A DNA stretch of 64,000 nucleotides from Podarcis vaucheri (taxonomy: Eukaryota). Shown piece after piece: positions 1 to 64,000 of this stretch; within the stretch, counting starts at the first letter, position 1; each line of letters opens with the position of its first letter. The notes under the pieces were generated by a model that saw only the letters and a program-made list of their open reading frames with translations, was not told the origin of the DNA and ran no database searches. Made by a program: the position numbers and the translations under genes. Location of the stretch: NCBI GenBank assembly GCA_965113315.1, contig OZ220371.1; one strand, written 5' to 3'.

Positions 1-78
1 TGGAAGGGTAGCTTTATTTTAATTTGACATGTTTGGATATCCATTGCAAACAATTCCACAGAAGCTTCAGTTTAAATA

Positions 79-387
79 CAGTGGTGCCCCGCAAGACGAA
101 TGCCTCGCAAGACGGAAAACCCGCTAGACGAAAGGGTTTTCCGTTTTTGAGCTGCTTTGCAAGACGATTTTCCCTATGAGCTTGCTTTGCAAGACGAAAA
201 CGTCTTGCGAGTGTTCCGATTTTTCCCGCTCCCCCCCTTTTTCTAAGCCGCTAAGCCTTTAATAGCCGCTAAACCGCTAATAGCGCTAATCCGCTAAGCC
301 GTTAATAGGGTTGCTTCGCAAGACGAAAAAACCGCTAGACGAAGAGACTCGCGGAACGGATTAATTTCGTCTTGCGAGGCACCACTG
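79..387. mobile_element. Tc1/mariner-pogo (Tigger-like) MITE
   Basis: TIRs CAGTGGTGCCCCGCAAGACGAA / TTCGTCTTGCGAGGCACCACTG; TA on both sides (77-78, 388-389); internal GCAAGACG repeats; no ORF. Confidence 0.88.
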
Positions 388-2689
388 TACTGGTAGTCTG
401 CAGGAAAGATGCTGATGTCATCCAGTGAATTGCACAACTTGGCTTTCCAACTTGGCTTTCCTGGGTATGCATCCTGAGAACCCCAGCTTTTTGTAAAGAG
501 GAACAAGTTTGTAGCTCTCCCAGTTATGTAGGGAAACTTAAAGATTCTGGCTGCTTTCTGACCCCTTTCTGACCCCTTCCCATAGACCTGTTTGCTTCTT
601 GTGAAATGCTTGATGGAGACGTTAGAGGAGAAACAGTCTCATTTGTCTCTGTACATGAGTACAATAGTAACTGGAGAAACACTTCACCAGTGGCAATGTC
701 TCAGAGAATATGTGCCTAGCACATCAGATTTGATTGGTTTATAGCTCCCAAATTTTTAAATAATTTGCATCTTTCTCTTTCTATGATTTCTGAATTTCAG
801 GAAAGCAAAGTACCATGCTTTTGTTTTGGTTTTTGTTGTTGTTGTTTTTAAATCAATGAGGTTATTTTATGAGTGTCTGAAAACATCTGTAGGAAACAGC
901 ATTTGCTCGTACTGTTTTCTAGCAATAGCTGCTAAAACTGTAGAAAGGGTTGGCTTTGCACTAAACAGAAGCAACCACGTTTTTCCCCAAAATCCTTCAA
1001 CTGTAGCTGAAGGTGGGGACCTGCAAATCTTGCTCTCAATGGCTGGGTGCGAGAGATAGAGCTTAATTCTGGTTTCTTGCCTTACCCCTGATTTAAGATT
1101 CTGAGTATGCAGTGAAATCATGGCTCAGCTTGCTTAGCAAAGCTCATTCCCTGGTGGCTATGCTTGGAGAGATAATAGCAAGACCTGCTTGTTGCGTTGC
1201 TTGCTGGCAGGCAGGTGGGAGAATCTGGAATGCTGCTTTAGCCCTGGTTTGCTTGGAGCAGATGTATAAGCATGGTTAGCACAAACCAGAGTCTACAAAC
1301 CCAGTTCAAACAGTAATTTCATAACCTGTTTTTGTGTTCACACTTTAGATATTCAGGTGCAATTTATTTATTGCTCCGGAGAACTTTAGATTCTGTGCTG
1401 CACATTTCCTATAGTTGGCTCTATATAGGTTCCCATGCGCTGCTCAGCATATTTGTTACCATGTCTGAACAATTGCATTCTGCCCCATTGCTCCTAAATT
1501 TGCTGTATTAGGCCATGTTTGGAATCTCTTTAGCATCCATGTTTTTTGTTTTAAACATCAGGAGTAATTCCAAATGAATCGCTCTTCATTTTACAAGGTT
1601 CACCTTATATAACACTTCCTAAAAATGGTGGGTGAGTAACCTGATTTAAAATTTGGCTTCTCCCATCCTGGTGAATAAGCTACTAATATGAAAGGTGGAG
1701 CCAATTTTCCATGTCGCTCCTTTAGCTTATCTCAATAAATACCTTGTTGAGTGACACTCTTTTTTTTTTCCTTTTTGGATGGCTGACAAAGTGAAGATTA
1801 TCTACCCTTCTGAAGGCAACATTTACATGCTCCCCATTTGCAAACCCTTGGGCTCCCCATTTGGTTTCTTGCTTTGTAAGGGAAACCACCGAGAAAACAA
1901 AGATTAATACATTTCTGGCACTGGCTTCATTGTTAAATAATGCTCTTTTATTAGATGAGTAAAGGTTTCTGCAAGTACCTGTGTGCATGCTTGTTATGAA
2001 CAAAGGGGGATAGGAAAACAACAAGTTAATCTTCTTAAAATCCATGGCTGCAACATCTTATCTTGATGAAACAAATGTTGCTTGAACAGTGTTTGTCAAA
2101 TCTCAAACTGGATTTGAGTTTCAAACTAAGTGTTCCTATAGGCAAATTCTCACGATGTTTGAAAGGCAGGTATAAGGCTGAGTTCTTGCAAGCTGTCTAA
2201 AAATGTGTTGTGCTGGAATTTTAGTGTCCATATAAAAACATAATATAAGCTTGCTGGATCAGTCTGGCATCCTGTTCTCACACTGACCAATCAAATGCTT
2301 GTGGGAAGTAGGGTTGCCACCTTTGGTTGGGCAAAATACAGGACATAAATATAATTTTCCTAAATGGATATCATAAATACAACCAGAGAGCAAGAGTTTG
2401 AGCTGACTCACCACCACCATTGCAAGGAAGGCGTTTCCAGCGTTTTATGTGCTCCGCTGCACTCCGGACGCTGTGCTGAGTATGCTCAGTAAATTCTTTT
2501 TCTTCCAATCTTTTCTACATTTCGTTTATTATTTGTTTATTCACTACTGCTTCTAATAAACTGGTCTTGAAGGTTTCAAAAAACCTGTTCGGCCAGTGGA
2601 AGAAAAGGTATATATGTTCATCTACGGCAGCAAAGCTTCAGCCAAACAGCTCCAAACACTATAGTCCTGTAGTCTCGAGCCAGTTAACA

Positions 2690-2698
2690 TTAATAATA

Positions 2699-2752
<54 letters not shown>

Positions 2753-3000
2753 TTATTTATAGCCCGCCCATCTGGCTGAGTTTCCCCAGCCACTCTGGGC
2801 GGCTCCCAATCAAGTGTTAAAAACAGGACAGCGTTAAATATTAAAAACTTCCCCTTCAGATGTCTTTTAAAGATAGGATAGCTGCTTATTTCCTTCACAT
2901 CTGAAGGGAGGGTGTTCCACAGGGTGGGCGCCACTACTGAGAAGGCCCTCTGTCTGGTTCCCAGTAACCTCACTTCTCACAATGAGGGAACCACCAGAAT
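2690..3000 (-). mobile_element. 3' end of an L2-clade-like LINE with (TTA)n tail
   Basis: Minus-strand translation RAFSVVAPTLWNTLP...FKRHLK resembles L2-type ORF2 C-termini. The 3'UTR CCCAGAGTGGCTGGGGAAAC...GATGGGCGGG is shared with copies at 4866 and 47243, followed by a microsatellite tail. Confidence 0.75.
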
Positions 3001-3073
3001 CCTAGACTTTAACAGATGCTAAAACTGGTCAGTCTCTGTTTGGATCTAATTTTTATTTCGGTTTTATTTTAAG

Positions 3074-3238
3074 TTTGCTGTAAAAGAGATAAAAGAGCTG
3101 GAGCGCTGGAAACGGGAACTGCTGAAGGAATCACACGCCCTTATGGACTTCTTATGCGAAGATAAAGAAACCATGAAACTGGAAGAATGTTTTCAGATAT
3201 TTAGGGATTTTTGTCTTCGGTTCAGCAAAGCCGTTAAG
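3074..3238 (+). CDS. FHDC1: FHDC1 penultimate coding exon (end of FH2 domain), phase 0/0
   Basis: ttttaag| acceptor and |gtaaga donor; 165 nt translating to FAVKEIKELERWKRELLKESHALMDFLCEDKETMKLEECFQIFRDFCLRFSKAVK, recognisable as the FHDC1 FH2 C-terminus; splices in frame to 6298. Confidence 0.92.
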
Positions 3239-3458
3239 GTAAGAAGAACGTCTCTACAAAACTGAGAGCAGTATTCAGCTAAGTTGTACTTGGCTTTTTG
3301 AAATTAACAGATCTAACTTAATCATGCCGATTGACTTTAAATAATTTATTCTGAGTAAAACTTCGTTGAATATTACCTGAAATATCCACTGACTTTTATG
3401 CAACTAAACTGCATTACTGTTGGATGATTTTAATAGTGGTAATCCTTCATATGATATG

Positions 3459-3582
3459 TAAGGTTACCAGATTTTTTTTCAGTGAATCCGGGGACACTTT
3501 TCAACTTTAGTGGATTTTGTATGGCGACTGATTTGTAAATCCAGGGACTGTCCCTGGGAAATGGGGACGTCTGGTAACTTTA
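3459..3582. mobile_element. hAT (Blackjack-like) MITE
   Basis: TIRs TAAGGTTACCAGA / TCTGGTAACTTTA; internal GGGAC motifs; degenerate 8-bp flanks atgatatg/atataatg. Confidence 0.6.
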
Positions 3583-4865
3583 ATATAATGGAACAAAGTT
3601 GTGTGTGTTGTAGGACACCTGTTGCAACAATGGCTTCTTCCAACCTCAAACCAACATTTTGTTACAGAAAAGATTTTATTAAGCTATAGCTGTTTAAATT
3701 TCATTGTTTGCTGGGCACAGTTTAGGATTATTTTAATTTACTTACTTATTAAATTTGTATAGTGCCTTAGATCTCAGCAAGCAAATCCCCACAATGCTTT
3801 TTCTTGGTTTGTATTAATGGGTGAGGGGAAAGGGGCATTATCAGGTCCATTGTCTTGTGTAGTCCATTGTCTTGTAGCCCAGTTTTTTGGGGTGGGAGCA
3901 AAGACACCACCAGCCATTGTCTAGAGATAAAACTGCAGGTGGCCACACGATTGGCCTCTGTGCCCGAGGCATGCAAACACTGCAATCTTTCTGGTGCTTT
4001 TTTAAAATGACAATAGGCAAAGTGCCTGGAGTCATATATGTATACTGAAGAGCATTTGGCTCCTTTTGATCCAAAAGGTCATGCATCTGTGGCCTTGAAC
4101 AGCAGTGTAAGCAGGTGCACTCTGTGTACGTTTTCTAGTATGCAGCAGGTGTTGCTTCTCAGAATAAAAATGTTGCTAACTGGATGAAGAGAGTGGTGTG
4201 TGCCATTTTATGTTTCAGCTCTGGGGCATCCATTAGAGAGAGAAGTGTTAAATGGAGGGGGTATCCATTAGAGTTTGGGACATCTGGCAGTAGGAAACCT
4301 GGGTTGCAATTCCTACTCCTCCATGGTCCTTCTTGTATGCCTTTGGTAAGCCTCTGGGTGGAATTGAATGCTAGTCTTTCGCAGAATACACCCATTGAAA
4401 TGAATGAAGCCAGGTTAATCATGATTGTACAATTCTATGTTTATTAACTTCGGTTGGTCTACTCTGAGTCGGACCAGCATTGAACACCTCCCATTGGGCA
4501 GGAGTCACCTAACAAACCCCATCAGCAGAATCTGTGGTGGACTTTGGGCTTTAAGATTTCAGCAGCATCCTGTGTGACACCAAAATTTGGTGCCCCCCAC
4601 CTCTTGCCTTCCATTGTCCATTGTTGTTGTGGCACCCTCTCATCTTGACACCCACTGCAGGCAGACTGCTCACACTCCCCTAAATCCATCTGTGGCAGAA
4701 GTCCCAGGCTGCAACAGTATTGCAACCGATCCAAGGATGCTCAGGAGGCTAAACCCAAACCTAACCATTATTCCTTGATTTATAGATTTGCATAGAAAAC
4801 AGGGGAAATCCTTTATCTGTTGGGTCAATTTGCACATATGTTGTGTGAGGAAAACATATTTGGCT

Positions 4866-4919
4866 GTAAGCTACCCAGAGTGGCTGGGGAAACCCAGCCA
4901 GATGGGTGGGGTTTAAATA

Positions 4920-4964
<45 letters not shown>

Positions 4965-4970
4965 AAGTAG
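4866..4970 (+). mobile_element. Short 3' end of the same L2-like LINE, with (GTA)n tail
   Basis: CCCAGAGTGGCTGGGGAAACCCAGCCAGATGGG..AAATAAA followed by (GTA)n. Confidence 0.7.
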
Positions 4971-6297
4971 TTATATTTGGTACTGAAGAACTGACCTGGA
5001 TTCCTGCTTAGCCAGTCTCTGTCTTCAGAATTTTCATCAGGCAATGCCCACATGCTTTCAAACCTATTGTCACATGGCCTAGAAACCTTATACTGAATTT
5101 GACTTTCCTCACCAAATTCAACCCTTGCTCAGAAATTGAATTTAACCATAGTGGGGTGTCAGGCAGTGAGGTGGTTGCTCACGAGTAACCAGGCAGGTTT
5201 CTGACCTATCTTTAGCAGGTTTTTATTTGTGCAAACTATTTACAGTGCAGGACCAGAAAGTTCATGTCCGTCTCAATCACTTGCAGATTCCGGGAGTGGC
5301 CCCTTCCGGTCCCCCCCCCCAGCATAAGAACTTAGACACCCCAAATCTCCGCCTTCCCTCCTTGTGTTTCACCCCTCTGCATACTGGGCGACGGAAATGG
5401 CGTGCCTGTTTCCTGGCCGGCCGGGCTAGGTGAGGCGCTTGGGCTCTCAGTAGCATCTTTGAGCCCTCACCTCGCTCAGCTTTCCCATTCCCCCTCTGCT
5501 CCACTGGAGGTGTGGCTTTCGCCACTGTTGAATGAGGAGCTGCTCCTCAGAAGCGTGGGCAGCTCTCTGTATGCCCATGCCTACAAGGAGCTGCATGCCT
5601 TGTCTAAAAAGATGCACAGTCTGACCAGGTATAAGACAGCTTCACATGCTCCACTTGTAAGTGTTCCAAAACCACAAAATGTTTAGTTTGCTTTAGTGCT
5701 TTTAGGTTGCATACATTCATGTATGAGCAAAGGTTTAGAGTTTCCTGTTCAAGAAAGAGCAAGAAACATCATGTCATAGGCACCTTTGCCCTTTAAATAA
5801 ACAGCAACTTCTTATTTGAGAGAACACTTTGAGAGTAGAAGTAATAAATATCTAAGAATTTATCCTTCTGTACTCAATATACTCTGTTTGTGAAAGTTTA
5901 ACCTGACCAAGAATTTTATTACATTTACCTGGCTGACCTGCATTATGGTTTTCTTGTTTTGTTTTTTAATTGGCGGCTTCCTTAAGCAGTACCATTTAAC
6001 TAGGGTTCAGAACAATATTCAAATTAAGTTGAATTGCAAAGAAAGCTGCAGGATAATGAACCTGAGCATGAAAAGCAAGTATGTCATAACATCTTCACCA
6101 GCCATGCCTAAATAGATGCTTTTGGGGGAGGGAGAGTTTTCCTGCTTTAACCGGTACCTAAGTAGAAAATTGTTGTCATAGTAATTTGTACTCAAGAACC
6201 AAACTCAAATGACAGGGAAGAACATGAAAAAATGTAAAAATGTTAAATTAAAAAATTTTGAATTTATTTTCCCCTCTCCTTCTCTCTTTCTAAACAG

Positions 6298-8322
6298 GAA
6301 AACAAGGAAAGAGAGGCACAAGAACTTCAGCAGCAACAGCGATTAAAGGAGTTGGAGCTAAAACGCCGATCCTGGGTTGCCGGGGATCTTGGAGCTTTTG
6401 GCAGGAGCAGCAGTGAAAATGATGTTGGGATGTTGACAAAGAGAGGACTTGAAGAATTTCTGCCCTTCTTGCAGCAGAGACCGCAAAGTCCTTCTTACAG
6501 AAATGTCAGCACCAGGCGTTCCCGGCATTCCCTGGGAGTCACTGCAGACAGAGAGCTGTTGAGTTTCCTGGAGACCTCAAAGGGTGAGGATCCAAACAAG
6601 TCCAACAGCCTTCCTCGTGAGCATGCAGGTCAAGCAAGACCCAGCGTGGCCTGGACTGAATCTAGAGAGCCTGGAGATCTTGGTTTAACCAACTTGCACT
6701 TGCACCAGGCACCAGAAGAAGGCGTGGAGTGCAGCTACTTCCAGTTGCCCCCATCTCATTCTGATCACATGGTAAGCCTTGAGGACGATAGCACTGCCCA
6801 TGCTAATCTCTACAGCGACCAAGAGAGTGCTGACAATGACAAGTATAGATTCGATGTGCCTTGTACGAAAGCCACAGATGCAGCCCCCTGGGACTTGTCC
6901 CTTGAAGAAGATGAACATGTTCCAGGGCTGCTGAAGCTTGACCCCCATGAACCAGATGATGTGGAGGACCTATCTGCAGTACATTTTGAGGCTGATGTGA
7001 GAGGTTTGGAGACTCTGGGTGACTCAAGCTTATACACTCCTGGCATAGTAGCTCCTCCTGTACCAGCCTTCAGAAAATCAAAAGCTGACCATGCAGCCAA
7101 AGTAGCAGGTCATGCCCCTGAAGGTCTGGAACCAGGCAGTGACAGCCCCACATCCTCAGATGGTAGTGTTTCAGGAAATAAGGCACATGGACCAATGTTC
7201 TATGTATCTGAGACTTCTGACTGTTCTTTGATGTTTGATCTGCCAGAAGGAAATGATCCAAGGCTCGGGGGCAACAACAAAGTGAACAGCAAAGACGGTG
7301 CTATTGCCCCTTTTAGGAATGATCTTCAGGCTGGTGGTGATGCTGTTTTGGGCCTGAACTCGCTTTCTGCTGATAAGGATGACTCCAGCATCAAGTCAGG
7401 TCTCCCAAAGGAAAAACCTGTGAGAAGCAAAGATGCCGTGGGGCCAAAGAGGAATTCTCTGAAAGATAAATCTTCAAGTGCTGCAAAACCCGGCAGTGGT
7501 CCACTCAACCCCCCCAGACCGTCAGTCAGAACGCTGAATTCTTCGGAGAACGCGAGCATGAGAAAAGTAGTGCCCATTTCCAGATCAACTAAAGCAGCAC
7601 CCCCGAGCTGTACCAAAAAGCCAGATCCTAAGCCTGCGCCCCGAGACACCGGTGCACCTGAAGCACGACTCACGCGTCGCAACTCCATCCGGGGCAACTC
7701 CGCAGAGGCAGCGCCAAAACCTCAGTACAGGCAGAGCACATCTGTAGAGGAGCCGAAATTCCAGAGGGGGACGGCAGCTTCAAGTAGCGGCCATTTTGAG
7801 AGGGAGCCACTCCAGCACAAGGGCTCCTTCAAAAAGCCAAGCTCCAAACCAGTCAGGTATGTCCCCAAGTCGAAGAATGATGAAACCAAGATGTGCCGCT
7901 CTTTGACCAAACCCCCATCCCCTACAGAAGCCAGCAAAAGCACAACGGCCCCTGTCCCCAAGACACCAGCTCCAGTTCCGAGCTTTGCAAGGAATACAGT
8001 GGCCTCTTCCTCAAAATGCGCCAAGGTGGATTTGCCAGTCCCTTCCAAAGCTCCGGCCCTCACAAGGTCTCTGTCTCAGAGGCTTCCTAGGATGAAGATG
8101 ACAACAGCCTCTGACGATTCTTATCCAAGGGAAAGTGGTGGAGGCACGCTCAAGCGAGCCAACAGTGCTCGGTTTATCAAAAGGAACACTGACAATGGTG
8201 ACCTTCTAAGTGTTAAAGCGGAGCCCGTGCTAAAGGAACAAATGATAATGGAAAGGTCAACATCCCTCAAATGTAAAGATGGAAATCAGACTACAATAGG
8301 GAAACTGCTGAATCACTTTTGA
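6298..8322 (+). CDS. FHDC1: FHDC1 (FH2 domain-containing 1 / INF1) terminal coding exon, 674 aa plus stop
   Basis: Polypyrimidine tract plus taaacag| acceptor. The frame reads ENKEREAQELQQQQRLKE...RRSW..GDLGAFGRSSSENDV...RRSRHSLG..ADRELLSFLE. The basic S/P/K-rich C-terminus contains PSFARNTVASSS (the microtubule-binding region of FHDC1). TGA ends at 8322. Confidence 0.93.
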   Translation, partial: ENKEREAQELQQQQRLKELELKRRSWVAGDLGAFGRSSSENDVGMLTKRGLEEFLPFLQQRPQSPSYRNVSTRRSRHSLGVTADRELLSFLETSKGEDPNKSNSLPREHAGQARPSVAWTESREPGDLGLTNLHLHQAPEEGVECSYFQLPPSHSDHMVSLEDDSTAHANLYSDQESADNDKYRFDVPCTKATDAAPWDLSLEEDEHVPGLLKLDPHEPDDVEDLSAVHFEADVRGLETLGDSSLYTPGIVAPPVPAFRKSKADHAAKVAGHAPEGLEPGSDSPTSSDGSVSGNKAHGPMFYVSETSDCSLMFDLPEGNDPRLGGNNKVNSKDGAIAPFRNDLQAGGDAVLGLNSLSADKDDSSIKSGLPKEKPVRSKDAVGPKRNSLKDKSSSAAKPGSGPLNPPRPSVRTLNSSENASMRKVVPISRSTKAAPPSCTKKPDPKPAPRDTGAPEARLTRRNSIRGNSAEAAPKPQYRQSTSVEEPKFQRGTAASSSGHFEREPLQHKGSFKKPSSKPVRYVPKSKNDETKMCRSLTKPPSPTEASKSTTAPVPKTPAPVPSFARNTVASSSKCAKVDLPVPSKAPALTRSLSQRLPRMKMTTASDDSYPRESGGGTLKRANSARFIKRNTDNGDLLSVKAEPVLKEQMIMERSTSLKCKDGNQTTIGKLLNHF

Positions 8323-10615
8323 AAATAAAGGGTGTGTGTAGTGTTTGGCAATACAGAATGTGAAAACCAGCTCTTTTAAACACTGCATTTTCCTGCTGTG
8401 TGAAATAACCCCAAATGTTAACGTATTAATAATACCAAATGCAAACTAAAGGTACATTGTGTGGATCCTGCTGTATGTCTGAACTGAATGTATTGACCAT
8501 TACTGTGATGGAATTGCTGTAACAAAGTTCCTTTGCTTTTGGGAGATAGTACCTCTACATGAATTTTACACGCTAAAGGAATGCATCTGTTTAATGAAAA
8601 GGAAAGGAAAACAGAGCTAGGGATTATGGCCAGTTGTATGAACACTGCTTTTCTGAAAATGCCGTCCTGAATTCTTTTTGGGGGAAGTATGGAAAGCAGA
8701 TGTGGATCGCTTTAATTCATTGGGTCCAAGAAAAAAAAAGTGTCTGTTGCTGGGTCCATTGCTGGCAATTGGACACAAAGAACCTCTGGCCTATAATAGG
8801 ATCAAACAGGATATTGCTGTGTTGCGGTGGGGAGGGATGTTGGTTGTAATATCATCTGAGGGATTTGCAGCATGTCTTAAATTGTATGTGTGTCTGTAGG
8901 AAGGAGGGGAAACTCTGCTGGGCAGAAGGTTTATTCTCCAAGAGTGTGACAAAACTGCCTTGCATGTACAAATAGAATAGCCAATGGAATGACTGGTGCT
9001 GGAATTAGTAGGATTAGCCTGAAGGTTGTGACTTTCAGAAACCACAAGTAGTAGCTGGGGGGAAATGACTACAGGTGACTTGCCTTTGTGTCAGTTAACA
9101 TGCAAACTTGCCAGCTTTTGGTATATACAAAAGTGCCATATTTATATTACACATCACAGATACTACGAGGGCTACAACCTCTAGCAGAGCACTTTTCCTG
9201 CCAATTCTCATTTCCATTCGTTTTTAACTACTGTCAGGTGACTTTAAAATGCTGCTATGGCTCTTATGGGGAAGAGCCTTTGATTTCCCTGCTGCCTATT
9301 TTCTTTTATCAAAATGACCAGCTGGCCCAAAACATGCAAGTTCCTTCTTTGCGTGACAAAAAGCTCCCCCCCCCCAATTTTTGGTAAATTAAGCTTATTT
9401 TGCTCCTGGTGCAGATTTTAACACTACTTTTTAAACTTCACTTTTTTGATAAGCTTTGTTTTTATATATAAAAAAGACTCTAGTTCACTGCAAAAAAAAT
9501 GACATCAGGTCAGACTAAGATACAGAGAATGAGGAAAAACTTGTCACTATGAGTTCTGCCTTCCCTTTGGTCCCTTTCCAGATACATATATGTAGGTGGG
9601 GAAACTGGCTGTTGCTGCTCAGCCTATGTACTTAAATAGTTGCTATCCAAGTCATCTATGAAAACCCTTTTTATTAAAAATACCCATGCAATGGAAATAG
9701 TTGGACAGATGACTTTGAGCTGGTCGTCCCTCCCCATTAACACTTCCCACTTTTTCTTCCTTCCTTCACCTAATACTAAGTGTAACCAGTCACAACAAGA
9801 CACTTGCACTGATGTGACAATTGAATCTTGAGAGTTGAGTCCCTCCATTGATGGGAAAATCTTTGATCTAGCAGATGCTTCTACTAGCAGAAGTAAGACA
9901 ATTCTCCCTTCCTTCTGCAGCCCCCTGTCCGACTCCCATCTGCTCAAGGGAGTGGAGGAACTTCAGGAGTGATGTGGTAGATGTCTGCAGGAGAAAGGAG
10001 AGATTTGCTAAAATAAACTCCCTCAATTTCAGTTCATGGAGCCTCCATTGGCTCAGACTCTTTTGTCAGCAGAGAGGCACCATGCTGAACTTGACTCAAC
10101 CAACCAATTCTACTATTTCAGTTCATGGCCTTACATTTTTATTTCTTTGTCCCATTATAGAAATAGTTTTCAGGAACTCCTCAGAAAGTATGCCAGAATG
10201 TCACCAAGTGTGCTATTGGGCCCTCTCAGACAAGACACCATCTCAGTGTGATAGTTGACTTGGGCTCCCTCTTTATAGTAAAGGTGCTTGGAAGGAATCC
10301 TTGTTGTTGGTTTTATAAGCTTCTTGGGTACTCCTCCCTCCATGGTTTGAATGCAGTAATCTGTCCATTTGGCGCTACCTGTATCTTTTTGTGTGCTCAT
10401 CTGCAAAAGCAGGTGTTGGATTTTTTTTATTACCTTTTGATGGTAGTAAGCTTGAAAAGAGAAAATAATTTAAATGTTACATGTTCGGAAACTGTAAGTA
10501 AATTTCTATATAAGAAGTATCTGTAAAAATGAACTGGATGTATTTAATGGACCATTTATACATTTCTGAGTTTATCTTGCTAGTTTAATAAAGTTCCCAT
10601 TTATGGGGGTTTGTG
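8323..10615 (+). other. FHDC1: FHDC1 3'UTR (inferred)
   Basis: Repeat-poor sequence after the stop, ending in an AU-rich block with AATAAA followed by a GT-rich element. Confidence 0.6.
10587..10592 (+). terminator. Probable FHDC1 polyadenylation signal AATAAA
   Basis: Upstream TGTA/AT-rich sequence; downstream GT-rich ttatgggggtttgtgctatatgtttcc. Confidence 0.6.
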
Positions 10616-11547
10616 CTATATGTTTCCATTATTCCATTGTAATTTTGATTAATGTTTGAGGCTCACATTGGAGCAGATCATGCTTAATTTGGTGTCCCTG
10701 AAAGGAAATGAATCCATTTTGAATAAGGTCTCAAATGATGGGTTGAGAACATGTTTCTTTTCAATGGTTAAGCCTTTCTGAAACTAAATGAGGCGTGCTG
10801 GAAATGGATCTTGAATGCCTATCACCCTCATCCTAGGAACATAGAAGGAACCCTGTTGCTTTAGATCCTAGTCCATGCCTCAGCCAACCAGCTGCATATA
10901 GGAGGCCCACAAACTCAACATGAGGGCATTAGTCCTCCCATGTTGTTGCTCCCCAGCAACAGGTATTCAGAGTCCTGAAGCCTCTGGTCCTAGAAGTAGC
11001 ATATAGATATCATGAGTTCTGGCAAAGGCTTATGGGAGTTGTAGGCTATAATCTGGGGGACACCAGATTGGGGAATGCTGCTTTAGAATACAAAGATCTA
11101 AGATCAGATAGCAACTGTGGTCAAATGAGGCCTTTTTGAATGTGAATGCAGATCCTTTGACTCTTTCAGTGCACACACTTCTAATAAGATATATTCTTTA
11201 ATACGTGTCCTTGTTTTGCTGTCAAGGATTGGCAGTGGAGGGTAGAAAAAATGGGTCTGTTTGTGTTGTAGCAGCCTAGTAAGATTCAAGGTCAGAGTGG
11301 AGAGGTGTGATTTTTGCACACACACCCTGGGCCTGAGCCCTTGATGGGTGCCAACCTAGCTAACACCCAGGTATACCCCAAAGCTCTCCATTTGTTGGGG
11401 GCAGCACTTAGACCCCGAGGATCAGGGAATGTGTCTCTTATTTCCACCTTCCCAAATGGGGAAAGAATGTTTGAATGAGGTTAACAAAACAGTCAATGGA
11501 GCCACAAAAACTCTTCTTTTTTTAAGAGTGTAGCCTTTGGCTGTTTA

Positions 11548-11676
11548 TTTCCACAGCATAAAGCACATGGCTTCCTCCAAAGAATCATGTGAACTGCAGT
11601 TTGTTAAGGGTGCTGGGAACTGCAGTTCTACAGAATTCTTTGGGGGAAGCCATATGCTTTAAATGTATGGTGTGCA
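11548..11676. mobile_element. Palindromic MITE-like element; a related partial copy lies at ~35898-36030
   Basis: AAAGCACATGGCTTCCTCCAAAGAAT ... ATTCTTTGGGGGAAGCCATATGCTTT inverted arms. Confidence 0.55.
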
Positions 11677-14600
11677 TGTGAGGTAGAGACTTAGCAATGA
11701 TACTAGAAGCAGCTGGGCCTTGCTGGATAACTCTTTAAAGGCATGGCACTATTTATTTCAATTAAAAGACACTGCTGCAAAAGCGTGATATGTTAACTGC
11801 CAATTGTCATTTAAAAAGGGGGTGGATGGATTTAAAATAACGTTAGGTGGAAAGCCTCCTCCCTGTTGATAGTGCCTGTATGCCAAGAGACTCAAAGTTA
11901 TTCTATATTAAACAGCAAGAAAACAAACCTGCAACAAAGGGCTTGAGGTGAAAGGTCTACATGTGGAGGGACTCCCGCATCCTGCCGTGATACAGAAAGC
12001 ACAACAATGAAAGATCACGAACCCTGGACATGCAGCCAAAGTTAAAACCTTTCCCAGCCAACCAAGAGAATATTAACCATGTCTATCACACCTAGTGCTA
12101 TTTTTATTTGGTCTCGTATTCTTTCTCTCATATCTGGGGTTAGCCAATATTGAGGGTTTCTATAAAGCGGATACTCGTTGCCAGTTCCTTTTCTCAGGAG
12201 ATGTATATGTGTTTGAGCGGCTATATGGCCCGAATATCTTCAAACATCCCTGTCATGTGGACCTATTCAATTCTGGATTTTGTATTCCTATGTGATTCTA
12301 TTGGCTTATATTCTACAACTGGATGAATTGCCTAAGAACAATTCCCACTTGGGGCATTTCACTGCTATTTTTTTCAGACACTGTGGGCCTGGCTATGACT
12401 CTAGCAGGGCTGTTGCTGAAAAAGGCATGCCACAGTTTTAATAGAAAATGCCAGTTGTGTACAGATGAGCGGGTGTGCTTTAAACAAAAATTGGCCCTTC
12501 CCTAACCATGGCCAATCTTCTGTGAAATTAAGGCATGCTTTAAAAATACATCCCCCAAACAGCTGCAGCACTTTAACATTTCATTATCAAACTGCTATCC
12601 CATTCCCTGTTGCACTTGCTGACAGTGACTCAAAGAAAATTTCAAACACAACATCCATTGACCCTGAGAAACTAGCAAAGGAACTGCAAGCTGCAAAAAC
12701 CCTCCCCCCACAACAGGATCACTTCCTTCTCTTTGTTACTCCTTCCATGTGATTTGGATTGTGGATTTCAATGCAAAGATGACTATTAGCATAGTGAATT
12801 CATGTTGGGAGGGTTCTTGCAGATGCAGAATCAGTCTGAACAGGGGGGTGGGGTGTTCAGAAGAGGGTAGGAATTGCATAAGTTGTCAGCTGAGACGCCA
12901 TAGTAAAGAGTGTGGGAAAATTCCATCTTGATGTCGCTGCTTTGTTAGGAGCAGGAGCAGCATTGCATATTCGACCTCGGTGTTTTTTCACAAGCTTCAC
13001 ACATTTCCCTTCCTTTCCTAAAGTTATGTGTTAAATACTCTGACCCATAAGCTAAGTCAAGAGGATCTTTTAAATTCAAATACCTCTGTCCAGCTGCAGC
13101 AGATTGGAAACACAAGCAAAACTGTAGACCACCTGAAGCAGATTACTGTAATTGCAGCTAAGAGTTGACCATGTCAAAAAAAAAAAAAAAAACTGCTGGT
13201 AGAATAGCTGTAACTTTGGCCAAAATGGGTTTGGTTCTCTACTCCCCATGGCTGTGGAGTTTTATCACAGAAAGCAGCAGAAATAAGCTTTCAAGGTGAG
13301 TGTGTAGTATTCTATTAAAATAAAATAAAATTGTCACGTGTGCTGTATGTTGGCCCACCTGTTTGCTAACACAAGCGCACGTTTAGTTTGTTCTTAAATC
13401 CAGTTGCAGAATACGGCTCTTGTGTTCACCCCATGCTGAGGAAATGGGGAAATTTGCATAGAGATTTCCTCTTCATAGTGAGAACTATTGAAGCTACTCC
13501 TATGTTGCAGGGGAAATATGGGTAAGGAGTGGGAAAGAGCACTAACGTTAGCAGATATACGGTTTATATCACAGTATATGGGTGGATCACAGTATTAAAA
13601 ATACCATATTAAAATAAGTTTAAAACAAATTGCAGTCAATAGGGTGGGTCCTAAAATACGTATTGCTAGTGTCAAAGACCAAAGAGGTATGTCTTCAGCA
13701 TACCTGAAGATGGAAACTGACTACATGATAAAGGTGCCAGACGCACCTCTGTGGGGAGGAAATTTCTGCCACAAATTCCTCTCCTGGATCACCACTACCC
13801 ATGAACTTCTGAGAGCAGTGGAACAACTAAGAGGGCCCCTCTGCTAATCTTAAGACCTAAGAGACTTTGTGGGGAAGGATGAAGTCCATCAGATATTGGG
13901 GTCCTTTTGGGTTTTAAACACTAATGTGAGCATTTTGAATTTGGCCTAGAAGCCAGTGCAGCTGTTTAGAAAGGGGGTAATATGAGTTATAAATGGAAAC
14001 CCAGTCATTAATTTAGCTACTGCATTTTGGACTAGTTGAAGCTTCTGAGTTCTCTGTCCAAAAGGAACCTGTCCAAAATTGATTTGGGCTGAAGGATCTG
14101 GATTTTACTCATTTTACATATAGACTAATCTGTGTGTAGCGAAAATTATAAAATATTATTCAATAAAAAGTATAAATTAAAAAAGGCCATTTTGTGATGG
14201 GAGGGAATGCTTCCATCTCCTATGCTGGGTTTTTTTTTTGGGGGGGGGAATTGCATTCAGACATAATTATGCATAAGTGCTAGTTAGTGCATGAAGGGGT
14301 TAAAATTACAGAGTTGTGTTCCTAGACTCAGTTCAACTCCCCACTTTCTCCAACAAGGGAGAAAGTGAAGCTTTTTCCTCTTGTTCTCCATTCATCTTTT
14401 CCCTGTGCCAGTAACTGATCAAGGAGGACTTGCCTAAGCAACCTCCAAGCTAAGAGCATGCGTTTGAATCTATCTTTCTGTATGTTCTATCCTGTCTGTG
14501 TTCTCCTTGCTGCTGCTTGTATAAACGCATGAATCTGACCTTTGGAATGTTTTTTAAGTAGCAGTGTGTGGTCTGCTCTTTGCAAGAGGGGCAGACTAAG

Positions 14601-15059
14601 TGGGATATGCAAAAGGTTTAACAGCATACATTCCTAATGCTTCACCTTGCTGCTTGACTTCGTGAATTTAAACTCTGCTACTAGGGCTCTCTCCTGCTGA
14701 AAGGTGCATTTAGCTCTGTGTTTTGAATCCAGGCACTCAGCCAATTATTTTATTTATGCCCCCCACGTGTGTCACAGAGATTTCTATTTCTCCCACACAC
14801 AAATTTGAGATTGTAATAATTTTATTATTCTCCCTACAAGGTTACTGCACTGAGATCCAACATGGCTATGTGATCGGTTCATGACATAGCTAATGCAGCA
14901 TGGTTTTAGTTCATTGCATACTCTCATCTGAATCCCAAGAACCAAAATCCACATAAGTGCCCCCCCCCTCCCCTGGAATAACAAAGATTAAATCTAATGC
15001 TTTACCTGGTACAACTTGTTTAGCCAGCTGGCTGTATGCAAATGGGATTAAGATGTCAC

Positions 15060-15210
15060 AGAACAGATTCAGGTTCAATATTAGGAGCAACTTCCTAAAG
15101 CATTAGAGCCCGTGAGCAGTGAGAAAATTTGCATAGGGATGTTGAGGAATTTATTCCTGTGTCGGGCCTTTGAGAAGGGTCTAGATGGTCATCTTTCAGA
15201 AGTGCTGTAC
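15060..15210 (+). mobile_element. Degraded CR1 ORF2 3' fragment
   Basis: Begins RFRFNIRSNFL, similar to the CR1 ORF2 end at 60330-60460. Confidence 0.55.
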
Positions 15211-15509
15211 GTTTTAAGTTTTCTGCTTCAAGGTAACAATGGCCTCTTCCCTCTGTTCCTGCCGCTGACTTGAGGCTCTAAGAAGTGCTTCAAATGTCTT
15301 ACCAGGAGCTGAAACAACATTACAAATGAGTGATGAGAATTCATTCCAGTGCATGCACTATCAAGGCCTTTTAAACAAAATTTATTGTAGCTTTGCTTAC
15401 TCATATGTACAGCACTTGTAAATAACTTTTTTTGCAGCCCCATTTAAGGTTCTGCACTTAAAAAAAAAATGGTGCGAAAATGCTTCACCTACCGCAGGGC
15501 TTGTTTATT

Positions 15510-15690
15510 ATAATTATTATTTTCTATACCACCCTCCATCTGAAGATCACAGGGCGCTTTACAGTATAGAAACATAAAAATACATACCATAATAACAAAC
15601 AAAAACAACAGACCATCCCCAGTTTAAAAGTCCATGGACTGTTTAATTAACCAAGGCCTGAGAGAAGAGGAATTAACCTGGGTGCCCAGG
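15510..15690 (-). mobile_element. Old L2-like LINE 3' end
   Basis: (TAT)n followed by ..accctccatctgaagatcacagggcgctttaca.. stem-loop tail and an AT-rich UTR. Confidence 0.45.
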
Positions 15691-16746
15691 TTTAGGTTTC
15701 TTTTGTGTGTGTTTGATTACAGAATTTCCTCAATGCAGAGGTTGTTAATGATTCTATATAAAGTTGTGGTTTTAAAAAATAATAATAAAAAAAATCTTAA
15801 AAGTTGCAGTATTTTAAAAATATTTGCACGTGCGCTTTATGTTTCCCTTACCAGTCTGATATTTTGGTTTTTCTCTAATTCCGACCCTCCCTTTAACTAT
15901 GTTCAGGACAATTTCCTCCCACTCCCATCCCCTTTATTGTCTCTTTTTTCCATCCTTCTCTAATAAGCCCTGCTGTAACTTATATTTTCTTTATTCAGGT
16001 TGCAAAGGGTTTTTTGCTCCAATGGCTTCTTTCTTCCTTCCAACCAAAAAACAAAACATCACAATAATGCAGTTCTGTAATTTTAAATTCTGAACATAAC
16101 TGTCATCCAGACCACATCTCTAGATAGTAATGTTTATTACTTCATTCATTTCAAAATGTGGTTACGCCAGTGTGGCTGCCTTTTCATATCCTCATTCTCA
16201 TTTTTCTGCCCCAAAGCCAAGCCACCTGATGGTATCAAAGCTGGTACACTTGAGCTTTTAACCTGGAACACCCCATCCTCCAGTTTCAAATATATGATAC
16301 CGACCTTAGCCTTCTAAACTTATGAGGGAAGAGAAGCTGGGGGAAATACCAGACTACCTTATGGAACAGTGTCTAAACTTAAAGCTGCCACTTCATTGCT
16401 TTTCTGCCATCATGCTGAACAATGGTTACTGACCCCAAATAGAGAAACTGGACTTATTGTACAGAAAATGGATAAAGGTTACTAATAAGATATTTCAAGG
16501 GCAGTTATAGGCATGAAAATATTTTCTGCCTGGCCAGAGATTCCGCTGATACAACTTTTCCCATCACTGCATCTTTGATGCAAAAAAGTTGTACTGTATC
16601 AGCTATCAATACATCCCACAAAACATATTGATACACAACACCCCAATCTCCACTGAGTGGATGCACAAGATTCCAGACACTCACCCAGTTGGGCAAACAA
16701 GGCACAGCAGAGACTAGTGACTTTAAGAAATATGGTTTATCTACAC

Positions 16747-16882
16747 CAGGCACCCCCAACCTTCAGCCCTCCAGATGTTTTGGACTACAATTCCCATCAT
16801 CCCTGACTACTGGTCCTGTTAGCTAGGAATCGTGGGAGTTGTAGGCCAAAACATCTGGAGGGCCGCAGGTTGGGGATGCCTG
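16747..16882. mobile_element. hAT-type palindromic MITE
   Basis: TIRs CAGGCACCCCCAACCT / AGGTTGGGGATGCCTG; near-palindromic body; 8-bp TSD atctacac/atccagac. Confidence 0.8.
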
Positions 16883-17334
16883 ATCCAGACGTATTTACAC
16901 TTGGATCTACTGTGGAGGGAGTTCAGAACATTACATCTCAAAATGCCATCTAGATCCAGTGACTGTTCATTTTTAAATTTGCCATTAAGAGCTAGAACTT
17001 AGGGTTTTGTCCCCACTTTTCACCTCAGTTCTTCAGGCCGCCTTCCTGAAAAGCTTAGTTCAGCCACAAAGATCTGCCCTATATTTCCTGCTGTGAACAA
17101 AGAGACAAAGACTTCATTCAGCTTCTCTGCAATCTCCTTTTCCTTCACTTGCACACCTTTGACTTCTTTGTTGTTCAAAGATCTTATTGCCTTCCTGTTT
17201 CCCTACTTGTTATTGTTATATATATATATATATATAAAAATTATGGGACCTAATATTTTAAGTGATGGGGCGCATATGTGTGTGTGTGATCTCTTATTAT
17301 CTGGTTGCATATATTTTGTCTGAGTTTGTGTCCC

Positions 17335-17565
17335 TCTTTGTTCCCCGCATTTGGACAAGGCTCCCATTTTCTAAAGAAAGCCTTCTTTCCCCTCATAACT
17401 TATTTGACTCTGCTCCTTAACCTTGCTGGCATCCTCTTGGCCCTGGGGGTACCTTTCCTAATTTGTGGCATAAATTCTAGATGAGCTGCTATTATTGAAG
17501 TTTTGAATAATTCCCAAGCATTCTGGAAAGATTTTACCCTCTTGATTTGCCTTTTCAACTCCTTT
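17335..17565 (-). mobile_element. CR1 ORF2 internal fragment (degraded)
   Basis: Minus translation ..IKRVKSFQNAWELFKTSIIAAHLEFMPQIRKGTPRAKRMPARL..GKKAFFRKW, with an internal stop. Confidence 0.6.
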
Positions 17566-18639
17566 TTTTAAAACAAAAAACAAAAAACAACAACCAATCC
17601 CCTCGTGGTGAGGAAGCTTCCTCATCTGAGCACCAGAGATGAGGAACCACCAGCTACTGAAGCCATCCTACTTTGTCTGGCTTCACCCCTGGCTCCTCCC
17701 AGCATCCCTGCATCACACACACATCATGCATATGTCATAACTTCCCTGCCCCCCAATCTTCTGCTCAGGGTGGCACCTCTGAACCTAGCAAAAACTGTGA
17801 GGGAAGGTGCAAAGCAGGGTTGGTGGGGGAGAGACCTGGAGGGCTGCATTTGATTGGCTCTTGAGCCTGAGGTGCCTCATCCCTGACATGTATTGCAGGG
17901 AGGTATTATAAAAGACACTGCTGGGAAAACAAGTTAACGGCTGCGGGGGGGGGGGAGTAGTAAAAGAAGCAAGAAAATAGGAAACCTCCATATGACCATA
18001 TGAGGAGGAGTGGTTACAAAATGTTATTAGATAATATAATCATACAATGTGCCAGGAGAGGAGAACATAAATTGACAAGGGATTTTTGTGCCAGAGCGCT
18101 GAATGCCTGGGGTGACCATTATGCAACACCATGGGTTCTGTGAGCTAAAAATCTTTTAAATAAAATCATGTAAGTAATAACATAAAGAGAAAAGTGGCTG
18201 CCTGTCTTTTCCACCCTCTGCAGCTGCTATTAGGGAAGGAGTTATAATGGTAAAAGAGAAGGAGGGGTCTCCCCAGGCTGCAGTTCCCGTCCAGTTGGAT
18301 GTCGGCCACTCCTTTCATGGTTGCTTTTAATTATAAAAAAGGAGAAAGGTCTGGTGATGGATCTCCCCCATCTCGTGTAATCTGGCTCTTCTTAGCTGAA
18401 CATCTTAGCAAATCAGGGATTCCTCATCCAGCCTTAAGGTTATTCACCTACAAGACCATGAGGAGATCCTGCAGGATCAGGCCAAAGGCTTAGCTAGTCC
18501 AGCATCCTCTTCTCCAGTGACCAACCAGCTGCCTATGGGAAGCCCATCGTCAGGACTGGGATGCAACTGCACTCTCTCCACTTCTGATGCCCAGCAACCA
18601 ACATTCAGAGGCATATTGCTTCTGCTGATAGATTGCATT

Positions 18640-18970
18640 TGTATTCCACCTTTTCCTCTAAAGAGCTGAAGGTGATGCACTGATGCTCTGCTCCCTCCTT
18701 GAACCCTGCAGTAGACAAGGCTGTGAGACAGTGATGGAGCCAAGGTCACGCAGTGAGCTTCATGGATTTGAACCCTGGCCTCCCAGATCCAAGTCCAACA
18801 CTCTAAACCCAGTATTTCCCAAACTTGGGTCTCCAGCTGTTTCTGGACTACAGTTCCCATCGTCCCTGACCACTGCTCCTGCTAACTAGGGGTGGTGAGA
18901 GTTGTAATCCAAAAACAGCTGGAGACCAAGTTTGGGGAACACTGCTCTAACCACTGCACCACACTGACTC
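18640..18970 (-). mobile_element. tRNA/CORE-type SINE interrupted by a MITE
   Basis: Reverse-strand A/B-box head (ccactgcaccacact; gatttgaaccctgg) and CORE-like caaggtcacgcagtgag. Confidence 0.6.
18810..18944. mobile_element. hAT MITE nested in the SINE
   Basis: TIRs CAGTATTTCCCAAACTT / AAGTTTGGGGAACACTG; ctctaa(a)cc duplicated on both sides. Confidence 0.75.
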
Positions 18971-19366
18971 CCTATGGAAATAGAGCAAAGCCATGCATTG
19001 ATTGCCTTATTTTCCATTAATTTGTAGAACCCTCTTTTAAAGCCATTCAAGTTGGCGTACATCACACCTTACTCCATTCCTGAACAGATCTTTGCAACAG
19101 CTCCTGAATGCAAGTAGCTTTTGCTTCCTGATATGATTGGCCATGAAACTTGCAGGATGATCTGGACTAGCCAGCTTATTGTCTCCCACATTCCTTCACC
19201 TCCCTTGCTCTACTCTTACAGAGTAGGTGTGGTGACCCAAGACGGACATATGTTGCATCAACAGTGCGAGAGTACATGTATTCAGTGTTCAAAGATTCAC
19301 TTTAAAGGGCACTTTTGCTGCTTGCATGGCCTAATGGGTTTGCTGCATTAGAACCATGGGTAAAAG

Positions 19367-19400
<34 letters not shown>

Positions 19401-19412
19401 ATATAAATATAA

Positions 19413-19750
19413 GTGGGTGGCGCTGTGGTCTAAACCACTGAGCCTTGGGTTGGCTGTTCGAATCCCTCTGTGTGATGGGGTTAATTCTTGTTGCTCAGTC
19501 CCAGCTCCTGCCAACCTAGCAGTTCGAAAGCACGCCCCCCCCCAAAAAAAAAGTGCAAGTAGATTAATAGGTACCACTCCGATGAGAAGGTAAATGGATC
19601 TGGTGTCGGTGTTCCGTTGTGCTGGACACATGACCCGGATCAACTGTCTGCGGACAAACATCGGCTCCCTCAGCTTTAAAGCGATATAAACGCTGCAACC
19701 CCAGAGTAGTTCACGACTGGACTTAACTGTCAGGGGTCCCTTTACCTTTA
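19413..19750 (+). mobile_element. Sauria SINE
   Basis: GGGTGGCGCTGTGGTCTAAACCACTGAGCC head; CCTGCCAACCTAGCAGTTCGAAAGC..AAGTGCAAGTAGAT.AATAGGTACC core; CCTTTACCTTTA tail. Confidence 0.88.
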
Positions 19751-20629
19751 AGGAAGAGTATGGATTTCCCTACCCCTGCATAATATTGCCTGCAGCAAGG
19801 TTATTTCCTTCCATCTTCAGGTGCTCAAAGGCTAATTAGCACATGAGGCTGGTGTCAATCTGTCCACTTAGGCACAATGCATGCATCTTACATCTCACCT
19901 GCTCTGGGAGTTTCTCAAGCAATCCACATATCCCTTCAAGCAGCTATCCATAGTATGTGGTTGTCGAATCTTGCAAACAGTACCATTAAAAAAAATGTCA
20001 TCTGATTCCAACCAATACAGCAGAATCTGGAATAAGTGGAACATAACAGCTGTCCGATTGGGATCCTGAGATGTGGCTGTTTATCATTCTAGATAGCTAA
20101 GTCCTCTATTTCTCTCCCCCCCCCTTTCTCTGCAGAGAGCAAACATGCTCTGTACACACTCTCACTATCCTTCTGACTTTGTCTTTTTGACATTATGGGG
20201 AATTATTTTTCTCTCTTCAGAAGTCACAGCCGGGAGTTCTATAATTAGTAGGTATTGACCAAAGCATTAATGCATAGCTTTGTTTTTTAAATGAGCAAGC
20301 TTTGATTTTCCCTTCCCCTCATTAAGAATGTGGTTAACACACGTAGCCTTGAGCTATCCTGATCAATCTCGAGTGAAAGGACTTGGAAGGCCATCAGTTA
20401 TGAACTGTAATTTCTCAGCACTGTTCCCCCCACTTTGAATCAATCTTGCTCTCTGATGTCTATATTATAAGCATGAAGTAGTTTAATTGTTCTGCTCCCT
20501 GGAATCTTGGGAGCTTGCCTTTTTGTGAATGAAATGAATCGAAGGACCTCAGCACACACACATTGCTGCAAGGCTGAGAGTTCCTTGTAGTGATAGTAAT
20601 GGATAAGTCCCTTTATCTTTATTACATAA

Positions 20630-20935
20630 TCAATTGATAGAATTCACTGCCACAGGGTGTGGTACAAAGCTTGAAAAAGCGATAGACAAAAAATTCATGG
20701 AGGATAAATGTGTCAATGGCTGCTTGGCCATGATGGCCACACTGTGTTCAGATGTCATTGAATGTCAATTACTTGGGTTGGGGGGGGGCACAACAGTGAG
20801 AGAGGCCAGTTGCCTTCATGCTCTGTTTGTGAGATTCCTGGACGCACCTGGTTGGAAATTGCAGGAAGCAGGGTGCCAGCCTAGAAGATGAATCTTTGGC
20901 TGTATCCAATGGGGCTTTCCCGATGCCCTTCTATG
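20630..20935 (+). mobile_element. Old CR1/L3-type 3' end
   Basis: Degenerate ORF2 end (LEKAIDKKFMEDK) and a 3'UTR similar to those at 24410-24905 and 56240-56710. Confidence 0.5.
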
Positions 20936-21635
20936 TGGAGAATGTGCCTGAAGTCAATCTCTATTTGTTACTTCTTCAAGGATGCCCTTGTTTTGTAGGT
21001 GAAGGCAGCTTCACAATTTATCTTCAACACCTCTCTGGAGCAGCTGACGTGGCACTAATTAGGACTTCCGCTGCAATCGTGCCTTAGACGAGGTGCCATG
21101 GTGCAATTTCCAACTGTGGTCATTTGCCAGTGTTTCCTCCATCCAAAGTGATGGGCTCACCAAAGCTGGGAGGTTCGGAGTAGGTTGGTGAGGAGGCAGG
21201 AGTGGGGCACTTTGCTAATTGCTGTTTGTGGGTGCTCTGGGTGCTCTGGTAAACACCACTGTGCCCCAGCCCGTTTCACTGCCAACCTGATCTTCAATCC
21301 ATTTGTTTACTCAACAGTGGGGTGAGTAATAGGGTGGTTTGCTTCGCCAGAGCCACACCAGGCAGATTCAGAGTGACTCACCGCAGCTTGAGAAGACTTG
21401 CATTGCTTCCTGGGCTACCAGAAAGATGCAATAATTATCACTTGGTGATGGAACATGTGCGGGATCACATGTAGAGCTGGGTGAGCAGCCAGGCAAAGCG
21501 CTATTCCAGAAGGAAATGCTGCACGTAAGGCACCAGGAATGCATTAATCATAGGGACAAAAGTCAAGTTGGGACACTTTCCCTCGCAGTCAAGCCTCAAG
21601 ATGCTCAAAGAGACACCTGAGACTCCAGCACTGGG

Positions 21636-21772
21636 TCAGGGGACCTGCAGCCCTCCAGATGCTTGGGACTTCAACCCGCAACAGCAACAGCTCCAGCCAG
21701 TGGCCCCAGAGTTCAGGGATGATGGGAGTTGTATTCCAGCAATATCTGGAGGGCCATAGGTTCCCCACCCTA
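21636..21772. mobile_element. hAT-type MITE (degenerate)
   Basis: ccctccagat..ggactTcaac / ggagttgta..atctggagggcc inverted arms. Confidence 0.55.
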
Positions 21773-21906
21773 CCACAGTGGGCTTTCAATAGTGGGAAAG
21801 CTGGAGTGCAATAGACAGGAATGTCCATGAATGAAACACTTCACTCACATCCGCTGTAAAATGCAGAGGTCATGGCACTCCAGCACTTGCAATCCACCGT
21901 ATGGCA

Positions 21907-22033
21907 CTGTGTTTCTCCAGCTGTTTTTGGACAACAGTTCCCATCATCCCTGACCGCTGGTCCTGCAAGCTAGGGATGATAGGAGTTGTAGTAGTCCAAA
22001 AAACAGCTGGAGACCCAAGTCTGGGAAACACTG
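21907..22033. mobile_element. hAT MITE, same family as 18810 and 32975
   Basis: ctccagctgtttttggac / gtccaaaaaacagctggag arms; 8-bp TSD gtatggca/gtatggaa. Confidence 0.75.
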
Positions 22034-22113
22034 GTATGGAAGGTCATGACTTTGAGAATTAGTACAATGGGCAGGCCTTGAATGTGTGATGTGTAGTGAC
22101 TGATTTATATGTA

Positions 22114-22339
22114 CAGTGGTACCTCAGGTTACATACGCTTCAGGTTACAGACTCTGCTAACCCAGAAATAGTGCTTCAGGTTAAGAACTTTGCTTCAGGA
22201 TGAGAACAGAAATCGTGCTCCTGCTGTGCGGTGGCAGCAGGAGGCCCCATTAGCTAAAGTGGTGCTTCAGGTTAAGAACATTTTCAGGTTAAGAATGGAG
22301 CTCCGGAACAAATTAAGTACTTAACCCAAGGTACCACTG
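22114..22339 (+). mobile_element. Tigger-like MITE, copy A
   Basis: TIRs CAGTGGTACCTCAGGTTA / TAACCCAAGGTACCACTG; TA TSD; internal CTTCAGGTTAAG repeats. Confidence 0.88.
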
Positions 22340-23191
22340 TATACAAGAAGGGCAGCTTTACACTTATCTGACATTTCCAGTATTATTATTTGGGGTGGGG
22401 GAATGGATAGAGTTTCCACCTTTATGCTAACTGCTGGATGCAACAACTCAGAAAAGGTTTGATTTTGAAAACACACAGGCGAATCCACATAATTCCATAA
22501 TATGTGTGTGAGCTTGCGTGTGTGTTAAATATGTGAACATGGGTGAGGGGATTATTTGCTTGTTAACATTTGGATTTGGCAATCGTGGAGAAGTGGTTTC
22601 CTAGCCACGGCTGTATTAATTTATATAATGCAACTGACTGACTTCCTAATCGGTCCGTGCTTTACCCAGCCAATGAAGCTGCAAGTGATGTCATGCTTGT
22701 AACTTGATATCCTTGCTGGAGCGCCTGTGTTTGCAAATTGGGATTAGCTCAGTGCCACTAGGAGAGAAATCCTCCCACTTTGTTCATCTGATTTGCAGGC
22801 AATGTTTATTCCTCCAAGGGCCACCAAACCCTGTCCCTAGACGCTGCCCTTAAGGCTTCTGAGACTGGCAGCAGCTGTTGCCCCAGCTGCAGGCTCCTGG
22901 CTCCACTGTTTCAGCGTTGCCGTGTCTGAAAAACTTGCTAGTCTTGCCTTCACACTCTTCTCTTCCTTTTTATAGCTGAGCACGAAGAAGAAGCCTTCCA
23001 GAAAGTGTGACTGTTCAATCTCATTGTTGCAGAGGTGGAACAATCTCACTTCCATCACTAAATAAGGAACAAATAGCACAAGGTGAAAGAATTTGCTTCT
23101 GTTCTTTTCCATGGTCTGTAATGTAATATATATAGAGAGCAAAAAATACGGGGTGTGTGTGTGTACACACACACACACACACACACACACA

Positions 23192-23432
23192 CCGTATTTT
23201 TTGCTCTATAAGACTCACTTTTTCCCTCCTAAAAAGTAAGGGGAAATGTGTGTGTGTCTTATGGAGTGAATGCAGGCTGCGCAGCTATCCCAGAAGCCAG
23301 AACAGCAAGAGGGATTGCTGCTTTCACTTGCTGTTCTGGCTTCTGAGATTCAGAATATTTTTTTTCTTGTTTTCTTCCTCCAAAAACTAGGTGCGTCTTG
23401 TGGTCTGGTGCATCTTATAGAGTGAAAAATAC

Positions 23433-23434
<2 letters not shown>
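23192..23434. mobile_element. pogo-like MITE with CCGTATTT TIRs
   Basis: CCGTATTTTTTGCTCTATAAGA / TCTTATAGAGTGAAAAATACGG; internal hairpin agaagccagaacagcaag/cttgctgttctggcttct. Confidence 0.82.
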
Positions 23435-23474
<40 letters not shown>

Positions 23475-24409
23475 AGAATAAAATGGGTGTCCCATTTATG
23501 GCAGGATTGGGATTGGGGACAATGGTACGAGTGGGTTTACACTGCAGGATCTTTGTGCTCCTACTATTAACTGTAACAAAAAGAAGTGGAAGATATGATG
23601 TACACAAGCTCTAGTTTGCAGTGCAGAATGATGCAGAGCTGGGATACCATGCATAAATCTCCCTGGTCTCATGTCTTTTGAAAGGCATCCAAATAATGGA
23701 CCATGATAGGAGTTTTCCTCCCCCATCGGGGTCCCCCTCATGGTGTTAGGCTTAACCTTCACTAAATCAAGAGGCAAGGTCCTGGAAGCAAGGCCAGGTG
23801 AGTTGCAGGCAGCAGGCATCAATAGAGCGGGGTGGGGCAGATCAAGGCAGAGGTGAAGACCAAGAAGAATCATTGAATTGTAGAGTTGGAAGGGACCACA
23901 AGAACCATCTAGTCCACCCCCTGAATTGTAGGGATCTTCCATGCAACGTGAGGCTCGAAACCCATGACCCTGAGTTTAAGAATCTCATGCTCTACGGAGT
24001 CCTGTTATTGCTCAAAATGGAGAGGAAGACTGGCCAGGAAGTTTTTGTAGGAGTCAAGGAGACTCTTCTGTCATGTCTGGCTCTTTGGGTTTGTAGTTCC
24101 CTGCTTGGCCAGAACTTGGCAGTTGCACATAGGCTGAATTTTTGTTCTATGCATCTTCCAAGTCCTATATTTAGCGGGCTTGAGTCCTCCTAGCAACAGG
24201 TTGTTGTGGCCGTGCACAGGATGAAAACTATCATCAGCCAGCAATATTGTTTAGGGCAATTGTATTTGGAAAACAAGTTTGATATAGTTTTGAGGAGCAC
24301 AACACTATGTGTGGAAAAGATAAATAGCAGTTAAGTGCACTGTGACTTCCTCATTACACTATATTAAACCATGTGGTCTAGTCGGAATGTGCTGGGCAAC
24401 CAAAGGATG

Positions 24410-24908
24410 GAGCAACAGCCCTGTAAGGAAAGGTTGTAGCATTTGGGACTTTTTAGTTTTGACAAAAGGTGAGTAAGACATCGTAGGAGTTTGTGAAGTT
24501 ATGCATGGCATGGAGATAGAACCAAGTTTTTGTCCTGCTGTCATAACACTAGAATGGGTGGACCTCCAGTGAGGCTGAATGTTGGAAGATTCAGGATGCA
24601 TAAAAGAAGGCACATAGCGCATAGAAGCAATGATGGCCACCAGTTTTGATGGTTGAAAAGAGGATTAGACAAGCTCATGCAAGATATGGCTGTCAGTGGC
24701 TTCTAGCGATAATGGCTATGCTCTGCCTACATGGTCAGAGACTGAATACCTCTGAATCCCCCTTGCTGGAAACTGCAGGAGAGAAGAGTGCTCTTCTGCT
24801 CAGGTCCTGCTTGCAGGTTTCCCACAGGCATCTGGCTGGTCACCATGGGGGCAGGACATCAGACTAGATGGACTATTGGCCTGATCTGGCCGGCTCTTCT
24901 GATGTTCG
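24410..24908 (+). mobile_element. CR1/L3-type LINE 3' fragment (degraded)
   Basis: Degenerate LGLFSLTK.. ORF2 end; 3'UTR ending in agactagatggactattggcctgatc. Confidence 0.65.
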
Positions 24909-25014
24909 GGAATAGACCCAAATTGATTGAAATCCTTGGGAAATGTTTCCCATGACTAACTTACTGAAACTGATGGAACTTAAGCACAACTAAACTGCTC
25001 TGAGGTTTACAGTA

Positions 25015-25240
25015 CAGTGGTTCCTCAGGTTAAGAACTTAATTTGTTCTGGAGGTCCGTTCTTAACCTGAAACTGTTCTTAACCTGAAGCACCACTTTAG
25101 CTAATGGGGCTTCCCGCTGCTGCCACGCTGCCACCACACAATTTCTGTTCTCATCCTGAAGCAAAGTTCTTAACCTGAGGTACTATTTCTGGGTTAGCAG
25201 AGTCTGTAACCTGAAGCGTCTGTAAACCGAGGTACCACTG
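25015..25240 (-). mobile_element. Tigger-like MITE, copy B (reverse complement of 22114-22339)
   Basis: TIRs CAGTGGTTCCTCAGGTTA / TAAACCGAGGTACCACTG; TA TSD; same 226-bp length. Confidence 0.88.
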
Positions 25241-27127
25241 TATCTCTGAAAATGGAGAGTTCATTTCAGAATATTCATATTGCAATAGAAAAATCCTAAT
25301 TCTTCTTCAAAAGAAGGGCAGTTGTTTTCCTGTCCTTGCCTTGGAAAACATACAGAACAATTACCCTAAGAATAGATTAACAAAAGAGGGTCTATAAAGT
25401 CAGCAACCAATTCTATGGCAACCTCTCAATGACGCTTTACGCTTAACTATCTAGGATTATTTGAGTTTTCAAATGGATGAGACCAGGCCTGCGATTACTT
25501 AATTCAAGTATGCTTAAGTCCATGAAAGCTGGTTATGAAACTTAAAATTATGTGCTTTGCAAATTCCTATTTTCACCACAATTTTCAAAAATGCATTTTT
25601 TATGTTGCAAGATTTGGCCATTTGGGGGTCTTGTTTGTTTTCACCATTTCTTGTGCTCCCTATAGTATAAGCCATATTTTCTGTCCAGAAGGAAGAGCTC
25701 TTGGGGTCTCCAGAGCTCCCTTCCAAGCAGTTTGTTGGATAGCATGCATGGCCTGAGCCATTACGACACCTTTCTGCTACATTCTTCCTTTATTCCTGGA
25801 CTTGACAAATGTTAGCACAAGAAGCCTGCCTTTCTTCAAGCTATATTTGTTTAAACCACACGTCCATGATTCATTGTACCACACTTTAGCATGAAGATGT
25901 TGGAAGCCTCCTCTAATTAGCACTTAGCTTGGATTATAAAAGGGGTGATTTAAGGTAATTCATGCTCAAAGCTGGAGGCTAGGGGCAGGTTTGCACATTT
26001 GGGTGTGGGCACCACCTACATTTGGGTTTAGGCAATTATGGTTTGAATTCAGTGCAGGTAATGTAACAGACATAAGTTTCTGACCTCTCCTGAAATGCAT
26101 GCTGTACACAAACCCATCAACTGGCAATTATCTTACAGTACTACTTCCGCTGGCAAAAGGGATCATTAGGATTAATTGATGCATCATTTTTGGTCTTAGG
26201 TTATTTTTCTGTTCACTTTTTAGCTGATCCAGACTAGCACCAGGGGATGCGGAGAGGGACAGGAAGCTTCAAGCCATGCCCCCAATATGGATGAGCTAAT
26301 ATTTACTCTTAAAACAAAAAAGCCACTCATTTAGTAATTACATGAATGCCATATTTCATTTGGCTTCAAAACTGAGGAGTGCAATGAATTTTCTTAGGAT
26401 TCATGCAAATGCTAAACTCTGAAGGGTAATCTTTGACAGTCATGGGCATCTTAAACATCAAGGCTCATTCATTAGGCTTGTTCAAAGCTATACTAAGAAC
26501 CCTTTGTTTGTCCCTAATACAAGGACTCAGTTGAAAGGGATCCACTTCCTTTTGTGCTGGATCAACAGTGAGCTAGTTAATGTTTTAGTTTGATGATTAT
26601 TGAAATGAGTGTGGTTTCTGCACATTATTATTGGCTATTGGCCAGATGTAAATTCAGTTTGGCTAGTCAAGAGAGGATTAGCCCATTTTTAGGTTGCCTC
26701 TCCAATAACTTTGAGCTGCTGTACATTCGGCTGGCAGTTGAACAACACAGTGCGTGATATTGTGCTTTAGGAGACCCTGTTCTCCTAGCAAAGCCAAACA
26801 GCTTCTGTAGATGCAGCTGGAAAAGAATCCAGTGGTAAACATTCACTCACTAAATAATCGTTTTGAAATTACTCATACTTAAATTTTCTAAGACAATGTA
26901 TCTAAGGTGCCCGATGTATCTCCCAGTTACCTGGGAGAAAGTTTCACCGAGTCCAGTGGGATTTAACTCTGAATAAGGATTACCCTGTAAATTATTTTTA
27001 ATCATCTACAGATAAATATCCTACAAACATGCACCTGTTGCTGTTGGTTGTTCTAGTCTTCTGTGATCTCATATCCTTTATATCCAAAATGGAGAACCTG
27101 TGGACATCCCCTCCCAGCATCTCTAGC

Positions 27128-27261
27128 CAGGGCTTTTTTCAGCCCGAACTTGCTGGAACGTAGTCTGGCACCTCTCAGGTGGGCACCACTGGCATTATAA
27201 GAGAACAAGGGAGGCATTCATGGTGAGTTCCGGAACCTCTTTATCTAGAAAAATAGCACTG
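27128..27261. mobile_element. hAT MITE nested in an older MITE (~27085-27340)
   Basis: TIRs CAGGGCTTTTTTC / GAAAAATAGCACTG; 8-bp TSD tctctagc/tctctaac. Confidence 0.7.
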
Positions 27262-27417
27262 TCTCTAACCATTGGCTATTGTGGCTGGGCTGATGGGAAT
27301 CCAAGAATATATGGATGGACACAAGTTCCCCACCTTTGCTTTATATTTGCATTAAATGAAAAACGTTACAACCCGGACAGGTTGGCAGGGAATCGCCCTA
27401 CATAATAGATAAGCAAG

Positions 27418-27495
27418 ACGGCTAACCTAAAAGTAATTACATTAAATGTGAGGGGATTGGGAAACCCCATCAAAAGAAAACACATCACCTCATGC
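27418..27495 (+). mobile_element. L1/Tx1-clade ORF2 endonuclease N-terminal fragment
   Basis: Translates as (ACG)ANLKVITLNVRGLGNPIKRKHI, the characteristic start of the APE domain. Confidence 0.6.
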
Positions 27496-28639
27496 AAAAA
27501 ATACCGTAAATGAAAAATGTTCAATTAAACTGTGTGTGTATCTGAAACCCCAGCTTTCATTTTTAACTAATTTGTATAGTGCAGATGCTGGTCTCTCCGT
27601 GAACTCTCCCTTATGTTACAAGATGTCTTGTAAATTCTTTCTTTCTTCCCTTTTTTAGCTGAAATGACAATCTTTTCCACCAGGCCGCAGAGTCTTGGTG
27701 AGCTCAGTCTCACCTGCGGCTGAGAAGCAAGAAGATAAAATGCCATGAGCCGGTGTTTGCAGAGGGTGAGTGACAAAGAGACCATGACGCAAAACTCCTA
27801 TGGTTGTTTAATCAAGATCTCCCTGTTTCATGTAGATTCTTGACATGCTTGTACTCTTTTCAGTTTGTACTGCACGCAATATTACTTCACCCTGTTCACT
27901 TATCTTAAGTGACTTAGACCGAAGTGGGGGAATAGAGAAACGGTAGTTTGAAGAGAGAACAAGAGTTTTGAGAGAGAAGGAGAGGGTTTTCGTTTTAGGC
28001 TGCTGAATATATTTAGCCTTTAGCCCCGATTCAGTTTGAGCCATTGCTTGGAAAGCTTACTTTATTATTTATTTTAAAGGTATTTACATACCAACATATC
28101 AAAAGTTGAAATTGTAGCATGGCTTTTCAGATAGGTAAAATGGTGACTATAATGGCCACAAATCAAACACAGAGTTAAGTGTGAGGAGATATCCTGTATA
28201 CACACACACACAAACACACACACTGTTCCCCAGAAAATTATAGCACCTACTTTCAGGTGTAATGCAGAGGATTACTTTTTTTTTTTTAATCAGTGAGTTT
28301 AGTTAATCTGAACTAGTTTGTTCTATGCACTGGTTTGACCATTGTACAAAGGTTGTGTAGAAGGAAGGAGATGTGTTTTGCTATGTGAAGAAAAGTAGAA
28401 TTCCTAATTGCATCTTCTTCCCAAAGTCCCAAACAATTCACTGGAGTGGTGAAATTGTGCAGACAAGATTGGAAGCCTCTGTCAGCCTCATGAACTTCAT
28501 TCTTAATGAACACTGCATCTCCTTTTCCTTTTAGAAAAGCTACATACATGGGTCCATATGTGGTTGTGTTAGGATGGACAGATGAAAAAGAGGGCAGGGG
28601 TGCCTCACCTTTTAATTGTAATATTTCAGAGCCAAATAC

Positions 28640-28643
<4 letters not shown>

Positions 28644-28690
<47 letters not shown>
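28644..28690. repeat. (GA)n microsatellite
   Basis: Read directly from the sequence. Confidence 0.95.
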
Positions 28691-28695
<5 letters not shown>

Positions 28696-30949
28696 GAATG
28701 TGAGTACCAGGGTCATTGGCAGCTGTACTCAAAGGTATTACTCCATCCTATTTTCCTAGTAAAAGAAAGAGTACTAGCTGTGATACTTAGGCTGGATTCC
28801 TGGGCACTTTTTTCCATCTAAGCAATTGCCTGATTGTGGTGCGGTGCAAATCCAGAGTGCATGTGAATTGCACTCAAAGATCCACCAGGATGGAGGCTGC
28901 TCCTTAAACCACCACTACTCCTGTTTCAGCAGTGTCTACGCAGGAACTCATTATTCATGATTTCATCTTGCTACTTAAAATGTGTAATAGCTCAAAGGTT
29001 CCGTTGATGGATTTCTTCCAGCTCTTTGATGAGCCAAAGATAATTTCTCCATGTTCTCCCCTAACCAGTCCCCACTCCCTGTTTGTTGTTTAATGTTTAC
29101 ACTTGTGCTACATGTCTCTACTAGACTGGAAGATCCCCAGGGCAGGGATCTTATCATATTTGTCTAAGTAGCATGCACACCCATGAAGTGATAGATAGTA
29201 TTTGCAGCTGCAAAGCATGGTGGAAATTGCTACAGCGGAGTAAGCATATATGTTGGCTTTGTGTGTAATACCCCAGACTTTCAGTCCCTGTCAACTGAAT
29301 ACTCCATGGAAGCAAACAGAAATCTCTGCACAGCAATCTGGCACTCAGCAATCTTTTCCCACGTTATTTGATTGACATGGACAGAAAATTGCCTTTCCAA
29401 GCTCTTTGTACCTGCTTCATGTTTCAGAAATCAAGCCCAAGCATAGGAGTAAGGACACCTGACTATATAAAGTGCCTTCACTTTCCCAGTCTTTTACAGC
29501 TTCCTCTTCCCCAGAACACCTTCAACAAAATTATATCTTCTGCAGACCAACATATTTGAGTAACTTACTATTACTACTACCATACACAGCATTTTAATTT
29601 GCAAAGATTACTACTGCTGCTTTTGCCATCCAAGTACATGGCACTTTGCAGTGCAATGTGGGCACAAACAAAAACAGGTTCCTGCCCTTTTACAGTCTTT
29701 GTGTTGAACCCTACAAAGTATATAATTGCCACTTCTATTGTACAGGTGGGGAATTGTGACAGCATGGTTTGCTGAAGGCCACACTACAAACCTCTGATGA
29801 AGTTGGGACTTCAGCCAAGGTCTTCCATGACTAAGACTAATTCCCTCGTTCTCCCCTCTCTAAGCCTAAGGGCAGGGTAGCCAACACAGTGCTGGACTAC
29901 AAGCTCCAGATATTATTGGGCTACAACTCCCATAATCCTCTGACCATTGGTCATCCTGGCTGAGGCTGGCAACATCTGGGAGAGTAGCCATTGGCTACTC
30001 CTGCTTATACCCCTTCTCCATGCATAAGAGGAGCCCTGCTCCACTGGACCTAATATACAACTTTTCATGAGTAAGCAAACAGACCCTTCTCTGAAAATCC
30101 CACACACAGCTTACGGAATGCAATGGTCCTTCCCAGCCGTTTCTCCCCAGTGAGTTGTATTCAGTGGCATGTAGTAACTATAAGAACTTAGGCAAATTTG
30201 GTGTTTCCTCTTCCGCTTCCCCTCCCCCCTTTTCCCTTTTGTGTCTTCTCTTTCAGATTGTAAGCCTGAGGGCAAGGACTGCCCTGTTTCTTATTGATCT
30301 GTAAGCTGCTCTGGGAGCTTTTTTGGCTGAGGTGCAACCGTGTAAATAGATAATAAAGAAACATGAAGGCTCCATGTAGCTATCATAATTAATAGCCAGC
30401 CATTGTTAGACGGGTATCCTTATTCTCTTCAGTGGAGACAATGAACACACCCTTTTCATACCTTGAGCTGCTTCCTCCTTGGATGCAGTTGGTGGGAGAT
30501 GGCAGTGTGCACAGTACTTCTGTAGACCAAAGTGATGCTGATCTACAGTTCACCCAAGAACCAAAGGATACATGAAGATCTTTCCTTTCACGCAGATTGT
30601 CAAGGCCACTTCAACTTCATATTGACATTAGTTGATGCTGGAAGGACCTATTCTGGAGAGTTATTTAACTCTCCACTTCAGATTACCTGAGTCAAAGCAT
30701 TTTTTAAAAAAGGCACAGCAAGTGAGATGTTTCTGCAGTATGGCAGCCCCTCCCCCTCCCTAGATGCCTCTTGTGTATTTAGAGCAGGAGTGGGGAACTT
30801 TTGGTCCTCCAGATGCTGCTGAACTACAACTCCCATCAGCCCCAGCAAGCATGGCCAATGTCCATAGATGATGGAAACTGTAGTTCAGCAACAAAATGAC
30901 AAGCACAAATTCAATCATGACAAGAAAAAAACAGCCTATTGGTCTAGGA

Positions 30950-31120
30950 GGGGTGTATTGGGCATTAGAGGTAGTACCTCCAGTGGGGGAACATGCCAAG
31001 CTCCTTCTTTGGCATTATCCTGCACTCAGCTCTCACCTGTGGCTCCTAGAAGCTGTCAGCATGTGACAGCAGCCACACCCCGGGAAAAAGATTTGACTGG
31101 CTGGCTAAACCAGGTGAGGG
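30950..31120 (+). ncRNA. Candidate HDV-like self-cleaving ribozyme at the element 5' end
   Basis: Hand fold: P1 GGGGTGT/ACACCCC; P2 CTCTCACCTG/CAGGTGAGGG; P3 GGC/GCC; P1.1 CC/GG; J4/2 G-C31105-TAAA. P4 is weak. Confidence 0.5.
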
Positions 31121-32032
31121 TAGCCAATGGATCTCAATCCTTCAGTGAGTTAGGGACTTTCCCTGCCTACAAAGTGAGTTAGGGACTTTCCCCGCCTACA
31201 AAGACAGGCTGCAGCATATTGAGGGGATGAGAGCAATAGTGTGTCCAACAGGGAAGAAGGCAGTTTCTCACTAGCATAGCTGGGGGGACGGGGTGCACTG
31301 GGCGGCCACTTACTGCAGGGGCGGCACTTACCACGGGGGGCCTGCAGTGTGCCCAAGCCACGCGTCTCTCCTGGGAGTAAATCAGTGGCTTGGGTGCCTG
31401 TAGGCACCATGCCACCCAAAAAGGTGATGGGGGCTCGCGTCCGCCTGCCACCTTCCTCTTAGCAGCTCCCCAGCTGAGGGGGAGGCGGCGGGCAGCTGTG
31501 AGCTCCACACCACCTTTTTGGGTGGTGTGGCCTCCATGCAGACTCTGCCCTGGCTCACCCCACCCCATGGGCTTCTCACCCTGTCCCCATCCCTGGGCGG
31601 CTAGCTACGCTGCTGAGTTTCTCCATGTGCTTAGAGGGAAATGAGGGCCAGATGGGGCTCATCAACCTAGGAAGGTAGCCCACCTAGGAGAAGGAGAACT
31701 CTGATCCTAAACCTCCACTGCCTTGCAGGATATCTTCGGGAGAAGAAAGGGGGTAAGGAGTAAACCCTACACAAATCCCCAAGACAGTCAGATGGTGCCT
31801 TGAAGGCCTTCTCCTGGCAACTCCTGCAGCCAAGCTGGTGCCAAATGTATTGCTCTGCTTTCCTTTGGACCACATCAACAAGGCGGTTGTCTGGGCAGCC
31901 CAAGACCTCCATACACACTGCCCAGCCTTGTGCTCCAGGCAGGTCACTTCGGTGCTGCTAGTGCAGCAGTATGACTTCAGCCCCGGAGGTATACTTCATT
32001 GTCTCTCAAGACAGATGGATGCCCACAAAATA
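30950..32032 (+). mobile_element. Non-autonomous, internally deleted RTE-like non-LTR element
   Basis: Flanked by direct repeat GTCTAGGAG (30942-30950, 32033-32041). GC-rich and non-coding. Contains an RTE-5'UTR-like block (CTAGGAGAAGGAGAACTCTGATCCTAAACC) and an RTE-like 3' end (CATTGTCTCTCAAGACAGATGGATGCC plus a CA/A-rich tail). Confidence 0.65.
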
Positions 32033-32974
32033 GTCTAGGAGCCCTGTCCCCCCCCCAAAAAAAGTTAAAAACTGACATTGCTGCCCTACAGCTTGTTTGG
32101 TAAACCACTGTATTGGAGTTGGCTGAGCCTGTGCCAGCAGCAGTAGATGTTTAGAAGGGATCCCTTGCCTGGACTGTCCCTGGCCAAAAAGACTTGAAGA
32201 TTGTGGTTTCCATCCAGATGATGCACATCTGTGCTAATCACTTTTAAATCACTTTCTCAATGCCAACAGGGTTGATTTTTCCAGCCCTGCATACAGCATA
32301 TATTTCACGAATAATTGGCTGCTCAGGGTAAAGTTGGATGAGTTTGAAGCAGCAAGAGAGAGAGATTGGCATTAATTGCTTTGTGGTGTTCGCTCATACA
32401 CTTGTTCCCTCCAGTGCAGGTTACAACAGAGCCTCCGCTTTCTCGCATTTGTTCTTTTTGCTGCCTCAGCTACCTTTGGTAATGAACTACGAGATAGATG
32501 GCCTTTAAGAGCACATGCAACAATAAAACATAAAAACCCCACTGCCAACATAATCTAATAAGCTTTCTAATTTGCTCAGGTTGAAGAGCTTCACAGATGT
32601 TGGGAATTTAATAAAATCTATCTTGCTTCTGCATCTTTGCCAACAGCTGAATCCTTCTGGAGTTTTTACTGCTGCAGAAACAGGTCTAAAGCAGTACATG
32701 GAAAGTAAGGATCCCACTAATGGGCTACTACTAAAGGTGCAGCTCATGAGAAGTGGGCTGTAGAAAGAAGGGAGATCAGTCTCATAAGAGAAGAAAGTAA
32801 CCAGCTGATTGTCAGGGCTTGTAAAGCACCATGCCTGCATACGTTTCTTTCAAACCAGATGGGTGAAAATGGGCCACTTGATGTCAGGTGATTGATAGGT
32901 GTCAAACCAGGTGTGCAGGGGAGGTAAGACTCGAGCCTACCAGCTGAATCCAGTTTCAAAATCCTGGGGTAGAT

Positions 32975-33097
32975 CAGGGTTTCCCAAACTCCAGCTGTTG
33001 TTGGAGTACAACTCTCATCATCTAGCAGGTCCAGCAATCAAGGATGGTGGGGATTGTAGTCGAAAAGCAGCTGGAGACCCAAGTTTGGGAAAGCCTA
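32975..33097. mobile_element. hAT MITE
   Basis: CAGGGTTTCCCAAACT / AGTTTGGGAAAGCCTA termini; palindromic body. Confidence 0.65.
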
Positions 33098-36000
33098 GTA
33101 TAGGTGAAATCAAGCTGGAGCAGTGCGACTCAGTAAAAAGCAGCTCCCTATGCTACTCTCTTACTTCCTTACACCTGACTTTCTAACTTCCTTGCCTGCT
33201 CCCCCCCCTTACTATAGATTAGAAGGTGACCTGTACTACTGTGAGTACAACTCACAGAATCTGCCTGACTCCCAGTTGGACTTGGTTAATAGATCTTACT
33301 AATGAAATAATCTTAAGCAGCCAAGCCATGTGTCCCCAGTTGGATTCAGAAATACAGGACCATCTGCTGAGGTCCTGAAACAGCATTTTCTGGCGTAAGC
33401 CAAGACTCCAAGACAACTGCAAAGCATTTAAAAGCCAGCAGTAAAACAAGATCGAAAAGGAAGGCTGCATGTATCAAACAAGAAGAGCAACTAAGAGTGG
33501 GCTAGAGGAGGAAAGAAGGAGGTGTTTAAGATCTAGACACGAAAGGGCTGTGGCAAAACCAGGCAGTTACCCTGCCCTTCCTGTGCACATCTTATTTGGG
33601 TTAGGAGGAGGAGGAGTGTTTGCTGCAATGGGCAGCTCAGTAGTGATTCAATTGCAAAGGCTGGTGGATCCTCTTCCATTTTTGTTGCTGCTGTTTTGGC
33701 AAAAGGTTCTTGTTTACTTCTTCTTCATTTTACTTTATTTTACTTCTGGGATGGGAATTCACATAGTGCTGCGCACGCCATTTAATAGTGAATCCTCTTG
33801 CCCCTGACTAGATCAAGGATGAATCACTAGATTAAGCTGTCATATATTTTTTTTGGTCCCTTAGTACCTGAGGTTTTCAGCAAGCTTGGACAAGATGACC
33901 CTTTGAGTCCCTTACGACTCTGAAATTCTGCTATTCTAAGTGTATTTCCCTCCTTTGGATTTCCTGCTTGGAGACCAGTTTTTGAGAGCCCTTTCCTAAG
34001 ACTAACCCTTGTCCTGGCTGTTTACGTAATCCATGGCGTATGGACACTGCAGTTGAGCATAGTGGTTGCTGGTATCCCACCCTCTCCATTAATGCCTGTA
34101 TTCATTAGCAAGAGAGCTAGCTTTCAGTGGTAATTTGGGCAATATTCTCAGCAACTTGTCACTCTACGTAAGTCTGGAGGGCTTCTTAAACCTTTCAGCC
34201 GCCGCCGTCTTGGCGAGTCACAATGACCCTTTTCTGCAAAGCTTCAAACACCTGCATCTTATGAAAGAATACATTGTGTCCTCAAGTGGGGAGACAGCCC
34301 ATGTAGTGTCTGGTGCCTCCCCAGCAAAGGAGGGGAGAGGGTGTCTTCCCATTGATTCATCCCACTCCCCCACCATTGCATAGGGGCCTTGCCATTTCCG
34401 CTCATCTGCAACCAGCTCCGGGCTTTTCTCTGGATTTATTAACGGGATATGCATGATGTGCCCATGTCTTTAAAGGTTGCTTTAAGTGTTGCTCTGAGAA
34501 AATCCCCGAGAATGAAATGGTTCATTTTTCTCCCATTGTTGCTATAAAACAAAACGGGTCATGAGTTCAGAACGTTATAACAGGCAAACGCTAAACCTGA
34601 CATCTGCTAAAAAAAATACACAATGATAGCCGGAAAATAACATGGATTCTTTTATATACTTTTGGAAGCAAACCTTTGTTACGCCTTTCACTGTGATGGT
34701 TTCTTTCCTTCGTGCTTATTCAGACACAATGTGATTCTAAATTGCATTCCGCGTAAGAAGTGCTGTATTTATTTAGTCTAATGTGTAATGAAAAAATTAT
34801 TTCATAGGCTACGTGCACAGATTTTATTTTAGAATAAGTGTAGCCTGAGCACTCCCCCCCTCTCATGTAGTCAACATGCTCTAGATCTGTTGCATTTATT
34901 TTTTTTTTTTTGTCTCTGAAAAGAGCTTATTGAGAAACTGGTTTCACTGCAAAAACAAAAGTGCATTTCAGATTAATTCTGCATCGCCCTGCAGTGCATC
35001 CATTTGAAAACAGACGTAGGCAGTCCAAGCTACAGATCCACACCTGCTCAATGATGTTGTGGGCAGGCCTATACCAAGATCCCAATCTCCTCTTCATTCA
35101 TGCAACTGGGGCATATGAAGAGAGGAAAAGACATGGCTAGCCTAATCAAGGGTTTTCAAATGAATATCAGGTAACCACATCCACCCTTGTGGATGACAGG
35201 ATCTAGACTCAATCCAGATTAAAAGCAGGATGTTTGTGGACAAGCAAGAATGATTCTAGATTGAGAAAATCTACATTTTTTGTACTTCAAATAGGTCTCA
35301 CACAGCCATAGACACCTCATCCCCAAAGCTCCAGAACTTTACCTTCCTCATTGTTGCTCTTAAGGCTGTATGCACATAGTTTGAATGGAGAGGCACCATT
35401 TTAGCTGCACGTTTATAAATGTGACTTTTTAAAATGTTAGAATGTAAAGCTTTGTATTTGATAAGGATCTGACAGATGACTGCAGCTATATCAGGAGTAG
35501 TTGTTGTGAAGTGATTTAAGGTAGTCATTATTCCTTTTCTACCTAGTCTATATTTATGCCCAGTGCCTAATTAGTAATCTAGACAAATGGTGAAGTGATT
35601 CAACGTCTTATCTTCAGTAATTACATAAGAGAAGATGGAGTTCTCCTATACAATCTCCATCGGTTCCATATCTGTTAATGGTTTGATGGAATAATAGCCC
35701 ATGCGTGAGTCAGAGGACTGTCCCATTTGGCACACCTCTTTCTACACCTGCTGCCCTTGTTGGAACAGAGGGAGCTGTCTACATCCAGCGCTAGCTTTTT
35801 CTGTTTGTCTAGCTTGACATCATATTCTTCCCAGCAGTGTTATCGCAATGCTATGTGTGCAATTGCTTCATTAACACTTCGCCTGTTTGTCAGCCTAGGG
35901 TAGATCCACGCTGTACATTTAAAGCACATTCAACACATATTTAAAGCACATGGCTTCCCCCAAAGAGAATTCTGGGCACTGTAGTCTCATCCTCATGGAG

Positions 36001-36961
36001 CTACAGTTCCCAGCATTCTTAACAAACTAAGCTTGTGGAAGTGTTGTGCGTATTGGGGACTGAGTAACATCAGTGATTCATTCACCTGCCCATCATATGC
36101 CATCATTTGTATGCAGTGCCCTTCTGTTTTCTACAAGGGTCAAACAGACCAGATGCAAGAAAATTAATGCAATGTGATCTGGCATCAGAAATAGCAATAT
36201 TCATAAACCAGTAGGAGAACATTTTGATCTACTAGGACACTGCTACTGATCTTAAGGTGGTTACACCTGAATAAAGGGATTTTGGATTTTGCTATGACAG
36301 ACTAATATCTGGAAATCAGGTAAGTGAGTTGGCAATGCATGAGATGATAAAGAGAGATTATCTGGAATGCTCAGATTAGTTTGGGAAACAGATGGTTTGC
36401 TATCTTGAGCCTGTCACTATGGGTGTTTCCAGACTGTCACTAGTTCCAGGTGACAGAACTAATTACATACCGGCCAATTTCAGGATGCACAGTTAAAGCC
36501 GATTTGGAACTCTTGCACAAGGAACCTGTTTCCCCCACAGAGCAGACTTTTGCGATAAGGAAAGTGATGGGGGAAGTCCAGTGGAAGTGCAACATATTCT
36601 AGCCTCCCTGCAAACAAATCGGAAGGAATGCTCATTCAGTAGCGCATCTTTTATGGATGCTCAATAAACAGGTCACCTGGAAGACACTGAAGAAGCAGTT
36701 GAAATAACCTGCCACTTTCAGATCAGCAAAAGGATGGAATATAGCCTAAACAAATGTTTTTGGAAAGCATTTTCTTGGACTCTTGGACTAGTTATACAAA
36801 ATTCACACCCCTACCAGTATACGGTTAGCTAACTTACAAGACTACTCACACACCAGACAAACAGAGCTCTACCCTTGAAAGTTTATGCTGCAATGAATGA
36901 TAACCTTCAAGTCTCTTCTATTTAATAGAAATGAACAAGGAATAAGTGTCTGGCCACATAC

Positions 36962-36966
36962 TTCCT

Positions 36967-37022
<56 letters not shown>

Positions 37023-37023
37023 T
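36962..37023. repeat. (CTTT)n microsatellite
   Basis: Read directly from the sequence. Confidence 0.95.
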
Positions 37024-37769
37024 CCCAGATTTGTTGAGTGGGAATCATGAATGTGGCACAGACAGTAGGAGAGCCAGAATGAGCACCTGCATTCATATCT
37101 TCTCTAATCCAACCATAGCTTATGTATATGTGTTATTTGTATTTGTTAAATCTCGGCAACAATTATTATATATGTGCCCAGTGATACACAAAATTTTGTT
37201 CAGTTGTAATGGAAAATGCATTGTGCTATTTAGCTGGCTTAATTATCTTAATTTATCTTAAAGAAGGCTTGGAGTTGTATTTTTATGTGGATGTTACAGT
37301 GTTGAGTGTTGTAGATTTTCACTGAGGATCTTCAGCTTTCACAGTATGGGGGGGGGCTGTTTAAGCTATTCTTTAAGCTCTACGAATGTATCCTAAAATG
37401 CCTAAATGAACCAGATTTCTCAAGTGACTTTAGAGTTCATCCTGCTTACTGGTGTTTCTTAGGTGATGACAGGGCAAGTATCAGATCTGAGAATGCCAAG
37501 CTAGAATTACCCAGGAGGCTAACTGTTTAAAGTATCAAATCAGTTTGTATCCTGACATTAATGTTATGGTTAGGCTGTTTGGCAACCCTGGGCATTTCTG
37601 TCTTATGTGCAATGTATGCATGGATGATGATGATGAGGTCATAATCAATGTGATTGGTGCTTGACAGGGTACGAGAGTACATGCCTGTGCCCAGAAGGCA
37701 AGTTACTTATAATCTGTGATTATGTGCAAGAGAACTATAGAGGAAAGAAAGGGAAAGGTGAGCAGATGA

Positions 37770-37935
37770 GCAACTATTTTGCATCCAGAAGGTCCCCAGG
37801 TTCACTCCCTGGCATCTCCAGGCAGGACAGTAAAAAGACTCCAGTCTGAAAACCTGAAAAGCTACTAGCAGTCAGTGGAGACAAACAAGGCTGAGCTAGG
37901 TGGACCAATGGCTCTGCATAAGGCAGCTTCGTAAA
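37770..37935 (+). mobile_element. tRNA-derived SINE with CR1-like tail (Squam2-like); degraded reverse copy at ~51300-51430
   Basis: gaaggtccccaggttcactccctggcatctcca B-box region; tail gctgagctaggtggaccaatgg...ataaggcagcttc. Confidence 0.55.
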
Positions 37936-39210
37936 TTTCTGTGATGCGGAGGCAGGGGTAAATAGGAGAAGAATATGTGCTGTTTCAATAGGGCATGAAA
38001 ACAAAGGTGAGCTGCAGGTTAATCTGTAATGTATTTATTTATTTAGGCTATTTTAAGGCTGTTGTAGCCTTCATGTCAATGCATCCCAGGGTGGGAATGC
38101 AAGACACAAAAACACAAAGACAACAAAACGCACAACCGTAATATGTAAAGGCCTCTTTGAACAACAGGATCAGCAAAACCACAACTGGGTGAATCACGTT
38201 TATCAAGTGACTGTTATAGAGTTCATCAGCTGAAACCACAAAGCAGGCTACCTGCCCCGAACTAACTGACAACTCTGAAACACTGAAAATGCCTGGGCAA
38301 ACAAGTATGTCTTCCCTTGGTGCCAAAGTGTCTGGTCAATGCCAAGTGTGCTTCTAAGGGAAGGGCATTCCTCAAACAGGATGGCACTGCAGAGAAGGAT
38401 CTTTCCTGCAGCACTACCTAATGCAATTCTGGCACACACAATAGTGGTGTGCAGAGAATAGCCTCCTCTGAGCACTTGTCATTGGCAGCATAGTTTAGGG
38501 GAAATCACTTCTTTAGGTTTTTGGGTCCTAAGCTGTTTGTCAGCCATATCAGTGTTCGGCCTGGAAAGTGCAAGTTTGATCTTTAAAGGGAGACATTGTG
38601 TTTTACCTCTGAAAAAGAGAGAGATGCTTTTGGATTCCTGCTTTTCTAGAAATGTCACACTTTGATCTTCTACTCCTCATCCCTAATGTGGGAAAACTCT
38701 TTGCAGTTACTCGGTGGGAAGGAGAAATGTATTCTACCTTTGTCAGGACTGCTTTCTGGATATTCAAATGTTTTCAAATGTTCCAGGGTTCAGTTTCTCA
38801 CATTGAAAACAATTGTGAGGGCTCAGCCCTGGCACAAATTGAACCCTAGAAGGCTAGGGAATGGCTTATAGACCTGGCATCATAGCCAAAGATTAGACTA
38901 GATGAATTATCTGGTCCACTCTATGATCCTACAGGTGAATGCAGTGTTGCAGAAGAAGCACATTCATGCATTCACTTGGCCTCTGCTATGCCATGAGACG
39001 TCTGACAACCATCCCACACAGGCAAGTTCTGCCAGGGTCACACAATAAATTAAACAGTTTTGCAAACAGCTACAACCCCACAGCCTGGAAAGCTGTTGTC
39101 TTTGTGGTTAGCAAGGTTCCTGCTGGTTGTGTAACCATACAGACAGAGTTACTAGTTCAAAGGGCAATAAATTTTCTCTTTTATAAAGGATCACCTGTAT
39201 TTCATCTGCC

Positions 39211-39524
39211 TGTTGATATAGCAGAGTCCATTTGCACAACGGAATGATGAATAGTACGTGCCACATGCTTTAAGTTGCTTTATTTACAGTTCATTGTAGA
39301 GAAATTACAATCATGCATCTTGCCTCTGAGGGAGCAGAGAAGCAACCGTCCTTCTCCTCGGACTAACGAACACCGAGAGAGAACAGAGAAAAACAGGAAA
39401 CCAGTGTACGTCACATCCAGTTTCCCTTTCCCGTGGGAAAACCCAACAGTGCTCTGACTGTGGAATGTAAACATTGTCTTGTGACAGGCACTTCGCTGCA
39501 CAGTGAAGAGAGCAGAAACTAACA
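39211..39524 (-). repeat. 3' LTR (314 bp)
   Basis: TGTTG...TAACA ends; minus-strand AATAAA at 39279-39284; no differences from 43910-44223 seen by eye. Confidence 0.97.
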
Positions 39525-39538
39525 TCCTCCCCCTTTCT
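39525..39538 (-). other. Polypurine tract
   Basis: Minus-strand AGAAAGGGGGAGGA directly abutting the 3' LTR. Confidence 0.92.
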
Positions 39539-39571
39539 GTGAACATCACTGGGCAGCGTGTTCGTACAATA

Positions 39572-42500
39572 TCAGTACAAACCCAACTTCTGTACATAGG
39601 TACAGTGTTGATCCCTTGATACAATCTTGGACAATACATCAGCAGGAATTTCATTACCTGGCATATAGGACACCGTTACGAGTCCCTTCTGAATATGTTC
39701 CCTAGCATGTTGCACCTTCAATTGCAAGTGCTTCGTGCTTTGCTTGCAACCTTCTGAATTCAGCAAAGCCAAACATGCCTTGTTGTCCTGGTAAACCTGG
39801 ATTGGACATTTGACAGGAATTTTCATGTCTTTGCACAATTGTAACAACCATTCACAATCCTTAAGTGAATAAGACAGTGCATTCAGTTCAGCTTCACAAG
39901 TACTTAAGCTAATTGTTGTTTGCTTCTTGCATGACCAATCAAATAGACCCTGATTGTACATGTAGCAAACTCCAGACGTACTTTTCCTGTCTGTAGTGTC
40001 ACTTCCAAAACTTGCATCTGCAAAAATCTCAAGACCACCAGACTTCTGATTGTTAAATCTCAGTCTGTAATGCATAGTGCCTTTCAAATAGCGTGCTATG
40101 CGTTTCAGAGCTTTCCAATCCTTAACAGTAGGATTGTTAACTTGTCTGCTTAGCAAATTACAGCTAACAGCAATGTCAGGTCTTGAACATCTGGCAATGA
40201 AGTTTAGCTTGCCTAGCACACTTCTGTACAGTGTAGTGTCAGAAAATGCTTCTTCAGTGTCTTCTACCTGATAACCTGTTGTCATGGGTGTGTCTACAGG
40301 GTTAGCATCCATCAGGTTTAGTTTGTTTAACACATCAGCAATTTTCCTTGACTGGTGTACTAGAATGTTACCACTTTGATCTTTCTCTATTTCCAGAGAT
40401 AGGTAGTTGTTTACCTCACCAAGATCTTTCATGTCAAAGTGCTCTTTCAGTTGAGCTAGGGCGTTATTGTACATTGAGACATCTTTCCAAAAGAATAAAA
40501 TATCATCAACATAAAACAAACAATACAGCTTCTTTTGCCCTTCCTCTTTGACAAATACACATGGATCAGCTTTCCCTTGCTGAAAACCTAGAGAAAACAA
40601 TGCTTCAGTGAGTTTTGTGTGCCAACACCGTGCACTTTGTTTGAGACCATAAAGGGACTTCTTCAGAGCACAAACAAATCCCTGTTTTACCTGTACGCCA
40701 TCAGGTGGAAGCATATAAAGTGATTCACCTAGAGATCCGTACAAAAACGCTGTATTTACATCGTGGTGACTAATGTGTAGATTTTCCTCTGCAGCTAGCT
40801 TGAGCATGAGCCTTATGCTCTCATATCTCACCGTGGGTGAGTAGGTCTCGTGATAGTCTTCACCTGGTACCTGTGCAAAACCTCTGGCTACCAATCTGGC
40901 TTTGTGTCTGACTATCTTGCCATTTTGATCAGTCTTCGCTTTGAAGACCCATTTGCTTCCAAGCAGTTTCATTCCTGGAACTTCTGGAACTAGCTCCCAT
41001 GTTTTGTTCTTTTCTAAGGAATCAAGCTCAGCCTTCATGGCGTTTAACCATGGCTCAGCTTCCTTAGAATCCAAATCCTGGATTTCTTGGAAACTTGAAG
41101 GTTCAAATACCTTCTTGGAGCTTTTAACAGCTGCTACTGCTGTCTTGGCATATTCATCAGCAAATCTCTTTGGAGGTCTGCCTTTTGTAGCTCTTTGTGA
41201 CCTGCGAATCATCCTTTGGTCTTCAACACTTTCCTCTTCCTTCTTAGGAGAAAAGTGACCTATTGTGAACAATGGTTCTTCCAATTCCTGATCAGAGCTT
41301 TCAGAGGGTCGCATAGAGGCTTTCGCACTCTTGAAATCCTCTGAAGTATCCGATTCAGTTTCAGACTCAGAATCAGAACCTTCATCAGTGGGTGTGGGTT
41401 GTTGTTGCTTATACTCAGTCTCATCACTGTCATCAGGATAACATTGAAAAATTCCCACGTTCTCCCCCCACTTGGCATTGTACTCAACACTTCTTGTGAG
41501 CCTTATTGTCTTAGAGTCAGTCATCATTATTCTGTAAGAACCTTTCTGATAACCTAGAAAGATACCATGCAATCCACGTTTGCCTAATTTGGAGCTTTGT
41601 GGTGAGTGAATCCACATATCAGAACCAAAAATTCTCATGTGTTTGATGTATGGTTTCTTACCAAACATCTTCTCATACGGGGTACAACCAATCGCTGAAG
41701 ATAACCTGCGATTGTAACTGTAAACAAAACATGAGAGAGATTCGGCCCAATAACTCTCTGGAAGATTTGCATCATGCAGCAAGGTTTTTAACCCTTGAAG
41801 CAATGTTTGATTTGCCCTTTCGCAAAGTCCATTCTGCCATGGCGAGCGAGGACTGGACAAATCGTGTTGAATTCCTTTCTCAGTCAGAAAAGCTTCAAAC
41901 TGCTGAGAAGTGAATTCCCCTCCACGATCTGTGAAAAGAATTTTTATCTTCTTACCATGCACATTTTCCAACCAAGCACAGAATTCCTTGAACCTTGGAA
42001 AAGCCTCTGATTTTTGCTTGAGATTGTACACATAAATATACCTGGAAAATGCATCAATGAGAACCATGAAGAACCTATTGCCACCTAAAGAGGGCGATAG
42101 TGGACCAACTAAATCAGCATGAACAATCTGGTATGGTTCTGTAGCTTGCCTACTAGACACCTTACCTTTCGCAGCCATTTTCACCTTGTTTGCTGCGCAT
42201 GCCTTGCACTTCATGTGGTACCTGCAGGGTTTAATAGTCATACCTTCAACCAAGGCAGGCATTTTAGATACTGCCTCAAAATGCAAATGACCAAATTTTC
42301 GGTGAAAATCATGAATACATTCTGCATGCAAACTTTTGTTAGAACCTGCAATGCAACAAGTCTCATTCTGCACAACATCATCATAATACAAAACAAACAA
42401 ACGATCAACGCATTCAGCATGCAATACATAATCGTCTTTCTTTGTGATGGTGCATTTCTTGTTCTTGAAGGAAACGTCAATGTTGCGTTCATTCAGCTGC

Positions 42501-43570
42501 ATCACACTGAGAAGATTGTGTGTGGCATCTGGAACGTAAAGTACATCATGTATCTCTAAGTCCAAACTGTGAAGAACAACAGTTCCGTAGCCTTGACTGG
42601 GGATCGTGTGGTCATCCGCCTGGTGAATCGCACCTTCCTGCGGTGTAAAAGACACGAACAGTCTCTTATCGTTGCACATGTGGTGTGTAGCTGCTGAATC
42701 AACAACGAAGAAAGATCTAGACGTCTTCTGGACCTTTGCAACCTTTGGAGTGAAGCGTGAGACCATTGCCTTGTGCTGCGTTGTCCTGGACACCGGACCT
42801 TTGCCTTTGCTTTGGCCTTTTCCACGCGATGAGCTTCCGCTGCGCTGCTCTGTCTTGGCCTTGGGATATTTGCAATCCCTCTCCATATGGCCTAGACGTC
42901 CACACGAGTAGCATTTCACTGCCTTCAAAGCTTTGGCGCCCTCTGGTGGTTCCACTGCACTCTGGGATGACGTCTGTAAAGACTCCCCCATACCCATGCA
43001 GCTAGCACCCCGGCGATCTGCTTCATTCTGAATCACGGCAGTAACATAGGCTACTGTGAGCTGAGCAGTTGGTTGAACAGCAATCTGAGTGGCAACGGAC
43101 TCCCAACTTGGTCCCAAAGAATGTAGTATCATAAAGGAATACACAGCCTCTGGAAAGTTGAGTCCTCTCTGTTGCAGCTCATGTCTCAGATTCTGCATCT
43201 CCATCAGGTGTTTACGCACATCTCCACCTTCAGCAAGAGCCATATCATGCAGCTTGGCATAGTAGTACATTGAGGAACCAGCCTCTGTCCTCAAGTGAGC
43301 CTGTCTTAAAGAGTCCCAAATTTCTCTGGCTGTGGTCTTTCCACGCAACAGACAGAGCTCTTCTGGGGATACTATCAACGTAAGCGTTCCCCGTGCTTTG
43401 GAATCCTTAGCATTCCATTCAGCTGTAACTGGAGCTGGGGGGTTGTCTGTAATAACATTAAACAGACCTTCTTTCCGCAGAACTGCCTCTGCATATAGCA
43501 CCCACTCCGTGTAGTTATTCTTATTGAGCTTAGGAATCCCAAAAGCATCAACCAGCCTTACGTTTGCCAT
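39572..43570 (-). CDS. Copia Gag-Pol polyprotein (~1332 aa from the probable ATG at 43570; frame open to 43726)
   Basis: Gag PKLNKNNYTEW; zinc knuckle CYSCGRLGHMERDC; protease VVDSAATHHM; integrase HHCC (HRKFGH..CKAC) and D..D35E (HADL/TDRGGEF/NGLCER); RT KARLVARGF, YGLKQS, YVDD; RNase H FADAS, EAE, QDN, ADVLSK. Integrase before RT is the copia domain order. Confidence 0.97.
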   Translation of the reverse strand: MANVRLVDAFGIPKLNKNNYTEWVLYAEAVLRKEGLFNVITDNPPAPVTAEWNAKDSKARGTLTLIVSPEELCLLRGKTTAREIWDSLRQAHLRTEAGSSMYYYAKLHDMALAEGGDVRKHLMEMQNLRHELQQRGLNFPEAVYSFMILHSLGPSWESVATQIAVQPTAQLTVAYVTAVIQNEADRRGASCMGMGESLQTSSQSAVEPPEGAKALKAVKCYSCGRLGHMERDCKYPKAKTEQRSGSSSRGKGQSKGKGPVSRTTQHKAMVSRFTPKVAKVQKTSRSFFVVDSAATHHMCNDKRLFVSFTPQEGAIHQADDHTIPSQGYGTVVLHSLDLEIHDVLYVPDATHNLLSVMQLNERNIDVSFKNKKCTITKKDDYVLHAECVDRLFVLYYDDVVQNETCCIAGSNKSLHAECIHDFHRKFGHLHFEAVSKMPALVEGMTIKPCRYHMKCKACAANKVKMAAKGKVSSRQATEPYQIVHADLVGPLSPSLGGNRFFMVLIDAFSRYIYVYNLKQKSEAFPRFKEFCAWLENVHGKKIKILFTDRGGEFTSQQFEAFLTEKGIQHDLSSPRSPWQNGLCERANQTLLQGLKTLLHDANLPESYWAESLSCFVYSYNRRLSSAIGCTPYEKMFGKKPYIKHMRIFGSDMWIHSPQSSKLGKRGLHGIFLGYQKGSYRIMMTDSKTIRLTRSVEYNAKWGENVGIFQCYPDDSDETEYKQQQPTPTDEGSDSESETESDTSEDFKSAKASMRPSESSDQELEEPLFTIGHFSPKKEEESVEDQRMIRRSQRATKGRPPKRFADEYAKTAVAAVKSSKKVFEPSSFQEIQDLDSKEAEPWLNAMKAELDSLEKNKTWELVPEVPGMKLLGSKWVFKAKTDQNGKIVRHKARLVARGFAQVPGEDYHETYSPTVRYESIRLMLKLAAEENLHISHHDVNTAFLYGSLGESLYMLPPDGVQVKQGFVCALKKSLYGLKQSARCWHTKLTEALFSLGFQQGKADPCVFVKEEGQKKLYCLFYVDDILFFWKDVSMYNNALAQLKEHFDMKDLGEVNNYLSLEIEKDQSGNILVHQSRKIADVLNKLNLMDANPVDTPMTTGYQVEDTEEAFSDTTLYRSVLGKLNFIARCSRPDIAVSCNLLSRQVNNPTVKDWKALKRIARYLKGTMHYRLRFNNQKSGGLEIFADASFGSDTTDRKSTSGVCYMYNQGLFDWSCKKQTTISLSTCEAELNALSYSLKDCEWLLQLCKDMKIPVKCPIQVYQDNKACLALLNSEGCKQSTKHLQLKVQHAREHIQKGLVTVSYMPGNEIPADVLSKIVSRDQHCTYVQKLGLY

Positions 43571-43891
43571 TTCTGCTGCGTCACAGTCCTGCAGCTTCAG
43601 CCAAAAGCACTTGTAAAAGTACTTTCGTTTTCTTAGCCATCCAAGCCTGTGAGCTTGTGCCTTTAGAGCCTTGCCTGTAACACGGCAAAACGGCTTTAAA
43701 AGTTCAAAGTCCAGCCATAAAACCATAAACTAGGAGCTGGCAGGCTGCCAGGCTGCTCCGGGCAGCATGAGCACATACCTTCATCAATCAAACACGACGC
43801 GCAGAGCAGATAACGCGATCCGTTCCTCTGTACCTCTGCCGGCATTCCGACTCGGCTGGAGTCTTTAATCCTCAGTTTGATTTACGTCTTT

Positions 43892-43905
43892 CTGGGCCCG
43901 GAACC
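43892..43905 (-). other. Primer-binding site, half-tRNA-iMet type with 2 mismatches
   Basis: Minus strand GGTTCCGGGCCCAG, 4 nt after the 5' LTR; the copia-type site is GGTTATGGGCCCAG. Confidence 0.7.
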
Positions 43906-43909
43906 AAAA

Positions 43910-44223
43910 TGTTGATATAGCAGAGTCCATTTGCACAACGGAATGATGAATAGTACGTGCCACATGCTTTAAGTTGCTTTATTTACAGTTCATTGTAGAG
44001 AAATTACAATCATGCATCTTGCCTCTGAGGGAGCAGAGAAGCAACCGTCCTTCTCCTCGGACTAACGAACACCGAGAGAGAACAGAGAAAAACAGGAAAC
44101 CAGTGTACGTCACATCCAGTTTCCCTTTCCCGTGGGAAAACCCAACAGTGCTCTGACTGTGGAATGTAAACATTGTCTTGTGACAGGCACTTCGCTGCAC
44201 AGTGAAGAGAGCAGAAACTAACA
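43910..44223 (-). repeat. 5' LTR (314 bp)
   Basis: Identical to 39211-39524; the PBS follows it on the minus strand. Confidence 0.97.
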
Positions 44224-46959
44224 CTGCCTACATGGACTTGAAAGAGAGGCAAAGCTGGGAGCCTGGGGGAAAGAAATCCAACATTACACAAAGATACGTA
44301 GTCATCAGAAATAGGTCCTTCATAAAAGGAATATTCACAGGGCTTTTATGTCAGAAGGTTGTAACCAATTTGCATATTCTAATTTCACACTGGAGTCACA
44401 CAATTCCTACAATTTGTATGAAACCGGTGGTAGAATTATGCCCCATGCCTTCTGGTGCCTTCTGAAGCTCACTATGCCTTATTAACAATACTTATTAACA
44501 GTCAGCAATGAAAATGGGTTCACACATAAATGTGCACATTGCCAATGAAAGACATAGTGTGCAGTATTCCTTAGGTAAAAGAATACCTTGTCTTAAGTCC
44601 TCTGGACTTTAGTCACCCTGGGAAACTTGCTGAAAGGGTGGGGTGTAAATAATCATTTATGAATGAATGAACAAGTGTATGATTGAATAACTTCAAGGAG
44701 CACTGAAAGAGCTTCTCTTTATAGAGTACCATTTCCACACAAGAGTTCTCACCTTTGCCTTCTCCTTGTGCCCTGTTCAGAATTTGACATGCATTCTTAG
44801 CTCTGAATGCTTTGAACTTTTTCAAGGTCGAGTGCAGACACAATACTGACTTGCTGGTGGTGGTTCATGAATCAGGAGCCAGTTTGGGGTGACATGCACC
44901 CCTCCTGCAATCTTTCCTTCCCTTTCCAGCATCACCTCCCTCCCTCTCTTTTCATGCCTGCCTCATGTATGTGTTTTGGCTAAGTGTGGGGAGGTGTGGG
45001 GATATTCCAGGGGAGAGCGAGTGGGACAGTTGGAGGGCAAATTGGCATCTGACCACTTCACAGGTCAGAGCTGAGAATTGGTGACTGATGATGATGACGA
45101 TGACCAGGGTGAGAGCATAGAAGCTGAGATACTAGGTGAAAGGCATGAAGTTTCTGTTGAGGCTGGTGGAGTGCTAGATTAAATTTGGTTTTTGCCTCAT
45201 TGTGTCAGACTGCAGTGTTGTAGTGCGGTCTTTTCTACAGGAATCTGGGGGATGCTGGAATTGGTAATTGTTGAACATGAGCAATGGGGTTTGTAGGTAT
45301 GTGTGTGTTTATGTGAGTGAATGCATGGAGGTGTGGCTTACTGAGGCATGGGTTTGTTAGCAGTTGTGGGATTTGTGGGATTATTGAATGAGCAGAATCT
45401 GGTTTTATGGATTTGGACACTTTGGGTGCAGTATTTCATTTGAGTTGTTTTATATACTATATTATTTAATTTTGTTTAATTTACTTTGCAAATCGCTTTG
45501 TGATAGCCTGGTGAAAGGCAGTATATATGAAAGGGATATTTATTGATGATTATATATTCCATAAAACGCATAAACCACTTGATTGTTTAAGAAAATCTCA
45601 AAGAAGTTTACAAAAATATATAATAAATAAAAGAAAAACCAACAACAATAATTAAAAGTTAAAACAACAATAGACTAAAAACAGATTAAAACTCACACAG
45701 CTTTCTAAACATGTGGGTAGACTTGTCTAAACAAAAATGTTTTTAGCAAATACAAAAAACCACACCCTGAAGGTGGCTGCCTGTTAGTAGTAGGTGGGGG
45801 GTTCCAAAATGTAGTTGATGCTACACTAAAATATATAATACAAGCACCGACAACTTTATTTTTCAATGCATGTTAAAAACATACCTGTTCACACAGGCTT
45901 TCCTCGACAAGATATGCTACTGCCCAAAATGCATATTGTTGTGGCTCTTTGTGCGAGTTTTATTTAGAAGATATGCACTCAAATGAAGAAAGAGCAGCAA
46001 GAGCTTCGGGCCATTGAGTAATGGATGGTAGGTGTTTTATCTTTCCATTCTTGAAGTGTAAGCCTCTTTGCAACCATAAGAGTGATGCTTTTAAGTAAAT
46101 AAAATAAAGGAGACACATGGCCATGTGACCGCTCCTTTCCACATACTTCATGGCACATCCAGCCACACGAGGAACTGATTGTCAGTGGCCTCTGGCAATG
46201 GGGTGAGCTGTGAATGTGCTATCACACACCACTTCCTTGCATTTTTGGGAAATGACTGGAACATGTTGAAGCACCTGCCAGTCTTGTGGATGGAGGCTTC
46301 AGATAACCAGCTATGCAGCACATAAACAGTCCTGGCTGCCCTTACCCCCCAGCTTCTAATCAAAAGCCACCAGAATAACTACAACATTTCAACAGTGAGC
46401 TCTGCATGCACCTCCGAGTGAACTCCTGAGCATCCAAGAGCCATGACTGGAGGGGTGATAGGAATGAGAAACACGGCATGTTGAACACGGCAAAGCTTTC
46501 TGTTTGCTTTTTGGTTCCTGAGCTTTAAACCCTGAAAGAAAGATAGGAATGTTTGCTTTCTTCATACCTATGAGCGCTCAACATTTTATAATAAATGGAG
46601 ATTATCTGACATTAGCCTGTCAGCATCATCATAAGGCTTGGGAGATGGGATTTGTTTTCCGTTCCCTGATCTGCAAATGTGGGCTGCTAGCAGCATGACA
46701 TGCACAGATGCTGATACTGTTCAGCAGGTGATGGTGACTAATGTTAGACTGGCAACCAGAATTTGATGGATGGCTCTGAAGTGACACCCAAAGAATGACG
46801 AATTAGGATGGCCAAAGGCCAGAAAAATGGTGGCACTTAAACTAAGTAATGGTTAGGGATAGATTTGCTAGATGGCATGGTTGTGAGGCCTTAGCTTTAA
46901 AACTGGGCTATGTTGCGTGTGTTCAATTGGCATGCCATAGAAACTGAAAACTGAGAGTA

Positions 46960-47655
46960 GCTGTAGAGTCCCAGGGTTGGATGGGGCCTTCTAGGACAAG
47001 AGGATCCCCAACAGAAGGTTGTCTAGCATCTGCCTGGAGATCTCAAGTGAGGGAAGTCCACCCTCCCCAAGGGAATTGGTTCCAGTTTTCAAAGTGCTAT
47101 TACTGTAAAGTGAAATATGTTTTCCTGTAACTGAAGCTTATTAAATCTAGCTCTGCCCCACAAGGCAGGAGAGGACAAGCCTTTGCTCTCTTCTAAGTGA
47201 CAAGGCACCAGGTTCCCTCCTTTATTGTATTTTTAACATTTTATTGTATTTTTAATATTTTATTGGAAGCCACCCAGAGTGGCTGGGGAGACCCAGCTAG
47301 ATGGGCGGGGTATAAAGAATAAATTCTTTCTTCTTCTTCTTCTTCTTCTTCTTCTTCTTCTTCTTCTTCTTCTTCTTCTTCTTCTTCCTTTTCTTTTCCA
47401 TGCTGCTTCTCCAGCCTTTTCTCATAAGATGTGCTTCCCTCGCTCTTCTCTAAACCCATTCCATTTGTCCTACATTCTTCCCAGATTGCCATACCTATAG
47501 CTGGACACAGTACTCCAACTGAGTTCTGACTCATGAAGATTAAAGAAGCAGTATTGCTTTTTGTGGCTGCAGTCCTATTAATGCAGTCTAAGATCATGTT
47601 ACTTTTTTGTAAGCTGCATCACACTGCCGGCTCATGTTTAGTTTGTGATCAACTA
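46960..47655 (-). mobile_element. Old CR1 3' fragment interrupted by an L2-like tail
   Basis: Degenerate CR1 ORF2 (MILDCINRTAA..) and a tail gtagagtcccagggttggatggggcc. Confidence 0.55.
47243..47390 (+). mobile_element. L2-like LINE 3' end with (TTC)n tail
   Basis: CACCCAGAGTGGCTGGGGAGACCCAGCTAGATGGGCGGGG..AATAAA followed by (TTC)n. Confidence 0.7.
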
Positions 47656-49333
47656 CAGCCCCAAGATTTGTTTTGTTGGGAGTAAAACAACACTTGCAGT
47701 AGGTTACCTGAATTGGAGTGGGTGGGTAGACACAAAGGTAACCTATTCTTCTCTTGCTGATCCCTTCTTGAGTAACCTCTTGTCATGTAGATTGTGTTCT
47801 CATTCTTTACTTCCTTCCTGCTTCTTCTCCAGTCAGTCTTGTTTTGTAGGAGGGAAGTCTTAGTGCTGGAGCTTCTGAACCACCTGACTCAATCACATAT
47901 AAACCTGTACGTACTCAGACTGGCTTTGTTTGCTCTGAGTAATATACTTTAGGTTTCTTTCAACCACCAGGCTTACTTGACTATTTATTTCTGCACTCGG
48001 GTTAACTATATGCTAAACTCCAACAAGTTTCAGTGCCAACTCAGGCTTTACCTGTGAATTTTGTGCTTTGGTACTTCTGTGATAGTTTTTAGGTGCGTTT
48101 CTTTAGCTATTGGAATGAAACAGAATAGTAACAAGCGAGCACGTTGAGGAGCATCCCTCAGCAAATGCTCTCTTTTTGAAGAACATTATGACGATGAACA
48201 TTATCAGCCCATAAAAATAAAAATTATCAGCCATCCCAAACATGCACCTGATTGTGGAGCTTTCCTCCATGTGTCTGATAGGAGAGCTTGATGCTGTGCG
48301 CATGTACATGAGACCAAAGCAGGTAGGATAGAACTGAACACCAGCTTCTGGAAACCACAGGAAAGAAGACTGTTCTTGTGCTCAGTTCCTGCTTGCAAAT
48401 TACCCACAGCATCTGAGAACCAGGATGCTGCAATGGCTGGACCACTGGCTAGATCTAGCAGACTCTTCCTATGTTCTTCCTTATGATATTGCATGACATT
48501 CCTTATTTGCATTTGAACCCGGATTATTCATAGCTGTTCTGTCCATTCGTCAAAATCATATTGTTTCTAGCCCTACAAAAAAAGGAAGGTATTTGTGAAT
48601 CCATATATGCTATGTATTTCCTAGGGGTGCAAAGGTGATCAGTTATGGATCGCTATTTTGTTTTGTGAATGGTTCAAAATATATTGCAACGATCTGTGTT
48701 GATATGTCTTCTGTGTTCTGGTGCATTCAGTAAACTGTGTATCTGATACAAGCAGAGCAAAAAGGTGAGTTTGCTCTGTCAAGGTTTGTGAGAATCCACC
48801 CTTAATGAGAGCACTGTTGGAGGATTTTTAGACAAGACTGAGCGAGCCTTTCCCATCATCCCCTCTTTATGTGAAAACAAACAGCAGCAAGCTGCTTGAC
48901 AAGTTTTCTGTGGGAAACACAAATGTTTTGTTCACTATAATTCATGCTTCTCATTTCCCCCCAACACAATAGTTTGCTTTATCCCCTCATCTTCCCTTGT
49001 TTTTAGCTGTACTCCTTCTCTCATCTATAAACTTATTTCAGATAATTTTATTTGTGGCCTCCCCCCACTTTACTTTTTTGGGTCTTTGCTCTTTCTGACC
49101 TCCTTCCCACACCCATCCATCACTTTTTCTTTCCTGTTTCTTCTCTGGTTTCCTACTCAACTTTGGGCCTGACTCACCTGCCTGGTTTTCTGTAGAAGCA
49201 ACTCCCAAGGCCTTTGATGGTAACTGCAGATATTTAACAGAAATGTGTAACCAGACCCTGAAATAGCACCTGATAGTTTTCCAGCTAAGGGTCTTGGTGC
49301 TGGACAAATGGGTCACAGCAAAATCCACAGGGC

Positions 49334-49505
49334 CAGGGCCAGCCCACCCATGAGGCAAGGTGAGGCAACCGGCTTGGGCAGCCAGATCCACAGGAGCAGC
49401 TGATCCCGATGTCAGTCTTCCTTCCTTGTTCCTGATGTAGATCTTCCCTGGTGGGAAGAGAGGAGCCATTTGCCTCAGGTGCCAAAATGTCTTGGGCTGG
49501 CTCTG
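49334..49505. mobile_element. hAT (Tip100-like) MITE
   Basis: CAGGGCCAGCCCA / TGGGCTGGCTCTG termini; TSD cacagggc/gacaggac. Confidence 0.6.
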
Positions 49506-49780
49506 GACAGGACATTAAGATATATAGTTGCTAATATCTTTCCTTTTTGTTGTTGTAAATAAAAATATGCCCTTTTCCCTTATGGGGTATCCAAGAGCCC
49601 ATATAGAGTCCTTACATAGGTTCCCTATTGTTTAATAAGCAATAGATTTTTGCTATAAAATTCTGTTTTTGAGGGGAAAATACATCTGCTTACTTAGGAC
49701 TTACATTGGATACAACCAGCTGTTTTTGAAGTTTTTGTAAGTTCGTGTTTTAAAATTGTAGGTCACTTTGGAGGCCCTTT

Positions 49781-50016
49781 CCTGCCAACCTAGCAGTTTG
49801 AAAGCACGTCAAAGTGCAAGTAGATAAATAGGTACCGCTCCGGCGGGAAGGTAAACGGTGCTTCCGTGCACTGCTCTGGTTTGCCAGAAGCAGCTTAGTC
49901 ATGCTGGCCACATGACCTGGAAGCTATACGCCGGCTCCCTCGGCCAATAAAGCGAGGTGAGCCCCGCAACCCCAGAGTCGGCCACGACTGGACCTAATGG
50001 TCAGGGGTCCTTTACC
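49781..50016 (+). mobile_element. 5'-truncated Sauria SINE with 13-bp TSD
   Basis: TSD TTGGAGGCCCTTT at 49768-49780 and 50017-50029; Sauria core and CCTTTACC tail. Confidence 0.9.
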
Positions 50017-51827
50017 TTGGAGGCCCTTTGGGGGGGCTGAAAGGCAGCTGAAAAATAACTTTACATGATGATAATAAAAATTAAAGGCAGTGGTTCCAAG
50101 AGAAGGATCAGGGAAGAAAAGGATGTCTGAAAATATGTATCACGCCTGCAGCTGTATCAAAAAGAAGGTCTGGCTGTATAACAAATCAGCCACACACCCA
50201 TACCTGAAAGGTACCCAGGGGCTTCTGACACCTACAACTTTAGCAATCTTACTATAACATGATTCTGGACCAAAAACAGTTCAGTACAGTTGATGCTCAT
50301 CTGTGCTGTTCTTCCTAACACAATCACTTCTGGCCCTTTTAGGGAGCGATTCTACACTGTTATCGGTAACAACTTCAGTCAAACACCTATCCAGACTCTG
50401 CCGAAGCAGCTGTTGCTTAAAAGTGGAAAAGGAAAGAAGGCTTGGGGAGCTGATCACCAAGCTGATCTTTATCTGTAAAGGGAAAAGGTCAGAGGTTAGG
50501 GTGGGGTAAAGGAAATCTTACTGTCACTTGAAACCCCTAGAATGTTCACAGGGCTATCCTTCCTATCGACCCCGATCTTCTTACCCCCCCCCCCCAAGCT
50601 GCCTCCTTCTGTCTGCTTATTAGCAGCCTGCTGAGAAAGACCATAGATGATGTTGTTTGCTTTAAGGAGAGCTGCCACTTTATTGGCCCAATTAACATAC
50701 AGCAGCCTTAGGCCCTAAAATTCCCAACACCGCCTGTAACTATGCTTGATCACAGAACTGGCAGCCTCCAACTTCCAGCAGGAAATGGAGAAAGTGGCAG
50801 CTAAAATACCCTGCCTTCCAGCTGAGCCCTCCTTGACCGGGCGTCCACCAGACATTTTGGACTACAACAGCCATCAGCCCCAGCCAATGTGCGTTGGCTA
50901 AGGCTGATGGGTATTGTAGTGCAAAGTGTGTCTACACGGTGGGACCTGGTTGGGGAAGGCTGTCTTTGCCTATCTGTGAGCCTGTTGCTCAAGAGCTACT
51001 TTTTAATGACTCCCTGTCTCTCCGCCAGGGAGTGGCAGTGACCTGCCCCGTTCTTCTTTAACAGGTGACAAAAGATTATGTCATGAAGGTAAAATATGAA
51101 GTTGCAAAGCTGGTCTAGCTCAGGGTTTGCATTGTCTTGAGCTGGAATAAGCTGAGCAATGCTGGTGTAGCCTTTGGTTGGCTCTGGCAACAGTCCCTCA
51201 TTGGAGGAGCACAGCAAAGCAACTTTCCTGGCCATAGTATTGAAGGGGCAGCAGGCCGTTCTCAGCTGGATCAGATGGAGGCGTCTCCCTGCTGCCTTTC
51301 CCTGCATCAGACCATCAGTCCATCCAACCCAGTAATGTCTGCCCTGACTGGCAGGTAGGGCAGGAGTCTATCCCAGCTGTACCAATTGGGGGGTTGAGAT
51401 TTGGACCTTCTGCATGCAAGGCAGAGCTACAGTCTTGGCCCCCTCCCACCTGCTCACCCAACTGAACAGCTGCCTCACCCTGGCTAATGGGAGGGGACTC
51501 GCCTCCAATGAGGTGGTTCCTTAATTTCTCACCCTTTCACTCTCATCCCCTCCCAGACCTGTTTAGGGCTGGAGCAGGCCAAGGCGTGATTGGCAGTGGT
51601 TGACTTAAATGGCAAGCTCCACAATATGCCTCCCACACAAAGTGTGCCTTGTCAGAGTTGGAAGGGATGCTTGCTATACTTTTGGCTGGTGGGAAGGGGA
51701 GCTGGCGTCCACCACTCACAACTACTCCCCTTTTGCAAATGATTGAGGAGTGATAGACATAAATCAAACACCTAGATAGAGAACCGCATTCTGGCTATGC
51801 TTCCATGCTGTCCCCATAGAGGTCGCT

Positions 51828-52176
51828 TAAAGGTAAAGGTAAAGTACCCCTGACAGTTAAGTCCAGTTGCGAACGACTCTGGGGTTGCGGCGCTCATCTT
51901 GCTTTACTGGCCGAGAGAGCTGACGTTTGTCCGCAAACAGTTTTTCCAGGTCATGTGACCAGCATGACTAAGCCGCTTCTGGCGAAACCAGAGCAGTGCA
52001 CGGAAATGCCGTTTACCTTCCCGCCGGAGTGGTACCTATTTATCTACTTGCACTTTGGCCTGCTTTTGAACTGCTAGGTTGGCAGGAGCTGGGACCGAGC
52101 AACGGGGGCTCACTCCATCATGGGGATTCGAACTGCCGACCTTCCGATCGGCAAGCCCTAGACTCAGTGGTTTAGA
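51828..52176 (-). mobile_element. Sauria SINE, near full length
   Basis: (AAAGGT)n tail on the + strand; body matches the copies at 19413 and 49781. Confidence 0.9.
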
Positions 52177-54329
52177 TGACCTAATTATTGAACATGCATC
52201 CTGATTGTTTGGACAAAATTTGCAAGGTGATTAGATGACACCAGCTATTTATTGAGCATCTGTTCCAATTTGTGGGGAGGTTATGCAACGTGGCATCAAG
52301 CATTCATTATCCCACACTTTCCAGTGCATTTTCTCATGACTTTCCTTATTGCAAAAAGTCTGGGGAGCGGGTTTGTTGCACAAGAGCACTGCAGCAACTT
52401 TAATTGTACAATCTGAATTTGTCAGTATGTGACTGAATTTCACCCCCAAATAGTTACAGCTTCGAAGAGCCAAAAGGCTCTTTAAACAAAACAAAGGTGG
52501 AAAATAAGGATAGAGTCTGTGTCCTTGGTATTGAAAAAAATTGAACAGCTCTAAAAATATATGTTCCAAGTGGCCAGAGGGTCTTTTCACACTGCTTCAG
52601 TCAGCTTTAGTTCCAGCAGAAATGGTGGGTGTGCATTTTACCTTTGTAATTGGAATCTGTCTGGAGGTTTCACAGCAGATTGTGACGTTGGGAGCTACGC
52701 TCGGAGCAAAGTTATATGAACACAAGACACAAAGATTTGTGATAGCTAACAACTTTCTTTGGCTGTAAAGCAACTGCATTGATCTTGTGCCAGAGCCGAG
52801 CCATTCAACATAAACAATAAACAGCAGACTCTGAAGGAAGTCCTTAATAGTTTGCTTTGGGGTCCCCTGGACGATTTGTTTCAGACTCTGAAGAGGCAAA
52901 AAGCTGCCTTTGTGAGTGAGCTGGGCTATTCTTTAAAGTGGCAAAAGAAATCCAAGAACAAATGAAAAGAGATTTTAAACCTGGTCCTTCTCGTTTTGCG
53001 GATCTGAAAAGGTCACAGGACTCTTGATCTGTTTCCCACAATGGAAGAAGCTTTGCTATCTTATCACCAGGTAATCAGTTGACAGTTTTAGACAATTGAA
53101 CCATCTGGCTTTTAATTCATTGTCAAATTGCATTTAAATAAACTTGCATCTTAGCAGAACTTTAATTAGGTGTTGTTTAAAGCAAAAAATATTTATGAAC
53201 TGTAAGGTAATGTACAATTCAGGATGCAAAAGCTAATACTTTGTTGGGAGGAAAATCTTACTTTATTTATTGGTTTTAAAATATTTACATACATCATACA
53301 TACATAATTCTATTGGTATGTCGACTTTCCATAGTTCAAGCCACACTCAAGGCAGCTTACAACATGGAAAAGGTACATAACTGCAAACTGAACAAAAGTA
53401 GCCATAAACAATAAATAAAACATCAACAAGTACACAACCAAACTGAACATTTCCACATAAATTGTAATAAGATCTAAAATAAAGGTACAAAAAAAAGCAA
53501 CAATCCCACTGTCGACAAAACTCCCTAAATAAAAGCCCAGCTCACAAGTCTGTTAAGCAACCTCAGCTTTTGTAGCTGGAGTCAGTCAGGGCCCCATCCT
53601 CCCAGGCCAGGTGGAGAAAGTCCAGCAAGGCAGGGAGCAGGTCTTCCAGGACTTGCAGCCAAGATCCTTACAAAAAGATTAACTACAAGATCTTGGGCAT
53701 GTCTACTCAGATGTAAGCCCACTAAGTTCAATGGGACTTATTCCCTGGTACATGTGTAAATTTCAGTCCCCTGGTACATGTGTAAATTTCAGTCCTGAGA
53801 CAGCAATTTTCTGCCCAATCACCTTAAAGTAAGACCCATGGAACTCAATTGGACTTACTTCTGAGTATAATTTCTCTGTAAAATGCAGTGATAATATGCA
53901 TATTTTAAAATTCAGTGGAAAGCAGCAGCTGAAGACCATCTGCAAAATCAAACTACATTTAAAACCAGCAGCAAACGTATTCCCCTAACACAGATCCCTT
54001 TTTGTTAGTGTTTGGAGAGGAAGTTTCAAAACCTTCATTCTGTGGTGCTCAGCTTTCCCTGAGGGATATACTTCGTTCAAGATAACCATGTTAATTATAT
54101 GTATGCATATGAGATGGTGGGGGAGAGGATATGACTATTCACTGTTTGGGATCATCAGTTGCTGCATGGTGTCTTGACAGCTCCTGTAGAACTGTTCAGA
54201 GAGACAGGCAGCCATAAATGATTTCCTGCCAGAGTTTTTAGTGCCGCCCCTTTACAAGGTGGATGGAACAACAAGTGTAGATATATCATGGTAGAATATT
54301 CAGTGCCTGTCAGATACTCATTATTTCAC

Positions 54330-54482
54330 AGCCCTTACAACAACTCAATAGGGTAGGTCAGTATTGTTATCCCCGTACTACAGATGAGGGAGGAGGCCGA
54401 AGTATTTGTGCGGCTGAGGTGATATTTCAGCTGAAGACTCTGCCATTCATAGCTCAAGTTTAACAACTGCATGACATTAGCT
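54330..54482 (-). mobile_element. MIR/CORE-like SINE remnant
   Basis: ccttacaacaactc..gggtagg..tattgttatcccc..tacagatgaggga. Confidence 0.5.
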
Positions 54483-55309
54483 CTCAATATGAGATGCTGG
54501 TTGGGTTTGAAATGGGTTAAATGAATCTATGAGAGAAAAGAGGAAAAGGAACACATTTTTCTTAATCCCTTTATTGGAAATATATATATATATAAATATT
54601 CCCTAAGAAAGCCAAACTTGTTTATAAACTTCAAAAAAGGAAAATCGGCTATAAAACATTAACTCAAAGCAGCTTTAGAGATGAAGAGTTTGGGAAGAGT
54701 GTGACCACATTCAAAACTCTTCTCTTACATTTTCATTTGGCTTATTTTGATTCCAGAGCTGATTCCAAAGCTGCCTCAGGATTCTCCTTTTACAAACTTT
54801 TATAGGTCATTGAAACAGCAATCCTATAACCACTTACTTGGAAAGAAGTCCTATTGAACCCACCGGGACTTCTGATCAGACAGGTATAGGGTTGCACTGT
54901 AATTTATTAAAGAGTCTGATATGCCAAACCTTATGGAGCTCTTCTCACGCTTATGGGTCAGGTCTTGTTTCCAGTATTTTGTAATTAACATTAATGTTGT
55001 CATCCACAGAACTCCAATTAGATGCCTATATTGCTGTGGAATATATAGCCTGAATATAGAAAATGTTGAAAAGGGGATCCAATGTCCAACAGTTTATTGT
55101 AGTCTAGGAAATGACTTTCCAAAATACCTGAACATAAGAATAATTCAATCAAATTCAAATATACATTTTATCCATTTGAATACATCTTAAACAAAGCTCA
55201 GTAGTTTACCCCATGTATATGCCCAAGTTCTTTTCATGTAAGCTGCCAATGATCTACTGATTTATAGTAGTTTTCTCTAAAGTGGGTACCAAACAAATTT
55301 ATATCTGTT

Positions 55310-55421
55310 GTGGCAAGGATGTACTGCAGCTCTCCAAATATTGTTTGGGGAACTTTCTCCCATTTGCGGCAAGGATGTACTGCAGCTCTCCAAATATTGT
55401 TTGGGGAACTTCCTCCCATTT
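55310..55421. repeat. 56-bp tandem duplication
   Basis: g(t/c)ggcaaggatgtactgcagctctccaaatattgtttggggaactt(t/c)ctcccattt, two copies. Confidence 0.9.
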
Positions 55422-55433
55422 TAAGATGCATTA

Positions 55434-55683
55434 CAGTCGTACCTTGGAAGTCAAGTGCCTTGTGATACGAACGTTTTGGCTCCTGAATGCTGCAAACCCG
55501 GAAATGATTGTTCCTGTTTGTGAAGGTTCTTTGGAACCTGAGCATCTGTCACGGGTTCCGTGGCTTCCAATTGGCTGCAGGAGCTTCCTGCAACCAATCG
55601 GAAGCTGCGCCTTGGTTTCCAAACGTTTTGGAAGTCGAACGGACTTCCGGAACAGATTCTGTTTGACTTCCGAGGTACGACTA
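55434..55683. mobile_element. Tigger-like MITE
   Basis: TIRs CAGTCGTACCTTGGAAGTCAA / TTGACTTCCGAGGTACGACTA; TA flanks; internal hairpin cttccaattggctgcagga/tcctgcaaccaatcggaag. Confidence 0.8.
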
Positions 55684-56239
55684 TATTTTTAAATCATGCC
55701 TTATACGCTTTGGAGCAGACCACTGTGCCTCTGACTGTCATACCCAGCTTAGCTTCTCGCTGAAATAGGGAGGTCTGGTGAAATCCTCTTATCTCCTCTG
55801 TCACTCACTGAACCATAATAACCAAGCACAGATGGGGCAAAAGAAGTGGCCTCTGGATCTTTCCCAGATACTATTCTGTATAGAGGACAGGGCCCAGGCA
55901 ATACTTGGATTTCATAAGGGGCAAATGGCAGGTACAAAAAACAAAATATTTTATACAGTAAGACCAGCACTAGTCACCTATAAACAGAAACATTTGAGAA
56001 TGATTTGATTATAGAATAGTTACTATTACAGCAGAACTCAGAAGTGTTTGCCTGCTACATTTCCTGAGTATTGGGAATGGTTAACCACTGCTTGTTTATG
56101 CATCTTAATTCATGTTAATGAATGCAAATGTAAATTCAACCAGTGGCAAACATTAATTATGAGGTAAAAACCAGCCCTGTCTATGAGGTCAACTTCTCTG
56201 CCACAGTGAAGACCTTTCTGGTGTGAAATGGTTGTAACA

Positions 56240-56710
56240 TTTGGGCCTTTTTTTAGTTTAGAGAAAAGGCGGGTGAGAGGCACCAGGATAGAAGTGTACA
56301 CAGTTATACATGGTGTGAAGAAAGTACATAGAGAAATGGTTTTCTCCCTCTCTCATAACTCATGGATATCTGATGACACTGAATGTTGGAAGATTCAGGA
56401 CAGAGAGAAAAAAGCACTTCTTCGCACAGCATATATACTCAAAGGCAGCAACGGCCAATAGCTTGGTTGGATAGAAAATTCACAAAGGATAAGTCTATCA
56501 GTGTCTGCTAACTCCAACAGATATGTTTTTTTCCTCTGCTGTTGGAGGCTGTATGCTTTGAATGCCAGTTTCTGGAAACCGCAGGAGAGAAGAGTGCTTT
56601 AGTTCTCAGGACCTGCTTGCGGGCTTCCCATAGGCATTTGGTTGGCCACTTGGAGAACAGGATGCTAGACTAGATGGTCCACTGACCTGATCCCGAGGCT
56701 TCTTATAAGG
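56240..56710 (+). mobile_element. CR1/L3-type LINE 3' fragment
   Basis: FFSLEKRRVRG..IEVY..IHGVKKV; 3'UTR ending in gactagatggtccactgacctgatcc. Confidence 0.7.
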
Positions 56711-57538
56711 ACTTCAGAGTGATCCAGGATTATAGTCTTCCAAATAGCAATTTATGGTGCCCTTTTATCTAAACCAGGGATGTGGAATGTTGTTGTTGTT
56801 GTTGTTGTTGAAATGATGAGCAGGGGTGGGGACCTGGTCACTTTTGATGGGCAGGCCAGACCAGACCACTCACCTGTCAGTCACCTACACGCTGTATGAC
56901 ATCCGGTGCTATAAGTCTAATGACAATTTGGGAATGCACAGTTATTGGCGTTCTAATTCTTCCTTTGTTTCTTTCCTTTAATCTAAACCTTGAACTGTAA
57001 AGGAAACAGCAACTGCCAAGATTCTTGCAGTGCATGAGCCTTGCAAGCCCCATGTTCAGTGAGAATCAGCTCCAGTGTCCCTGGGGTTTGCTTTTGATGC
57101 CAAATTAAAAAGTGCCGGTGCATCCCATGCTTACTGAGGAACAGTGGGATGGGCACTCAAAGGCTCCCAATGGTTGCTCTGCAGATATGGCTTGGGTAAA
57201 ATGGCCTCTCAGTGGGCCCAATTTGACCTGTGGGCTAAGTGGGTGGTGCTATATTTTCCCTAGCTTTCTTCTACCCACGTCTCCCCACTCCCTGCCCCTC
57301 AGTGGGCTGTAGAGAGACAGATCATCCTTGCAAACAGATCACTTTTGAAACAAGGCCAAGGTATAACCCTTGGGTCAGTACTCAGGGCTGGGTGCACCTA
57401 GGCAGTAAACAGCTCCTTAAATAAACATTGTTTAAATCGTATTAAGTTGTTGTTGTTTCAGATAAGCTGTATTTATTTTCACCATGTCATTACAAGCTTT
57501 TGAGCAAGTTCATGCAAAGTGGTGCAGTCGCTCTACGC

Positions 57539-57716
57539 CACTGGTCTTCAGCTGGTGGGTCAGGACCCACGTGTGGGCTGTGTCTTGATGCAAGGAGGGT
57601 TGCAACGAGAGCACTACCACCATGCAAATGTATGGTAAAAGATTGAGAAATAGGTCCCCAAATGCATGTTTGGGTTAAAAGTGGGTTCTGGGTCTGAAAG
57701 GGTTGAAGACACCTGC
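57539..57716. mobile_element. hAT (Charlie-like) MITE, degenerate
   Basis: ggtcttcagctggtgggtcaggacccac / gtgggttctgggtc..ggttgaagacacctg; ctcta on both flanks. Confidence 0.5.
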
Positions 57717-58919
57717 TCTAGTAAATATTGAGGCAGAATACAGGGAACCCTTTTAGCAGGTAGAGGTTCTGTGTCTATAACAGATGCATGACAGGCTGTC
57801 CGCATGGAATGGCAATCTCTCTATGCTAAATGAACAACATCAGGGCCAAAAGAGGATTTTTTTTTTTAATTTAAAAAGCTCTTTTTGTTGTTTTATGCTA
57901 ACAATGAACTATATCAACTTTAACAAACATTGAATACTATTATTCTCAACATGACCATATGCTAAAGCAGTAGAGTCCACATCTCTGTCTGTCTGTCTCC
58001 AAGCATCCCCAGATTTGTCCTTCACTTAGACCCTCTGCTAGCTCTGGAGGTCCAAACTAGACAGATTGTTAAATGTGTTTTTTCCTTTGATTCCACGGGG
58101 GATTCCTCCCCCCATGCAAATATTAGCTTCAGAAGAGGGATTTTCAAAAGTAGGAGAGGGTTTAAAAAATAAAAAAATTAAAATCCTCCTTGCCTTCTCT
58201 GATCCCATTAAGTATAAACCCTTCTCTGATTCAATTTGCATTTTTAAAAATCCACACATTGAATGCAAAGAAGCATTAAATTACACTGTGTTGTCTAGTT
58301 GGGGCCTTAGCTGTTAGTTACTAGTTCTTCAAAGGGTTCTTGGAGAACTCATTGTACACTAACTGCATGTTTAAACATATTTTTTAATATTTAGTTTCAA
58401 GTTCAGACATGTTTAATGAAAAGTGGTTCTTTGCTCCACCAAGTGGCATTGTCCTCTCATGACAAGAGCAAGTTGTTAATGGAATTTGGTTAAGGACAAT
58501 TTAAGAATGGGAGGGGGTGGGGAGAAGCCACAATTACATGAAATCAAGTGGCAAGGCCTCTGTCCTGAATCTGTACCACAACTGGCTTGCATGATTGCCA
58601 TATTTTTTTTTAACACAGAGACCATTCCTACACCTTTAAATCAAGAGAGGGCAACCTTTTTCACTTCAGGGGCTATATTCCCTTCTGGAAAAAACCCAGG
58701 TGGCCAGCTAGTGGGGGGAATGTAGTGTTTAATAGAGAAGGAAAAAGATCTTGGTTTGGCTGAGCCTTGCAGCCTAACTGCCTGTGTCTCCTGTGGCAGT
58801 GTTGACCTATGCAGAAAAACTCACAGTGTTGCACCCGCAAATCGTATAGGTGAATTGTACAAGGTCTTGGCTATATCGGATGTGAGCAAAGAAGTGGCTT
58901 TAATGCAACATGTCAGTCA

Positions 58920-58920
<1 letters not shown>

Positions 58921-58980
<60 letters not shown>
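58921..58980. repeat. (GTT)20 microsatellite
   Basis: Read directly from the sequence. Confidence 0.95.
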
Positions 58981-58981
<1 letters not shown>

Positions 58982-60129
58982 TAAAGCACCAAGTTTCAAG
59001 GTCCCTAGACCAGGCAGTCCAAAGGATGCTGAACAGGAACAGGATTCCAAGAAGCTTTGCCAGTACAGAAATGGTGCTAACAGCTTGTTGCAAATATTTG
59101 CAGAATCAGGCTGTTAGTGATCTCAAAAGTACAATAGCAAAGGCAATACTATTTATTTATTTAAAATAAAGGAGTAGCCTAAAGGCAGAGAAGACCTTAC
59201 TCCATTTTAGCACCAGTAATTTTTATAAAAGAGGCAAGGGACTCACTTTTTTAGGGTTGTCATTTCAAAACTGACTCTCTGATGGCCACCTATTGTTTCC
59301 CCCCTTGATTTTATTGAGTTCCATGAAGGGTTTTCTCCCTCCCAGTGTCTTGACACCATCCCTTTCCTGAGTTCTTTTCATGAACAGCTGTTGGGTTGCC
59401 CCAGTTGCTAAATGGGAAGTTCTTCAGAGTTTCAAGAGCTCTAGCTGTGAACTGGTTTCCCAAGCAAGGGAGGAGACCTTGTCTGAGTCTCGTTTGTAAT
59501 GTGTCAGTCAGGGTGTGCTTATTAAAAATTGTTTTTGAATCCTATTCTTTTTCTGGTGTAAATACTACTCTCATAGAGTAGCACTTCACAGGTTGTGATA
59601 TACTCAAGAACAGTATGTTCTGATAGAGCACTTTTTGTTTTTGAGGGCTCCTTAATTTGCAACAAATAACAAATCATAGAATGCCTAGTTCTTTGCTAAA
59701 GTGCTTGACAAATATGACATAAGTTGTGATGAAACTGCTTTCCTGTTGCAGCAGGACACTTTCATACTGACCCCATAATTACACTGGAACCTCAATTACA
59801 AAAGTACTTTAAAGGCTCCATCTCCAACTAATGTGTAACCAGAGACAGTCTGTGTCCTTCACTCCTAAGGATCAGTTAAGAGTAGACGTTGCATATCACA
59901 TGCAGGGCTTTCAGTATTTGTGTGTGTGATTTGACAGATTCACCCCTTTTGTTAGAAGGCTTCTGGTGTAGCAAGGGAAGGAGAAATGTTTTGTCTCTGG
60001 AGTTCACAAATGCTAATATGTGAGACTGGAACATCCTTGGCAGCTTTGGAAGTAGGGTATTAGACCATGCAAAATCTATAGGCTATTATAGATTTGCTGA
60101 GGGAATTAACAGAGTACTAATAACACATT

Positions 60130-60796
60130 TCATAGATCATAGAATCATAGAGTTAGAATAGACCACAAGGGCCATCGAGTCCAACCCCCTGCCAAGCAGG
60201 AAACACCATCAGAGCACTCCTGACAACCATATGTCAGGAGTGCTCTGATGGTGTTTCCTGCTTGGCAGGGGGTCGGACTCGATGGCCCTTGTGGTCTCTT
60301 CCAACTCTATGATTCTATGATTCTATGACATATGGTTGTCAAGCCTCTGCTTAAAGACCTCCAAAGTAGGAGACTCCACCACACTCCTTGGCAGCAAATT
60401 CCACTGTCGAACAGCTCTTACTGTCAGGAAGTTCTTCCTAATGTTTAGGTGGAATCTTCTTTCTTGTAGTTTGGATCCATTGCTCCATGTCCGCTTCTCT
60501 GGAGCAGCAGAAAACAACCTTTCTCCCTCCTCTATATGACATCCTTTTATATATTTGAACATGGCTATCATATCACCCCTTAACCTCCTCTTCTCCAGGC
60601 TAAACATGCCCAGCTCCCTTAGCCGTTCCTCATAAGGCATCATTTCCAGGCCTTTGACCATTTTGGTTGCCCTCCTCTGGACAGGTTCCAGTTTGTCAGT
60701 GTCCTTCTTGAACTGTGGTGCCCAGAACTGGACACAGTACTCCAGGTGAGGTCTGACCAGAGCAGAATACAGTGGCACTATTACTTCCCTTGATTT
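60130..60796 (-). mobile_element. Young 5'-truncated CR1 LINE with inverted tail duplication
   Basis: Open ORF2 C-terminus [25 protein letters not shown]...[13 protein letters not shown]...WNLLP...[10 protein letters not shown]; (ATTCTATG)n tail. Confidence 0.92.
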
Positions 60797-61907
60797 ATGA
60801 TGGCATAATGTCTGATGGATCTTGCATGTGATGAAATGCACTTTAGTCCCCAAATGTTTATGCCATGCTACATGTACATAAAGCATGAGGTTTTCCACTG
60901 GTTAATGGCCTCTCCCTGGCCTTCGAAAACTGTTGACCGTCAAAGTAGAGACTAATGGGCAAGGTAGTATCTGGAGAAGTCTTCTCCAGCTGGTCTTCTC
61001 TGTTAGGCCCTGCGATGTAGGAGTAAGAGCTCAAGTGTTTATTTATTACCATTTAGAGCTATTCAGGTAAGGCAGGGGTAAGGCAGCTCAATGAGATTAA
61101 CTAGTTAAATGTTTATACAATGTTTCCAGATACATAGAGCTATACAAATGTTACATATTATTAACTGTACTTGGCATAAAGAACTTGCCCCTGGCAGCCA
61201 GCAGTACTGCTCGCTCCCGTTGCAGCTGAAGGTGTGTGAGTGTTTCTTAATTGGAAGGGGGAAAGGTCATGAAGTTGAGAGCTCCATTTGCAAGTATCTT
61301 TTTAGCAGTAGCACTGAAAGGGCTCAAAAGGAGAAGAACAGTTTGCAGACGAAGCAATGTTTTGGCAATCTTTTGTGCCACTTCGATCAAGAGGGTTCTC
61401 AGAATGCTTTGCGGGGATGTGGGCCGCACAAGTCCTTAAAACCTTGTCTTAAAATATCAAATGTCAGCCCAGCCCAAGATTCAGCCCAGGATACAGTCTG
61501 TACACACTACAGATGTGCATATGAATGGATGTATGGCGATGGGCATAGCAATTGCCACTGAACTTCTTCGTACACCGTGTGCAATTTGAATGGTGTGAAG
61601 CAAGGTTAGCAGGGAGAGAATAAAACACAGCCAGCCAGCAGCTACTCAACTATATCACAGTGGTTAATCTCCCGTGTTAATCTGGCATTTAAAAATGGCT
61701 TCATTCCTTTGTCTTTCTTGCCTTGTCTTTGTTTCCAAAATACACAGGAATTGCAGAGTTCTGAGTCTAGACTGCATTTGAAATCTGTAATTGGGGTCCT
61801 CATCCATTAGAGTAAATGTCACCACACCCCCAAAGCAGAAAGCGAGTGTGGAATTTTAGAGGCCCATCACACATAGAATCATACCTGCTGACTCTTACTC
61901 TAGAAAG

Positions 61908-62138
61908 CCCATGTGGTGTAGTGGTTAAGAGCAGTAGACTCGTAATCTGGTGAACCAGGTTCGCATCTCCGCTCCTCCACATGCAGCTGCTGGGTGACCT
62001 TGGGCTAGTCACACTTCTTCGAAGTCTCTCAGCCCCACTCACCTCTCAGAGTGTTTGTTGTGGGGGAGGAAGGGAAAGGAGAATGTTCGCCGCTTTGAGA
62101 CTCCTTCAGGTAGTGATAAAGCGGGATATCAAATCCAA

Positions 62139-62175
<37 letters not shown>

Positions 62176-62230
62176 TTCTTCTTCTTCTTCTTCTTCTTCT
62201 TCTTCTTCTTCTTCTTCTTCTCCTTCTTCT
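61908..62230 (+). mobile_element. tRNA-derived CORE SINE (Squam3-like) with (CTA)n(CTT)n tail
   Basis: A box TGGTGTAGTGG; B-box-like GGTTCGCATCTCC; CORE GCTGGGTGACCTTGGGCTAGTCAC; microsatellite tail. Confidence 0.8.
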
Positions 62231-62919
62231 CCTCTAGGGCTACTAAACCCCATGTTTATGTCCAGTCTAGCTTCATGCAATAAAACTTTATGTCAAACAA
62301 AAAAAGTTCTTATCCAAAATGTATGATTAACCAAGCAGTTTGGATGTTCCCCCTTGACTTCTGGAGACATGACATTATTCTGTAATGGTTAATTGCTAGA
62401 CAGGTTCGTACCATCTGGTAAATGCACAAGCACTGTTGTCCAGCTGCCAATGAAACTGTCAGCCAGTTCATGCAGTGCATTTTTAGTCCACGTGAGCTGT
62501 CCGGACTGTCCCCAGATTCACACTCACAGGGATCAGCATGATGGCTGGGATCCAGTTAACTGCCTTAGGCACACCCAGAGATTTAGCAGGCTGAGTGAAA
62601 TTATTACCTTTTAATTGTGCAGCAGACCCTCCTCCATATGACGTATCAACGCTGTCCTTGAAACACCCTCCATTTTCAAATGAGCTTGCCACAGAACATG
62701 GTGGCTGCTGTTGAAGAATCAGAAGTCCATGCAACAATTGCATTGTTCATTGGATTCTGGATAATAGGTGCGACAAGTGATCATGGACAGTGTCACGGGT
62801 TGAGGTGGAAGCTGTTTTGGATCACTCATTTTTCAAATCCTAAATTCAGTCCTCTACATTTCTGCAGCAATTTGCAATTTTGTTTTTAAAAAAATCCTCA
62901 TGAACATTCATCAGCAGTA

Positions 62920-63160
62920 CAGTGGTACCTTGGTTTACAACCATAATCCGTTCCGGAGTTCCGTTCATAAACCAAAACAGGTTGTAACCCAAGGTGTGCT
63001 TTCGCCAATGGGGCCTTCCCAAAAAATTTGTTCGTAATCCAAAAAAAATGGGTTGTAATCCAAAAAAAGTTTGCAAACCGGGACACGCAGTTCCAGTTTT
63101 GATGTGTTTGTAATCCAAAATGTATGCAAACCAGACTGTTTGCAAACCAAGGTACCACTG
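62920..63160. mobile_element. Tigger-like MITE
   Basis: TIRs CAGTGGTACCTTGGTTT / AAACCAAGGTACCACTG; TA TSD. Confidence 0.88.
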
Positions 63161-63936
63161 TACTTGAGAACTAGGCCTTCATCTATGTTTGCTCTGTATA
63201 GACATTACATTTAACCAGAGACTATTGGGGTTGTGCAACCCTTGATGTTAATTGCCTTCCAGTGTAGAGTAGCTAGAGGACTGGGAATGATGCCAATCAA
63301 TCTGAATACAGGAAGCAAATAGATTATTGAACATGTGGAGACAACTAATTAGAAGGGGTAAACACCCTATGAGTTTGCAGTATAGAAGGGCGGCATAGAA
63401 ATTAATTAATGATTGGCCAGTGGAAAGTGGTAATCTTTTTTCCTCAGAACTTACTTCAGTCTAATTTGTTTATGTTGGCAAGAATAAGCATATGTGGCAA
63501 AGGAATCTTGTGCTCTCTGGTGTGCTTGTGTGACATGCTAAACTTAGTGTGAATGTGTGGGCTTCCAGAGAGAAGATAATGACCACTTTGCTTTGCTCCT
63601 CTTCTGGTCTTGCTTATTGCCTCTCTCAACCAGACTCTGCTTTGGCTTAGAGTGTTGTCCAAACCTGGCTTTGCTGTTTGCCCTCTTCAAATTAACCATG
63701 AGCTTGTAACCAAGGTCTGTCCTATGGCTTTCGCTCATGGTTTGTACAGAAGAGCTAAACCATGACTCCTGGGTTCAAATAACATGCTAAGCCAATCTGT
63801 CGCTTAATTCAACACAGGAACAGCAGCAAAACGACTCAGCAAAATGACTGAGGAGTAGCATGATCTCTTATGTTTATGCTAAGCCATGATACAGGTGTGA
63901 TATGAAATACGAATTCAGAGCTACATATCACCCCCC

Positions 63937-63938
<2 letters not shown>

Positions 63939-63978
<40 letters not shown>
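63939..63978. repeat. (AT)n microsatellite
   Basis: Read directly from the sequence. Confidence 0.95.
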
Positions 63979-63981
<3 letters not shown>

Positions 63982-64000
63982 GGTTTTGGTGTCTTCGGGT

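What the first reader, a model, noticed from the sequence alone, without database searches (positions are those of the whole stretch)
30950..31120. Candidate HDV-like ribozyme with an atypical L3 hairpin, starting exactly at the 5' end of an RTE-like retroelement
Seen in sequence: the element boundary, defined independently by the TSD GTCTAGGAG, coincides with G1 of a nested double-pseudoknot layout. P1 is 30950-30956 GGGGUGU with 31075-31081 ACACCCC (7/7 Watson-Crick). A 73-nt J1/2 follows, with its own hairpins. P2 is 31030-31039 with 31111-31120. P3 is GGC 31041-43 with GCC 31072-74. L3 starts UCC, and its CC can pair with GG 31082-83 as P1.1. J4/2 is G-C31105-UAAA just before P2'. Established: HDV-like ribozymes cleave 5' of G1 and define the 5' ends of R2, RTE and L1Tc/ingi non-LTR elements. 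Unusual: L3, normally ~7 nt and part of the active site, is 28 nt here and holds a perfect 7-bp hairpin (GCUGUCA-gcaug-UGACAGC), so standard descriptors would probably miss it. Inference: this may be an undescribed HDV-like variant used by a lizard retroelement family. Caveats: P4 is weak in this aged copy, and an alternative helix (UGUGGCU/AGCCACA) competes with P1/P2.
Basis: partly seen in the sequence, partly recalled or inferred. Interest (0 to 1): 0.85.

Follow-up and report, generated by a model that had tools for sequence, protein, structure and literature searches.

The report
HDV-like ribozyme candidate, lizard retroposon
The first 171 bases of a 1.08-kb lizard retroposon copy can fold into the knotted shape of a hepatitis-delta-type self-cutting RNA, with the predicted cut exactly at the element's 5' edge and an unusual extra hairpin in the catalytic loop, but cutting has not been tested.

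Summary
A perfect 9-bp target-site duplication bounds a 1083-bp insertion whose first base is G1 of P1.

The layout is far from chance. A deliberately loose HDV-like descriptor hits only position 30950 in 128 kb. It hits nothing in 30 window shuffles or in 20,000 anchored local shuffles.

Contigs from three DNA runs and one possible RNA run show that the core (31019-31166: P2, P3, the L3 hairpin, P1', P1.1, J4/2 and P2') belongs to a very high-copy retroposon family. The 68-nt leader that carries the P1 5' strand is essentially single-copy.

No Rfam model matches. P4 is unstructured in this copy, and a rival helix is in the minimum-free-energy fold. Neither covariation nor cleavage could be tested, and the "RTE-like" label could not be verified.

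The best reading is an HDV-like ribozyme variant with a hairpin inserted at the 3' side of L3, which defined this copy's 5' end (confidence 0.55). The scan had already reported the same family on other DNA of this genome (s1-852196).

The parts
30942..30950 (+). 5' copy of the target-site duplication GTCTAGGAG. Its last G is also the proposed G1.
   Evidence: only two exact matches in the window, flanking the insertion
30950..30956 (+). P1 5' strand GGGGUGU. The predicted cleavage is 5' of G30950 (or G30951 with a 6-bp P1).
   Evidence: 7/7 Watson-Crick, duplex -11.8 kcal/mol; this 7-mer occurs 5 times on the + strand of 64 kb
30957..31029 (+). J1/2, 73 nt, with two hairpins (30968-30980 and 30982-31026), a P1.2-like peripheral domain. 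Positions 30951-31018 are essentially single-copy.
   Evidence: hairpin -20.1 kcal/mol, z -3.4; depth table and loose ends at 31019
31030..31039 (+). P2 5' strand
   Evidence: 10 bp with 31111-31120 (one G-U), duplex -15.8 kcal/mol
31041..31043 (+). P3 5' strand GGC
31044..31051 (+). Single-stranded 5' part of L3, UCCUAGAA. CC 31045-46 is the P1.1 partner. UCCUnG resembles the HDV L3 start (from my own knowledge).
31052..31070 (+). Perfect 7-bp hairpin inserted in L3 (GCUGUCA-GCAUG-UGACAGC)
31072..31074 (+). P3 3' strand GCC
31075..31081 (+). P1 3' strand ACACCCC
31082..31083 (+). GG of P1.1 (J1/4)
31084..31104 (+). P4 region, unstructured in this copy. The family majority has C at 31091, which would allow a 4-bp AGCU/GGCU stem (31089-92/31099-102).
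   Evidence: 0 kcal/mol; table 3 (31091 A>C in about 75% of depth)
31105..31110 (+). J4/2 with the candidate catalytic C31105 in the context G-C-U-A-A-A-C
   Evidence: the C.AA requirement is met in the descriptor scan
31111..31120 (+). P2 3' strand
31019..31166 (+). High-copy core module shared with the retroposon family in organisms A, B and I
   Evidence: tables 2, 7, 8: contig pieces run from 31017/31019 to 31166/31174
31167..31631 (+). Internal segment missing from the common, shorter family form. Partly low-copy; 31510-31617 is at about single-copy depth.
   Evidence: table 5 (joints 31166>31632/31634 and 31268>31632) and table 2
31632..32032 (+). High-copy 3' module of the retroposon, ending ...CACAAAATA with no poly(A)
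   Evidence: depth falls from about 47,000 to about 190 just past 32032-32049
32033..32041 (+). 3' copy of the target-site duplication

Best explanation
Positions 30950-31120 are the 5' terminal HDV-like self-cleaving ribozyme of a non-coding, non-LTR-type retroposon.

Proposed mechanism (inferred). The element has no promoter of its own and is transcribed as part of a longer host transcript. P1' (ACACCCC), directly 3' of P3/L3, pairs with GGGGUGU. The double pseudoknot (P1-P1.1-P4 stacked beside P2-P3) forms, helped by a structured J1/2 domain and a long P2. C31105 in J4/2 then catalyses cleavage 5' of G1. This releases an RNA whose first base is the first base of the DNA copy found here.

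How it differs from described HDV-like ribozymes. L3 keeps an 8-nt single-stranded 5' part (UCCUAGAA), but a 7-bp hairpin is inserted before P3'.

What is shown: the helices, their non-randomness, the coincidence with the TSD edge, and the high-copy status of the core. What is inferred: catalysis, and tolerance of the L3 insertion. This particular copy may now be impaired, because P4 has a mismatch relative to the family majority and a rival helix competes.
For: - Helices are exactly as described.
- A loose descriptor gives a unique hit in 128 kb. It gives zero hits in 30 window shuffles and zero in 20,000 anchored shuffles.
- GGGGTGT occurs about once per 13 kb per strand, so its presence exactly at the TSD edge has a chance of about 1e-4. 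This holds even though the leader is not shared with the family.
- A perfect 9-bp TSD bounds the insertion.
- The core 31019-31166 is very high-copy in two DNA-run species. It is also present in contigs of a possible RNA run from a third species.
- The family majority letter C at 31091 restores a P4 pair.
- The nested part with P1 forced is -53.3 kcal/mol. Adding P2 (-15.8) makes it comparable to the MFE of -66.5.
- Precedents: large structured J1/2 and 12-bp P2 in Agam-2 ribozymes (PMC4908430); P1' position sets the cleavage site, P4 is dispensable, and 5' junction microhomology occurs in R2 (PMC3774820); HDV-like ribozymes occur in RTE and baggins elements (PMC6765202).
Against: - No Rfam HDV-family hit, even at E<=10 on 181 nt.
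- The MFE fold uses the rival helix UGUGGCU/AGCCACA instead of P1.
- The P4 region is unstructured in this copy.
- I found no paper describing a 28-nt L3 with a hairpin, and L3 forms part of the active site (PMC4908430).
- J4/2 has 5 nt between the candidate C and P2'. From my own memory, HDV has about 3.
- The P1 5' strand lies in a single-copy leader, so conservation of P1 in the family is not shown.
- No covariation data and no cleavage data.
Confidence: 0.55

Rival explanations
1. It is a relic or non-catalytic structured 5' UTR. The fold descends from an HDV-like ribozyme or resembles one, but the hairpin in L3 and the weak P4 make it inactive. The helices serve another role, such as RT/RNP recognition, RNA stability or IRES-like translation in the autonomous partner, or no role at all.
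For: L3 forms the active site (PMC4908430) and is grossly enlarged here. P4 is unstructured. The rival helix is in the MFE fold. There is no Rfam hit.
Against: This does not explain why the TSD-defined 5' end coincides to the base with a 7/7 complement of P1' inside a private leader. The single-stranded L3 start UCCUAG, the P1.1 partners and the C-U-A-A motif are all retained.
Confidence: 0.3
2. It is chance pairing. The high-copy core merely contains ordinary hairpins, and the reader fitted an HDV-like scheme to them by allowing long J1/2 and L3.
For: The descriptor had to be loosened (L3 28 nt, J1/2 73 nt). The whole 171 nt folds only modestly better than shuffles (z -2.2). The descriptor I tested was written after seeing the candidate.
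Against: The same loose descriptor gives no other hit in 128 kb of real sequence and none in the shuffles. Independent coincidence with the TSD edge has a chance of about 1e-4.
Confidence: 0.07
3. The 1.08-kb insert is not a retroposon with a ribozyme head but some other mobile element, such as a solo-LTR-like or DNA-transposon-derived unit. On this reading the 5' pairing is unrelated to RNA processing.
For: GC-rich; tandem 29-bp units each carrying GGGACTTTCC; weak terminal similarity TGT..GGGCAT / ATGCCC..ACA; no poly(A).
Against: No TG...CA ends abutting the TSD and no real terminal inverted repeats. A 9-bp TSD. Internally deleted variants share both ends (joints), which is typical of non-autonomous non-LTR derivatives.
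Confidence: 0.08

Closest known systems
Large HDV-like ribozymes of mosquito retroelements (drz-Agam-2 family)
   Same: Same helix order: P1, a long structured J1/2 (P1.2), an extended P2 (10 bp here, 12 bp there), P3, P1', P1.1, P4, J4/2 and P2' (PMC4908430). They sit at the 5' end of promoter-less non-LTR elements (PMC6765202).
   Different: L3 here is 28 nt with a 7-bp hairpin. P4 is weak or absent. No Rfam model match. The host is a lizard. Activity is untested.
R2 element HDV-like ribozymes
   Same: P1' immediately 3' of P3/L3 decides where cleavage occurs. J1/2 ranges from tens to hundreds of nt. P4 is often missing. 5' junctions are shaped by microhomology (PMC3774820). The shared G between the TSD and G1 here fits that last point.
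   Different: R2 is site-specific in rDNA and autonomous. This element is dispersed, non-coding and high-copy. An L3 insertion is not reported for R2; only altered L3 spacing in the jewel wasp is.
HDV genomic/antigenomic and CPEB3 ribozymes
   Same: Nested double pseudoknot. G at +1. A 3-bp G/C P3. L3 begins U-C-C-U-n-G (from my own knowledge of the HDV sequence). A 2-bp P1.1. C followed by N-A-A in J4/2.
   Different: Those are compact (about 68-85 nt) with a 7-8 nt L3 and a solid P4. This one is 171 nt.
The roughly 614-bp retroposon reported earlier in this scan (s1-852196)
   Same: Same genome. HDV-like fold with a hairpin inside L3. The length fits the common form inferred here (core plus 3' module, joined 31166>31632).
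   Different: This copy carries an extra 465-bp internal segment and a private 68-nt leader. I could not see the other report's sequences, so identity of family is inferred.

Membership tests
HDV-like self-cleaving ribozymes | Nested double-pseudoknot order P1-J1/2-P2-P3-L3-P3'-P1'-P1.1-P4-J4/2-P2' | tested here: met
   all strands are in the right order and adjacency, and this is the unique descriptor hit in the window
HDV-like self-cleaving ribozymes | P1 of 6-7 bp whose first nucleotide is the cleavage site (PMC3774820, PMC4908430) | tested here: met
   7/7 Watson-Crick, starting with G at the TSD edge
HDV-like self-cleaving ribozymes | P2 of at least 5 bp closing the outer pseudoknot | tested here: met
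   10 bp, -15.8 kcal/mol
HDV-like self-cleaving ribozymes | Short single-stranded L3 (about 7-8 nt) forming the active site with J4/2 | tested here: not met
   L3 is 28 nt with a 7-bp hairpin. Only its first 8 nt are single-stranded and HDV-like.
HDV-like self-cleaving ribozymes | P1.1: 1-2 bp between L3 and J1/4 | tested here: met
   CC 31045-46 with GG 31082-83
HDV-like self-cleaving ribozymes | Catalytic C in J4/2 | tested here: inconclusive
   C31105 lies in G-C-U-A-A-A-C before P2'. The spacing is longer than in HDV, and its role is not testable here.
HDV-like self-cleaving ribozymes | P4 helix (variable, dispensable in many R2 ribozymes) | tested here: not met
   31084-31110 is unstructured. 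The family majority C31091 would give 4 bp.
HDV-like self-cleaving ribozymes | Match to curated covariance models (Rfam HDV-type families) | tested here: not met
   no such hit, even at E<=10
HDV-like self-cleaving ribozymes | Compensatory changes in the helices across copies | not testable with these tools
   one search returns contig summaries only. No other copy is in the window. Public scans were blank.
HDV-like self-cleaving ribozymes | Mg2+-dependent self-cleavage giving a 5'-OH at +1 | not testable with these tools
   needs a bench experiment
Non-autonomous derivative of an RTE-clade non-LTR retrotransposon | Target-site duplication, no LTR or TIR, no coding capacity, high copy number with internally deleted variants | tested here: met
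Non-autonomous derivative of an RTE-clade non-LTR retrotransposon | 5' and 3' ends shared with an autonomous RTE element | not tested
   There is no RTE in the window (one search found only self-matches; one search shows the nearby ORF is copia-type). No repeat library is available.

The most novel reading that the evidence does not exclude
The leader 30951-31018 is foreign to the family. On this reading a 5'-truncated or recombined source copy lost its native P1 and J1/2. Its intact core (with the L3 hairpin) then cut a read-through transcript at the first upstream 7-mer complementary to P1'. That RNA was retrotransposed once, producing this copy. The copy would then be a natural record of in vivo self-cleavage by an HDV-like ribozyme with a hairpin in its catalytic loop. 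It would also record cleavage-site retargeting of the kind inferred for R2 evolution.
Probability: 0.2. Interest if true: 0.75.

Novelty: new variant of a known kind. Interest (0 to 1): 0.58.

Why it matters
HDV-like ribozymes are defined by a compact active site built from L3 and J4/2. A naturally amplified version with a helix inserted into L3 would widen the structural definition of the class. It would also explain why descriptor and covariance searches miss such elements.

It would add squamates to the hosts whose promoter-less retroposons are released from host transcripts by self-cleavage. Full-text searches found no paper pairing HDV-like ribozymes with lizard, Anolis or squamate.

The private leader of this copy offers a testable natural experiment on how P1' chooses the cleavage site.

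Tried and rejected
- Rfam at gathering threshold on the whole window, and at E<=10 on 401 nt and 181 nt: no ribozyme family matched.
- Self-BLAST of the element against the window: no second copy, only an internal palindrome.
- Exact 23-mer of the L3 hairpin/P3' in metagenome and viral contig collections: blank.
- Protein route to other copies, searching the open frame across the core (54 aa) against predicted proteins: no candidate.
- Search of the scan's own findings by sequence: blank.
- Alignment of the leader to the family's 30-nt upstream consensus: not significant (p 0.09 right-anchored, 0.3 local). Homology of the leader is therefore unresolved.
- That 30-nt consensus, plus the 11 nt that follow it in the window, was typed in from the output. 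It does not fold stably.
- Solo-LTR and DNA-transposon readings were rejected on end structure.
- The nearby 1384-aa ORF is a copia-type polyprotein with no similarity to the element.
- Differences in the orthologous copy of organism B fall in J1/2 only (30996 keeps a pair as G-U, 31014 breaks one). They are uninformative.

Full report
**What is in the sequence**

- GGGGTGT (30950-56) and ACACCCC (31075-81) pair 7/7.
- 31030-39 pairs with 31111-20 as nine Watson-Crick pairs plus one G-U.
- GGC 31041-43 pairs with GCC 31072-74.
- The 28 nt between the P3 strands start UCC and contain a perfect 7-bp hairpin (31052-58/31064-70).
- GG 31082-83 can pair with CC 31045-46.
- G-C31105-UAAA precedes P2'.
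- GTCTAGGAG occurs exactly twice in the window, at 30942-50 and 32033-41. It encloses a GC-rich 1083-bp insertion.
- The last G of the TSD is also G1, so the boundary is good to within 1 nt. A 6-bp P1 starting at 30951 is equally possible. P1 of 6 or 7 bp is normal (PMC4908430, PMC3774820).

**Is it more than chance?**

I wrote a deliberately loose HDV-like descriptor:
- G-initiated 7-bp P1 with at most one G-U
- J1/2 up to 80 nt
- P2 of at least 6 bp
- 3-bp P3
- L3 of 5-30 nt with CC at positions 2-3
- GG after P1'
- C.AA within 7 nt of P2'

On both strands of the real window, the only hit is 30950. Thirty dinucleotide-preserving shuffles of the window gave no hit. Twenty thousand shuffles of the local GC-rich sequence, anchored at G1, gave none either.

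As a separate check, GGGGTGT occurs five times on the + strand of 64 kb. The chance that it sits exactly at the TSD edge is about 1e-4.

The descriptor was written after seeing the candidate, so these figures are somewhat generous. The real window serves as an independent control.

**Energetics**

The minimum-free-energy fold (-66.5 kcal/mol, z -2.2) uses P2 and the rival helix UGUGGCU/AGCCACA rather than P1. Other values:
- P1 duplex: -11.8
- P2 duplex: -15.8
- Rival helix: -10.1
- Best nested fold with P1, P3 and the hairpin forced and the P2 strands kept free: -53.3. Adding P2 brings the pseudoknotted fold to about the MFE level.

J1/2 contains a stable hairpin, 30982-31026 (-20.1, z -3.4). 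The P4 region 31084-31110 has no structure in this copy.

**Family context from public runs**

All runs are Logan contigs, so they show presence and majority letters but not individual copies.
- The 5' junction (30836/30890 to about 31044) is covered by single-copy-depth contigs in organism A (two samples) and organism B. The 3' junction (31999-32300) is covered in the same runs. No listed contig piece spans the whole 1083-bp insertion, but this coverage suggests it is present and orthologous in two species.
- Very high-copy homology begins sharply at 31017-31019 and runs to 31166/31174, then resumes at about 31618-32049.
- Joints 31166>31632/31634 and 31268>31632 show that the common family form lacks the internal 465 bp.
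- 31510-31617 is at about single-copy depth.
- The bin 30916-30969, which holds the P1 5' strand, has unique-sequence depth.
- Upstream of 31019, 240-286 family contigs per DNA run carry a different, conserved sequence (30-nt consensus, agreement 0.70-0.74). It is not significantly similar to this copy's leader.
- So P2, P3, the L3 hairpin, P1', P1.1, J4/2 and P2' are family features, while P1 and most of J1/2 in this copy are private.
- Within the core, the only majority difference listed is 31091 A>C. It would convert an A-G mismatch into a C-G pair of a 4-bp P4 (AGCU 31089-92 with GGCU 31099-102).
- 140 lower-ranked differences were not shown, so I cannot make a covariation statement.

**Interpretation**

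The layout matches the large HDV-like ribozymes of promoter-less non-LTR elements in several respects:
- A structured J1/2 and an extended P2 activate Agam-2 ribozymes (PMC4908430).
- In R2, the position of the roughly 7-nt complement of P1' sets the cleavage site, at distances of 23 to over 700 nt. P4 is often absent, and 5' junctions involve microhomology (PMC3774820).
- RTE and baggins elements carry such ribozymes (PMC6765202).

The deviation is L3. One reading keeps its catalytic part: the first 8 nt (UCCUAGAA) stay single-stranded and begin like HDV's UCCUCG (from my own knowledge), with the hairpin inserted just before P3'. Whether the active site tolerates this is unknown.

The strongest indirect argument for activity is that the insertion's first base coincides with the 5' edge of a perfect P1 complement, even though the leader is not shared with the family. 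Two readings remain open:
- This is a rare subfamily that kept P1.
- The core cut a read-through transcript at a fortuitous upstream complement and the product was retrotransposed once (the novel case).

**What is not supported**

- No Rfam HDV-type model matches.
- "RTE-like" is unverified. The element has no meaningful ORF. Its 3' end is ...CACAAAATA with no poly(A). The only long ORF nearby is a copia-type LTR polyprotein unrelated to it.
- I found no other copies to align.
- The possible RNA run holds family contigs, 39% of which continue into unlike sequence. This says nothing about cleavage.

**Relation to earlier scan notes**

The scan already reported an HDV-like fold with a hairpin in L3 in a roughly 614-bp high-copy retroposon of this genome (s1-852196). 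The common form I infer (leader plus 148-nt core plus 401-nt 3' module) fits that length.

I could not see that report's sequences, so I do not count it as independent evidence. Three other first-reader notes describe similar heads elsewhere in the genome.

**Verdict**

This is a real, non-random, HDV-like double-pseudoknot layout at the exact 5' end of a TSD-bounded retroposon copy. I read it as a new structural variant of a known ribozyme class, with confidence 0.55 that it was catalytically active in the source element. Covariation and cleavage assays are still needed.

Noticed in passing
window 31041-31050 and 32034-32043: The pre-insertion target TCTAGGAGCC (the TSD plus two bases) is a perfect 10-nt complement of GGCTCCTAGA, which is the P3 5' strand plus the start of L3 (pair I6). 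The rough chance that such a match involves the TSD is about 0.01. It may be coincidence, or it may hint at RNA-target pairing during integration.
   Followed up: partly
window 31144-31201: Two tandem 29-bp units each contain GGGACTTTCC, the classical NF-kB-type decamer. The first unit lies in the high-copy core, and the second opens the extra internal segment.
   Followed up: no
window 39572-43726 (- strand): An uninterrupted 1384-aa ORF encodes a Ty1/copia-type polyprotein: gag_2, zinc knuckle, integrase and RVT_2. It is an apparently intact LTR retrotransposon gene in a lizard genome.
   Followed up: partly
window 30754-30915: An extremely high-copy short repeat lies just upstream of the insertion, with summed contig depth up to about 1,000,000. 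Loose-end consensus on both sides suggests a palindromic, MITE-like element (tables 2 and 7).
   Followed up: no
window 31395-31540: An internal imperfect palindrome lies within the low-copy part of the element (arms 31407-31432 and 31505-31530, 85% complementary). It includes a perfect 10-bp hairpin at 31505-14/31521-30.
   Followed up: no
window 31348-31401: A 54-bp stretch inside the extra internal segment is itself high-copy (depth about 31,000) and has several majority differences from the window. It looks like a separate repeat, or a piece of the longer parental element.
   Followed up: no

Follow-up and report, generated by a model that had tools for sequence, protein, structure and literature searches.

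Ty1/copia retrotransposons are absent from birds and mammals according to the available text of two sources (PMC4350176; PMC11889832), and the presence of an apparently intact copy in an amniote raises the questions of what this element is, how recently it was inserted and how its lineage reached its host. The copy lies in a window of 64,000 nucleotides from the wall lizard Podarcis vaucheri (contig OZ220371.1, assembly GCA_965113315.1), in which no N occurs. An earlier note on this DNA had described an intact, very recent Ty1/copia element in an amniote and a candidate for horizontal acquisition; the first description and the note's statement on birds and mammals agree with the present analysis and with the two sources. 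The locus very probably harbors a full-length, autonomous-looking Ty1/copia element of the squamate (most likely Mtanga) radiation that landed ∼31 kb downstream of FHDC1 at some point in roughly the past few million years and whose lineage has most likely long been inherited vertically in squamates.

The element occupies 5,013 bp on the minus strand (positions 39211–44223) and is bounded by two direct LTRs of 314 bp each, a 5′ LTR (43910–44223, minus strand) and a 3′ LTR (39211–39524, minus strand) that reads TGTTAG...CAACA and contains an AATAAA signal at LTR position 241. The LTRs had previously been compared by eye, and their alignment by computer yields 0 differences in 314 positions. Both LTRs exhibit TG...CA ends, and their identity stops exactly at the two termini, with not one further base matching outside. 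The element is flanked by a 5-bp target-site duplication, CTGCC, on the left (39206–39210, plus strand) and right (44224–44228, plus strand), which lies in the 4–6 bp range of Ty1/copia elements. Also in the Ty1/copia arrangement, a primer-binding site (PBS) with 12 matches out of 14 follows the 5′ LTR, and an exact polypurine tract, AGAAAGGGGGAGGA, precedes the 3′ LTR. This tract (39525–39538, minus strand) consists of 14 nt, all purines, and directly adjoins the LTR. The duplication and the tract are thus both present as the earlier note had read them. A blastn search found the element nowhere else in the window, whether as another copy, a solo LTR or a fragment.

The interior of the element is dominated by a single stop-free gag-pol frame (39572–43729, minus strand) of 1,385 codons from stop to stop. 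Translation likely starts at Met54 (position 43570, context GCAGAAATGG), which would generate a polyprotein of 1,332 aa; an in-frame ATG upstream at 43726 has a weak context, and homology with P0003, one of the two closest relatives, starts at residue 62. The frame encodes, in order, Gag, protease (PR), integrase (IN), reverse transcriptase (RT) and RNase H (RH), all on the minus strand. The copia-type Gag capsid (43007–43489; PF14223, Pfam E 2e-28) matches the solved 'Copia VLP protein' 8vvw_A (E 3.4e-7) and is followed by a CCHC zinc knuckle of the nucleocapsid (42869–42916; Pfam zf-CCHC). The aspartic protease (42482–42709; Pol_BBD) was located by Pfam and by homologue alignment and contains a DSA motif with D344. 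The integrase (41756–42403; Pfam) combines an HHCC zinc finger (H476, H481, C508 and C511) with a D539-D601-X35-E637 core, and its matches in the PDB are integrases, the best being 7z0h_W (E 2.5e-14). An SH3-like integrase C-terminal domain (41477–41665; Pfam PF25597) is connected to the reverse transcriptase via an acidic, low-complexity linker (41150–41443) that ends in a basic RRSQRATKGRPPKRF stretch and is kept in outline in P0003. The reverse transcriptase (40280–41008; RVT_2, PF07727, Pfam E 7.9e-69) contains D990 and the YVDD motif at residues 1073–1076. The RNase H domain (39626–40024, coordinates derived from residue numbers) contributes D1238, E1281, D1315 and D1364.

All 18 zinc-binding or catalytic residues examined are present (CCHC, D344, HHCC, D539-D601-X35-E637, D990/D1075/D1076 and D1238/E1281/D1315/D1364), and each is common to 57–60 of the 58–60 homologues that have a residue in that column. 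The stop-free 4-kb frame with its conserved motifs, as proposed from the first reading of the letters, is therefore retained in full. The integrase precedes the reverse transcriptase, as in Ty1/copia elements, on the basis of the Pfam matches and of the RNase H acidic residues located after the reverse transcriptase. Gmr1-like gypsy elements have the same domain order, but the copia-type reverse transcriptase and Gag set the element apart from them. An endogenous retrovirus or other env-bearing element was rejected, as only 33 nt separate the stop codon from the polypurine tract and the integrase precedes the reverse transcriptase. Excess Gag in Drosophila copia is made by splicing; in the lizard element, two donor-like sites were found at 43778, in the leader, and at 42165, and no internal sense-strand acceptor was observed under a strict rule. 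In the protein collection searched, neither the element protein nor the product of the FHDC1 exon has an exact match.

The absence of differences between the LTRs sets only an upper limit on the age of the insertion, which is < ∼0.8–4.8 million years (95% upper bound) at assumed rates of 1–3e-9 per site per year; a second estimate, also on assumed rates, puts the limit at ∼1.6–4.8 million years. The insertion is thus roughly a few million years old at most, and probably much younger. The designation 'very recent' in the earlier note is compatible with the identical LTRs, but the age is bounded rather than dated. The CpG observed/expected ratio is 0.45 in the element versus 0.23 and 0.22 in the flanks. 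Short-read assemblies can homogenize 314-bp repeats of a high-copy family, and an older insertion could in principle have acquired identical LTRs if the assembly had collapsed them or polished one to match the other. Such an artefact is very unlikely, given the exact target-site duplication at both junctions, the N-free window, the open 4-kb frame and the high CpG ratio, which are all consistent with youth independently of the LTRs.

The last coding exon of FHDC1 (6256–8322, plus strand) is 97.5% identical to Podarcis muralis FHDC1, with Rhineura (79%) and Elgaria (74%) as the next matches, which identifies the host as a lacertid wall lizard of Podarcis type. A distance of ∼31 kb separates the end of this exon from the insertion, and another FHDC1 exon is located at 3065–3238. 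Scans of the window for tRNA genes and Rfam families returned 0 matches. No credible Pfam domain was found near the insertion among the 39 frames scanned out of 50 stop-to-stop frames of at least 100 aa, and thus no second gene or coding transposon was found there. TRIM2, which we take to be the usual gene downstream of FHDC1, gave no match in the window to three short motifs in six frames, a search that would miss short or non-coding exons.

The affinities of the element were addressed through its closest relatives and through trees of the RT-RH region. P0003 is 56% identical over the full length, and P0143 is 79% identical over 285 aa. The best named RT-RH match is from the lizard Elgaria (46%), and identity is 40% to Rhineura and ∼40–42% to Trichuris and arachnid elements. 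In a 69-row IQ-TREE tree, the query, its two relatives and Elgaria form a group with support of 100/100, which is joined by Rhineura at 100/98; these two named squamate relatives both derive from chimeric gene models. The squamate group sits within a 35-row group that contains the Trichuris and arachnid elements (98/96). A C20 mixture model applied to 30 rows recovers the same squamate group (SH-aLRT 98), and the quick tree and the finished careful tree agree. The branch to the query and Elgaria is long, at 0.52 and 1.09 changes per column in the two trees. The element most likely belongs to the Mtanga clade, a name that is inferred because the trees contained no Mtanga reference elements.

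These trees bear directly on the suggestion of horizontal acquisition, for which the earlier note had proposed an RT phylogeny with arthropod, fish and amphibian elements as a check. Recent entry from outside the squamates, for example from an arthropod, would fit the observation that the nearest named elements outside the squamate group are from a nematode and arachnids, and an ancient horizontal entry of Mtanga into sarcopterygians has been left open (PMC11889832). However, the element nests with the Elgaria and Rhineura elements, and a topology in which the arachnid rows are forced to join the query and its two relatives is rejected (p-AU 1.2e-6). The ∼40–42% RT-RH identity to named non-squamate relatives is also far under the level of a recent transfer, and 23 of 24 squamate species carry plentiful and varied copia elements. 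Recent horizontal transfer is therefore unsupported and most improbable, and descent within squamates is the preferred reading.

The survey of Klai et al. 2025 (PMC11889832) places this result in context. No other animals surveyed are as rich in copia as squamates, which have it in 23 of 24 species and account for 66% of the copia copies in 263 metazoan genomes. Podarcis muralis alone has 1,004 detected copies and 44 'Pomur' clusters, and Zootoca has 304 copies. Every one of the 750 classified amniote copia elements belongs to Mtanga, a clade that forms 8 clusters in T. muris. A copia element in this host is nothing unusual, since hundreds to thousands of them are already on record from lizards and snakes, some still active, and the surprise expressed earlier at a young copy in an amniote does not hold against the copia-rich squamates and the squamate identity of the nearest named relatives. 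The lizard element shares its superfamily and host group with the squamate Mtanga elements, and the trees place it with two named squamate copia proteins; the main text of the survey makes no mention of the PBS. Mtanga-like Ty1/copia elements are also abundant in another lepidosaur, the tuatara (PMC7116210), and are transcribed in frogs (PMC4131045); both cases concern different hosts and were compared by description.

A further parallel is the near-identical and possibly active Copia behind two corn-snake color morphs (OCA2 amelanism and CLCN2 Stripe). From the available text of PMC4657000 and PMC11948899, and by description only, the corn-snake element resembles the lizard element in being young and full-length, with TG...CA LTRs and a 5-bp target-site duplication. 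It has 85 copies >95% identical, and two of its insertions differ at a single base (PMC4657000; PMC11948899). The two elements differ in length (5,832 bp, or 5.8 kb, versus 5.0 kb) and in setting, since the corn-snake insertions are intronic and exonized, whereas the lizard copy sits ∼31 kb beyond FHDC1 and has no detected gene close by. They also differ in the PBS, which in the corn-snake element, as read by eye from the accessible text, is an acceptor-end TGGTAGC of tRNA-iMet after a 3-nt spacer, in contrast to the putative anticodon-arm type of the lizard element.

The putative PBS of the lizard element, GGTTCCGGGCCCAG (43892–43905, minus strand), would be of the half-tRNA type and follows a TTTT spacer, which places it 4 nt from the 5′ LTR. 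It can pair with the anticodon arm of tRNA-iMet at 12 of 14 positions, with both mismatches at anticodon positions; the tRNA arm was taken from a probe printed in PMC1797187 and may differ from lizard tRNA-iMet. The PBS claimed earlier is hence present but imperfect. The predicted duplex has an energy of −22.1 kcal/mol, versus −27.6 kcal/mol for a perfect site and −7.4 kcal/mol for the acceptor end, and none of 5,000 random 26-mers from the window was as stable. A 12/14 match at the expected place has a positional chance of ∼3e-5, as estimated from the shuffle rate.

Other modes of priming were also considered. Pseudovirus-type priming by the CCA end of full tRNA-iMet was rejected, as the element contains no acceptor-end motif at ≤2 mismatches and the acceptor-end duplex is weak; elsewhere in the window, this motif has 8 matches, which is chance level. 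Self-priming of the Tf1/TAR type was likewise rejected, as the longest stretch over which the PBS zone can pair with the LTR is 6 nt. A complete tRNA different from iMet might instead act as primer through its CCA end, since TGGTTCC after a 3-nt spacer presumably fits the 3′ end of tRNA-Glu, and a 3-nt spacer followed by TGG is the geometry of the corn-snake element. The unbroken match to the tRNA-Glu end is just 7 nt, however, and the iMet anticodon arm fits far better than chance at the expected place, which renders this alternative unlikely.

Half-tRNA priming by tRNA-iMet, the preferred mode, is that of the Hemivirus group (Drosophila copia, 1731, Ty5 and Osser), in which DNA synthesis begins from nucleotide 40 of the cleaved tRNA, as given in the accessible portion of PMC1181622. 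The lizard element shares with this group a single gag-pol ORF, an integrase ahead of the reverse transcriptase and, putatively, an anticodon-arm tRNA-iMet PBS, but differs in its two anticodon mismatches, 4-nt spacer and vertebrate host. Because primer type is independent of phylogeny in the same portion of that source, the likeness to Hemivirus denotes a mechanism and not a clade.

Because its PBS is imperfect, slight caution is due before the copy is taken to be transposition-competent. The copy could be young but dead on arrival, made by an active master and blocked in priming by its two PBS mismatches (or by silencing). The mismatches lie four bases from the primer 3′ end and cost ∼5.5 kcal/mol, and the 4-nt spacer exceeds the 3 nt of the corn-snake element. 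Against this, identical LTRs and an intact ORF leave little time for two adjacent PBS substitutions, and a functional template is the likelier source of the site; moreover, PBSs with up to two mismatches occur in 11% of elements in a plant survey, as far as its available text goes (PMC6317226). A defective copy is thus conceivable but rather improbable. A tentative proposal, somewhat less doubtful than a defective copy, is that the element represents a currently mobile lacertid copia family primed by half-tRNA-iMet via a family-wide non-canonical site with an unpaired anticodon and a 4-nt spacer; the acceptor-end priming of the corn-snake relative would then indicate a priming switch within amniote copia. 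No description of such a site or switch was found in the open-access literature. Repeat libraries commonly list half-tRNA sites for their animal copia elements, and the basic half-tRNA priming mode may well be already catalogued.

These features suggest a life cycle in which RNA polymerase II would transcribe the element from the 5′ LTR to the AATAAA in the 3′ LTR. One Gag-PR-IN-RT-RH polyprotein, whose domains are observed, would be cut by its own protease, as in the family at large, to form a cytoplasmic envelope-less particle. Minus-strand DNA would most likely be primed by the 5′ half of tRNA-iMet via its anticodon arm at the 12/14 site, and plus-strand synthesis would be primed at the polypurine tract, with two strand transfers generating identical LTRs. 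The DDE integrase would then insert the DNA with a 5-bp stagger, the product of which is visible as the CTGCC duplication.

What is new here is a further young and intact copy in the animals richest in copia. With all of its catalytic residues and exact ends, the copy could be scored as present or absent across Podarcis populations, and it could help to show whether copia still causes mutations in lacertids, as it apparently does in corn snakes. If the non-canonical half-tRNA site is family-wide and functional, it would represent half-tRNA priming in a vertebrate and a primer switch in one host radiation, and lacertid copia would provide a system in which the making of the half-tRNA primer could be studied in an amniote.

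The Ty1/copia element occupies 5,013 bp on the minus strand (39211–44223) and is a genuine, textbook case of a young copia insertion in a squamate, of a kind already well known. The two LTRs (314 bp each) start with TG, finish with CA and show 0 differing positions in a computed comparison, as the earlier note had judged by eye, and their identity ends precisely at each LTR boundary. The CTGCC duplication that had been noted is present at both flanks, and the reported polypurine tract (PPT) consists of 14 nt, all purines, adjoining the 3′ LTR. No further copy or solo LTR of the element was found within the 64-kb window.

The identical LTRs set a 95% upper bound of 0.95% divergence, corresponding to an age bound of 1.6–4.8 My if substitution is assumed to proceed at 3 to 1 × 10−9 per site per year. 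Combining the LTRs with neutral decay of the open ORF, where 4.9% of substitutions yield a stop and indels amount to 0–10% of substitutions, gives a bound of 0.8–3.6 My (rates assumed). The observed/expected CpG ratio is 0.45 in the element versus 0.23 and 0.22 in the flanks, in line with brief exposure to methylation decay. The insertion, previously described as very young, is young on the evidence of its LTRs and open ORF, and it may be very young.

The element lies ∼31 kb beyond the stop codon of FHDC1, whose last coding exon is the plus-strand frame 6262–8322. The exon product is 97.5% identical to that of Podarcis muralis over 690 aa, 79% and 74% identical to those of Rhineura and Elgaria, respectively, and 51–54% identical to those of turtles and birds among the 120 matches listed, which marks the host as a member of Podarcis or a closely allied lacertid. 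No credible Pfam match to other genes was obtained in the long frames scanned (39/50), and tRNA and Rfam scans of the window yielded no matches. A near-perfect hairpin at 60136–60321 (90-nt arms, 97% complementary, 6 nt between) terminates in short ATTCTATG-like repeats and looks like what we take to be a CR1 LINE 3′ end duplicated head-to-head. Copies of one short interspersed repeat, presumably resembling Sauria SINE, occur at 49780–50018, 51836–52087 and 19473–19742, two of them inverted, ∼2 kb apart and 84–93% complementary. A short, internally palindromic, MITE-like family is located at 16740–16889, 18815–18939, 21643–21990, 30790–30912 and 33023–33092. A 230-nt inverted pair (22112–22341 and 25013–25242; 89%, 2.7 kb apart) has CAGTACAGTGG ends, is grouped with 62915–62989 and is presumably of the Tc1/mariner type.

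The gag-pol frame (43729–39572, minus strand) is stop-free over 1,385 codons, and its Pfam domains stand in copia order: copia Gag (residues 81–241), a CCHC knuckle (272–287), a protease β-barrel (341–416), a pre-integrase model under its curated cut-off (443–515), integrase (530–658), an SH3-like domain (689–751) and RVT_2 (908–1150). All 18 zinc-binding and catalytic residues checked are kept, each being common to 57–60 of the 58–60 homologues with that column filled (60 aligned), which bears out the earlier claim of a stop-free 4-kb ORF with catalytic residues. PDB sequence matches (16 sequences) comprise integrases and the Copia VLP protein. Only 33 nt separate the gag-pol stop from the PPT, and the element is therefore without env. 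Translation likely starts at Met54 (43570), giving 1,332 aa; this residue is preferred because of its better context and because homology to the database protein P0003 begins at residue 62.

Copia is present in 23 of 24 squamate species in the excerpted text of PMC11889832, and its occurrence in this amniote is not surprising, contrary to what had been suggested. According to the same excerpts, squamates hold 66% of 49,920 copia copies in 263 metazoan genomes, P. muralis carries 1,004 copies in 44 clusters and Zootoca 304 copies, and 750/750 classified amniote copia elements belong to the Mtanga clade. The absence of copia from birds and mammals, as earlier stated, is confirmed (PMC11889832, PMC4350176, excerpts). 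A corn-snake copia of 5,832 bp resides inside OCA2 (amelanism) and CLCN2 (Stripe), with a one-base difference between the two inserts; 85 copies are >95% identical, and the element is “possibly active” per the authors (PMC4657000, PMC11948899, excerpts). Excerpted reports also describe expanded and transcribed copia subfamilies in hydrophiine snakes (PMC8872380), abundant Mtanga-like elements in tuatara (PMC7116210) and transcribed Mtanga-like elements in frogs (PMC4131045). No account of a Podarcis copia transposable element was found in the open-access literature, and the particular family of the element may therefore be undescribed there.

In a full-length search, P0003 (56%) is the sole close relative, and the next matches are at ∼30%. 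Using the RT-RH part, the database protein P0143 is 79% identical over 285 aa, followed by gene models from Elgaria (46%) and Rhineura (40%) and by Trichuris, Araneus and Cordylochernes proteins (∼40–42%). From 396 BLAST matches among 405 proteins, 102 rows were kept by coverage and 69 entered the tree (24 labelled rows and the best 45 of 78 unlabelled). The trees are midpoint-rooted with long branches, were built without Mtanga reference elements and include just two squamate rows with names, each of them a chimeric gene model. In the LG+G4 tree (69 rows), the query groups with P0003 and P0143 (99/90), then with Elgaria (100/100) and Rhineura (100/98), and this cluster is nested in a 35-row group with nematode and arachnid rows (98/96), separate from plant, oomycete and butterfly rows. 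With the C20 mixture model, a quick tree of 30 rows retains the squamate group (SH-aLRT 98). Constraining the query trio with two arachnid rows, a group picked after the first tree was seen, is rejected (p-AU 1.2e-6). These trees thus argue against a recent form of the horizontal acquisition for which the element had been a candidate, and its non-squamate relatives, at ∼40% identity, fall far below the expectation for a recent transfer. The squamate grouping is what long residence in squamates would predict, and we infer Mtanga membership and vertical descent. The excerpted PMC11889832 itself allows that Mtanga may have reached tetrapods horizontally in the distant past.

The Rhineura row (P0149, XP_061477847.1), named ‘ATG10 isoform X1’, carries copia Gag and RT-RH matches in residues 1–927 of 928, and the Elgaria row (P0292, XP_062977616.1) fuses copia RT-RH to LINE-type endonuclease/RT domains. 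Both are probably annotation chimeras; exonisation of the copia content is the alternative.

In the leader (43570–43909, minus strand), seven ATGs follow the 5′ LTR and precede the likely start. Short frames of 4–49 codons begin at six of them, and the seventh, in frame with gag-pol, would add 52 residues. A near-consensus splice donor is located at 43778, and the ATGs and donor are possible candidates for translational control or a leader intron. Each LTR has a strong pyrimidine-rich splice-acceptor-like site (44025 and 39326, minus strand) that is predicted from sequence and could trap host transcripts from the minus strand. Exonisation of parts of the LTR is known from corn snakes.

The 5′ LTR is followed by TTTT and then GGTTCCGGGCCCAG. 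In this primer-binding site (PBS), 12 of 14 positions are complementary to the tRNA-iMet anticodon arm, the arm sequence being that of the probe in the excerpted PMC1797187 and not that of the lizard's own tRNA. The PBS named in the earlier note stands as a site, qualified by its two mismatches, both opposite anticodon bases. The match is single in the window, where shuffling predicts 0.36, and its significance therefore comes from position (∼3e-5). The PBS–tRNA duplex has an energy of −22.1 kcal/mol (perfect site, −27.6; acceptor end, −7.4), and 0/5,000 random 26-mers of the window are as stable. A rival reading places the PBS after a 3-nt spacer, where TGGTTCC presumably fits a tRNA-Glu end over a short stretch. 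Judged by eye, the corn-snake PBS is of the acceptor-end type and follows a spacer of 3 nt, whereas the PBS here, after TTTT, is putatively of the anticodon-arm type. The Hemivirus-type elements (copia, 1731, Ty5 and Osser) are defined by priming with a half-tRNA that starts at nucleotide 40, a trait independent of phylogeny (PMC1181622, PMC6317226, excerpts). Searches of open-access text, including excerpts of PMC3587641, PMC3212995 and PMC7773854, yielded no description of the PBS in squamate or Mtanga elements.

The element anatomy, intact catalytic residues, integration footprint and PBS fit are seen directly. Copia transcription is LTR-driven, the polyprotein is cleaved and particles are assembled; reverse transcription is tRNA- and PPT-primed with two strand transfers, and a DDE integrase acts with a 5-bp stagger. 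By this established route, the element transcript would be driven from the LTR, its polyprotein cut and a particle formed; reverse transcription would be primed by a putative half-tRNA and at the PPT, with two strand transfers, and the product would be integrated by the DDE integrase with a 5-bp stagger. The element's present competence is likewise predicted from its sequence. The boldest reading, tentative and rather unlikely, is that the family is active and uses a half-tRNA primer site of non-canonical form, together with a priming switch among the copia elements of squamates.
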